The notes beneath the pieces are model-generated. The model was not told where the DNA came from. It saw nothing but the letters and a program-made list of their open reading frames with translations, and ran no database searches. This document shows, piece by piece, positions 1 through 24,000 of a stretch of 24,000 nucleotides of DNA. This stretch comes from Alteromonadaceae bacterium (GTDB taxonomy: Bacteria > Pseudomonadota > Gammaproteobacteria > Enterobacterales > Alteromonadaceae). The translations under genes were made by a program, and so were the position numbers. Each line of letters opens with the position of its first letter. Within the stretch, counting starts at the first letter, position 1. Where the stretch lies: positions 2,714 to 26,713 of the forward strand of contig CAXRGH010000135.1 of NCBI GenBank assembly GCA_964230195.1, in the 5' to 3' direction.

Positions 1-2
1 CT

Positions 3-797
3 ACCTACTTATTTAAAGGCACTCCAATGGAAACAGTGGTTGAAATCAACACTCAAACCGGTGAACTGGTAAGAGAATTTCCGTTAAGCCAAAGTGTTGA
101 CTATCGCCCTTGGGATCCTGTCAAACAACAACATCAGTGGTTTACCGAGGTTAATCTCCACGAAATGAAAGATTGGTCACCTCGCACGCAAAACATGACC
201 ACTAACAAACGCGCACAGCACTTCTTAAAAGGAAATGATCTCAACAATCTCGGTATGTACGTGTTTCCCGCATGGCACTCTAATATTAAAGTGGGTGACT
301 ACCTTTACTTCCTTACGGGAACCTCACATTTTCGTAACAAAGAGCTCACTAAGCGAGGGTTACTCGCTGGACCATCCCATTCGGTAGGGCGATTAAATAC
401 ACAAACCGGTAAGGTAGAATTCTTGGAACTGCCATCTCAGTTAACCCCTGAGGGTGACTATATCTATGGCAAAGAATTACGCTCCGAGCCCACCAATAGT
501 GACGGTGTTGATGTAGCGCAAGACAATCGCACAAAAACCGATGGATGGACAATTGCCGCTTTCTGGGGAAGCCCTACAGCGATCAATGGCAAGTTGTATT
601 ACACTACCCTTGGGGGGTTAACTTATGTGATTGATGCAGAAGCAAAAGTATTAGACGAGTCGGCACTACTTGCCGTTAATGACCTCGGCCCCGTTGGAAA
701 AACCTGGTCAGCCAATTCCGTGAGTTTCTCTGATGGAGTGCTGTTTCATCGTTCCGCCAAGCGCCTAATTGCCATTGGTGGAGATACCGCTGAGTAA
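3..797 (+). CDS. Hypothetical protein, 5'-truncated by the window edge; possibly a beta-propeller (PQQ/BamB-like repeat) protein
   Basis: The ORF track gives 27..797, but the frame is open back to nt 3 (TYLFKGTP before the Met), so the gene probably starts upstream of the window. Repeated motifs such as GKLYYTTLGGLTYVID resemble propeller blades. No catalytic motif recognised. Confidence 0.55.
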   Translation, partial: TYLFKGTPMETVVEINTQTGELVREFPLSQSVDYRPWDPVKQQHQWFTEVNLHEMKDWSPRTQNMTTNKRAQHFLKGNDLNNLGMYVFPAWHSNIKVGDYLYFLTGTSHFRNKELTKRGLLAGPSHSVGRLNTQTGKVEFLELPSQLTPEGDYIYGKELRSEPTNSDGVDVAQDNRTKTDGWTIAAFWGSPTAINGKLYYTTLGGLTYVIDAEAKVLDESALLAVNDLGPVGKTWSANSVSFSDGVLFHRSAKRLIAIGGDTAE

Positions 798-872
798 CTT
801 ACCCTTTATATTCTTAATTTAGGTTTGAGAAACAAACGATAGGTGAGCCGAAGGAGGCTAATGCTAAAAGGT

Positions 873-902
873 GGCACATTGATGATTCATTTTCAATGTG
901 CC
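873..902. terminator. Hairpin between convergent genes; probable terminator, mainly for the minus-strand PPIase gene
   Basis: Perfect 10-bp inverted repeat: ggcacattga (873-882) and tcaatgtgcc (893-902), with a 10-nt loop. On the minus strand it is followed by acctttta (short T run). Confidence 0.4.
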
Positions 903-945
903 TAAGGCGACTACTATCAAATGCGCCTAATAATATCGGATTAAG

Positions 946-1722
946 CTACGGCTTTCTGCGCAACCATGGTAGTGCTAATAGAGAGCCAAATAACCAGAAC
1001 ATGCTACCACCGCCGCTCACGGAGTTCCCCCCTGGTGACTGGTTGTAGCGAGTGTTGGGAACTGACGCAAGATCAGTGTCGGTGACTACAGTGTCGTCAT
1101 ACACGGTAACTGAATAGACGGTGACAAAATTTTCTTGGCTAGGCACTGCCGATGTATCATCACAATAGTCACTGTAATTAATCATGGGGAGTTCCTGAAA
1201 CCCTGCATAAGGAGTTTCACAGCGTGCAACACCGGCAATGGCATCCACCACACCCATACCATCGTCAATGACCTCTCCAAACACGGCGTATGCACCGCCA
1301 CCATAAATATCGATTGGATCTAACGACGAAGCATTATTGGTTAAATTGATGAACCACTGACTCGTTGCACTGTTAATAGCCCCCCCTTGTTTCGCCATCG
1401 AAATGGTACCCCGGACATTAGAATAGACAGGCTCATTTTCAATTGGGTCGTTGGTAGCGATCCACGTTGGTGGCATTTGCCCTTCAAACTCAGCCCCGCC
1501 GCCCTGTATCACAAAGTTGTCCACCGTGCGGTGAATAATGGTGTTGTCGTAACGCCCTTCGTTCACATAAGTTAAAAAGTTATCCACGGTTTGTGGGGTG
1601 GTTTGATCATGTAAGTTGACTTTAAAGTTACCCTGTGACGTTTGAAATTCAACAATAGTGGCTTGGCTGATTGCGGAAAATAAGCTACCAGCAATCAATG
1701 CGGATAAAAGAGTGGGTTTCAT
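946..1722 (-). CDS. Secreted cyclophilin-type peptidyl-prolyl cis-trans isomerase with a C-terminal GlyGly-CTERM (rhombosortase) sorting signal
   Basis: Cyclophilin motifs: FHRTVDNFVIQGGG-like (IIHRTVDNFVIQGGG), GTISMAK, SQWFINL, YAVFGEV. N-terminal signal peptide MKPTLLSALIAGSLFSAISQA. C-terminus is SGGGSMFWLFGSLLALPWLRRKP (Gly run, hydrophobic helix, basic cluster). The ORF track start at 1743 is TTG; the ATG at 1722 begins the signal peptide. Confidence 0.85.
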   Translation of the reverse strand: MKPTLLSALIAGSLFSAISQATIVEFQTSQGNFKVNLHDQTTPQTVDNFLTYVNEGRYDNTIIHRTVDNFVIQGGGAEFEGQMPPTWIATNDPIENEPVYSNVRGTISMAKQGGAINSATSQWFINLTNNASSLDPIDIYGGGAYAVFGEVIDDGMGVVDAIAGVARCETPYAGFQELPMINYSDYCDDTSAVPSQENFVTVYSVTVYDDTVVTDTDLASVPNTRYNQSPGGNSVSGGGSMFWLFGSLLALPWLRRKP

Positions 1723-1968
1723 GTGAATGCTATCTCGTGTCAATGTTGTGATTTTGCATACTAGGGTGTTCGTTTCAAAATCTCAACAACTCAAGTGTTA
1801 TCAGTTGTAATCAAACATTGCGTGTAAGGTTACAAAAGCATGGTGATGACGCAAGTGTTAACCTCCATTTACATCAAAGAGCGCCTTATTTTATACATTT
1901 TATTGTCAGCTCTGTCTTACAGGATTACCTTGGAGTAACATTTCATTAACATGGCGTAGTATCGTTCA

Positions 1969-3966
1969 ATGCAAATCAGTACAGTAAAGACTCAAAGTCA
2001 GTTATTAATGGGTATTTTGCTTTTCTTTTCACTCTTAACCACGGCACTTTCCCATATCAACTTTTCACGGATTAACAAGTCAATCCATACCATTGTTGAT
2101 GAACACTTAGTGGGATTGGAAAAAGGTTACGCCCTTCAACATTCAACACAGACCCTGCTCAGTCTGCTTTTGCAAGCAAATTATGCAACTCAATCATCAG
2201 AAATCGATGATATCAAACAACAGTTTGACCAACTCACATCAGCGCTAAAACAAGACTCATCCCAATATCAGCCTCATACAGATAAAGAACTCAAACCGCG
2301 GATGTTCATGGAAGAAACATCAGAGGTTATCGCCCACAAACGTCAACAAATAGGACTCACTGAAGAAATAAATCAAGTCCGTGACAAACTGCTGATGGAA
2401 CTACAAGATGTGTCTATCGCACTTGAAGATCTCGATTACTTAGACCTGTCCAACCAATCCGTGGTTTCCGGAATCTCCGCCAACATTGATAATGGGCTAA
2501 CCCCATTTACCAAAATCAGTAGTGTAGTGGATACCGAGGCAGATTTTGCAACGATGAGGCAAGATCTAAACTTTGCTTACAGTGACGTCCAACAACAACT
2601 CAAGTTTCTAACGCGTTTGGTCGAGGGTAGTGAAGAGGCTGATGAGATAGCGCTGGAAATTTCGACACTCATGACGGATATTCAAAATGATGTTTCCACT
2701 CTGATTTCACTTGCTGTGAAGCGCAACCAGATCGCGCAACTTCAAAACTCAAGCCTCAATGCTGCAACCGACTACATATCCGAATTTGACCAGTTGATCA
2801 CCACGACACTCAAGCTCTTACAGACGCGAGTCAACCAGTCGAAGACTGTCGTTGTTGATACATCTGCAAACAGTAAAACCGCAAACATCGTTGCTCTTGC
2901 GGTAACCTTACTCATATTCAGTACTATTTTTTGGGTGCTGAATAAACGCGTGCTTCGGCCACTCACGACATTACAGGGTATCTTGAGGCGAGTCGCTTCG
3001 GGTGATTTGACTCAGCAATTTGACTCGAAAACAAAAAACGATGAGTTTTATCATTTAGCAGAGAACGTTAATCAAGTTGTGAATTCATTTCATACAGTGA
3101 TTAATGACATGCAACAAAGAGCAGCGAAACTACAAACTCAAAACCTGAGTGATATCCAACTTCGGGATGCCATGTCCTCCCAAGTGGAGAACCTCATCCA
3201 ATTCATGTCTGAACTGGATGACACACTTGTGACCATCAACGAAGGATGGCAAACCAATGGTAAATTGTTGACCGAAAACGAACACAAAGTCATGGCGTCA
3301 ATGGAAACCAGCCACGCCATTACAGACAGCATGAAAACTTGCATACAACAGTTGCAAACCCAACAACAAGCTACTCAAAATAGTGCTGACACTATTGACG
3401 AGCTAACACAAGATGCCAGTCGAGTGTCAGAGGTCGTGGCTATCATTAATGCGGTTGCTGAAAAAACCAACTTACTCGCCCTTAATGCCGCAATAGAATC
3501 AGCAAGAGCGGGCGAGCACGGCAGGGGATTTGCCGTTGTTGCAGATGAAGTACGAACTCTTGCGCAAACCACCCAAGAATCCACCGCACGAATAGAAGCG
3601 GTAATTAAGACTCTGATGGAAAACACCGAGCATGCCAAACACTTAATTCAATCTTCAACTATCCACGCTGTTGAGACAGTAAAAGCAATTGAATCTGTTA
3701 ACCAACAATTTGGTGTTATCAACCAGGCGAATCATGATTCAGTCGCGATAGTGAATCAAATTAAAGAAAGTAGACAACACCAATTGGCATTACTTAATAC
3801 TCTCAAAAAATCCGCAGACAATGCCTATGCCACCGGAAATCATGCGAAGCACGCAATCGAAGAAACTCGTGCATCAGTATTAGCCAACGATGAAATGACA
3901 AGCAAGATGAAACAAACAGTCGACAGATTTCATGTCAAACACTCTGCGGTCGCGAGCGACAGTTGA
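1969..3966 (+). CDS. Methyl-accepting chemotaxis protein (large helical periplasmic domain, TM2, HAMP, signalling domain)
   Basis: N-terminal TM segment, about 290-aa periplasmic region, second TM ([18 protein letters not shown]), HAMP ([22 protein letters not shown]), and the invariant MCP hairpin tip [31 protein letters not shown]. Confidence 0.9.
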
Positions 3967-4040
3967 TGTCGCCCGCACCAAGTGTGCACTTTCCACACGG
4001 TCGCAGCAGCTTAAACCTTTGCTAACAAAAATAGGTGAAA

Positions 4041-5252
4041 CTAAAAAGTTCGTGATATCCACATCCAATATTTTTGAGTATCAACCTTGCTATCACCTGC
4101 AACATAGTAAGCATACTTAAGACCGAGTTTGTAATTTTCAAATAAAGTAGCCGTGTATTGCAGGTCCAATTCTTGCCCCAACTTCGAGATTGTTGGTGAC
4201 GAGTCAACGGCCGCATAAGAATGATAAGTTGCTGCATATCTCCCGTTTCCTAGATGGCCAGCAATACTCAAGTAGCTATCATCTAAACCTTGTTTCGGGG
4301 TCGCAAGAAATACATCTGCTGTACCATTAAACTTATGCAGTGTTGCCAATGGCGTCGAAAAGCCATATTGTCCATCATCCGTGCCAAGTCGCTCATGAGC
4401 CAATGTAAAAGTTTTTCCGTTAACAGTCGCAGATAAACTCAAGTGAAGATAATTAGCGTTATATTGCTCCAATTGACGTATAGATCGTTGAGTAGCCAGA
4501 TCCACAAAATAGGCCCAAGTAATATCACCGTCGATTTGCTTTCGACTGTAGCTGAAACCGTAAGTGTCCAAATCAGAGTTACTATCAGAAAGCAATATGC
4601 CGTAGGTTTTAACATTCCCACCGAGTGCATCAAAACTTACATTTAGAAGATGATCAGCTGAATCAACATCAGCATCAGTTGCAAAAATACGATTGCGTTG
4701 ATCAATGTAGCTGTAATCAACCATTATTCCTTTATCAAATGTGTAGTTTAACGATAATGCATCAAATGTCTGCCTATCTTTTCACCAACCCACATTGCCA
4801 ACCATACGATGATTATTCATGATAATCATTTGCCGTCCTAGTTTGACGGATAACGCATCCGAACGATAGTTGATATAGGCTTGATCAATCTCAGTATGCT
4901 CTGGATCTGCAATGACTGAATATTCACCTTTTTTGTACCCAGTTTGCGGGACGCTGTATTCATTAATGCCCATTAATGCGGTGGTATTCTCTAACGTTAA
5001 TACTGCCGACAATCCTTGAAATTCACCCGTTTTAAAATCGAAAAGCGAGCGCGCTGTCAATGCATTGGCATCCATCAATGAATTATCTTGTGCTGCGTGC
5101 TCATAACGCACCAATATATTGCCAGAAATAGTGGATGATGCTAATGCATCAAAAACCGTATGATCTTGTGCGCATGTCATCCATGATGTTGTCGTGGCAG
5201 CGAGTGTCATGTTGGTTAGTAGTCTCATTTTTTTCGTCATTATCATCTCCAA
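4041..5252 (-). pseudogene. Outer-membrane beta-barrel porin of the alginate-export (AlgE-like) family, interrupted by one in-frame TGA
   Basis: ORFs 4782..5252 and 4041..4724 are in the same frame. Read through, the sequence is ...LGRQMIIMNNHRMVGNVGW-TGA-KDRQTFDALSLNYTFDKG..., which runs straight across the family signature GRQ...G..R.[IV]G...W...R.FD. Signal-peptide-like N-terminus and terminal F (SRTF). The TGA lies at 4782-4784 on the plus strand as tca. Confidence 0.7.
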
Positions 5253-5263
5253 TCAATATGTGC

Positions 5264-6265
5264 TTAGAATGTATGTTTAGAACTGAAAGGTAGAACAGTG
5301 TTATCCCTCTCGGACCATAGTTGTTTGGCCTTGTGTACGCTCGATTCGTACGACTTATTTTCAAGTAACATAAGATAGCTAGCCAATGTTTGAATAATGA
5401 TTTCGTTCACCTGTGCATCAACCGAGACACCATGCCATATATCCAACAACCGCTGCGGGTTCATCGTAATATCTTTCATATTCCAACGACGTTGCTCAGG
5501 TACAAGACATGTCGTCGCTGCACCAGCGCGCATCATTAACAAACGAGTTTGTCTTGCTGTATTAATTTCAGGATCGCCACCTTCACCGCGAAAACATAAG
5601 AATTGTGTATCGACAAAATGGGCATTAATGGCATTATGACGTTCATCCACATCAAGATGATGAACCCCCTGAATTGAATACGGCGCATTGGATGGGTTCA
5701 ATAAACGTCCCAATGTATTCGCACACGACCGAAGCCCAAATAATGGACGTAGCTTTATCAATTCATCGAGAGGCCGACAAATCATACCTAAATCAAGATA
5801 CGTAGCACCTACTGATGCCAACTGTTCTTCTGCCCCTTTCTGACAGTTTTTCAACGGCATACCCAACATCGGTAGGACATGACCTGCATACATACGCCCA
5901 GAGTCTGGCTCTTCCGCACCATGCATCAGCACTCGAACACCACTTTGAACCAGGCTGGCTATGGCAAGTAAATACCAGGGCAGCTGTCGACGCTTTCCAG
6001 CGTAACAACCAATATCTAGTTGCACATCCATGTGCAATACATTAGAAACAACCTGGTTCTTTGCAGCGTTAACAAATCCTATGAGTTCCTCAACTGTCTC
6101 ATGCCGAGTTCTAAGCAACATCAAGAATGCCCCTCGCTGCTCTCCACTAATACGTCCTGATAATAATTGATTCATGGCGTCCTCAGCCTGATGTTGACTG
6201 AGGCTTTTCCCTGAGCGCTGCCCTTTGCCGATTTGCTTTATATATTCACTAAACGGCAACGACAT
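5264..6265 (-). CDS. ybiB: TrpD2/YbiB-like protein (anthranilate phosphoribosyltransferase paralogue, glycosyltransferase family 3 fold)
   Basis: The N-terminus YIKQIGKGQRSGKSLSQHQAEDAMNQLLSGRISGEQRGAFLMLLRTRHETVEELIGF is collinear with my recollection of E. coli YbiB (IIKEIGRGKNHARDL...GGVLIALRIKGE..EMLGF). It overlaps the cobA stop by 17 nt. Confidence 0.65.
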   Translation of the reverse strand: MSLPFSEYIKQIGKGQRSGKSLSQHQAEDAMNQLLSGRISGEQRGAFLMLLRTRHETVEELIGFVNAAKNQVVSNVLHMDVQLDIGCYAGKRRQLPWYLLAIASLVQSGVRVLMHGAEEPDSGRMYAGHVLPMLGMPLKNCQKGAEEQLASVGATYLDLGMICRPLDELIKLRPLFGLRSCANTLGRLLNPSNAPYSIQGVHHLDVDERHNAINAHFVDTQFLCFRGEGGDPEINTARQTRLLMMRAGAATTCLVPEQRRWNMKDITMNPQRLLDIWHGVSVDAQVNEIIIQTLASYLMLLENKSYESSVHKAKQLWSERDNTVLPFSSKHTF

Positions 6266-7145
6266 CAGACAACTCGCTTAACAAGGTCAAATCAACTGAC
6301 TGACGATGCTTAATAACATGTCCTATTACAATAAGAACTGGGCCATCGAAGATGACACCTGAGATAGTGTCATCAATGGTATCAAGTGTCCCAACGATAA
6401 CTTTCTGCTGCAGCCCTGTTGCATGCTCAATTAATGAAATTGGTAACGACTGAGAAACACCTCGTTGCTTCAGTGCTCGAGTAAGGATTGGCAATCGTTG
6501 CAGTCCCATATATATAACTGCAGTTTCACTGAGAAGTTGCTCTGCCAACTGATCCCAATTCATTTGCTTATTCGCTTCTTTGAATCGTCCTGTCATCAAC
6601 TTTACGGCCCCAGCGCAATGCCGTTCAGTTAACGGGATACCAGTGAAAGCAGCAGCACCCGATGCTGCGGTAATACCGGGAATAATTGCATAGCGCACAC
6701 CACTGGCTTCCAATGCTTGGGTTTCTTCAACAGTACGTGCAAATAAACTCGGATCGCCGCCTTTAAGGCGCACAACTGTTTTGCCAGTTTTAGCAAACTG
6801 CACCAATAATCGACATATCTCTTCTTGAGGTACACTGTGGCGACCGTTCCGTTTGCCTACAAATACCAATTGGGCCCTCTCTGGCGCCAGAGTCAGAATG
6901 CGTTCATCGACCAACCAATCAAATAAAATAACGTCTGCTGATTGAATAGCTTTGACAGCCATTACTGTGAGCAGATCTGGATCTCCAGGACCCGCTCCTA
7001 CAATAAACACCTTATTCTCGCTCGTGATGGGCCCTTTGCAGTGTCTGTTGGATGTTGCAAGATTCAGAAATCGCCTCATCCACTTTGATGTTAGCTCGCC
7101 GGCTTTATTGCCTGTATCTCTCATATTTAGTCGAAGTACCGCCAT
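6249..7145 (-). CDS. cobA: Uroporphyrinogen-III C-methyltransferase (SUMT; siroheme branch, CysG C-domain/CobA type)
   Basis: VFIVGAGPGDPDLLTVMAVKAIQSADVILFD, VRLKGGDPSLFAR, IIPGITAASGAAAFTGIPLT and VIYMG are the tetrapyrrole methylase signatures. It sits directly downstream of nirBD, whose product needs siroheme. GGAG lies 9 nt upstream of the ATG. Confidence 0.88.
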   Translation of the reverse strand: MAVLRLNMRDTGNKAGELTSKWMRRFLNLATSNRHCKGPITSENKVFIVGAGPGDPDLLTVMAVKAIQSADVILFDWLVDERILTLAPERAQLVFVGKRNGRHSVPQEEICRLLVQFAKTGKTVVRLKGGDPSLFARTVEETQALEASGVRYAIIPGITAASGAAAFTGIPLTERHCAGAVKLMTGRFKEANKQMNWDQLAEQLLSETAVIYMGLQRLPILTRALKQRGVSQSLPISLIEHATGLQQKVIVGTLDTIDDTISGVIFDGPVLIVIGHVIKHRQSVDLTLLSELSDVVAV

Positions 7146-7160
7146 AACTCATCTCCGAAT

Positions 7161-7511
7161 TTAAATCTGTACCAACAAGCGATTATCTTCAATCTTCACA
7201 GGATAAGTTGAAAGCTTGTGCTCGGGTGATTCAAAGCATTCCCCCGTTAATAGCGAAAAGCGTTGCTTATAAAGAGGAGAGGCGATGACCGGTTCATCTC
7301 CAATCGACCCTATAATTCCACGGTAGATGACATTCGCTTTACCAACTGGATCCCAATTTGACGTTGCATAAAACGATGTTTCGCCAGCATTAGACACCCT
7401 ATAAATAGCCAGTTGCTGACCATTGACTAAGGCACAGACTGAGGTGTTAGGGGTTAGAGAATTAAGGTCGCAGATCGCATGCCAATCTGGGATGGAGTTC
7501 AATTTGCTCAT
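7161..7511 (-). CDS. nirD: NAD(P)H nitrite reductase small subunit (Rieske-like fold)
   Basis: 116 aa. Has WHAICDLNSLTPNTSVCALVNGQQLAIYRV...SPLYKQRFSLLTGEC, typical of NirD. Lies 15 nt downstream of nirB. Confidence 0.9.
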   Translation of the reverse strand: MSKLNSIPDWHAICDLNSLTPNTSVCALVNGQQLAIYRVSNAGETSFYATSNWDPVGKANVIYRGIIGSIGDEPVIASPLYKQRFSLLTGECFESPEHKLSTYPVKIEDNRLLVQI

Positions 7512-7526
7512 GTTTTTTCTCCAATA

Positions 7527-10058
7527 TTAAACGGTTTTGATATCGATCAATTGCATTCTTTCTATTTCCGACACGGGCTTTATTTGACCTCGCTCTTCAG
7601 TGAACTGTATGTGTGTGTCAATATCATCCGCATTAATGAACTGTTTGAATCGCAACATCTTCTCCGGCGATTCAATGGTTTTTTTCCACTCGCACTCATA
7701 AGCCCCAATCACTTGCTCCATTTGAGCTTCTAATTCATGATTGATACCTAAGCAGTCATTGATAATTACCTCTCTCAAGTAATCTAATCCGCCTTCAAGG
7801 TTATCCATCCAAACGGAGGTGCGTTGTAAACGACCCGCAGTTCGTATATAAAACATTAAAATTCGATCGATATAAGCAACCAATGTCTGGTCATCAAGAT
7901 CAGTCGCGAATAAGTCTGCATGCCTCGGTTTCATTCCGCCATTACCGCAAACGTAAAGATTCCAACCGTTTTCAGTTGCGATAACACCAATGTCTTTGCT
8001 TTGAGCTTCTGCGCATTCCCGAGTGCAGCCAGAAACCGCAAATTTTAGTTTATGAGGAGCACGTAACCCTTTGTATCGATTCTCAAGATGAATTGCTTGC
8101 CCGACTGAATCTTGCACACCATAACGACACCATGTACTTCCCACACAGGATTTCACGGTACGAACCGCTTTCGCGTAGGCATGCCCCGTTTCAAATCCAT
8201 TATCTAAAAGCTGTTTCCAGATTTCAGGCAATTGATCGACACGAGCGCCGAACAAATCAATACGTTGTCCTCCGGTAATTTTTGTATACAGGTTATAGGT
8301 CTTCGCAATACTGCCAATGGCGATGAGTTGTTCAGGCGTGATTTCCCCTCCGGCAATTCTGGGCACGACCGAATAGCTACCATCTTTCTGCATGTTTCCT
8401 AAATAGATATCGTTAGTATCTTGAAGCGGCAAATGCTCAGTTTTCAGTACGTATTCGTTCCAGATAGAAGCCAGAATAGATCCCACCGTCGGTTTACAAA
8501 TATCGCACCCTAAGCCTTTACCGTAGCGATCTAACAGTTCATCAAACGAACGAATGTCATTCACTTTAACCAGATGGAAAAGCTCCTGACGTGAATACTC
8601 AAAATGCTCACAAATGGCTTTAGATACTTCAATCCCTGACTTCTCTAGTTCGCTATCAACAACAGACTTCAGTAAAGCACTACAACCTCCACAACCGGTT
8701 CCTGCTTTGGTGCATGATTTAACGTCGGCAATATTGCATGCGCCACTACCAATAGCATTAATGATGTCGCCCTTCGACACGTTATGACAAGAACAAATCG
8801 TGCTACTATCTGGTAGTATGTCGTTGCCCATCGTTGGGGCGTCACTAGCGCTCGGTAAGATCAATGATTCAGGGGCATCACCGAGAGGGATTTGATTGAG
8901 GTGATATTGTAGTAAGGTATCATATTCGCTCGCATCTCCGACTAAAACCGCACCTATTACCCGTTGATGTGATTCGTCTACCACCAATTTTTTGTAAACG
9001 TCAGTGACTGAATTGGCATATACGTAACTTTTCGCGCCATCTGTTTTTCCGTGAGCATCACCGATCGATGCGACATCAACCCCGAGCAACTTAAGCTTGG
9101 TGCTCATATCAGCCCCTTCAAAAGGCTGTTTTTGACCGACCAAACGATTGGCTACCGTGCGGGCCATAGCATAACCTGGTGCCACCAATCCAAAGATTTG
9201 ATCATCCCAAGCAGCGCATTCGCCAATAGCATAAATGTCAGGCTCTGACGTCTCGCAATAATGATTGATGCTAATACCGCCGCGAGCACCAATGGATAAA
9301 TCGATCTGATCCGCTAGCTCATCGTGTGGACGTATACCTGCAGAGAAAACGATCATATCAGTCTCTAAGTGGGTACCGTCACTAAAATTCATGCGATATC
9401 GCGATGACTTTCCTTCAATAATCTCAGTGGTTGCCTTACCTGTATGAACACCAACACCAAGCTCTTCAATCTTCTTACGTAGAATGTCACCACCCATTTC
9501 ATCAACCTGAACCGACATTAATCGTGGAGCAAATTCTACAACATGAGTTTCAAGGTCGGCCTGTTTTAACGCATTAGCAGCTTCAAGCCCAAGAAGCCCT
9601 CCACCAAGAACAACTCCTTTCTCACTTTTCTCTGCTGATGACTTAATTTCATGTAAATCGTCGATAGTCCGATACGTCAAACAGTGAGGTTGGTCATTAC
9701 CTGGAATACTGGGAACAAAGGGATATGAACCGGTTGCGAATATCAGGACATCATATTCAAAGACATCACCGCTTTCAGTAATAACAACTTTGTTAGCTTT
9801 ATCAATGTTTTTCACCCAAGCACTAAGTCGATAGTCAATACCGTGTTCATCATAATACTCTGTTGTTGTCAGCGATAATGCACCTTCCGATGTTCCGTCA
9901 AAGAACGATGACAAGTGCACACGATCGTATGCCAAGCGCGATTCACCTGATAGCACAAGGATAGATGCGTTCAGCTCGGACTGAATAGCTTGCTCGATAA
10001 AATAATGACTCACCATGCCATTACCTATGATCACTATACGTTCTCGAGTTGTTACCAT
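7527..10058 (-). CDS. nirB: NAD(P)H-dependent assimilatory nitrite reductase large subunit (FAD/NAD, BFD-like 2Fe-2S, siroheme/4Fe-4S domains)
   Basis: N-terminal IVIIGNGMVSH dinucleotide fold. BFD-type CSCHNVSKGDI...CTKAGTGCGGC. Sulfite/nitrite reductase cluster motifs SCVGSTWCRYG and VSGCTRECAEAQSKD. 843 aa, as for NirB. AGGAG RBS. Confidence 0.95.
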   Translation of the reverse strand: MVTTRERIVIIGNGMVSHYFIEQAIQSELNASILVLSGESRLAYDRVHLSSFFDGTSEGALSLTTTEYYDEHGIDYRLSAWVKNIDKANKVVITESGDVFEYDVLIFATGSYPFVPSIPGNDQPHCLTYRTIDDLHEIKSSAEKSEKGVVLGGGLLGLEAANALKQADLETHVVEFAPRLMSVQVDEMGGDILRKKIEELGVGVHTGKATTEIIEGKSSRYRMNFSDGTHLETDMIVFSAGIRPHDELADQIDLSIGARGGISINHYCETSEPDIYAIGECAAWDDQIFGLVAPGYAMARTVANRLVGQKQPFEGADMSTKLKLLGVDVASIGDAHGKTDGAKSYVYANSVTDVYKKLVVDESHQRVIGAVLVGDASEYDTLLQYHLNQIPLGDAPESLILPSASDAPTMGNDILPDSSTICSCHNVSKGDIINAIGSGACNIADVKSCTKAGTGCGGCSALLKSVVDSELEKSGIEVSKAICEHFEYSRQELFHLVKVNDIRSFDELLDRYGKGLGCDICKPTVGSILASIWNEYVLKTEHLPLQDTNDIYLGNMQKDGSYSVVPRIAGGEITPEQLIAIGSIAKTYNLYTKITGGQRIDLFGARVDQLPEIWKQLLDNGFETGHAYAKAVRTVKSCVGSTWCRYGVQDSVGQAIHLENRYKGLRAPHKLKFAVSGCTRECAEAQSKDIGVIATENGWNLYVCGNGGMKPRHADLFATDLDDQTLVAYIDRILMFYIRTAGRLQRTSVWMDNLEGGLDYLREVIINDCLGINHELEAQMEQVIGAYECEWKKTIESPEKMLRFKQFINADDIDTHIQFTEERGQIKPVSEIERMQLIDIKTV

Positions 10059-10075
10059 AAAATTCTCCTGTAACG

Positions 10076-10110
10076 AAAAAAGCCCACCTCGCGCATTCGC
10101 GAGGTGGGCT
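10076..10110 (-). terminator. Strong intrinsic terminator in the nirB leader (candidate NasR-controlled attenuator)
   Basis: Minus strand: agcccacctcgcg-aatg-cgcgaggtgggct, a perfect 13-bp GC-rich stem with a 4-nt loop, followed by tttttt. It ends only about 17 nt before the nirB RBS/ATG. Confidence 0.85.
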
Positions 10111-10121
10111 TCGTTGCCTAC
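10104..10121 (-). promoter_or_regulatory. Candidate ANTAR/NasR target hairpin (antiterminator) overlapping the 5' arm of the nirB leader terminator
   Basis: Minus strand: guaggc-AACGAA-gcccac (5 bp plus one A.C mismatch). The hexaloop has A at position 1 and G at position 4. The 3' arm gcccac belongs to the terminator 5' arm, so the two structures are mutually exclusive. Confidence 0.5.
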
Positions 10122-10203
10122 TGTGGATTGAAAGATTCTTTCACTTCAACCCTGCTTTGTTTCGTAAACGCCATTAACCGTTTACACATTGTGTAGTTTA
10201 AAA

Positions 10204-10219
10204 AGCATAATTCATGCCA
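10204..10219 (-). promoter_or_regulatory. Sigma54 (-24/-12) promoter candidate for nirB-nirD-cobA...
   Basis: Minus strand TGGCATgaattaTGCT. The GG-to-GC spacing is exactly that of the consensus TGGCAC-N5-TTGCW. It shares TGGCATG with the two other boxes in the window. Confidence 0.55.
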
Positions 10220-10301
10220 AGGAATTAACACACTGTTTTAAATGAATTTTATTATTTCTTCGTTTAGACAGCCCGTCGACATTGCTCCAAAATTGTGAAG
10301 C

Positions 10302-10318
10302 CGCACTGTTTAAGTGCA
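10302..10318. promoter_or_regulatory. Candidate NtrC-type enhancer dyad upstream of the nirB sigma54 box
   Basis: CGCACT-gttta-AGTGCA (minus strand TGCACT-N5-AGTGCG) against the NtrC consensus TGCACC-N5-GGTGCA. It lies about 85-100 bp upstream of the -24 element. It could alternatively act as a weak hairpin after the kinase gene. Confidence 0.35.
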
Positions 10319-10336
10319 TTAATTTTTATTATTAAC

Positions 10337-12031
10337 TCATGGCGCCAGATAATATTGAATGATAATGATCGCAAACAGAACCCCTGATATTAGCTGCCAA
10401 AATACCACTGGGTTACGCTGTAATAAAGGAGGGCGTCTACGTTCAGTATATTTAACATTTGGGTGTCGAAGGTCATAAAGGAACTCAGAAATTTCTTGGT
10501 ATCGGTTATCAGGGCTAACCTTAAGTGCGCAACGTAATGTATCGTCTATCCAAAGAGGTATATCTCGTTGAGAGTCTAATACGCTTCGATATGAGAGCCT
10601 ATTTTGAGCTGATATAGTACGAGCTTTGGCAACATCCGTTCCATAAGGATGACGGTCAGACAACATTTGATAACAGACCGCTGCAAGCGAGTATAAATCA
10701 GACACTGGCCGTGGAAAATCACCGATAAAATATTCAGGTGCAGCATAAATAGCCGTTCCTGGTATAGCTCCCTGACTTTGATATCCTATTCCAGCCGCGC
10801 CAAAAATATGTACAGAACCCAAATCAATTAATTTGATATTACCATCGTTTGTCAGTAATACATTTGCTGGACGAATGTCTTGATGTAATAACGAGCTTCG
10901 ATGAATGGCTTGTAATCCTTTCCCCATTTCCTCTGTTACATATCGAATCATCTCGATTTGACGTTCAGGATTGTCCATCAACCATTGGGCTAATGTTTGC
11001 CCTTCTATATATTCAATTAAGATATAGGCCTTGCTTGGTGTCGTTGGTAGATGAGCCCGAACAACATGTCTGGAGGTTATTCTTCTCAAGGCCCATTGCT
11101 CCATTCCGAGTTGTTCAAAGGCGACAGGGTCGTCGGCACACTCTAAACTCAAGCATTTTAAAGCAAATAATGATTCGGCTTTATCCTTTACCAAATACAC
11201 ATGGCTTCTTGGGCTTTGATACAAGCTCCGTATTACTTGAAGTCCATCGACTTTCTCACCTTCATTTAATGGTGCTGGTGTTAATAATTTCTCCGGCTCA
11301 TGTTGGGTGCGTTCACTCAGGCCATCGATTCGAATGACTTGTAACGTTAAGTTATCGGTAGCGCCAAATTGCAACGCCTTATCCATCCATTGGCTCAGTG
11401 TGTGATCGTCGTTAAAGAATACTGCATTATCATAGTCATTGATTATCAATGTCTCGATAATATCGGACAGACCATCGGTTAGTAGTAGCAAGACATCGTC
11501 AGATTCCAACTGATGAGTACTATACCGTAAGGGCTTGATATCGGGCATTCCCAAACCTGCAGATAAGTAATATTGGCCGGCTTCAGTTGCCACTTCATCA
11601 TCCTCAGTTAAAAGGGTTAACTGTTTGTTTCGTAATAAATAAGCTTGGGAATCGCCGATATCAAAAAGGTGACAGATATTATCCTTAATAACAGCCCCAG
11701 TGAAGGTACAGACGTAGCCCTTGTCAAGATTTAAATGGAGGTCACGAGATTTAGAATTAGTATATAAATTGTTGTTTATAAGCGACAATAATTGGCGACA
11801 ACTCTTTTCGGTCGACCAAATATCCGGCGTAAGATAATACTCTTTTATAAATTGCTGAGTTGCATAGTGGCTTGCTGCACCACTTACCGAGCTTGAACTT
11901 ATTCCGTCAGCAATTGCGAAGGCAAATCCCTTAGTTTTTGTATGAGCCTCAGTATCAATATATGCGGCGCATGCGTCCTGATTAGTTGATTTTATGCCAG
12001 CTATTGATGTTGATACAAAAGAAATATTCAT
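10337..12031 (-). CDS. Bifunctional PP2C-type Ser/Thr phosphatase / Hanks-type Ser/Thr protein kinase with a C-terminal TM anchor
   Basis: N-terminal PPM motifs (NQDA, FAIADGISSS, FDIGDSQAYLL, LLLTDGLSD, DNLTLQVIRI). Kinase motifs: FALKC (VAIK-like Lys), HQDIRPANVLL (catalytic loop, non-RD), IDLGS (DFG-like), APEY. C-terminal hydrophobic helix VVFWQLISGVLFAIIIIQYYL. Confidence 0.88.
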   Translation of the reverse strand: MNISFVSTSIAGIKSTNQDACAAYIDTEAHTKTKGFAFAIADGISSSSVSGAASHYATQQFIKEYYLTPDIWSTEKSCRQLLSLINNNLYTNSKSRDLHLNLDKGYVCTFTGAVIKDNICHLFDIGDSQAYLLRNKQLTLLTEDDEVATEAGQYYLSAGLGMPDIKPLRYSTHQLESDDVLLLLTDGLSDIIETLIINDYDNAVFFNDDHTLSQWMDKALQFGATDNLTLQVIRIDGLSERTQHEPEKLLTPAPLNEGEKVDGLQVIRSLYQSPRSHVYLVKDKAESLFALKCLSLECADDPVAFEQLGMEQWALRRITSRHVVRAHLPTTPSKAYILIEYIEGQTLAQWLMDNPERQIEMIRYVTEEMGKGLQAIHRSSLLHQDIRPANVLLTNDGNIKLIDLGSVHIFGAAGIGYQSQGAIPGTAIYAAPEYFIGDFPRPVSDLYSLAAVCYQMLSDRHPYGTDVAKARTISAQNRLSYRSVLDSQRDIPLWIDDTLRCALKVSPDNRYQEISEFLYDLRHPNVKYTERRRPPLLQRNPVVFWQLISGVLFAIIIIQYYLAP

Positions 12032-12050
12032 GACTACCTCAAAGCATAAA

Positions 12051-12069
12051 AGGGTGCAAATGGCACCCT
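12051..12069 (-). terminator. Intercistronic hairpin / partial terminator between nirC and the phosphatase-kinase gene
   Basis: Minus strand: agggtgc-cattt-gcaccct (7-bp stem) followed by tttatgcttt. It lies 19 nt before the ATG at 12031. Confidence 0.4.
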
Positions 12070-12094
12070 ACTGTATATATACCGTACTATTTCG

Positions 12095-12928
12095 TTATTC
12101 CGGAATAGTATCCGCCACTTGTAATTTACGCTTTGGTGCCGTTCGGTAATGCGTTGAGTATAATGTAAGCCCCGTAAATGCGAGACCACCAACCAGATTA
12201 CCAAGCGCTGTTGGGATCTCATTCCATATGAAGTAATCCATCACGGAGAAGTCGCCCCCCATAATCAATCCAAACGGGAACAAAAACATATTTACAACTG
12301 AATGCTCAAATCCCATGAAAAAGAACAACATGATCGGCATCCACATTGCTAGCACTTTACCACTTACATGAGTTGAAATCATGGCTCCAACAACACCCAT
12401 TGATACCATCCAGTTACAAAGCATACCCCGGAGAAAGATAGTCAACCAACCAGCAACACCGTACTCTGCGTAGCCCAAAGTACGAGATTCTCCGATAACA
12501 GATACTTTCTCAGCAATAGCACCACCATCAGTATTGAAACCATAAGTGAACATAAAGGCCATCATGAATGCAACGGTCAATGCGCCCGCAAAATTACCTA
12601 AAAAGACCAATCCCCAGTTTCTCAGTATCTGAGGCCACGTCACGCCTGGCCGACGCGCCAACCATGCAAGAGGCGTCAAGACAAAAACCCCAGTTAAAAG
12701 ATCAAAACCCATCAGATATAACATACAAAATCCAACAGGGAACAAGACGGCACCAAGCAAAAATACGCCGGTTTTCACCGCGACTGTAATTGCAAATACC
12801 GCAGCTAAAGCTAAGATGGCGCCAGCCATAAAAGCCCTAACAAGAGTATCTCTTGTTGACATATATATTTTTGACTCACCGGCGTCTACCATTTTGGTAA
12901 CGAACTCGGCGGGAAGTAAGTAAGCCAT
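12095..12928 (-). CDS. nirC: Formate/nitrite transporter (FNT) family channel, probable nitrite transporter
   Basis: 277 aa with six predicted hydrophobic helices. FNT signatures include LLGAVLFPVGFCMLYLMGFDLLTG, GNFAGAL, GMLCNWMV and FFFMGFEHSVVNM. Sits in a nitrite reductase / NasR context. Confidence 0.88.
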   Translation of the reverse strand: MAYLLPAEFVTKMVDAGESKIYMSTRDTLVRAFMAGAILALAAVFAITVAVKTGVFLLGAVLFPVGFCMLYLMGFDLLTGVFVLTPLAWLARRPGVTWPQILRNWGLVFLGNFAGALTVAFMMAFMFTYGFNTDGGAIAEKVSVIGESRTLGYAEYGVAGWLTIFLRGMLCNWMVSMGVVGAMISTHVSGKVLAMWMPIMLFFFMGFEHSVVNMFLFPFGLIMGGDFSVMDYFIWNEIPTALGNLVGGLAFTGLTLYSTHYRTAPKRKLQVADTIPE

Positions 12929-12990
12929 TTGTGCAACTCCTAAAATTTAACAACACTAAGACGTAAACAAGGTGTATTTTTCATCCCCAT

Positions 12991-13027
12991 AAAAAAAGCG
13001 CCCACCCCCACAGCTGAGGATAGACGC
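12991..13027 (-). terminator. Intrinsic terminator in the nirC leader (candidate NasR-controlled attenuator)
   Basis: Minus strand: gcgucuaucc-(10-nt loop)-gggugggcgc, 10 bp including 3 G.U pairs, followed by uuuuuuu (7 U). It lies about 60 nt upstream of the nirC ATG. Confidence 0.65.
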
Positions 13028-13037
13028 CTTTGTCCAT
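13020..13037 (-). promoter_or_regulatory. Candidate ANTAR/NasR target hairpin overlapping the nirC leader terminator
   Basis: Minus strand: auggac-AAAGGC-gucuau (6 bp including one G.U). The hexaloop has A1 and G4. The 3' arm gucuau is part of the terminator 5' arm gcgucuaucc. Confidence 0.55.
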
Positions 13038-13068
13038 AGAATTTCATATTACCTTGTACCTGTAGACA

Positions 13069-13084
13069 AGCAAACCACATGCCA
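13069..13084 (-). promoter_or_regulatory. Sigma54 (-24/-12) promoter candidate for the nirC operon
   Basis: Minus strand TGGCATGTGGTTTGCT, with correct GG/GC spacing. It is 14/16 identical to the box upstream of nasR. Confidence 0.65.
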
Positions 13085-13341
13085 CACATTACAAGAAAAT
13101 AAAAATAGACAATAATTACATGACTTTATGTGTTTTCATGGAATGTATAGTTTCAATCACGTATTTGCTATGATTGTTTTTAGTGCAATTTGAAATAATA
13201 TTTGCACCAAAAAAATACCAAATTGAACTTTGTATTTTTTCTTGGCCTGTTCCGCGTCATCCATTTTTTACTATACATAACAGTGTTATTGGTTCTATAA
13301 CACCCGGACTACAATCAAAAGTATAGCAATCCTCGAAAGAC

Positions 13342-13357
13342 TGGCATGCAGTTTGCT
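13342..13357 (+). promoter_or_regulatory. Sigma54 (-24/-12) promoter candidate for nasR
   Basis: TGGCATGCAGTTTGCT, about 37 nt upstream of the nasR ATG. Matches TGGCAC-N5-TTGCW in spacing and core. Confidence 0.65.
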
Positions 13358-13393
13358 GCTCAATGTTACTGAGTTAATAGATTCTGAGGTTCT

Positions 13394-14647
13394 ATGGCAA
13401 TTGAAATGAAATCAGCAACCAACAAGTCTGACAGCTTGTTTCAATTCAATCAGCGATTTTTGGACGCTACTAGGCAAGCAAAAAATGAAGCTCTTGAGCA
13501 ATTATTGATCAATTGTCAATTGGTCAATGCTACCGCAATGCTTGTTCATCAACTCCAACGAGAGCGCGGGCTTTCATGCATTTATCTAGGTAATCGAGAT
13601 CCACTTTTAAAACAGGAATTGCTGCAACAACATCAACGGTCAACTTCGTATAGCGACATATTACAACAACTCTTAGAACATACAATTCTTGATAAAAAAG
13701 GAAATCATAGTGAACTACGATTGATTTGTTGTATATCGAACGCGTTTCAAAAGCTTCAACTCGTCGTCAAGCAGCGTCGTGAAGTGCTGCAATGCAATGA
13801 TACGGCCGAAATCACTCTTGATAGGTACGCTGACACGATATTAGCCTTGTTTGTCATTATCTTAGAAGCTGCAGATCTTACCTTAGACCATCAAATCAAT
13901 CGCCATTTAATGGCATTGTCCAGCTTAATGTTTGGTAAAGAGTTTGTGGGCCAAGAACGTGCGCGAGGAGCATCGTTTTTTAGCCACCGTTGTAACAATG
14001 AATTATTATCTGAACAATTAAGCACCTTAAAACAGAAACAACAACAACATTTTTCGCTATTTCAACAGCTTGCATCAACCGAAGTGAAAAGTATTTGGCA
14101 TGCAAACGTAAGCTCACACGAACTACAGCGCCAAGTCACGCAGCTTCGATTAATTATAACGTCAGCAGCGAGTGCAAATGAAAGCGAAGATCTCAGTGAT
14201 GTTTGGTTTACGGTCTGGACAAGCTGGATTGACCAAGTTCAACAAGTAGAACAAATAATGTGTTCTCAATTATTTTGTTTAGCCGAAGCTCAAATAGCAC
14301 GACAAGGGCGAAAGAATGAAACAACCGTCTCTCTCATGCACCCCTTTGGATCAATGGATTGGTTTACAGAGCAAACATCCTTTGAGAGCTGCCCTAGCCG
14401 CACCGTTCTCGATTTCTTGCAATTTCACGCTGAAAATGCCGAAGAACTGTCTAAGATTGTGAATGAGAAAGAAAAGCAACTCCAAGAACAGAACATCATT
14501 AAACAAGCAAAGTTACTACTCATAAAACATTATCGATTGTCTGATGAGCAGGCTTACAAACAACTTCGTTCGGCGGCAATGAAAAACAATACAAGCATCA
14601 TCCAAATTGCTGAAATGATTCTTAAAAAGTATCACAAAGGTCAGTAA
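13394..14647 (+). CDS. nasR: Nitrate/nitrite-responsive transcription antiterminator (NIT sensor domain + C-terminal ANTAR RNA-binding domain)
   Basis: The C-terminus IIKQAKLLLIKHYRLSDEQAYKQLRSAAMKNNTSIIQIAEMIL fits the ANTAR consensus. The N-terminal ~300-aa helical region with VHQLQRERGLSCIYLG and GQERARGASFF is typical of NIT domains. The gene is divergent from a nitrite cluster that carries leader terminators. Confidence 0.85.
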   Translation: MAIEMKSATNKSDSLFQFNQRFLDATRQAKNEALEQLLINCQLVNATAMLVHQLQRERGLSCIYLGNRDPLLKQELLQQHQRSTSYSDILQQLLEHTILDKKGNHSELRLICCISNAFQKLQLVVKQRREVLQCNDTAEITLDRYADTILALFVIILEAADLTLDHQINRHLMALSSLMFGKEFVGQERARGASFFSHRCNNELLSEQLSTLKQKQQQHFSLFQQLASTEVKSIWHANVSSHELQRQVTQLRLIITSAASANESEDLSDVWFTVWTSWIDQVQQVEQIMCSQLFCLAEAQIARQGRKNETTVSLMHPFGSMDWFTEQTSFESCPSRTVLDFLQFHAENAEELSKIVNEKEKQLQEQNIIKQAKLLLIKHYRLSDEQAYKQLRSAAMKNNTSIIQIAEMILKKYHKGQ

Positions 14648-14720
14648 AGCAATGCCATACTAATTGATAGCACCCACATTTAGCTCATAAACAGCCTTAA
14701 GCTATGTGCAGCGCATTAGT

Positions 14721-15104
14721 TCAACTAATCACACTCAAATGCGAGAGCGAACCCGCATTATCTTCCCAATGCTGACCATCAAATGATTCAACATTCACCT
14801 GTTTAGGGAGAGTATCTAAACAATGAACATTCACATCAATGCCGTCTGGATTTGAGCGAGGTGTATAGAATGGCTTAACGCCACAATGGCGACAAAAAGT
14901 GTGTTTAGCCACGCCGGTATTAAAAGTGTAAGTCGTAATTGCGTCAGCACCGGTTAACAGGGTGAAGCGGCTGAGAGGCACAATTAGATGAAGAAATCCT
15001 GACTTCTGACAGATTGAGCAATTACATTGTACTGCATCAATGACATCGGGAGCGTCAACACTAAACGTCACCGCCTGACAATGGCAACTACCTTGATATT
15101 TCAT
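14721..15104 (-). CDS. GFA family protein (glutathione-dependent formaldehyde-activating / CENP-V-like zinc-Cys fold)
   Basis: GSCHCQAV, CNCSICQKSG and FCRHCG cysteine motifs. The likely start is MKYQGSCHC (ATG at 15104), with GGAGTAGG upstream, rather than the longer ORF start at 15161. Confidence 0.8.
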   Translation of the reverse strand: MKYQGSCHCQAVTFSVDAPDVIDAVQCNCSICQKSGFLHLIVPLSRFTLLTGADAITTYTFNTGVAKHTFCRHCGVKPFYTPRSNPDGIDVNVHCLDTLPKQVNVESFDGQHWEDNAGSLSHLSVIS

Positions 15105-15284
15105 ACCTACTCCGTTAATTCGCTGCTGAATGTTTACCTTCATCAATTTAGCAATAATCAATGATCATGGCCATCTGAACACACACGAATAGGTAACAAT
15201 GTTTTTCAACCTGAGTCAATGTGTTGAATTACCTTCCAGACTCAACATATAGTTGAGTAACCCCAGGTTTTGGAGACAAGCGCA

Positions 15285-15983
15285 ATGAAAACCATCGGCC
15301 TTCTCGGCGGCATGAGTTGGGAATCCACCACCAGTTATTATCAAGCAATCAATCGTGGAGTTCAGCAATACTTAGGTGGACTTCACTCCGCTAAAGTGTG
15401 TCTAGTGAGTGTTGATTTTGCCGTGATTGAAATCCTCCAGCGTCAAAACGAATGGCAAAAAGCCGGCGCTTTATTAACTGAAGCCGCAAAACACATAGAA
15501 GCTGGTGGCGCTGATTGTTTATTAATTTGCACAAACACAATGCACAAAGTCGCTCCTCAAATCGCTCGTTCTATCAACATTCCGCTACTCCACATAGCGG
15601 ATTGTACTGGTCAAAAACTACAACAAGAGCAAATACAAACCGTCGGTCTTCTCGGCACTCAGTTCACCATGTCAGAGGATTTCTATACAGATAAACTCAT
15701 CAATAATTTTGGTATTGATGTATTGGTGCCCAGCGCGGCGCAACAAGAAGACATTCACAGCATCATTTATGATGAACTCTGCCTGGGTAAGGTAAATCAT
15801 ACATCAAAGCAACGGTATCTTGAGATTATTAATGCTCTCCACCAACGAGGCGCACAAGGGATGATATTGGGATGCACAGAGATTGGCCTGCTGGTGCAAC
15901 AAACCGACACTGACATTCCTTTGTTTGATACTACCGCTATTCATGCACAAGCAGCGGTAGACTTCGCTATTACGACTGAATAA
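15285..15983 (+). CDS. Aspartate/glutamate racemase family protein
   Basis: MKTIGLLGGMSWESTTSYYQ, LLICTNTMH and ILGCTEIGLL carry the two catalytic Cys motifs of Asp/Glu racemases. The ATG at 15285 has GGAGA 8 nt upstream; the track start at 15270 is TTG. Confidence 0.85.
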   Translation: MKTIGLLGGMSWESTTSYYQAINRGVQQYLGGLHSAKVCLVSVDFAVIEILQRQNEWQKAGALLTEAAKHIEAGGADCLLICTNTMHKVAPQIARSINIPLLHIADCTGQKLQQEQIQTVGLLGTQFTMSEDFYTDKLINNFGIDVLVPSAAQQEDIHSIIYDELCLGKVNHTSKQRYLEIINALHQRGAQGMILGCTEIGLLVQQTDTDIPLFDTTAIHAQAAVDFAITTE

Positions 15984-15996
15984 AAGGCAAGAGTTT

Positions 15997-16269
15997 ATGA
16001 CATCCAAACCTCAATCTCTGCGTGATTTACCGGGACTCGGTCCAAAAAGCGAGGAGCAACTTAAGCGCTTAGGGTTTGATAATGTTGAAACCTTTATGGC
16101 TCACGATCCATTGACCATTTATCAAGCTTACAGCAGTGCCTATGGTAAGAATCTCAATGCCCTTTATGCCATTGTTGGTGCCCAACAAGGCTGTGACTGG
16201 CGACAAATCAAACGAACGCGTAAGACCGAACTATTGATGCGATTAGATGATTTGGGACTTGCTCCATGA
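15997..16269 (+). CDS. Stand-alone TfoX C-terminal domain protein
   Basis: LRDLPGLGPKSEEQLKRLGFDNVETFMAHDP is a helix-hairpin-helix motif typical of the TfoX/Sxy C-terminal domain. Only 90 aa; the N-terminal TfoX domain is absent. Confidence 0.7.
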   Translation: MTSKPQSLRDLPGLGPKSEEQLKRLGFDNVETFMAHDPLTIYQAYSSAYGKNLNALYAIVGAQQGCDWRQIKRTRKTELLMRLDDLGLAP

Positions 16270-16354
16270 TGAATGAAACAAGTTTGATGTGAGTCTGACA
16301 CTTGGGTGTCCATACTTGACGGTTGAGAATCAATTGTTCAGGAGGAACTACCCA

Positions 16355-17077
16355 ATGGATCATGAAGAGAAGTTACTCGAATTTTTATACGTTGCCCCAG
16401 TCGCCCTTATTCAATTTGATGGTAGCGGCAATGTCACCTTAGCTAACCCGAGAGTTGCTCAACTGTTCAACCGCTACGCACCGGGAGGCTACTTTGCTAA
16501 TTTCCTAACTTTCCTTGATGACGTGTTGCCCGAGTTGAAAAAGGATATTGTGAATTTTCCTCATAAAGGTGGTCAGATCATGGAGAATAAGCGAGTCTGC
16601 TTGCAAGCACCTTCACAACTCGCGCAAGAAGAATTGTGGATGGACGTTACCGTCATGAAACAAGATGATGAGCGCTATATTGCATCCCTCAACAACGTGA
16701 CCGACCAAGTAGTTGCAGAAAACGAGCGTTATGTGTCAGAGCAATATCTCACCCAGCTGTTAGAAAAAGTAAACAAACATGTTGCTTTCACCCTCGACCC
16801 CAACGGCATTATCAACAGCTGGAACATTACAGGTGAAACCTATATTACCGATAGTCCTTATGCACTCGGGAAAGTGCTGTCACAGCTATTCCCCATCAGT
16901 AACCAAGATAACTCATTGATACTTGCACAAGCGAAAGAAATGGGGCAACACAAAACCACAATCCAATTTGCAGACAAAAGTGGGGAGTCACACGCTTCTT
17001 GCTTATATGTCTCAGGAATACATGACCAAAGAGATAAGTTTCAAGGCTTTTCGGTCGTGTTAACGCTGGGCGAATAG
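16355..17077 (+). CDS. Output-less tandem PAS-domain protein; first gene of the PYP cluster
   Basis: Two PAS-like cores: VAPVALIQFDGSGNVTLANPRVAQLF... and HVAFTLDPNGIINSWNITGETYIT...GKVLSQLFP. No effector domain. The ATG at 16355 is preceded by AGGAGG at 9 nt; the track start at 16289 is GTG. Confidence 0.65.
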   Translation: MDHEEKLLEFLYVAPVALIQFDGSGNVTLANPRVAQLFNRYAPGGYFANFLTFLDDVLPELKKDIVNFPHKGGQIMENKRVCLQAPSQLAQEELWMDVTVMKQDDERYIASLNNVTDQVVAENERYVSEQYLTQLLEKVNKHVAFTLDPNGIINSWNITGETYITDSPYALGKVLSQLFPISNQDNSLILAQAKEMGQHKTTIQFADKSGESHASCLYVSGIHDQRDKFQGFSVVLTLGE

Positions 17078-17106
17078 CCCATTAAAATTCAATCAGGAGA
17101 GATAAA

Positions 17107-17454
17107 ATGAATTTTGACTCAACCAATATCCGCGAATTGCACTCGGGAGCTTCTCAGTTTAATGCGGCAAACTTTGGCATTGTTAAGATGGATCACGATG
17201 GCAATGTCACTGATTACAATAGTAGCCAAGAACGGTTTACCGGTATGTCTAAAGCATCGGTGATGGGAAAGCACTTCTTTTCTCTAGTTGCACCTTGTAC
17301 CAACAACTTCATGGTTGCTCAGAAATATGACAACCAGTCGTCATTAGATGAGAAGGTGCCGTATACCTTCACATTAAAGATGACGCCAACCCCCGTTACA
17401 TTGCGCTTACTCAAAGACAGCAGCGCCCAATATTTGCTGTGTGATTGGTCGTAA
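17107..17454 (+). CDS. pyp: Photoactive yellow protein (PYP) homologue, stand-alone 115 aa
   Basis: Collinear with H. halophila PYP from memory. [24 protein letters not shown] aligns with [38 protein letters not shown] aligns with [26 protein letters not shown] aligns with YTFDYQMTPTKV. Chromophore Cys (C64=C69), Tyr42 and Thr50 equivalents are present. Position 46 is Gln and position 52 is Met. GGAGAG RBS. Confidence 0.8.
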   Translation: [115 protein letters not shown]

Positions 17455-17464
17455 TATCGCAATC

Positions 17465-17490
17465 ATAAGAAGGGGCTATCCCCTTCTTAT
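17465..17490 (+). other. Perfect 11-bp stem-loop between pyp and the transducer gene (RNA stabiliser / partial terminator candidate)
   Basis: ataagaagggg-ctat-ccccttcttat, starting 10 nt after the pyp stop. No U tract follows. The next RBS (caggagaga) comes immediately after. Confidence 0.5.
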
Positions 17491-17505
17491 ACTCAGGAGA
17501 GACCT

Positions 17506-18672
17506 ATGTGGAAAAGGATTTTTACAGGTACAAGCGCCGTATTGGCGTTAGCGTTGTCAGTGGCAGGTTTGTTTTTCCAAGTAAAACAAGATGCCGCTGG
17601 GTTGAGTTGGATCTACGGCTTGAGCAGTTTGCTTCTGATAACGTCAATCGCTGCCGTCTGGTTGTTTTACGGCAAGCCGCTATTCAACATCATTCAGCAA
17701 ATCCCCAGCCATGGTCTAGATGATACCTCTGATGATGTCTCTCACCTCAATCAAGGACTCAATCGACTTCAGAGCCAAATGCTGTCGGCCCAGCAACTTT
17801 GTCATCAAAAGCAGCAACAGCTCGATGCATTAACTCAAGCAATCGCTGTGCTAAAGCTCGAATTAGATGACCCCACGGCTTCGCAAACTAACACCAATAA
17901 ACAGGATCAACAGTCTATTCAAGACGCTTTTACGCAATCCGAAAATGCCGCGGATTATGCCACTGAGACGTTTGAAACCTTATATCACTCAGTCAACACA
18001 CTTGGCACTAGCTATCAAGACGTTCGAAAAAGTGCCGAAAAGCTGAACAATAATGCCAATGAGAGTGCAGAGATGGTCAATACCTCTCGCGCCTCGTTAG
18101 AACAATTATCCATGCAAGTATCAGAGATTGCAGCCGTCACCAACAGTATTGCTGATATTGCGAGTATGACACAGCTACTGGCACTAAATGCTTCCATTGA
18201 AGCGGCTCGTGCAGGTGAGTCGGGGAGAGGTTTTGCGGTCGTTGCTGATGAAGTGAAAAAACTCGCTGAACAAACCGATGAAGCCACTAAGCGTATCACC
18301 TCAATATCGCAAAGTATCTCAACCGCAAGTCAAGCGTCATCTGATGCAATGACCACCATTGCTGACCGCATGATCAGTGTGAGGGAAACTCTCACTGAGG
18401 TGGTATCCCACATTGAAACCCAATGGTCCAGCGTCCAAGGCGTTTTAGGACAAATGGGGCAAGCAGCTGGCACTGTCAGCGGCCTTAAAGGGATTCTTAA
18501 TACATCTAAAGAGACGGCGTTAATGCCATTCCTTGATACTACCGCGAGTCAAGACACACGCCATTATTTTCACTCCATTGATTCCGTATTAGCAGAGTTT
18601 AGTATCCCTCTAGAAGTCAAAGATACAGAAGCAAACCCATCAGAGTATGACCACTCAGAGCTTTCCGTTTGA
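17506..18672 (+). CDS. MCP-type transducer with a TM hairpin and no periplasmic sensor domain
   Basis: Two N-terminal TM helices ([17 protein letters not shown] and [23 protein letters not shown]) are separated by only about 6 residues. The cytoplasmic coiled coil carries the MCP tip [34 protein letters not shown]. 388 aa. Confidence 0.85.
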
Positions 18673-18695
18673 AGCCAACTACAAGTGAGCCTGTT

Positions 18696-19502
18696 ATGTT
18701 AGATGCACCTATTCCATTTTCTTTGCCGCCCCAAGAGTCAATTAAGGCGCAATCTCCTCAACTTGTTTTAGATGGCAAAAGCTTATCCATAGAACAAGTG
18801 ACTCAATTCATCAAAAAACAACATCACGTGTCCCTGTGCAAGCGAGCGGCTTCACCTGATGCATTGCAAGTGAGTTGTGATGTGATGGCGCAACAACTGA
18901 ATGACGGCAAGCAAATCTACGGGGTCAACACCTTGTTTGGAGGGCTTGCTAACTTAGGGGTCGATGATCCTATTGCGCTGCAGCAAGAACTCATCACATC
19001 TCACCATTCGGGCGCGGGAAATGACCTCGCCATTGACGATGTTAGAGTAGCCATGTTATTGCGGGTGAATTCCATTTGTCCACTGTTAGAGCAAAAAGCA
19101 TCACCATTGAGTGTCCACTTCCCCGTGCACGCTGAACAATTTAATCAAAATCTGAACTCTCAAGGTTTCGGTTCAGCGCAGTTAACGCAATCCGCTGGGC
19201 ATTTGTTAAAAACACATTTGGCAGCCAGTTTGATAATCTATCTACAAGCCGCTTATATTCGGGCAGATCAAAAACACTTATCCATTGACTCCGCGTTTAG
19301 CCCTTCCACTCGTCGACTAATTCGGGTATTTTGTGAACTTAACGGGTTGTCACTCACCGACAATTGGGCAGTACTGTCAGGTGTTCGCAACGAGCTGAAA
19401 CAAGCGTTTGTGGCTAATGTTGAACACGGCATTGACACATTCGCATTTGAATTCACGCAGGATGCGGTATCTTCTGCTCAAACGGATGAAAATGATTTAT
19501 GA
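18696..19502 (+). CDS. Aromatic amino-acid ammonia-lyase (HAL/TAL/PAL family) homologue, internally truncated and lacking the MIO-forming Ala-Ser-Gly core; possibly a pseudogene
   Basis: IYGVNTLFGGLANLGV...LQQELITSHHSGAGNDLAIDDVRVAMLLRVNS matches the lyase N-terminal signature (YG[IV]NTGFG...LQ.NL..SHA.G.G..L....VR..M..R.NS). The protein is only about 268 aa against about 500-520, and no GxxGASGDL motif is present. The tail (LAASLIIYLQAAYIR...LTDNWAVLSGVRNELKQAF) weakly resembles the family C-terminus. The ATG at 18696 is preferred over the TTG at 18669. The stop overlaps the kinase start (ATGA). Confidence 0.6.
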   Translation: MLDAPIPFSLPPQESIKAQSPQLVLDGKSLSIEQVTQFIKKQHHVSLCKRAASPDALQVSCDVMAQQLNDGKQIYGVNTLFGGLANLGVDDPIALQQELITSHHSGAGNDLAIDDVRVAMLLRVNSICPLLEQKASPLSVHFPVHAEQFNQNLNSQGFGSAQLTQSAGHLLKTHLAASLIIYLQAAYIRADQKHLSIDSAFSPSTRRLIRVFCELNGLSLTDNWAVLSGVRNELKQAFVANVEHGIDTFAFEFTQDAVSSAQTDENDL

Positions 19503-21757
19503 CGACACTTGCCTCGCTATTGACTCAACAAGGTACACCCATTGAGTTGTCATACGACACAGATGGACTCAAGAACGCTGAAAATAACCAATCCATTCGC
19601 TTCATGGATGATGTCATTAGTCGTCGCATTCGCTATACCCGAAATTGGTGTCAAAAACATCAAAAAACTCATTCCTTTGACCATGCCTTTTTTCCCGAGG
19701 AGACAGGGCACAAGACGTTGTTGTATCGGCGAGTAACACTGGATCCTGATGGCCTCAAGATCAGTCCATTTCTAGCTCAAGAAGGTTATGTATTTAGCGA
19801 CGCATTTGAATCTCAAATTATTAATGCCTGTAACGACGCGGTATTACTCTGTGAGGCTGAGCCGATTGCCAGCCCAGGCCCTCGCATTATTTACTGTAAT
19901 AAAGCATACGAAACAATGACCGGTTACTCAGCAGCGGAAATGCTGGGAAATACACCACGTATTTTGCAAGGTGAGCAGTCATCGAAATTAGCCATTAAAA
20001 ACATCGCTATTGCACTACGAAAATGGCAGCCCATCAAACAACATATCGTTAATTATCGTAAAAATGGCGATGCTTTTTGGGTTGAATTAAATATTTCGCC
20101 GGTTACTGACGAAACAGGATGGTACTCCCATTGGATTTCCATTCAGCGGGATCTATCAATGGAAATAACCCACCAGCAGCATCAGTATCACATGCAAAGA
20201 ATGATGGAACGCAGTGGAGTGGGTACGTGGATTTATGATGGCCAAAAAGAACAGTTTAATTTTGACTGTAATGGTCTCGCATTACTCAATCTCGATACCG
20301 CTCAACACTGCGTTGCCTTGAGCGCTGTCACAGAACAACTCACTAAGCATCACTCATGTGATTTGAAAGCAAAGTTAGACGAAGCCTTAAACAGTGTATC
20401 CGGTTTAGAAATCGTGCTAGCCATGGGTGATGATCCAACAAAATATTTTCAGTTCAAAGGTGAGCGTTATTTTGATGTCACCCAACAGCACGCGACGTTA
20501 TCGGGTATCATGTTGGATATTACCAAAGAAAAACAGACGCAACTTGCTTTACAAGAACAGCGCGAGGCGATGATTGAAAACGGTAAACTTGCCGCCCTTG
20601 GTCGACTTGCTGCTGGTGTCGCCCATGAAATTAACAACCCACTGTCAGTCATCAATGTCATGTTAGATATTCTGGATATCAAATTACCTGCGGGCGATAT
20701 CAACTATCTGCAAGAGCAGCAGTTCTCGACAAAGCTTCGTGATGCGTCTGAGCGAATCGAACAGATAGTGTCGAGTTTATCCGACATTTCAAAAGCAAAT
20801 CGTAAGCGGGATACGGCGGTATCAGTCAATGTCACACGAGTAACCACAGAAACACTAGCACTGTTTCATCAGCTTTATCAGGCAGATGGGATTCAGATCA
20901 TTGATATTATTCCCAACCAACCTGCTTATGTTATGGCGCCACCCGGCACAATCCAACAGGTCATTGTTAATCTCTTAAATAATGCAAGAGACGCAGTTTC
21001 AGGAAACACCAGTAAGCGCATCAGTGTCACCGTTGAGATACTATCAACACACGTCGTGTTGCATGTAAAAGACAATGGAGAAGGGGTACCAGAGGCGATC
21101 CAGAAAACGTTATACGAACCTTTCGTCACAACGAAACCACCTGGCAAAGGCACTGGGTTAGGGTTATCAATTGTGCATGGGTTGATATCATCCTTGGGCG
21201 GAAAAATCACCTGCCATTCCGCTGATGTCGGCGCTTATTTTAGTGTTTCACTGCCTTTATGCGAGAGCATCGCAAGTGCATGTGCAGGTCCACAAGGTAT
21301 GACAACGATAGGGAACAATCAAAATTCAACTGCATTGCTTACCGCTTCTGGGAGCACAGTGTCATGCCTAGTGGTTGACGACAATCAACAACTTGCTCAG
21401 TCACTATCATCGTTACTGACGTTGTTAGGTTGTGATACCTGCATAGCTGAGAGTGGTGAGTCTGCGATTCATTTACTTAAAAAGCAGTCGTTTGATCTCA
21501 TTTTGACGGATATCAAAATGCCATCAATGGACGGTTGGGCCCTACTGGATATTATCCATAGAGAAAACCTTGCACCTGACAGCTTGTGCTATGTCATTTC
21601 AAGTCTCGGTAATAATGGGTTAAAAGCGCCATCTGTAGACTCAACTCGAGTTAACGGTATTTTGCCTAAACCGGTAAGTCGTACCGAGCTCATCGGTATT
21701 ATTGACGCGGTGAAAGAAAATCGACAACAGCAACAAACACTGCAAACAATATCCTAA
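19499..21757 (+). CDS. Hybrid sensor histidine kinase: unknown N-terminal region, LOV-like PAS (Cys replaced by Pro), second PAS, HisKA, HATPase_c, receiver
   Basis: LOV-like segment: PRIIYCNKAYETMTGYSAAEMLGNTPRILQGE...IVNYRKNGDAFWVELNISPVTDETG..ISIQRD. H-box AAGVAHEINNPL, N-box LLNNARDA, G1 DNGEGV, G2 GKGTGLGLSIV. Receiver: VVDDNQ...DLILTDIKMPSMDG...PKP. Confidence 0.88.
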   Translation: MTTLASLLTQQGTPIELSYDTDGLKNAENNQSIRFMDDVISRRIRYTRNWCQKHQKTHSFDHAFFPEETGHKTLLYRRVTLDPDGLKISPFLAQEGYVFSDAFESQIINACNDAVLLCEAEPIASPGPRIIYCNKAYETMTGYSAAEMLGNTPRILQGEQSSKLAIKNIAIALRKWQPIKQHIVNYRKNGDAFWVELNISPVTDETGWYSHWISIQRDLSMEITHQQHQYHMQRMMERSGVGTWIYDGQKEQFNFDCNGLALLNLDTAQHCVALSAVTEQLTKHHSCDLKAKLDEALNSVSGLEIVLAMGDDPTKYFQFKGERYFDVTQQHATLSGIMLDITKEKQTQLALQEQREAMIENGKLAALGRLAAGVAHEINNPLSVINVMLDILDIKLPAGDINYLQEQQFSTKLRDASERIEQIVSSLSDISKANRKRDTAVSVNVTRVTTETLALFHQLYQADGIQIIDIIPNQPAYVMAPPGTIQQVIVNLLNNARDAVSGNTSKRISVTVEILSTHVVLHVKDNGEGVPEAIQKTLYEPFVTTKPPGKGTGLGLSIVHGLISSLGGKITCHSADVGAYFSVSLPLCESIASACAGPQGMTTIGNNQNSTALLTASGSTVSCLVVDDNQQLAQSLSSLLTLLGCDTCIAESGESAIHLLKKQSFDLILTDIKMPSMDGWALLDIIHRENLAPDSLCYVISSLGNNGLKAPSVDSTRVNGILPKPVSRTELIGIIDAVKENRQQQQTLQTIS

Positions 21758-21832
21758 GCTTGTTACAAAGTGTGCGTTAAATCCTAGGGCATTGTCGACT
21801 AATCTTTTGTTAACGTGTGTTTAAGGATAAAC

Positions 21833-22549
21833 ATGAAAATACTGTTAGCAGAAGACGACCCTCAACTTGGCCCCATCATTGCCGACTACCTCAATCTCCA
21901 CGATTTTGAGGTCACTCATGTTGACTGCGGCAAAGACGCCATGAACGCGTTGGCGGAAACCTCCTTTGATGCCATTGTGCTTGATCTCACACTACCGGAT
22001 GAAGATGGTCTAGTGATTTTGCGTAAGATTAGACAGTGGCTTGAGACTCCCGTGCTGATTTGCTCCGCAAGAGGGACCGATAATGATCGAATTACCGGCC
22101 TAGAATTCGGTGCTCGCGACTACTTAACCAAACCCTTCGCGTCAAAAGAATTGGTGTTGCGACTGCGCAATCTTGTCAACGGCGTGAGCCAATCTCACAA
22201 TAAGCCTGCCCAAGATATTGAGTTTGGTCCCTTCCGCCTCGATCAACAGAAAAAACAACTGATTAATACTCAAATAGACAGTAGTATTCCCTTGACGCCA
22301 AAAGAATACGGGTTGCTTCTCATTATGGGACGTCGTCCCGGTCATGTGTTTTCCCGTAGTGATCTTATTGATGGCCTTCCACAACTTGAAGGTCCAGAAA
22401 CCTTACGTGCAATTGACATACTGATCAGCCGACTTCGACGGAAAATTGAAACGGATGCAAGGGCGCCTCAATACATCAAAACCGTCACTGGATTTGGCTA
22501 TAAACTCAGCACTCACAACTGCCTATCTACTGCAATAGACGACGCCTAG
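21833..22549 (+). CDS. OmpR/PhoB-family response regulator (receiver + winged-helix DNA-binding domain)
   Basis: MKILLAEDDPQL, DAIVLDLTLPDEDG, and KPF in the receiver. C-terminal LTPKEYGLLLIM...SRLRRKIE...IKTVTGFGYKL. The ATG at 21833 has AAGGA upstream; the track start at 21815 is less likely. Confidence 0.9.
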   Translation: MKILLAEDDPQLGPIIADYLNLHDFEVTHVDCGKDAMNALAETSFDAIVLDLTLPDEDGLVILRKIRQWLETPVLICSARGTDNDRITGLEFGARDYLTKPFASKELVLRLRNLVNGVSQSHNKPAQDIEFGPFRLDQQKKQLINTQIDSSIPLTPKEYGLLLIMGRRPGHVFSRSDLIDGLPQLEGPETLRAIDILISRLRRKIETDARAPQYIKTVTGFGYKLSTHNCLSTAIDDA

Positions 22550-22553
22550 CGGC

Positions 22554-22868
22554 TTACCAATCGCCCACTTTTCCCATACTGTTAGCGGGTATCTTGTCAC
22601 CAAGCACAACATGACTGAAAGAGACGTGAGGGCAATCCTGTTTCAGTTGTGACTGAAAAGCTTCCATATCAAACTGGGTATGCAATGTAGGGACGACGAA
22701 CAAATGTAGCTCAGAGAGTCCAGACTGCTCAAAGACTTTTACTGCACAATCAGACACGGTGGACAAACCCAACACTTGGCCTTTAACCTCAGACAGTGAT
22801 ACGTTCTTTCCATTAATCTGAATCTTTTTATCATTTTGCGCTAAACATTTTATGTTATTGAAGTGTAG
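22554..22868 (-). pseudogene. 3' remnant of an adenylate-forming enzyme gene (acyl/4-coumarate-CoA ligase-like C-terminal domain only)
   Basis: Open frame from the stop at 22869: ...LAQNDKKIQINGKNVSLSEVKGQVLGLSTVSDCAVKVFEQSG..LHLFVVPT...FQSQLKQDCPHVSFSHVVLGDKIPANSMGKVGDW. This matches motifs A8-A10 (GR.DD.IKI.G..V.L.E[IV]E..L......D.AV......G....FVV....IP....GK). The approximately 400-aa N-terminal adenylation domain is absent. A possible further fragment (FHGDELMLKR, out of frame) lies near 22915-22975. Confidence 0.6.
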
Positions 22869-23015
22869 TTAATTTTTGCTATTTTTCCACCTTGATACAG
22901 CAAGCAAACAGAGAACATTTACGTTGGATATGGCATTTTGATAGCCCATCTTTTAAGCATTAATTCGTCGCCATGAAAAGGTCAATTAACACATGCTTCC
23001 AGCTTCTAAAGCGCT

Positions 23016-23053
23016 AAGCCGCACATCCCAATTGGGCTATGCTTGTGCGGCTT
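23016..23053 (-). terminator. Hairpin spanning the ybiT stop codon; weak terminator candidate
   Basis: aagccgcaca (23016-23025) pairs with tgtgcggctt (23044-23053), with a nested palindrome cccaattggg in the loop. Only a short T run follows on the minus strand. Confidence 0.3.
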
Positions 23054-24000
23054 TCACCTGTAAATACGCCTCGTAACTTCCCTTGAAATCAACGATTCCC
23101 TCTGGCGTTAAATCGATAATGCGGTTAGCCAATGAAGAAACAAACTGTCTATCATGGCTGACAAAGAATAAGGTCCCTTCATAATGCTCTAGTGCGAGGT
23201 TGAGACTCTCAATCGATTCCATATCCAAGTGGTTAGTAGGTTCATCCATGATAATCACATTAGGAGCAGCCATCATAATTTTGCCAAATAGCATACGCCC
23301 TTGTTCTCCACCTGAAATCACTTTGACTGACTTAGTGATATCCGACTGGGAGAACAGTAAACGCCCAAGAATACTGCGGACGGTTTGGTCGTCATGATGA
23401 GGCTGACGCCATTGGGTCATCCACTCGAAAAGGTTCATATCCTCTTCAAAGTCTGCGGAATGGTCTTGGGCATAGTAGCCAACATTGACATTTTCAGACC
23501 ACTTAAATTCACCCGAGGACGGTGCGTATTCGTCAAGTAAGGTGCGAACAAGTGTTGTTTTACCAGCACCGTTTTGTCCAATAATGGCAACCCGTTCACC
23601 GACCTCAAAAATTCCTGACAGGCCAGAGAAAACATCCCCTTCTTCAAACCCTTTGCTTAAATTTTCCACTTCAAGAATATTGCGGAATAGCTTCTTCTGT
23701 TGATTGAAGCGAATATACGGATTCACACGGCTTGATGCTTTGACTTCTTCTAACTGAATTTTGTCAATCTGCTTCGCACGTGAGGTTGCTTGTTTTGCTT
23801 TTGACGCATTGGCAGAGAAACGACTCACAAACTGCTGAAGCTCAGCAATCTGAGCTTTTTTCTTTGCATTATCCGCCAGTAAACGTTCTCTTGCTTGAGT
23901 CGCGGCAAACATGTATTCATCGTAATTCCCAGGGAATACACGCAATTCACCATAATCAAGATCCGCCATATGTGTGCACACCGAATTCAAGAAATGTCTG
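23037..24000 (-). CDS. ybiT: ABC-F family ATPase (YbiT-like), 5' end beyond the window
   Basis: [49 protein letters not shown], Walker [10 protein letters not shown], signature LSGGEQGR, Walker [12 protein letters not shown]. Collinear with my recollection of E. coli YbiT. The frame stays open to nt 24000. Confidence 0.88.

Follow-up and report, generated by a model that had tools for sequence, protein, structure and literature searches.

A probable clade-C photoactive yellow protein cluster of marine Gammaproteobacteria in a strain with recently deleted chromophore-supply genes

Described systems closest to the locus

To our knowledge, the question of what photoactive yellow protein (PYP) signals to has been standing since the 1980s. 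In H. halophila the PYP gene is grouped with those of both chromophore enzymes in a pyp-pcl-tal operon, a grouping that is intact in the sister strains of the strain analysed here. However, no chemoreceptor (MCP), histidine kinase (HK) or tandem-PAS gene adjoins the H. halophila operon. Its PYP shares ~31% identity with the PYP described below, which carries E46Q and R52M, and our strain has lost both enzymes.

Single-domain PYPs adjoining sensor-less chemoreceptors have been reported, together with a CetA/CetB-like model of phototaxis (Xing, Gumerov and Zhulin 2022, PMC9664959). In the Leptospira example (Fig. 6C, PMC9664959) a single-domain PYP of clade B lies beside a transmembrane-bearing MCP, which has a signalling but not a sensor domain, and the proposed output is phototaxis, as could apply here. 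The Leptospira PYP nevertheless belongs to a different clade, no tandem-PAS, TAL, HK or response regulator (RR) is reported with it, and the model is a proposal only. Data Set S3 of the same paper lists a clade-C neighbourhood of RR, AMP-binding, an unnamed gene, PYP, MCPsignal, aromatic amino acid lyase and hybrid HK, with Y/Q/C as pocket residues, for Alteromonas hispanica (WP_163110134), Alteromonas sp. (WP_032094334) and Salinibius halmophilus (WP_119395087). The cluster goes undiscussed and its tandem-PAS gene is left as 'None' (PMC9664959). The initial annotation of our locus had found no described system to match it. That view has to be given up, as this type of cluster is already catalogued in marine bacteria and the idea of a PYP acting with a sensor-less MCP is already published. 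The Alteromonas and Salinibius clusters share with ours an orthologous PYP (65–70% identity), the Y/Q/C pocket and a common gene set. They differ in that RR and pCL lie upstream of the tandem-PAS gene, whereas both lie downstream of HK in the lineage studied here, and in our strain TAL and pCL are reduced to deleted remnants.

Twelve MCP-PYP fusions are also on record (Dohmen et al. 2025, PMC12826048). Those of Methylotuvimicrobium alcaliphilum and Nitrincola alkalilacustris likewise join PYP and the signalling domain of a chemoreceptor, and photoactivity (447 nm, 0.5 s) is reported for the PYP domain of Nitrincola. In the fusions, however, PYP occupies the C-terminus of the MCP, whereas our locus has separate genes, pyp and then mcp, and the fusion PYPs are closer to that of H. 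halophila (60.8% identity for the Nitrincola domain). MCPs are recorded in that survey as fusions only, and its Table 2 gives no count for MCPs in pyp operons (PMC12826048). The PYP of Idiomarina loihiensis with its adjacent GGDEF protein, and clade-C PYP-GGDEF loci, resemble our locus in the presumed control of a neighbouring gene's product by a soluble PYP, yet here that product has lost any domain with enzymatic output, an MCP being found instead. A precedent for light-dependent binding of a small soluble partner by a single-domain PYP is given by Rc-PYP and PBP of Rhodobacter capsulatus (bioRxiv 10.1101/2021.06.01.446672); PBP is 16 kDa and our tandem-PAS protein 27 kDa, the two being compared by their descriptions. 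Sensory rhodopsin II and HtrII also pair a photoreceptor with a transducer lacking a ligand-binding domain. There, contact is made between the transmembrane helices of two membrane proteins, unrelated to those considered here, whereas PYP is soluble and any contact between PYP and an MCP must therefore be cytoplasmic.

Cluster layout and identity of the PYP homologue

The window, by which we mean the whole 24,000-nucleotide stretch of DNA that was analysed, probably contains a clade-C PYP cluster of marine Gammaproteobacteria in a strain whose two chromophore-supply genes were just deleted. Six co-directional genes on the forward strand encode a tandem-PAS protein, a PYP homologue, a sensor-less MCP, a TAL remnant, a hybrid HK and an OmpR-type RR, with successive junctions of 29 nt, 51 nt, 23 nt, an ATGA overlap and 75 nt, and a convergent remnant of pCL follows. 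This order, the junction lengths and the convergent CoA-ligase remnant had all been read correctly in the initial annotation, as the ORF coordinates confirm. Because a matching gene set was found at 12 further gammaproteobacterial loci the arrangement is not due to chance, and its canonical content is RR, pCL, tandem-PAS, PYP, sensor-less MCP, TAL and hybrid HK. Promoter and terminator scans of positions 15800-23200 gave counts equal to the shuffled expectation, which is uninformative as to co-transcription or operon structure, and an Rfam scan of the entire window gave zero matches. The proteins of the window were found only on the 37-kb source NCBI contig and in metagenome runs; literature under the run accessions, sought for habitats, was not found. 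Horizontal acquisition was considered as the cause of the cluster boundaries and rejected, GC content being uniform across the window.

The ORF at 17107..17454 (+) encodes a single-domain protein of 115 aa that belongs, by sequence and predicted fold, to clade C of the PYP family. Besides a PAS match it gives a hit to TIGR02373 photo_yellow (62.5 bits, E 3.9e-17), which is under the model's cutoff of 143.05 bits. This model recovers just ~20% of PYP homologues, and orthologues of the protein are themselves entered as 'photo_yellow (< cutoff)', clade C (Xing et al. 2022, PMC9664959); orthologues are present in two published PYP catalogues. With phmmer against the PDB the best 30 matches were all H. 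halophila PYP, headed by the E46Q mutant 1ot6 (E 4e-14). The AF2 model (pLDDT 86, pTM 0.81) superimposes on PDB 2PHY with a TM of 0.89 and an rmsd of 2.0 Å over 122 columns, its best 40 PDB structure matches are all PYP or PYP-derived, and the N-terminal cap specific to PYP is part of the predicted fold. In H. halophila numbering Cys64 corresponds to Cys69, Tyr37 to Tyr42, Gln41 to Glu46, Thr45 to Thr50 and Met47 to Arg52. The pocket residues, the fold and the published clade-C listing of orthologues thus uphold the PYP assignment with which the locus had first been annotated.

Membership in the family would not by itself require light sensing, and clade-C PYP-like proteins could instead be PAS sensors of redox state or of a small molecule, to which the loss of TAL and pCL would be irrelevant. 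No clade-C member has been characterised, none having demonstrated p-coumaric acid binding or a photocycle according to Xing et al. (2022, PMC9664959) and no later report having been found, and redox neofunctionalisation was proposed for some PYP domains in the same paper. In keeping with such a role, Gln takes the place of Glu46 throughout the subclade, that is in the window PYP and all 8 gammaproteobacterial relatives from the genome collection, and PYP, tandem-PAS, MCP, HK and RR are intact in the window despite the loss of both chromophore genes. However, Cys69, the site of the p-coumaric acid thioester, is invariant in 84/84 sequences, with Tyr42, Phe62, Ala67 and Pro68 nearly so, and E46Q, which occurs in ~2.6–3% of accepted PYPs, leaves the H. 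halophila mutant photoactive according to the literature. The predicted N-terminal cap also points to a conventional PYP. Full-length TAL and pCL accompany the cluster in all 11 of the gammaproteobacterial relatives with enough flank, and both also lie beside pyp at many distant loci. A role other than light sensing is thus quite improbable in our estimation.

The tandem-PAS gene and the MCP as neighbours of pyp

The MCP (388 aa; 17506..18672, +) has a PF00015 MCPsignal domain (96.7 bits) and a canonical hairpin tip that is nearly identical across orthologues. Hydropathy places two transmembrane helices at approximately residues 5-27 and 33-56, about 5 residues apart. Neither a sensor nor a HAMP domain was detected with Pfam, and a periplasmic domain is absent. 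The description of a 'sensor-less' MCP directly 3' of pyp is therefore accurate, the protein being a transmembrane hairpin with no ligand-binding domain.

Whether this MCP is the direct target of PYP is a separate question. Soluble PYP might dock on it as in the SR-Htr or CetB-CetA pairs, with the tandem-PAS protein and HK/RR forming separate branches or accessories. The MCP gene directly follows pyp, with the same MCP architecture, at 12/12 gammaproteobacterial relatives, natural MCP-PYP fusions are known, a model of this kind is published for clade-B PYPs, and Salinibius has the MCP but neither HK nor RR. However, the adjacency is limited to this one subclade, an MCP lying within 3 kb of pyp at 8/80 genome-collection loci, whereas a profile HMM of the tandem-PAS protein matches an ORF adjoining pyp at 78/80 clade-C loci from at least 6 phyla. 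The tandem-PAS/N-PAS gene is also kept at every locus that contains an MCP. Among these is the independent locus L105, which encodes in order PYP, a stand-alone tandem-PAS protein and an N-PAS domain fused to a membrane MCP. The near-invariant neighbour of clade-C pyp is accordingly the tandem-PAS gene and not the MCP. Because of this tighter linkage, the direct PYP-MCP pair drawn by analogy with SR/Htr in the initial annotation is not the best-supported wiring, and we hold direct docking to be unlikely.

The tandem-PAS protein itself (240 aa; ORF 16355..17077, +; alternative GTG start at 16289) gives weak Pfam PAS matches only. Its AF2 model (pLDDT 80.5) has two PAS folds with a long helix connecting them, and Foldseek searches with this model return tandem-PAS proteins. 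The N-terminal ~125 aa constitute a small, specific PAS-like family, which we term N-PAS. When the N-PAS alignment was used in a word-indexed homology search, only 6 fragments came back, and counts were taken from an exhaustive representative search, in which the domain has 265 representatives among 1.84 billion proteins and is nearly always N-terminal. Across these 265 representatives, fusions are to GGDEF (50/103), HATPase_c (23/103) and MCPsignal (1/103). N-PAS likewise forms the N-terminus of GGDEF and HATPase proteins encoded beside pyp, and at no fewer than 24 of the 80 loci the pyp neighbour is an N-PAS-PAS-GGDEF protein. Since N-PAS is fused elsewhere to GGDEF, kinase and MCP outputs, gene association and domain fusions make the tandem-PAS protein the likelier direct partner of PYP, ahead of the MCP.

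At one further locus, L037, an apparent in-frame fusion of PYP and N-PAS lacks the final PYP strand. It may be a frameshift in the metagenome-assembled genome and was set aside.

In an intact system TAL would supply p-coumaric acid, which pCL would activate for thioester formation on the conserved Cys of PYP. Blue light would then drive a photocycle, altered by the natural change of Glu46 to Gln, and the signalling state may be sensed by N-PAS in the adjacent tandem-PAS protein. In other lineages N-PAS would be the module through which diguanylate cyclases and histidine kinases receive their input. The gammaproteobacterial tandem-PAS protein lacks an output domain and would be an adaptor, passing the signal to the transmembrane-hairpin MCP for taxis via CheA/CheY and perhaps also to the hybrid HK and the OmpR-type RR for a transcriptional output. 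We put forward tentatively, as a conjecture somewhat short of probable, that N-PAS is a dedicated receiver for clade-C PYP across phyla, feeding a fused or adjacent GGDEF, histidine kinase or MCP, and that it is a free adaptor in marine Gammaproteobacteria, where the unit would be PYP, tandem-PAS and transmembrane-hairpin MCP. If this reading holds, it names a direct downstream partner for the entire PYP clade, and our strain would be a natural chromophore-null variant of a PYP/tandem-PAS/MCP phototaxis system. One small and previously unnamed domain is in any case singled out as a near-universal neighbour of clade-C PYP. It is a concrete candidate binding partner, with cultured relatives in Alteromonas hispanica, Vibrio sp. 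Of14-4/V. tetraodonis and Salinibius halmophilus.

Loss of TAL and pCL, and the two-component genes

The TAL remnant (18696..19502, +; alternative TTG start at 18669) gives a partial Lyase_aromatic match, covering the first ~99 of 466 profile positions, with a separate C-terminal stretch. TAL is undeleted on the sister contigs L081, L082 and L104, whose flanks are 96–99.9% identical to the window. Alignment of L081 with the window by blastn, in which the segment ends overlap, and comparison of the junction sequences revealed an in-frame internal deletion of 888 bp, or ~296 codons. The missing segment includes the MIO-forming Ala-Ser-Gly triad, within GSIGASGDLIPL of L081. It is flanked in the sister strains by a 7-bp direct repeat, TGAATTC, of which the window keeps one copy at the junction (19066..19072, no strand).

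The pCL remnant (22554..22834, −), identified by tblastn with Alteromonas pCL, comprises the 92 3'-terminal codons of a gene for 380 aa. A convergent ORF of 73 aa within it (22554-22775, −) aligns with the C-terminus of pCL from relatives and is 99% identical to intact sister-strain pCL, and in-frame stop codons lie upstream. A Pfam search of this ORF gave no match, the AMP-binding domain not being found. Sister contig L104, reached via P0116, a cluster-mate of the window HK, carries an intact 380-aa AMP-binding pCL gene at the corresponding position. By blastn, 880 bp of L104 are missing from the window, namely codons 1 to ~288 and 18 bp upstream, with the junction at 22834..22835 (no strand). 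The identical junction occurs in metagenome contigs L087 and L088 and is absent from L104. The intact sister-strain genes and the deletion junctions bear out the earlier identification of tal and pcl as genuine remnants of the chromophore pathway.

A metagenome-assembled contig might in principle present false remnants of genes that are intact in the true genome. The TAL deletion is seen in one assembled contig only, the window's own, and neither the deleted TAL product nor the window HK had a record in exact look-ups. However, two assemblies made independently from other runs contain the identical pCL junction, and the TAL deletion is exactly in frame between 7-bp repeats, which are far shorter than assembler k-mers. 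We consider an assembly artefact highly improbable. Compared with its sisters, the window strain has lost TAL and pCL through two separate, recent deletions.

With TAL lacking its MIO region and pCL lacking ~288 codons, the strain can probably no longer make holo-PYP from the genes of the cluster, so PYP would be expected to be apo. The module should then be blind, unless the genome supplies substitutes from other loci, such as a further lyase or CoA ligase that could keep PYP loaded. It is possible, though we doubt it, that the module is a decaying relic, neutral since the loss of pCL, whose intact signalling ORFs have yet to gather lesions. Such decay would fit the presence of two inactivating deletions, independent of each other, in a 6.5-kb stretch that diverges by ~1% from that of intact sister strains, and likewise the Q60L substitution adjoining the chromophore loop, which is specific to this strain and differs from all close copies. 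On the other hand, the five signalling genes are all free of frameshifts and stops over ~5.2 kb and the deletions are confined to the two biosynthetic genes, which looks targeted and not random. Counts of synonymous and non-synonymous substitutions against near-identical contigs were too few for a test of selection. Close relatives from the environment, some carrying TAL and pCL and others lacking them, amount to a natural experiment on a chromophore-free role of the signalling genes.

The hybrid HK (752 aa; 19499..21757, +) has PAS_9, HisKA, HATPase_c and REC domains, all above Pfam cutoffs. From Pfam and NCBIfam domains its layout is a conserved N-terminal domain of ~100 aa and unassigned type, a LOV-like PAS, a second PAS-like region, HisKA, HATPase_c and REC. 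The PAS scores 95 bits against YtvA_fam (cutoff 250). In an alignment with what we take to be the YtvA sequence, GxNCRFLQG is replaced by GxxPR(I/F/L)LQG in the HK and six orthologues (GNTPRILQG in the window), and Pro stands at the position of the adduct-forming Cys in all six. A functional LOV photoreceptor in the HK was rejected, the photoactive cysteine being missing in all orthologues. The initial label of a LOV-like hybrid kinase is to be qualified accordingly, the LOV-like PAS having no adduct-forming cysteine.

The OmpR-family RR (21833..22549, +; alternative GTG start at 21815) has REC and winged-helix domains (Response_reg 89 bits, Trans_reg_C 70.7 bits, above Pfam cutoffs). No Hpt domain was found with Pfam in the HK or in any other gene of the cluster. 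The HK and RR of the branch suggested earlier have the domains of a two-component system, but as the kinase is a hybrid without Hpt, transfer to the RR is not assured, and a partnership drawn from adjacency alone is uncertain. An RR orthologue is present in most relatives, where it is placed upstream of the cluster and outside its transcription unit.

Gene content of the cluster and identity of the PYP

The ORF list reproduced exactly the gene order and junction lengths of the initial annotation. On the forward strand a tandem-PAS gene (16355-17077) is followed after 29 nt by the PYP-like gene (17107-17454), after a further 51 nt by an MCP gene with an MCPsignal domain (17506-18672) and after 23 nt by a lyase remnant (18696-19502), an N-terminal fragment of Lyase_aromatic in Pfam/NCBIfam searches. 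The remnant overlaps by ATGA the hybrid kinase gene (HK, 19499-21757; PAS_9-HisKA-HATPase_c-REC), and 75 nt separate this from the gene of the OmpR-type regulator (RR, 21833-22549; REC-Trans_reg_C). A 73-aa ORF at 22554-22775 on the reverse strand converges with the cluster.

The reading of ORF 17107-17454 as a PYP is borne out. In the alignment with Halorhodospira halophila PYP the pocket residues V31, Y42, N43, F62, V66, A67, P68, C69, T70, F96 and M100 (H. halophila numbering) are retained, while Gln takes the place of Glu46 and Met that of Arg52; in 84 of 84 relatives Cys69 is present without exception. A PDB sequence search gave H. halophila PYP for each of the best 30 matches, with the E46Q mutant 1ot6 first (E 4e-14). 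An AF2 model (pLDDT 86, pTM 0.81) superimposes on 2PHY with a TM score of 0.89 and an rmsd of 2.0 A, N-terminal cap included, and every one of its top 40 PDB structure matches is a PYP or derived from one. The TIGR02373 score (62.5 bits, E 3.9e-17) lies under the equivalog cutoff of 143, for a model that recovers about 20% of PYP homologues (Xing et al. 2022, PMC9664959). Orthologues from Alteromonas, Salinibius and Vibrio were placed in clade C of the PYP family, with residues Y/Q/C, by the same authors, and are likewise in the set of Dohmen et al. 2025 (PMC12826048). According to Xing et al. 2022 (PMC9664959) no clade-C PYP has been biochemically characterised, and a literature search for newer biochemical work on clade-C PYP found none; chromophore binding is therefore a prediction.

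GC content is even along the whole window. Nitrite-assimilation genes, a NIT-ANTAR regulator, an Asp/Glu racemase and a TfoX_C ORF lie 5' of the cluster and an ABC-F gene lies 3' of it. The 90-aa TfoX_C ORF (15997-16269, forward strand), directly 5' of the cluster, consists of the TfoX C-terminal domain alone and holds the same place in both sister-strain contigs L081 and L084. A bifunctional PP2C phosphatase/Ser-Thr kinase gene (10337-12031, reverse strand) sits between nitrite transporter (Form_Nir_trans, 12095-12928) and NirB-type nitrite reductase (7527-10058) genes of the same strand; with the NIT-ANTAR regulator (13394-14647, forward strand) these form a nitrite-assimilation island in which a eukaryote-like kinase is embedded. 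A second chemoreceptor, encoded at 1969-3966 on the forward strand, is conventional (4HB_MCP sensor, HAMP and MCPsignal), and the organism thus has a chemotaxis system that the sensor-less MCP could feed.

Conservation of the pyp-MCP neighbourhood

Scanning for the motif APCTNNFM with one genome per species yielded 80 loci, and a metagenome scan added 15. Clade-C PYPs of Burkholderiales carry APCMNNFM and lie outside this sample. Twelve of the loci are gammaproteobacterial (L001-L008 and L089-L092, from Glaciecola, Alteromonas, Vibrio sp. Of14-4, Salinibius, a Pseudomonadales MAG and metagenomes), with PYPs 63-73% identical to that of the window. The canonical arrangement in these loci runs RR, pCL (convergent), tandem-PAS, PYP, MCP, TAL, HK. 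The MCP directly follows pyp in all twelve, and so the adjacency is not peculiar to the window strain; full-length TAL and pCL genes are present in 11 of the 11 loci with sufficient flank. The MCP orthologues all have a TM hairpin and are devoid of a periplasmic domain or HAMP. The Salinibius locus keeps the MCP and lacks HK and RR.

The central novelty claim of the initial annotation, that the PYP-MCP module matches no described system, is unsupported given earlier work. Clade-B PYPs were reported often to adjoin chemoreceptors without sensory domains, and docking of PYP on such receptors was proposed on the model of CetB-CetA (Xing et al. 2022, PMC9664959). MCP-PYP fusions have also been published (n=12, with photoactivity shown for one PYP domain), in a study whose operon survey lists no MCP among the partner genes (Dohmen et al. 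2025, PMC12826048). The window cluster is a real feature and a further member of the already catalogued clade-C PYP cluster. What is added here is that MCP adjacency is limited to one PYP subclade.

Three freshwater metagenome contigs (L096, L102 and L103) carry remoter PYP homologues (~40% identity); a hybrid HK precedes the PYP gene and an MCP gene follows it at ~2 kb. These loci may represent another PYP-MCP association beyond the marine gammaproteobacterial subclade.

The proposed route from PYP/PAS through HK to RR is plausible and is the weakest link: Pfam searches found no Hpt domain in the hybrid HK or another gene of the cluster, and in other genera the RR forms its own transcription unit apart from the cluster. 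The HK PAS domain is LOV-like (YtvA_fam 95 bits, under the cutoff of 250); a canonical LOV photoreceptor is ruled out, since Pro replaces the adduct-forming Cys in the window HK and in six of six orthologues. HK residues 1-100 (19499-19800) form an N-terminal domain that is conserved among orthologues, bears the Cys/His motif RRIxHTxxWCxxxxxxHxYD and drew no match in Pfam or NCBIfam.

The tandem-PAS protein as a proposed partner of PYP

An HMM built from the 240-aa window tandem-PAS protein and close homologues matched an ORF adjoining pyp in 78 of the 80 loci, from Proteobacteria, Myxococcota, Actinomycetota, Spirochaetota, Bacteroidota and Verrucomicrobiota. The tandem-PAS gene is thus the near-invariant neighbour of clade-C pyp, and its identification as the conserved partner is added by the present analysis. 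In an AF2 model of the window protein a long helix connects two PAS folds; the N-terminal ~125 aa of this protein (N-PAS) are scarcely detected by Pfam. The N-PAS family is small (265 representatives in 1.84 billion proteins) and is found nearly always at the extreme N-terminus.

The homologue lies upstream of pyp in gammaproteobacteria and downstream in other lineages, where it measures 370-480 aa. Alphaproteobacteria, Acidimicrobiales and Myxococcota encode N-PAS, PAS and GGDEF; Bacteroidota, Nannocystis, Verrucomicrobiota and Spirochaetota encode N-PAS, an H-box and HATPase_c, followed by the gene of a REC-HisKA-HATPase protein and often then by pCL and TAL. Among 103 longer N-PAS members the output domains are GGDEF (50), HATPase_c (23), EAL (6) and MCPsignal (1). 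In gammaproteobacteria the tandem-PAS protein is without an output domain and an MCP is present in the cluster. Adjacency in 78 of 80 loci, together with lineage-specific output fusions, is the pattern expected if N-PAS reads PYP, and suggests such an interaction with an output that differs by lineage. That N-PAS is the direct receiver of PYP, forming a three-part receptor with the MCP, we propose only tentatively, at somewhat under even likelihood.

The sole MCPsignal member, P0167, combines N-PAS, a membrane region and an MCP. Its gene directly follows those of a clade-C PYP (motif GICMNNFMVAQRF) and a stand-alone 275-aa tandem-PAS protein (locus L105; GCA_030012885.1, JASCQV010018855.1, 3595-6776), and encodes a 632-aa N-PAS, multi-TM and MCP signalling protein. 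This is an independent architecture.

In a Tagaea sp. MAG (L037, 7902-9569) PYP and its N-PAS-PAS-GGDEF partner share one frame with no stop, the last PYP strand being absent, and a second Tagaea MAG (L043) has them as separate genes; the single frame is either a true fusion or an assembly frameshift. Two Acetobacteraceae MAGs (L073, 8001-11284; L075, 257-3506) carry two PYP-partner pairs in tandem; one of the partners (~440 aa) bears GGDEF, while the C-terminal region of the other (~385 aa) is unassigned. At locus L029 the opposite strand carries a divergent second PYP-like gene. In four further Acetobacteraceae loci (L066, L071, L079 and L080) the partner (373-386 aa) comprises N-PAS, PAS and ~130 C-terminal residues in which Pfam finds no domain, neither GGDEF nor HATPase, and which may hold an output domain not yet assigned to a family.

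Loss of the chromophore genes in the window strain

Sister metagenome contigs are 96-99.9% identical to the window, encode a PYP differing at one residue (P0001) and share the same HK cluster. Two of them, L081 and L082, read on through a full-length TAL; a third, L104, starts inside the TAL region absent from the window and continues through TAL, HK and RR to an intact 380-aa AMP-binding pCL. The intact order of the lineage is therefore tandem-PAS, PYP, MCP, TAL, HK, RR, pCL. The tal and pcl remnants named in the initial annotation do derive from genuine chromophore-pathway genes, and the window copies have been cut by deletions. Comparison with L081, L082 and L104 places the TAL junction at 19066-19072, where 888 bp (296 codons, in frame) are missing between two copies of TGAATTC, and with them the MIO motif GSIGASGDLIPL. 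The pCL junction, by comparison with L104, falls between 22834 and 22835; 880 bp are missing, which take in pCL from codon 1 through about codon 288 together with the 18 bp preceding the gene, and stop codons stand ahead of the remnant.

By these alignments the window strain is a double knock-out of chromophore supply in which every signalling ORF is intact; the loss of both chromophore genes is a finding added by the present analysis. Deletion-bearing strains come from SRR28144536 and SRR28144544, and strains lacking the deletions from SRR5052267 and ERZ28548084. The losses are recent. The identical pCL junction occurs in L087 and L088, contigs from two other runs, and the TAL deletion and the substitution Q60L are found in the window copy only; the pCL deletion probably preceded that of TAL. 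PYP codon 60 (17284-17286) encodes Leu in the window and Gln (P0001) on six of six retrieved near-identical metagenome contigs. The residue, beside the chromophore loop, four before the chromophore Cys and equivalent to H. halophila Asp65, is Gln in most clade-C relatives, and Q60L may reflect relaxed constraint after chromophore-gene loss. The RR-pCL block lies downstream in the window lineage versus upstream in other genera, a position that would fit an origin in which the canonical cluster was duplicated in tandem and the outer copies were later lost.

Follow-up and report, generated by a model that had tools for sequence, protein, structure and literature searches.

A clade C photoactive yellow protein with a native glutamine at the Glu46 position, probably orphaned from its chromophore supply in an Alteromonadaceae genome

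In textbook photoactive yellow protein (PYP), Glu46 is the proton donor and its ionisation drives the signalling change. The window studied here, a stretch of 24,000 nucleotides from an Alteromonadaceae metagenome-assembled genome (MAG), carries a gene for a PYP in which glutamine stands at the site of this glutamate. Is the glutamine a native feature of a genuine PYP and, if so, what kind of photosensory system is built around it? Taking the evidence together, we consider it highly probable that the gene encodes a genuine clade C PYP with a native Gln46, that it belongs to a conserved gene cluster whose proposed mechanism would operate in intact relatives, and that it has been orphaned in this genome.

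Features of the pyp locus, with positions counted from the first nucleotide of the window
Feature	Position	Strand	Evidence or remark
Tandem-PAS protein, ~240 aa, first gene of the conserved cluster	16355..17077	+	weak PAS_9/PAS matches
AGGAG, Shine-Dalgarno-like, 7 nt 5' of the pyp start codon	17095..17099	+	sequence reading
pyp, 115-aa single-domain photoactive yellow protein, clade C type	17107..17454	+	ORF list, profiles, PDB matches, AF2/Foldseek
Tyr37 codon TAC (H. halophila Tyr42)	17215..17217	+	gap-free alignment
Gln41 codon CAA (H. halophila Glu46)	17227..17229	+	sequence, alignment
Thr45-Gly46-Met47 (Thr50-Gly51-Arg52)	17239..17247	+	Thr and Met characterise the Gln46 clade
Met47 codon ATG	17245-17247	+	
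Codon 60 CTA (Leu), private substitution	17284..17286	+	blastn trace-backs against sister assemblies L014, L015, L016
Cys64 codon TGT (Cys69), thioester attachment site	17296..17298	+	invariant in 70/70 aligned sequences
Hairpin, perfect 11-bp stem, no T-run, between pyp and the MCP gene	17465..17490	+	self-inverted blastn match
Sensor-less methyl-accepting chemotaxis protein (MCP): N-terminal hydrophobic hairpin and MCP signalling domain	17506..18672	+	PF00015, 96.7 bits
Aromatic ammonia-lyase remnant, 888-bp in-frame deletion	18696..19502	+	PF00221 profile, contig comparison
Junction of the lyase deletion, 7-bp direct repeat TGAATTC	19066-19072		
Hybrid histidine kinase-receiver, LOV-like PAS domain with Pro for the adduct-forming Cys (GNTPRILQG)	19499..21757	+	alignment with YtvA
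OmpR-type response regulator, syntenic with the ligase gene in relatives	21833..22549	+	exact protein in L021, L022
p-Coumarate-CoA ligase (pCL) stump, C-terminal ~100 codons, ends ...PANSMGKVGDW	22554..22868	-	genome search, tblastn

Alignments and a structure model identify the product of the gene as a genuine single-domain PYP of the poorly studied clade C type. When all PDB chains were searched with phmmer, the top matches were PYP entries only, and the best-scoring sequence was that of a laboratory E46Q mutant (1ot6, E 4e-14). Residues 16-70 align with residues 21-75 of H. halophila PYP with zero gaps, the stretch from Phe23 to Val70 included, and this alignment places Y37=Y42, Q41=E46, T45=T50, M47=R52 and C64=C69, the equivalences on which the preliminary description had been built. 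They are borne out by an AF2 model (pLDDT 88.6, pTM 0.82, with 67 homologues in the input) that has the PAS fold with an N-terminal helical cap. Foldseek superposes this model, cap included, on the PYP crystal structures 1f9i, 2phy and 1ot6 at TM 0.91 and rmsd 1.8 A, over 122 columns in the case of 2phy. Profile models were less telling: the best NCBIfam model, the equivalog TIGR02373 (photo_yellow), scored 62.5 bits, below its curated cut-off of 143.05 bits, a model that recovers only about 20% of PYP homologues (PMC9664959), and Pfam returned generic PAS only (PF00989, 28 bits).

Membership of the family has been tied to Cys69, which holds the chromophore in a thioester (PMC9664959); the window protein has its counterpart, Cys64, within the motif VAPC. 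The hydrogen-bond donor Tyr42 is present as Tyr37. The residues that pack around p-coumarate are likewise kept (Tyr42, Thr50, Phe62, Val66, Ala67, Pro68, Cys69, Tyr94, Phe96 and Met100 in H. halophila numbering). Where the protein departs from the family is at the proton donor: about 97% of members have Glu46, and the window protein, with its whole clade, has glutamine. The published definition of the family tolerates E46Q (PMC9664959).

Two artefacts could make a glutamate look like a glutamine here, and both had been raised in the preliminary description. CAA and GAA are one base apart and the source MAG is fragmented into 271 contigs, which would be compatible with a sequencing or assembly error in the gene of an ordinary Glu46 PYP. 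Counter to this, the nearest sequence, a protein 99% identical to that of the window (P0001), has the same glutamine and is present on 8 contigs, four of which come from four different samples (ERZ28548084, SRR5052267, SRR28144536 and SRR5052281). The sister contig L013 also reads CAA at this codon, relatives use both CAA and CAG, and glutamine occupies the site in all 35 rows of the clade and in eight named species-level genomes. Because the same residue recurs on sister contigs and is written with both glutamine codons in relatives, we regard an error as virtually impossible. The other concern was a one-residue shift in register, whereby Glu42, encoded by GAA directly after the Gln41 codon, would sit on the chromophore phenolate and the site would be functionally Glu46-like. 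Glutamate does follow glutamine in the window protein, and in two relatives as well (P0007 and P0009). Across the clade, however, the residue after Gln41 is Ser in 46% of sequences and otherwise Ala, Val, Glu or Gly, whereas Gln41 is invariant. Alignment and model are both free of gaps at this point, and the modelled helix 39-45 separates Gln41 from Thr45 by one turn (i, i+4), the spacing that Glu46 and Thr50 have in PYP. Since Glu42 varies while Gln41 does not, and since the alignment and the superposed structure prediction that had been called for both put Gln41 at the Glu46 position, a shift is extremely improbable.

The glutamine is also far from a singleton. A search that covered 5.8 billion proteins returned 68 relatives; in the resulting 69 rows the Glu46 column holds Gln 37 times, Glu 29 times, Asn twice and Asp once. 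Outside its own population the window PYP is at most 81% identical to anything found. A scan of 1.84 billion cluster representatives contributed further single-domain sequences to these rows, and a tree of 176 rows was computed from 99 columns with the position-46 column removed. In this quick tree search, in which deep branches are weak and support is moderate, the window PYP falls in a 35-row clade (SH-aLRT 84) with glutamine in 35 of 35 rows, itself part of a larger clade of 46 rows (SH-aLRT 91; 43 Gln, 3 Glu); the rows outside the latter are almost all Glu. Glutamine requires 3 changes on the tree, compared with a mean of 39.5 when the states are shuffled, and none of 500 shuffles gave a value as low. 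A scan for the motif VAPCTNNF, with one genome per prokaryotic species, found 80 loci, 66 with Glu, 13 with Gln and 1 with Leu at this position. Eight of the 13 Gln loci form a gammaproteobacterial group with a uniform Y-Q-T-M-C signature, carried by Glaciecola sp. UBA2563, Vibrio sp. Of14-4, Alteromonas sp. LOR, Alteromonas hispanica LMG 22958, an Alteromonadaceae MAG, a second Glaciecola MAG, Salinibius halmophilus and a Pseudomonadales MAG; the remainder are four Bacteroidota loci and one distant Vibrio copy. On this distribution, glutamine is a native, selected residue at the Glu46 site and a conserved trait of the clade.

Other residues travel with it. Thr50 is found in 94% of the Gln clade and in 5% of Glu46 rows, Met52 in 86% and 4%, respectively, and Lys54, His35, Lys32 and Lys78 further separate the two groups; Tyr at position 42 is present in 97% of Gln-clade rows. 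It is for its frequency in the clade, as against its rarity in Glu46 rows, that Met52 counts as a marker of the Gln clade in the alignment. The absence of arginine at this position, to which the preliminary description had given weight, is not special: arginine here is confined to PYPs of the H. halophila type, Leu52 is what most of the family has (PMC12826048), and 76% of our Glu46 rows have Leu.

The clade is mostly marine and gammaproteobacterial, comprising Alteromonas, Glaciecola, one Vibrio, Salinibius and many metagenome sequences. In 60 genomes of the same GTDB family we found no close homologue, the best matches being ordinary PYPs at 35% identity, and a genome of the same genus (G029) is without pyp. 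The pyp cluster is therefore patchily distributed and not a family trait. Within the population of the window itself, the sister contigs differ by only 2-19 positions, too few for dN/dS. One difference is private to the window: the middle base of codon 60 is A (CAA, Gln) in all three sister assemblies aligned at base level (L014, L015 and L016), P0001 likewise has Gln at residue 60, and the window protein has Leu. The substitution lies four residues before the attachment cysteine.

The surroundings of the gene are conserved as well. The Gln46 gammaproteobacterial loci with enough flanking sequence share a gene order that opens with an OmpR-type regulator and an AMP-binding ligase in convergent orientation, followed by a tandem-PAS protein of ~240 aa, PYP, a sensor-less MCP and an aromatic ammonia-lyase (518-559 aa); in many of them a PAS hybrid kinase with about 745 aa comes last. 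The ligase of the relatives has about 370-388 aa, and their MCP has about 400 aa and no sensor domain. Salinibius is an exception, with the ligase 3' of the lyase and no adjacent regulator seen. Directly 5' of pyp, an unannotated gene of 239-260 aa is present in five loci (L008, L010, L012, L017 and L018), and tblastn finds the tandem-PAS gene at 38-58% identity in L033-L039. The regulator adjoins the AMP-binding gene in L008, L010 and L017; for the window, the regulator product read from a GTG start had no exact protein match, whereas the version with an ATG start did. The proline at the LOV adduct-cysteine position of the kinase recurs in its orthologues in L017 and L010. Compared with A. 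hispanica, the cluster of the window is rearranged and has lost the core of the lyase and the greater part of the ligase.

The MCP gene stands directly 3' of pyp in all of the gammaproteobacterial Gln46 loci examined. This pairing is specific to the gammaproteobacterial clade, because in a Bacteroidota Gln46 locus and in a Glu46 relative PYP is paired instead with an HATPase_c protein and a kinase. The genome of the window encodes two CheA-type kinases and 19 MCP domains.

For the intact relatives, these observations suggest a mechanism. The lyase and the ligase would provide a hydroxycinnamate in activated form (most likely p-coumaroyl-CoA) for thioester formation with the cysteine equivalent to Cys64, and the phenolate would be hydrogen-bonded by the equivalents of Tyr37 and of the Gln41 amide. 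Upon isomerisation by blue light the chromophore would not be protonated by residue 46, and thus no buried carboxylate would arise. By analogy with the laboratory E46Q protein, whose properties are summarised in PMC9664959 together with a model for PYP and sensor-less chemoreceptors, we would predict a red-shifted spectrum, a faster cycle and a smaller structural change, predictions that derive from a single mutant whose background differs and includes Arg52. The signal may then pass to the adjacent sensor-less MCP, possibly via the tandem-PAS protein, and on through CheA/CheY to the control of swimming.

In the genome of the window, the supply side of this mechanism is broken. The lyase reading frame matches PF00221 at profile positions 1-99 and 390-459 only, with 100-389 missing. 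A stretch of 888 bp between two copies of the direct repeat has been deleted, at the cost of about 296 residues in frame, among them GSIGASGDLIPL with the MIO-forming Ala-Ser-Gly. The deletion is known from one assembly alone. The missing segment is present in L013 and L014, contigs that are 96-99% identical to the window, and an exact look-up of the truncated product gave no protein match. The ligase gene is a stump as well, corresponding to residues 288-385 only of the pCL of L017, without the adenylation core and with in-frame stop codons immediately upstream. The stump is 21-30% identical to the C-termini of relatives' pCL proteins, which are 24-34% identical among themselves, and it recurs in the assemblies L021 and L022 at 99.9% identity. 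In the MAG, which is 86% complete, we found no other pCL and, apart from HutH (695 bits to the HAL model), no further aromatic lyase. Neither an intact lyase with the MIO Ala-Ser-Gly nor an intact 4-coumarate-CoA ligase was thus found in the recovered 86%; an unlinked copy of either could sit in the missing 14%. With a lyase that lacks the MIO motif and a ligase reduced to a stump, formation of holo-PYP in this organism is doubtful, and the intact PYP is probably made here without chromophore, as a recently orphaned photoreceptor. The preliminary description had held that failure to bind p-coumarate would count against its claim, and the broken lyase and ligase genes bear on this point.

Has the protein then ceased to be a photoreceptor in this lineage? 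It could be a relic that is turning into a pseudogene, or it could persist as an apo-PAS partner of the MCP with a light-independent role. Arguing for loss are the lesions in both supply genes, the private change of Gln to Leu at residue 60 and the same-genus genome that lacks pyp. Arguing against it, the reading frames of PYP, MCP, tandem-PAS protein and kinase are all intact, a full-length lyase survives in a strain about 99% identical, which would make any loss very recent, and p-coumarate uptake or an unlinked ligase is possible given the completeness of the MAG. We see the two sides as evenly balanced. The orphaning itself, with a system that would function in intact relatives, remains our reading of the locus, and it leads to the question of which chromophore those relatives would use.

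The lyases of the Gln46 clade bear on this point. The intact ones find their best PDB match in the cyanobacterial PAL 3czo/2nyn (381 bits, compared with 174 bits for the R. sphaeroides TAL 2o6y). Judged by the second-motif and selectivity-switch criteria of PMC3992019, they combine a switch of the form [S/N/A/D]-His-[H/L/M/A], for example LQKQLIL-SH-LSGVG, with Gln in the second motif (HAEQFNQN), which is the PAL/TAL type and not the Glu of HAL; HutH of the window genome has Ser-His-Ala at the switch together with the HAL-type Glu. In contrast, the lyases beside Glu46 clade C PYPs have the His-Leu switch (IYHLASGVG) that is canonical for TAL (Watts 2006). By these motifs and scores, the lyase beside Gln46 PYPs is PAL-like and of a different lineage from those beside Glu46 PYPs. 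With [S/N/A/D]-His at the switch where TAL has His-Leu, p-coumarate is no more than a putative product. The clade might therefore be tuned to another hydroxycinnamate or acrylic acid, with Gln46, Thr50 and Met52 as adaptations of the pocket; the separate lyase lineage and its switch would fit, as would a ligase that scores 168 bits against TIGR02372, the model for the 4-coumarate-CoA ligase of PYP activation, whose cut-off is 335, and the divergence of TALs in pyp operons has been noted to leave their substrates uncertain (PMC12826048). We nevertheless think this improbable: the residues listed above that pack around p-coumarate are kept, the second lyase motif is of PAL/TAL type, and the histidine adjacent to the switch could still bind the para-hydroxyl. 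In a somewhat broader form, the Gln46/Thr50/Met52 pocket, the PAL-like lyase and the sensor-less MCP would together make up a distinct photosensory module that either uses another chromophore or signals without proton transfer from Glu46 to the chromophore. Although this too seems unlikely to us, such a module would be nature's own experiment on whether signalling requires the proton transfer that is held to drive PYP activation. For the intact relatives we thus retain p-coumaroyl-CoA as the most likely activated precursor.

How much of this is new? Substitutions of Glu46 have been found in <3% of PYP homologues, E46Q being the commonest, with the discussion centred on Ppd proteins of clade A (Xing, Gumerov & Zhulin 2022, PMC9664959). 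A 2025 survey counted 97.1% Glu46 and 2.6% Gln46 and noted that natural Gln46 proteins remain to be studied (PMC12826048); in the literature searched we found no characterisation of one. Individual members of the clade have been listed as well. The tables of PMC9664959 give A. hispanica WP_163110134.1 and Salinibius halmophilus WP_119395087.1 as clade C with Y/Q/C, its sequence file includes the Gln-bearing Alteromonas sp. WP_032094334.1, and the neighbours that it reports for A. hispanica match those described here: a response regulator, an AMP-binding protein, PYP, an MCP signal protein and an aromatic amino acid lyase. The Salinibius sequence is also in the alignment of PMC12826048. The text of PMC9664959 does not single out the Alteromonas/Salinibius subclade and puts most E46Q cases in clade A, and PMC12826048 found no MCPs in pyp operons, only in fused form. 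The natural Gln46 trait is thus already catalogued, and the window protein is a further member; of the original claim, the native glutamine stands and the novelty was overstated. The present analysis adds that Gln46, as read from aligned sequences and loci, co-varies with Thr50 and Met52, with an adjacent sensor-less MCP and with a PAL-like lyase whose selectivity switch departs from the canonical form, and that in the window MAG the lyase carries a deletion and the ligase is a stump.

A whole clade that keeps Gln46 and is wired to a chemoreceptor asks whether the Glu46 proton step is dispensable in nature. Because the chromophore genes are broken here, the window copy is a poor subject for such a test, and the cultured carriers Alteromonas hispanica LMG 22958, Alteromonas sp. 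LOR, Vibrio sp. Of14-4 and Salinibius halmophilus are better ones.

The nearest known proteins are those of A. hispanica, Alteromonas sp. and Salinibius, which are 65-70% identical to the window protein and have the same Y-Q-T-M-C pocket; relative to this catalogued subclade, the window contributes a new sequence from an uncultured relative. The H. halophila E46Q mutant (PDB 1ot6, 1ota, 1ote and 1ugu) has the same fold and the same Tyr/Gln/Thr/Cys surround of the chromophore, and it is the protein for which the red shift and faster cycle were measured. It is, however, only about 30% identical overall and keeps Arg52, Asp97 and Tyr98, where the window protein has Met, Thr and Leu. For the pairing with a chemoreceptor, the closest parallel is in Leptospira, where a single-domain clade B PYP likewise lies beside a membrane-anchored, sensor-less MCP (the CetA/CetB model, PMC9664959). 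By analogy, the arrangement suggests phototaxis through protein-protein contact. The Leptospira PYP belongs to another clade and has Glu46, and the pairing in the window adds the tandem-PAS protein, the lyase and the LOV-like kinase. A natural PYP that has been characterised and lacks a carboxylate at position 46 is found in the Ppd of Thermochromatium tepidum, whose PYP domain has Tyr42/Leu46/Cys69 and which absorbs at 465/358 nm, a red-shifted maximum (PMC12826048). Its residue 46 is Leu and not Gln, and it is a clade A domain at the N-terminus of a phytochrome/GGDEF-EAL protein, whereas the Gln46 protein of the window stands alone.

The ammonia-lyase gene of the window has lost 888 bp in-frame relative to two close sister assemblies (L013 and L014), whose contigs are 96-99% identical to the window and carry the full-length gene. 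The deletion is flanked by two TGAATTC repeats, and with it went the MIO motif, the MIO-forming Ala-Ser-Gly. In ten comparison clusters encoding a PYP with Gln46 (L008, L010, L012, L017, L033-L037 and L039), lyase genes lie downstream of the MCP gene and encode PAL-like enzymes in which the selectivity switch reads [S/N/A/D]-His, whereas lyases adjoining Glu46 clade-C PYPs (L046, L102 and L104-L106) have the canonical TAL His-Leu.

Features of the window, in window positions
Feature	Position	Strand	Detail
Tandem-PAS protein	16355-17077		~240 aa; homologues among loci L041-L112
pyp codon 60	17284-17286		CAA to CTA
Hairpin between pyp and MCP gene	17465-17490		perfect 11-bp stem, no T-run
Ammonia-lyase gene with internal deletion	18696-19502		junction 19066-19072
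Hybrid kinase with LOV-like PAS domain	19499-21757		domain ~residues 126-236
pCL-type CoA ligase stump	22554-22868	-	C-terminal ~100 codons only

The ligase stump, convergent with an OmpR-type regulator gene, also occurs in two further assemblies (L021 and L022). In the kinase, the adduct-forming Cys of the LOV-like domain is replaced by Pro153 (motif GNTPRILQG); the L017 and L010 orthologues carry Pro there too. Within pyp, Gln60 has become Leu, four residues ahead of the chromophore Cys; this change is private to the window, and sister assemblies L014-L016 retain Gln. The hairpin that follows pyp may set the PYP:MCP expression ratio.

The position of the tandem-PAS gene differs between clades: it is upstream of PYP in the Gln46 clade, on the opposite side from many Glu46 clade-C loci, where a homologue (22-33% identity) lies directly downstream. 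Its product may be a PYP partner across the family, unnamed in PYP surveys.

Further afield, 31 separate stretches of the 4799-aa protein P0069, from a scan of 1.84 billion cluster representatives, match the PYP query (E 1.8e-141), which suggests a giant protein built of many PYP/PAS-like repeats. A Chitinophaga pinensis MAG (L076) encodes a clade-C type PYP with signature Y-L-A-I-C, and its Leu at the Glu46 position is a substitution shared with T. tepidum Ppd (Tyr42/Leu46/Cys69).

Follow-up and report, generated by a model that had tools for sequence, protein, structure and literature searches.

The locus described here lies in a 24,000-nucleotide stretch of DNA (the window) from an Alteromonadaceae bacterium (assembly GCA_964230195.1, contig CAXRGH010000135.1, positions 2,714 to 26,713). 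Its forward strand carries, in this order, a gene for a free-standing tandem-PAS protein, here called protein X (16355..17077), pyp for a photoactive-yellow-protein homologue (17107..17454), mcp for a chemoreceptor without a sensor domain (17506..18672), a remnant of the chromophore gene TAL (18669..19502), and genes for a hybrid histidine kinase (19499..21757) and an OmpR-type response regulator (21815..22549). A 3′ remnant of the second chromophore gene, for the p-coumaroyl-CoA ligase pCL, follows on the reverse strand (22554..22871). The GC content of the window is 43%, and the nearest cassettes of this kind are found in Glaciecola, Vibrio and Alteromonas.

Protein X comprises 240 residues from its likely ATG start codon, the mechanically called reading frame beginning at a GTG at position 16289. 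Its AlphaFold2 (AF2) model (mean pLDDT 80.5) consists of PAS-A (residues 14-114), a helix (116-139) and PAS-B (142-238), and its structural matches (Foldseek) include the tandem-PAS structures DosP, HIF/ARNT, LOV-PAS and FixL. Identity of X with the “PYP-binding protein” of Rhodobacter capsulatus was set aside on size alone (16 kDa, compared to about 27 kDa for X). The gene directly upstream of mcp is pyp, as the earlier note on this DNA had stated. Its 115-residue product shows 33% identity to PYP of H. halophila, and retains the equivalents of Tyr42 (here Tyr37) and of Cys69 (here Cys64), the residue that forms the thioester with p-coumaric acid. Alignments place it in clade C, with the APCTNNFM motif that it has in common with Burkholderiales-type clade C sequences; its best match in a scan of species representatives is 73% identical. 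The substitution Q60L is specific to the window relative to four metagenome copies. At the position of the Glu46 proton donor (here residue 41), the window protein and its four closest aligned orthologues feature glutamine. The Salinibius orthologue is likewise listed as a clade C protein of the Y-Q-C type in Data Set S3 of PMC9664959. Of the known PYPs, 2.6% have Gln46, and no protein of this type has been characterised; in H. halophila PYP, the E46Q mutation reduces the structural change (PMC12826048).

The mcp gene starts with ATG and encodes 388 residues. Hydropathy analysis identifies hydrophobic segments at residues 5-23 and 36-54, and the AF2 model features helices at residues 2-25 and 29-64 connected by a 3-residue turn (26-28). 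Both analyses agree with the earlier description of two adjacent transmembrane (TM) helices with virtually no periplasmic domain, and the outer loop of about 6 residues given there is a fair estimate within the range of approximately 3-12 obtained here. This TM hairpin (17518..17667, forward strand; TM1, short outer loop, TM2) recurs by hydropathy in most of 28 aligned members of the MCP family, and the positively charged N-terminus MWKR fits a topology with both termini inside. The only Pfam match is to the signalling domain MCPsignal (PF00015; residues 176-324, E 1.8e-27, 96.7 bits for a cut-off of 34.6), which is matched in all 28 family members. The earlier failure to recognise a canonical HAMP or cytoplasmic PAS domain extends to the entire family: all 28 members are without a match to HAMP (PF00672, PF18947) or PAS, also with a threshold as loose as E<=10. 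The post-membrane linker (17671..17883, forward strand), as delineated from the AF2 model, family alignments and hhalign, is poorly conserved except for a K/R-P motif. In the AF2 model TM2 runs on as a helix to residue 64, through an AS1-like sequence KPLFNIIQQ (56-64); a disordered acidic region (65-76) and a long helix (77-121) come next. Alignment of this linker with HAMP using hhalign recovered only the AS1-like stretch (24 columns, probability 36%), and a cryptic HAMP domain was rejected on the basis of this remnant and of the Pfam results. So was a cryptic ligand-binding domain, which the earlier note had named as a finding that would speak against its reading: the AF2 model consists of helices throughout and contains no globular domain.

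The remainder of the protein is a helical hairpin signalling bundle (residues 127-343; 17884..18534, forward strand), delimited from the AF2 model, Pfam and profile alignment. It is modelled with pLDDT >90 at residues 141-335, with about 97 residues per arm and the tip at Glu238. The signalling tip itself (residues 224-250; 18175..18255, forward strand), a 27-residue motif that the earlier note had correctly described as intact, is mostly invariant across the 28-member alignment and is, judged from its sequence, a canonical CheA/CheW-binding hairpin tip. The membrane-proximal ends of the bundle are conserved in a family-specific manner, with AFxQSxxAADYATxTFExIY in the N-terminal arm and a 19-residue motif in the C-terminal arm; beyond residue 335 or so, the window protein deviates from the family consensus. 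No EE/EQ methylation-type pairs are conserved in the methylation helices across the 28 members, the sole such pair found in half of the family (14/28) lying beside the tip at residue 255. Neither a CheR-docking tail nor an NWETF-like pentapeptide was found at the C-terminus. Since both conserved pairs and tail are missing, classical adaptation of this receptor appears doubtful. Methylation at non-canonical sites is conceivable.

The bundle is also short. Its length class was gauged from AF2 arm lengths and gapless profile matches only, so that the figure of about 28 heptads reflects length alone and not class-specific HMMs. The best match of solved structure is Tm14 of Thermotoga maritima (TM0014, PDB 3g67), with which the family profile aligns without gaps over 151 positions; Tsr is longer by 14 residues in this interval. 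The gapless alignment suggests that both proteins have a short bundle and share their heptad register. Tm14 is also reported to lack canonical methylation sites (bioRxiv 10.64898/2026.01.16.699579); unlike the membrane-anchored MCP of the window, it is soluble, and it has no link to PYP. Short receptors of the 28H type are unusual where 40H receptors dominate, and are described as “exceedingly rare” in Vibrionales (bioRxiv 10.64898/2026.05.11.724241). Short arms (about 2 x 97 residues) and the lack of conserved methylation-type sites would fit a receptor that feeds an alternative Che-like pathway (biofilm formation and c-di-GMP, type IV pili, or gene expression) or forms separate arrays, with light acting as a lifestyle switch rather than as a cue for taxis. 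It would also accord with clade C PYP–X modules that drive GGDEF proteins or histidine kinases elsewhere, and with the regulation of biofilm by an Idiomarina PYP, as cited in PMC12826048. We nevertheless consider such a non-flagellar output improbable. The tip has a canonical sequence with most positions invariant, and no che genes that would hint at a dedicated pathway were found in any of the cassette loci examined. Moreover, 183 residues separate the tip from the end of TM2, close to the figures for Tsr (176) and for the window's own HAMP-containing MCP (about 195), from which it would appear that the tip could reach a shared baseplate.

The receptor belongs to a distinct family of about 29 clusters, with scores of 124-235 bits within the family compared to <100 bits outside. 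For 16 of 29 members the contig is apparently, to judge by its length, the same as that of a PYP or X match. The order X, pyp, mcp, TAL, with pCL adjacent, was found in every locus with readable flanks (approximately ten lineages), with coverage of Alteromonas, Glaciecola, two Vibrio-like strains, Salinibius and metagenomes. These loci are from an Alteromonadaceae metagenome-assembled genome (L001/L018), Glaciecola (L003/L019) and Glaciecola UBA2563 (L014), Salinibius halmophilus (L005/L020), a coral metagenome (L006/L007), Vibrio sp. Of14-4 (L015), Alteromonas sp. LOR (L016) and A. hispanica (L017), together with L021 and with L010-L013, which represent the window lineage; in L008/L009, the 3′ end of pyp is found upstream of mcp. 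Throughout, pyp lies immediately upstream of mcp, and in all marine gammaproteobacterial loci it is itself directly preceded by X. Intact cassettes are present in the cultured strains Alteromonas hispanica LMG 22958, Alteromonas sp. LOR, Vibrio sp. Of14-4 and Salinibius halmophilus. In Salinibius, X is retained with no histidine kinase gene within 6-8 kb, which suggests that X, PYP and the MCP make up the minimal signalling set. Gene order and co-occurrence thus provide good support for the genetic link of the MCP to PYP.

The organisation of the pyp–mcp junction bears on how closely the two genes are coupled. The same ribosome-binding site context, TCAGGAGAGA, precedes both genes, as had been pointed out before. 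Between them lies an 11-bp stem-loop (17465..17490, forward strand; -18 kcal/mol, z = -2.8 on folding) that is not followed by a U-run. In L001, L003, L006, L015 and L016, the same position is occupied by strong hairpins that are unrelated in sequence, and in the first three of these loci a U-run follows. Such terminator-like hairpins in several orthologous loci suggest that X-pyp and mcp-TAL may be separate transcripts; scans for promoters and terminators yielded no more sites than in shuffled sequence. The frequent presence of a hairpin or terminator at this point could be taken to mean that mcp is merely co-regulated or hitch-hiking with pyp. The MCP, like other sensor-less receptors that can take other inputs, would then sense membrane or energy state through its hairpin and linker, or respond to an unlinked partner, rather than to PYP or X. 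This we judge very unlikely, as the family is confined to the X-pyp-mcp-TAL cassette across approximately 40-60% sequence divergence and several orders, and as mcp is flanked by pyp on one side and by the chromophore gene TAL on the other.

A wider comparison of clade C loci points to X as the closest companion of PYP. A gene of this MCP family is present in only 8 of 80 clade C pyp loci, all of them marine gammaproteobacterial, and X is free-standing in all seven of these with a whole readable X gene. In the remaining clade C loci, X is fused to a histidine kinase (36) or to a GGDEF protein (25) encoded directly after pyp. An HMM of X matches the N-terminal module of these kinases and GGDEF proteins, also in other phyla, and fusion proteins of the types PYP-X-GGDEF and PYP-X-HK were found as well (L050, L064, L033, P0273). 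The part of X common to all of these architectures is PAS-A. PYP would accordingly seem tied most tightly to the tandem-PAS module, with the MCP as a lineage-specific output. Fusions of PYP to X, and fusions of X to kinase or GGDEF domains after pyp in about 60 loci, suggest X as a possible intermediate between PYP and the MCP, and as the immediate partner of the latter.

An unlikely arrangement is that light-activated PYP binds the MCP itself, much as CetB acts on CetA, and that X serves another branch, for example by modulating the neighbouring hybrid kinase and response regulator. The invariable position of pyp immediately upstream of mcp is in line with direct binding, as is the finding of a PAS-HK-REC gene after TAL in five of the eight genome loci (L014-L018). 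In natural fusion proteins, too, a TM-hairpin MCP runs at its C-terminal end straight into PYP, without a PAS pair in between. Twelve such MCP-PYP fusions were reported by Dohmen et al. 2025, who found no MCP gene in 113 predicted pyp operons (PMC12826048), and one detected here, P0363, similarly has no periplasmic sensor. The fusions resemble the cassette in combining a TM-hairpin MCP with PYP, and by analogy support signalling from PYP to an MCP in principle. They differ in that PYP is at the C-terminus and of the classical Glu46 type. With an MCP part only generically similar to the family (73 bits), they were rejected as close relatives and apparently represent an independent solution. Other observations also argue against direct coupling: all other clade C lineages have PYP either paired with or fused to the X module, a free-standing X is limited to loci with the MCP, and Salinibius keeps X with no kinase nearby.

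In the window itself, the photoreceptor has probably lost its chromophore supply. The TAL remnant, identified by protein alignment and blastn, encodes 277 residues, compared to 518-564 in orthologues. It results from an in-frame deletion of 888 bp that removed about 296 codons, including the GSIGASGDL (MIO) motif, with its junction (19066-19072) inside a 7-bp repeat; blastn revealed full-length TAL in the near-identical contigs L010 and L011. Of pCL, only the last 100 codons or so remain, with no start codon (orthologues have 370-396 residues). Residues 289-387 of the L001 enzyme match window positions 22856-22557 (tblastn, E 9e-10), in a frame that is interrupted by stop codons further upstream and ends with IPANSMGKVGDW followed by a stop codon. 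Orthologous loci carry intact copies of both genes. As both are disrupted here, the light input is probably disabled in the window genome, unless unlinked enzymes supply the chromophore. The genes mcp, X and pyp are intact, and decay of mcp is unsupported by a pN/pS of about 0.15 relative to L011, a value based on only 8 synonymous and 4 non-synonymous changes. Together with 0.08-0.09 for X, this ratio indicates that purifying selection is still acting on the cassette in the window lineage. Between the two remnants, the kinase (PAS-HisKA-HATPase-REC by Pfam and motif comparison with orthologues) has a PAS domain that is LOV-like but without the adduct-forming cysteine (GNTPRILQG, 19946-19972). 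A response regulator similar to the one in the window (Pfam Response_reg and Trans_reg_C) abuts pCL in L001, L003 and L006.

The idea of a PYP-coupled sensor-less MCP is already published for another PYP clade. Xing, Gumerov and Zhulin (2022, J Bacteriol, PMC9664959) predicted PYP-adjacent sensor-less chemoreceptors for clade B in Leptospira, and proposed that these receive signals in the manner of CetA/CetB. The receptors of their study and of the window alike possess a TM region and a signalling module but no sensor, and are encoded beside a single-domain PYP. In the present case, however, PYP belongs to clade C and carries Gln46, and the cassette includes X, whereas a free tandem-PAS protein is given as “None” in that study. 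The text of PMC9664959 connects clade C with GGDEF proteins rather than with MCPs; the Salinibius row of its Data Set S3 lists PYP followed by “MCPsignal”, an aromatic lyase and an AMP-binding protein.

Several better-studied receptors offer partial parallels. CetA of the Campylobacter jejuni CetA/CetB(/CetC) energy taxis system is anchored by a TM helical hairpin and lacks a periplasmic domain (PMC2628428, PMC3558505). Its input is from separately encoded, co-located soluble PAS proteins, and by gene order X and PYP directly upstream of mcp would occupy the same place. Unlike the window MCP, in which none is detectable, CetA has a recognisable HAMP domain. CetB is described as an FAD-binding redox sensor (PMC9664959), whereas here a p-coumaric-acid photoreceptor and a tandem-PAS protein are encoded. 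E. coli Aer likewise combines a membrane hairpin with a minimal periplasmic loop, and its cytoplasmic PAS domain signals sideways to the membrane-proximal cytoplasmic part of the receptor (PMC2628428). The PAS domain of Aer, however, is fused at the N-terminus and acts on HAMP, while the PAS proteins of the cassette are separate and TM2 is followed by an AS1-like remnant. The phototaxis transducers HtrI and HtrII also have a two-helix membrane anchor and take their signal from a separate photoreceptor (PMC12826048); this signal arrives within the membrane from a 7-TM rhodopsin and the transducers have HAMP domains, whereas PYP and X are soluble.

The earlier proposal that PYP and/or the tandem-PAS protein is the partner of the MCP is thus strengthened in one respect, the recurrent cassette locking mcp genetically to both, and has to be modified in others, given the possible intervention of X, the precedent in clade B and the broken chromophore genes of the window. 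On balance, we favour the view that mcp encodes the output transducer of a split taxis system with a soluble photoreceptor, present in some marine gammaproteobacteria, with a signal path from PYP through X to the MCP. Blue light would bring holo-PYP into its signalling state, which would act on the X dimer, most likely through PAS-A because this domain is common to all architectures. X, alone or with PYP, could then dock on the cytoplasmic stalk of the MCP or on the conserved membrane-proximal ends of its bundle, akin to the action of the Aer PAS domain or of CetB on its partner. The resulting shift in the bias of the tip would change CheA activity and swimming, with the TM hairpin serving only as membrane and array anchor.

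It is tempting to go further and to propose, tentatively, a photoreceptor-transducer of three proteins with X as an indispensable adaptor. Gln46-type PYP would signal to X, and X to a HAMP-less, TM-anchored short MCP by docking at its exposed two-helix stalk or at the Gly-rich/aromatic membrane-proximal end of its bundle. In the course of evolution, one PAS module for receiving the PYP signal would have been combined with kinase, cyclase and chemoreceptor outputs alike. This more specific version is the less secure one; if true, it would mean that a signal chain had been defined for the first time for a single-domain PYP.

How PYP relays its signal has been an open question since its discovery, and the signalling partner of single-domain PYP was still called unknown in 2021, 2022 and 2025 (bioRxiv 10.1101/2021.06.01.446672, PMC9664959, PMC12826048). 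The window carries a natural “chromophore-less” variant of the system, a possible negative control and a poor choice for demonstrating function. The cassette as such provides a small, conserved candidate chain of PYP, tandem-PAS protein and sensor-less MCP, in which mcp is a good candidate for the output in light-guided swimming, as predicted from its sequence and gene context. The PAS module X, which accompanies clade C PYP across phyla whatever the output, is a target for binding studies and for optogenetic design.

The gene mcp (17506-18672, + strand) is a real ORF encoding a 388-aa chemoreceptor without a sensor domain. The Shine-Dalgarno-like decamer TCAGGAGAGA is located 6-7 nt upstream and occurs again before pyp, the photoactive yellow protein (PYP) gene, in keeping with the near-identical ribosome-binding sites pointed out in the earlier note. 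Hydropathy defines two hydrophobic segments (residues 5-23 and 36-54), and in an AlphaFold2 model built from 28 family members (mean pLDDT 78.7) a turn of 3 residues connects helices 2-25 and 29-64. This leaves a minimal periplasmic loop, as had been noticed from the sequence alone (two TM helices, no periplasmic domain), and the N-terminal MWKR fits an N-in, C-in topology. Beyond TM2, the model features an acidic, disordered stretch (65-76), a helix of moderate confidence (77-121) followed by a short break, a single long helical hairpin (127-343, with pLDDT >90 at 141-335), and at the C-terminal end a weakly predicted helix (346-364) and an acidic disordered tail. The sole Pfam match is MCPsignal, at residues 176-324 (E 1.8e-27). 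Neither this protein nor any of 28 relatives gave a Pfam match (E<=10) to HAMP, PAS, Cache or another sensor family, and in profile-profile comparison the linker following TM2 aligned with HAMP over an AS1-like stretch only (24 columns, probability 36%), which bears out the reported lack of a canonical HAMP or PAS sensor. A search for a cryptic ligand-binding domain (Pfam, AlphaFold2) was likewise negative. The signalling tip, described as intact, occupies residues 224-250, the majority of its positions being invariant across the family.

This family comprises 29 clusters and is sharply bounded in a word-indexed search (124-235 bits), the next matches being ordinary MCPs below 100 bits. Its members are 262-435 aa long (356-435 aa in all except two), with PF00015 as the only domain. 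Besides the tip, conservation is highest in two segments particular to the family, located where the hairpin arms are closest to the membrane: AFxQSxxAADYATxTFExIYMSIxxLG on the N-arm and a stretch of 19 letters on the C-arm. The family alignment contains no conserved methylation-type EE/EQ pair and no CheR-docking pentapeptide. The confidently modelled hairpin extends for ~97 residues per arm about Glu238, or ~28 heptads, and the short soluble receptor Tm14 (PDB 3g67) can be aligned with the family profile over 151 positions without a gap; across this span, Tsr has 14 additional residues. The bundle may be called 28H-like, as an estimate based solely on length. In Vibrionales, 40H receptors are dominant and 28H receptors “exceedingly rare (only four instances)” (2026 preprint, bioRxiv 10.64898/2026.05.11.724241). 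The window also encodes a second, conventional MCP (1969-3966, 665 aa, 4HB_MCP_1, HAMP and MCPsignal). Since the end of TM2 is similarly far from the tip in all three receptors (183 residues here, 176 in Tsr and ~195 in this 4HB-HAMP protein), the long stalk might bring the tip to a common baseplate.

The gene upstream of mcp, pyp (17107-17454), encodes a PYP homologue of 115 aa with 33% identity to the H. halophila protein. Residues Tyr42, Thr50, Cys69, Phe62/63, Phe96 and Met100 are kept, with Gln at position 46 and Met at position 52. The Gln in place of Glu46 (codon 41, 17227-17229) is common to the window PYP and its four closest aligned orthologues; Q60L (codon 60, 17284-17286), in the otherwise conserved FFxQVAPC motif, is private to the window and not present in four near-identical metagenome copies. 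Further upstream, protein X (16355-17077, 240 aa counted from the likely ATG) is modelled by AF2 as PAS-A, helix and PAS-B, and its structural matches are tandem-PAS proteins (DosP, HIF/ARNT, LOV-PAS, FixL). The “PYP-binding protein” of Rhodobacter capsulatus, at 16 kDa, was considered as a counterpart and seems unlike X, judged by size alone.

The order X, pyp, mcp and TAL, the latter a chromophore-making gene, is found in all related loci with readable flanks, and pCL (p-coumaroyl-CoA ligase) adjoins on either side. These loci come from an Alteromonadaceae MAG (L001/L018), Glaciecola (L003/L019, L014), Salinibius halmophilus (L005/L020), a coral metagenome (L006/L007), Vibrio sp. Of14-4 (L015), Alteromonas sp. 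LOR (L016), A. hispanica LMG 22958 (L017), a Pseudomonadales MAG (L021), and the lineage of the window itself (L010-L013); at the contig end of L008/L009, the final 26 pyp codons are seen upstream of mcp. For 16 of the 29 MCP family members, the longest contig has the same length as that of a PYP or X match, which provides indirect evidence that they occur together. A PAS-HK-REC hybrid kinase and an OmpR-type regulator often accompany the cassette. No kinase was found in the retrieved flanks of the Salinibius cassette, so that the minimal conserved signalling set consists of X, PYP and MCP, with TAL and pCL. In metagenome contig L010 (2.2x coverage), mcp is broken into ORFs of 165 and 168 aa (2597-3664); given five alignment gaps and the intact 388-aa gene in L011, sequencing error is a better account than a true pseudogene.

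Scanning species-representative genomes with a clade-C PYP alignment (pattern APCTNNFM) yielded 80 loci from many phyla. Only 8 of these have mcp after pyp, all marine gammaproteobacterial. An HMM of X matches the ORF adjoining pyp in nearly all 80 loci, and outside the gammaproteobacterial group this ORF lies directly 3′ of pyp. The matches include 36 X (PAS-A)-histidine kinase proteins of ~410 aa, 25 X (tandem PAS)-GGDEF proteins, 8 proteins with an additional C-terminal stretch without Pfam match, 7 free-standing X proteins, each encoded upstream of pyp in an MCP-containing locus, and one partial match covering the C-terminal half of X only (L022). The X module, chiefly the PAS-A domain shared by all architectures, is therefore the conserved companion of clade-C PYP. 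X shares homology with the N-terminal module in these kinases and GGDEF proteins, and the MCP is one among three alternative outputs, the sole one unfused to X. In L050, L064 (Vibrio sp. WXL210), L033 and P0273, pyp lies in frame within the same ORF, giving natural PYP-X-output fusions. Apparently, X is a PYP-receiver PAS module conserved among these loci (L022-L093) and not described in the cited PYP papers. The PYP profile hits in the representative search (P0214, P0310 and P0235) also include two giant proteins of 4799 and 3417 aa with 32 and 18 PYP-like stretches, respectively, and STAS-PYP two-domain proteins of ~233 aa.

For the mechanism, including the part played by X and the output to Che, we infer that light-activated holo-PYP would act on an X dimer, and that X, possibly together with PYP, would dock on the cytoplasmic stalk of the MCP or on its conserved membrane-proximal bundle ends. 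Docking would shift the conformational bias at the tip and alter CheA control, the TM hairpin serving as anchor only. The scheme recalls Aer and CetA/CetB, in which a receptor anchored by a hairpin is acted on from the side, at its membrane-proximal cytoplasmic part, by a cytoplasmic PAS (PMC2628428), although the window MCP differs from these in having no recognisable HAMP. Direct contact between PYP and MCP is possible, and MCP-PYP fusions with a TM hairpin do exist (P0363; 12 cases in PMC12826048). The fusions carry a classical Glu46-type PYP, and the resemblance of their MCP part is no more than generic (73 bits); they back the principle of PYP-MCP signalling, not the pairing in the cassette. 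In the pyp-mcp spacer, a strong stem-loop after the pyp stop (17465-17490, -18 kcal/mol, z = -2.8, no U-run) suggests attenuation, with X and PYP in excess over MCP, or separate transcripts. Stem-loops of unrelated sequence occupy the same position in L001, L003, L006, L015 and L016, and are followed by U-runs in the first three.

The window copy of the cassette is itself damaged. The TAL remnant (18669-19502) encodes 277 aa, compared to 518-564 aa in orthologues, following an in-frame deletion of 888 bp (296 codons) between copies of a 7-bp repeat at 19066-19072; the catalytic core is lost, and with it the GSIGASGDL (MIO) motif. TAL is complete in the near-identical metagenome contigs L010 and L011 (96-99% identity). 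Of pCL (22554-22871, - strand), ~100 C-terminal codons ending in IPANSMGKVGDW* remain, with no start codon, tail-to-tail with a response regulator as in orthologous loci. The window genome thus has neither chromophore gene of the cassette intact. Within the lineage the signalling genes still look constrained, with pN/pS ~0.15 for mcp (8 synonymous and 4 non-synonymous differences from L011, the latter all within residues 1-74) and 0.08-0.09 for X. Recent loss of chromophore synthesis in the window strain is the likeliest reading, and the receptor here probably lacks a light signal unless unlinked enzymes provide p-coumaroyl-CoA. The neighbouring hybrid kinase (19499-21757) has a LOV-like PAS without the adduct-forming Cys (GNTPRILQG, 19946-19972, versus GRNCRFLQG), its orthologues in L001 and L006 reading GRSPR[LI]LQG. 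Elsewhere in the window, a nitrite/nitrate assimilation block (7161-14647) includes a NirB-like reductase (7527-10058), a formate/nitrite transporter (12095-12928) and a NIT-ANTAR regulator (13394-14647), with a PP2C phosphatase-Ser/Thr kinase fusion gene (10337-12031) in its midst.

The proposal that this MCP is a PYP-coupled transducer thus holds in part: genetically it is strongly tied to the PYP module, but the concept had been put forward in print before, and the window copy is probably light-blind. Xing, Gumerov and Zhulin (2022, PMC9664959) noted that clade-B PYPs, notably of Leptospira, adjoin TM chemoreceptors without a sensor domain, and proposed a CetA/CetB-like relay for them. In their Data Set S3, the Salinibius PYP is entered under clade C, Y-Q-C, with neighbours “None”, “MCPsignal”, aromatic amino acid lyase and AMP-binding protein, a cassette undiscussed in their text; the “None” entry is X. 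Dohmen et al. (2025, PMC12826048) reported 12 MCP-PYP fusions, no MCP among 113 predicted pyp operons, and Gln46 PYPs as an uncharacterised 2.6% of the family. The coupling idea is a published hypothesis rediscovered, here for another PYP clade. New are a discrete MCP family, tied exclusively to Gln46 PYP and a free tandem-PAS protein, the homology of X to the modules that provide input in kinases and cyclases adjacent to PYP, and the broken chromophore genes of the window genome. The cassette is a variant form of the known split PAS-plus-MCP systems; the question it concerns, how single-domain PYP relays its signal, is old and important, and intact cassettes are present in cultured strains.

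Follow-up and report, generated by a model that had tools for sequence, protein, structure and literature searches.

The window analyzed here, a 24,000-nucleotide stretch of contig CAXRGH010000135.1 from an Alteromonadaceae bacterium, contains a photoactive yellow protein (PYP) gene cluster in the order PAS, PYP, methyl-accepting chemotaxis protein (MCP), lyase, hybrid kinase, response regulator and 4-coumarate-CoA ligase (pCL). The genes from PAS to the OmpR-type regulator are co-directional and separated by short gaps. The features of the cluster are listed below.

16289–17077, forward strand: PAS-domain protein, found upstream of pyp in all relatives.
17107–17454, forward strand: photoactive yellow protein, 115 aa, intact (TIGR02373, E 3.9e-17, below the equivalog cut-off).
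17506–18672, forward strand: MCP gene, intact, syntenic in relatives.
18696–19502, forward strand: internally deleted aromatic ammonia-lyase ORF, ATG to TGA, 268 aa.
18696–19072, forward strand: N-terminal block kept, residues 1–126, corresponding to AvPAL 23–131 in alignments to PAL and to the Alteromonas and Glaciecola lyases.
19066–19072, forward strand: lyase deletion junction, where the 7-bp direct repeat TGAATTC is kept in a single copy.
19073–19499, forward strand: C-terminal block kept, residues 127–268, corresponding to AvPAL about 419/423–523 plus a tail.
19499–19502, forward strand: lyase stop and kinase start overlapping as ATGA, an arrangement shared with the full-length allele.
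19499–21757, forward strand: PAS-histidine kinase-receiver hybrid, 752 aa, intact, its start coupled to the lyase ORF.
21833–22549, forward strand: OmpR-type response regulator, convergent with the pCL remnant.
22557–22850, reverse strand: pCL remnant, the last ~93 codons only.
22834–22835, unstranded: junction of the 880-nt pCL deletion, without microhomology, by comparison with contig L165.

The window PYP has Cys69 (VAPCTN) and carries Gln in the Glu46 position. A genome scan found the same cluster, with the same neighbors (PAS, PYP, MCP, hybrid kinase, OmpR and pCL), in Alteromonas sp. LOR, A. hispanica and Glaciecola sp. UBA2563. In these clusters an acyl-CoA ligase (pCL) of 385–420 aa adjoins the regulator, and the pair formed by regulator and pCL precedes the PAS gene, whereas in the window it follows the kinase. 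In the pyp-pcl-tal operon of Halorhodospira halophila, the p-coumarate chromophore is supplied and activated by a lyase and a CoA ligase whose genes adjoin pyp (PMC12826048). The window follows the same logic of a lyase and a ligase beside pyp, but differs from the H. halophila operon in gene order and in its extra signaling genes, and both biosynthetic genes are broken in the window strain. Scans for promoters and terminators returned the same counts as in shuffled sequence.

The lyase ORF matches the Pfam family Lyase_aromatic (PF00221) with an E-value of 1.9e-23, its score of 83 bits exceeding the cut-off of 27.3. The best aligned stretch covers only profile positions 1–99 of 466, and the remaining coverage is confined to the C-terminal ~100 positions. 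The nearest solved relatives are the cyanobacterial PALs of Anabaena variabilis and Nostoc punctiforme (2nyf, 2nyn, 3czo and 5ltm; E 1e-27 to 3e-29), to which the window lyase aligns as two separate blocks: query residues 29–135 with PAL 23–131 and query residues 129–231 with PAL 419–523. Taken independently, the blocks reach E-values of 1e-11 to 1e-14 against 2nyf, 2nyn and 3czo. The motifs IYGVNTLFGGLA, SHHSGAG and VRVAMLLRVNS are present in the N-terminal block, and the C-terminal block contains the highly conserved HAEQFNQNLNSQGFGSA; the HAEQFNQN motif is conserved between the window lyase and the cyanobacterial PALs. An alternative TTG start at 18669, which overlaps the stop of the upstream MCP gene as TTGA, would extend the product by nine residues to 277 aa.

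In MIO-dependent aromatic ammonia-lyases and aminomutases, an Ala-Ser-Gly triad cyclises to form the MIO electrophile. No such triad occurs in the 268-aa product, which lacks the region corresponding to AvPAL 132–422 and so falls short of the whole fold of ~500 residues (MIO domain plus helical core). The tyrosine of the catalytic loop, which we take to be equivalent to AvPAL Tyr78 and HAL Tyr53, is retained in the N-terminal block and shared with the cyanobacterial PALs (the Tyr of IYGVNTLFGG aligns with AvPAL PIYGVTSGFGG); with the MIO missing, this residue is without function. All NCBIfam equivalogs scored the window lyase far below their cut-offs (e.g., PAL, 78 bits vs. 519), no second lyase homologue was found within the 24-kb window, and a single-sequence AF2 model of the 268-aa product was uninformative (mean pLDDT 38.6). 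The window lyase is homologous to the PF00221 family, yet lacks the defining catalytic feature of that family, and the ORF should be filed as a remnant rather than as an enzyme.

These results bear on an earlier note on this DNA, which had described the gene as a lyase reduced to about half its length and lacking the MIO motif. The limited Pfam coverage, the two PAL blocks and the absent Ala-Ser-Gly triad all bear this description out: the best profile stretch ended at position 99 of 466, and no overlooked triad came to light. The N-terminal similarity on which the note relied is significant, both for the whole ORF and for the block on its own, and the three motifs that it quoted were all found. 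The note also held that the tail resembles the family C-terminus only loosely. This proved too cautious, as the C-terminal block is clearly homologous and, at 57 bits, outscores the N-terminal block against 2nyf.

The substrate of the ancestral lyase is a separate matter. The substrate-switch position of the window lyase is Ser-His (LITSHHSGAG, aligned to 2nyn), as it is in the orthologues, in place of the Phe107-Leu108 of AvPAL; the His-Leu selectivity pair of tyrosine ammonia-lyase was not found in the window lyase. We take the Rhodobacter TAL pair His89-Leu90 to occupy the same switch position as AvPAL Phe107-Leu108, and Ser-His at that position to be HAL-like. Similarity of the window lyase to Rhodobacter TAL (2o6y) is marginal (E about 1). 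The full-length Alteromonas orthologue likewise reached no NCBIfam equivalog cut-off (PAL, 349 vs. 519; HAL, 308 vs. 539), including that of the FlxA TAL equivalog (296 vs. 700). The name tal for the ancestral lyase rests on the conserved linkage to pyp and pCL, and conversion of tyrosine to p-coumarate is a putative activity of that enzyme. Of the earlier proposal of an internally deleted tal of the PYP chromophore pathway, the deleted pathway lyase stands, and the name follows from gene context only.

Full-length versions of the gene are found at the orthologous loci. The syntenic lyases contain GSIGASGDL and are 556 aa long in Glaciecola sp. UBA2563 (L002) and 557 aa in Alteromonas sp. LOR and A. 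hispanica (L003 and L004), whereas the window lyase lacks 296 central residues. The comparison with relatives that the earlier note had proposed thus yielded full-length genes with the Ala-Ser-Gly triad in both genera. Identity to the retained blocks of the window lyase is 38–58% for the Alteromonas and Glaciecola proteins and 98% for the lyase of L165. The loci inspected from genome and metagenome contig scans held full-length lyase genes only; the best matches in these scans were 38–59% identical, and the source species was not among them.

The short form itself appears to be confined to the window. In an exhaustive HMMER search with the short lyase against 1.84 billion protein representatives, only one of 738 hits, the window's own protein, aligned end to end without interruption. 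Those that scored highest after it were full-length proteins of 554–569 aa matched in two stretches, short entries further down the list matched one block only, and the junction was found in no other protein among these representatives. Two loci considered as further short forms (L028 and L049) proved to encode full-length proteins of 568 and 552 aa with the Ala-Ser-Gly triad, their single aligned segment being a spurious tblastn extension. A word-index protein search returned only the query itself and P0002, a 226-aa internally deleted PAL homologue of the metagenome-assembled genome GCA_975251455 (L001, 913–1593). P0002 also lacks the MIO region and resumes at ...LQIWGNSIMPL..., five residues upstream of the point at which the window protein resumes. 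It differs, however, in its N-terminal break, which falls after PVYGV, in its sequence (28% identity) and in its neighborhood, which is without pyp. Given its other junction and unrelated gene context, we regard P0002 as the product of an independent event. The short form is not a conserved family.

An intact allele was found in a lineage nearly identical to the window. Look-up of the regulator protein led to clean short-read contigs of two lineages. Lineage A (L163 and L164) is 99.9% identical to the window, and lineage B (L165 and L166) is about 99% identical (L165, 99.07%). L165, a clean short-read contig, differs from the window by 35 substitutions, with no indels over 3769 nt. It starts inside the segment that is absent from the window, its positions 1–454 being the last 454 nt of that segment, and rejoins the window at 19066. 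Unlike the window, L165 is open through the deleted region that it covers, reading in frame through LIQDRYSIRC, EMNSVTDNP, HGGNFLGQ and PLQILMNS. Across the retained C-terminal block, the window and L165 differ by three substitutions only (one synonymous and two non-synonymous), and the block shares 98% identity with the C-terminal part of the full-length L165 allele.

The other side of the segment was recovered in L082, a 3.3-kb contig rich in indel errors that was found in the HMMER search through a 62-aa fragment 92% identical to the window lyase. This contig is collinear with the window on both sides of the lesion (L082 1–1824 with window 17144–19072, and L082 2662–3294 with window 19067–19714), and the ~837 extra nucleotides between the collinear stretches encode the missing middle of the lyase, including GSIGASGDLIP. 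Because five of the six diagnostic SNPs of L165 are also found in L082, we assign L082 to lineage B. A near-identical genome therefore carries an intact lyase allele at this position, and the breakpoints of the deletion are mapped.

The sequence TGAATTC stands at both ends of the missing segment in lineage B and in one copy in the window. The left copy, in L082, lies in GGGTGAATTCGTT, and the right copy, in L165, lies in GATGAATTCCATT. The window sequence at the junction is GGGTGAATTCCATT. The two copies encode the Asn-Ser of ...LLRVNS... (left) and of ...LQILMNS... (right), and the distance between these junction dipeptides is 296 residues in all but one of the six full-length homologues compared, and 297 in the remaining one. 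A deleted length of about 888 nt (296 codons) fits this homologue spacing, the kept frame, and the 408 noisy bases of L082 together with the 454 clean bases of L165; the left junction and the exact length depend on the single error-rich contig L082 plus the homologue spacing. The mapped junction at 19066–19072 agrees with the earlier placement of the homology break at about nt 19076, and the gap of 296 residues exceeds the earlier figure of about 250.

By a rough estimate, the chance of a 7-base junction homology at a random break is about (k+1)/4^k, or 5e-4. Because such homology is rare for random breaks, replication slippage or microhomology-mediated joining is the likely mechanism of the lyase deletion. 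As in other pseudogenes formed by deletion between direct repeats, a single repeat copy is left, an intact allele exists in a relative and no further decay is seen. The event is of the same kind; what is unusual is that the lyase remains in frame, keeps its coupling to the downstream gene and is accompanied by a second deletion in the partner enzyme. The window's assembly is the only source of the deletion allele and the only one to span its junction, and exact-product look-ups returned nothing for the 268-aa or 277-aa lyase, the MCP or the kinase.

The earlier note had pointed to the overlap of the lyase stop with the kinase start as ATGA, which is seen at 19499–19502, and had regarded an uninterrupted, translationally coupled ORF as unexpected for a dead gene. 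The ORF is indeed intact and coupled, and both properties are inherited from the full-length gene. In L165, the lyase (1–891) and kinase (888–3146) genes have the same 4-nt overlap, and since it is present there beside a full-length lyase, the overlap is ancestral. The frame, the stop and the ATGA overlap survive because the deletion removed a whole number of codons. After such an in-frame deletion, ribosomes would still be delivered to the kinase start. The in-frame result may reflect luck, at one chance in three, or counter-selection of frameshift alleles for a polar effect on the kinase.

The retained blocks are not accelerated. Identity of the window lyase is 45% (N-terminal block) and 38% (C-terminal block) to that of Glaciecola, and 43 and 51%, respectively, to that of Alteromonas, compared with 43 and 41% between the Glaciecola and Alteromonas lyases; the blocks of the window are thus no more diverged than the orthologues are among themselves. 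Because block divergence matches orthologue-to-orthologue divergence, the lyase was under ordinary constraint until very recently. With the lineages ~0.9% diverged, the time since their split has been too short for secondary lesions to arise.

Further analyses revealed a second lesion in the gene for the partner enzyme. The pCL remnant has neither start codon nor RBS, and an in-frame stop lies at 22871–22869. It matches residues 288–384 of the Alteromonas pCL (tblastn, E 1e-11) and residues 280–380 of the L165 pCL at 90% identity. In L165 and L166, pCL is intact and encodes 380 aa, with TIGR02372 as its top NCBIfam match (E 1.5e-55, below the equivalog cut-off); the remnant region also hits this model, which we take to describe the PYP-activation 4-coumarate-CoA ligase. 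The deletion removed the RBS, the start codon and the first 287 codons, and it is not in frame. It is common to L163 and L164, which are independent Logan assemblies and share exactly the same junction. The window contains no intact 4-coumarate-CoA ligase of the PYP-activation type, and a word-index search with the remnant gave no matches.

Taken together, these findings are best explained by a recent, slippage-type in-frame deletion that left the lyase with a dead product, as part of a loss of PYP chromophore synthesis; we put the probability of this reading at roughly 85%. The loss of ~888 nt between the two TGAATTC copies would have taken with it the Ala-Ser-Gly triad and most of the helical core. 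From what is known of the family, the 268-aa product cannot be an ammonia-lyase; it should be inactive and is probably unstable. With pCL also truncated, both locally encoded steps of chromophore supply, from tyrosine to p-coumarate and on to p-coumaroyl-CoA, would be broken; the photoreceptor and signaling genes (PYP, MCP, kinase and regulator) are intact. The strain is probably no longer able to produce the pigment of its blue-light sensor. PYP could, however, still be supplied by another lyase or ligase encoded at a different place in the genome; among the predicted pyp operons surveyed previously, TAL occurred in only 5% and pCL in 32% (PMC12826048). On the preferred reading, the short ORF is a gene remnant too young to have acquired further damage. 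Of the two alternatives raised in the earlier note, the recent in-frame deletion is the one favored here, given that a lineage ~99% identical keeps the segment, that the short form is unique and that its blocks are not accelerated.

The same deletion mechanism is compatible with a double loss that was adaptive, the strain having been selected to stop making holo-PYP because light signaling or p-coumarate synthesis was costly, or because apo-PYP usefully locked the MCP or the kinase; in-frame deletion of the lyase would itself have been selected, as it preserved translational coupling to the kinase. That two independent deletions of ~0.88 kb hit exactly both chromophore-supply genes speaks for such selection, as do the lack of any other indel over 3.8 kb relative to L165, the intact kinase, regulator, PYP and MCP, and the ATGA overlap, which makes a polar effect of a frameshift plausible. 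However, loss of one of the two pathway genes renders the other neutral, so that its loss is to be expected even where selection plays no part; the prior for staying in frame is one in three, and the pCL deletion, being out of frame, needed no such constraint. We consider adaptive loss possible but rather doubtful. It is less probable still, and in our view improbable, that the deletions mark a selected switch to a light-blind pathway, constitutive or re-tasked (e.g., driven by apo-PYP), or that the remnant has gained a new role. From the sequence, some residual or new role of the 268-aa product may nevertheless be envisaged. The specific form of this idea offered in the earlier note, a non-catalytic scaffold or regulator domesticated for a new role in the PYP signaling cluster, draws on the uninterrupted ORF with its translational coupling to the kinase and on the existence of another internally deleted PAL homologue, P0002, in an unrelated metagenome-assembled genome. 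It found no support. The short form occurs in one lineage, the sister lineage at ~99% identity is full-length, the orthologous clusters of other genera are all full-length with the Ala-Ser-Gly triad, the coupling is older than the deletion, P0002 has another junction and an unrelated context, and the deletion has taken most of the helical core, on which, as judged from the family, the integrity of the fold depends. We regard the scaffold as highly improbable.

Two further explanations concern the origin of the junction. An assembly or consensus artifact, with a full-length lyase in the real genome, would account for the restriction of the junction to the window's assembly, as no other recorded contig of the lineage spans it. 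Assembler k-mers are, however, much longer than a 7-bp repeat, which cannot make 888 nt collapse. The junction is clean and keeps the frame, and two independent Logan assemblies show the pCL deletion of the same assembly with identical bases. An artifact is very unlikely. Excision at two GAATTC (EcoRI-type) sites followed by religation, in vivo or in a deliberate in vitro construct, would give exactly the junction observed, with GAATTC at both ends of the segment. The repeat extends one base beyond GAATTC to the 7 bp TGAATTC, as slippage between direct repeats predicts; GAATTC shows no avoidance in the window (6 sites vs. 8.4 expected), a further site at 19449 in the same gene is left intact, and the pCL deletion has no such sites. 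A laboratory construct is further disfavored by the origin of the related contigs in several sequencing runs that are unrelated to one another. With GAATTC not depleted and the pCL junction devoid of a site, we consider the link of EcoRI to the breakpoints a coincidence and the excision scenario scarcely credible.

The preferred reading, a recent deletion with a dead product, makes the lyase an instance of ordinary gene decay caught early rather than a new kind of system. It carries a warning for annotation, in that an uninterrupted and translationally coupled ORF with a strong Pfam match can be a dead remnant. Two lineages ~1% apart in the flanking DNA would differ in that one has a complete PYP cluster and the other has both chromophore-supply enzymes knocked out and the receptor kept. 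Such a pair, matched by nature, would serve the study of the Gln46-type PYP clusters of Alteromonadaceae, which are poorly understood, and bears on whether PYP signaling is dispensable and on whether the lyase and ligase adjacent to pyp supply its chromophore.

The OmpR regulator/4-coumarate-CoA ligase (pCL) regions and the PYP genes of the pyp clusters of the window, Glaciecola sp. UBA2563 (L002), Alteromonas sp. LOR (L003) and A. hispanica (L004) were located as follows:

Regulator/pCL region: window 21833-22850; L002 4155-6245; L003 5287-7196; L004 4181-6085
PYP gene: window 17107-17454; L002 7020-7367; L003 8117-8464; L004 7005-7352

In Alteromonas and Glaciecola, the pair formed by the OmpR regulator gene (plus strand) and the pCL gene (minus strand) was found upstream of the PAS gene, whereas in the window and the near-identical contig L165 it was found downstream of the kinase gene. 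Given that the pair occupies opposite cluster ends between the genera, the pyp cluster is circularly permuted. The position of the proton donor Glu46 is taken by Gln in the window PYP and its Glaciecola and Alteromonas orthologues (..DYNSSQERFTGM..), all of which also lack Arg52. Gln46 is reported for just 2.6% of 984 PYPs, and reportedly no Gln46 PYP has been characterised (PMC12826048).

Two further genes were noticed, whose domains were read by eye from the translations:

Window 10337-12031, minus strand: 564-aa ORF
L002 12704-13894, minus strand: BLUF-like and EAL-like protein

In the former, a PP2C-type phosphatase-like N-terminus and a Ser/Thr protein kinase-like domain are apparently fused, followed by an apparent C-terminal membrane anchor; this ORF is adjoined by nirBD and formate/nitrite-transporter genes, also identified by eye. 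The latter directly follows the kinase gene of the Glaciecola pyp cluster, and its putative BLUF-like product would, judging from its sequence, be a second blue-light sensor beside PYP.

An unrelated, internally deleted PAL homologue was found in MAG GCA_975251455 (locus L001), with no pyp gene nearby:

L001 913-1593: P0002, 226 aa

P0002 has an internal deletion of its own (junction ..PVYGV/LQIWGNSIMPL..) and resumes 5 residues upstream of the point at which the window protein does.

The MCP stop codon overlaps an alternative TTG start of the window lyase ORF (TTGA, 18669-18672), from which the product would have 277 rather than 268 aa; this overlap is possibly a second translational coupling, from MCP to lyase. 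The substrate-switch motif and full-length lyases of the pyp cluster are:

Window 18984-19010: LITSHHSGAG
L003 9857-11530: full-length lyase
L002 8753-10423: full-length lyase

At the substrate-selectivity switch (the position of Phe107-Leu108 in Anabaena variabilis PAL), the pyp-cluster lyases carry Ser-His, which is HAL-like and differs from the His-Leu of Rhodobacter TAL. The PAL-like NQN of HAEQFNQN is also retained in them. None of the NCBIfam equivalogs attains its cut-off for these lyases. The putative substrate of the lyase would set the likewise putative chromophore precursor.
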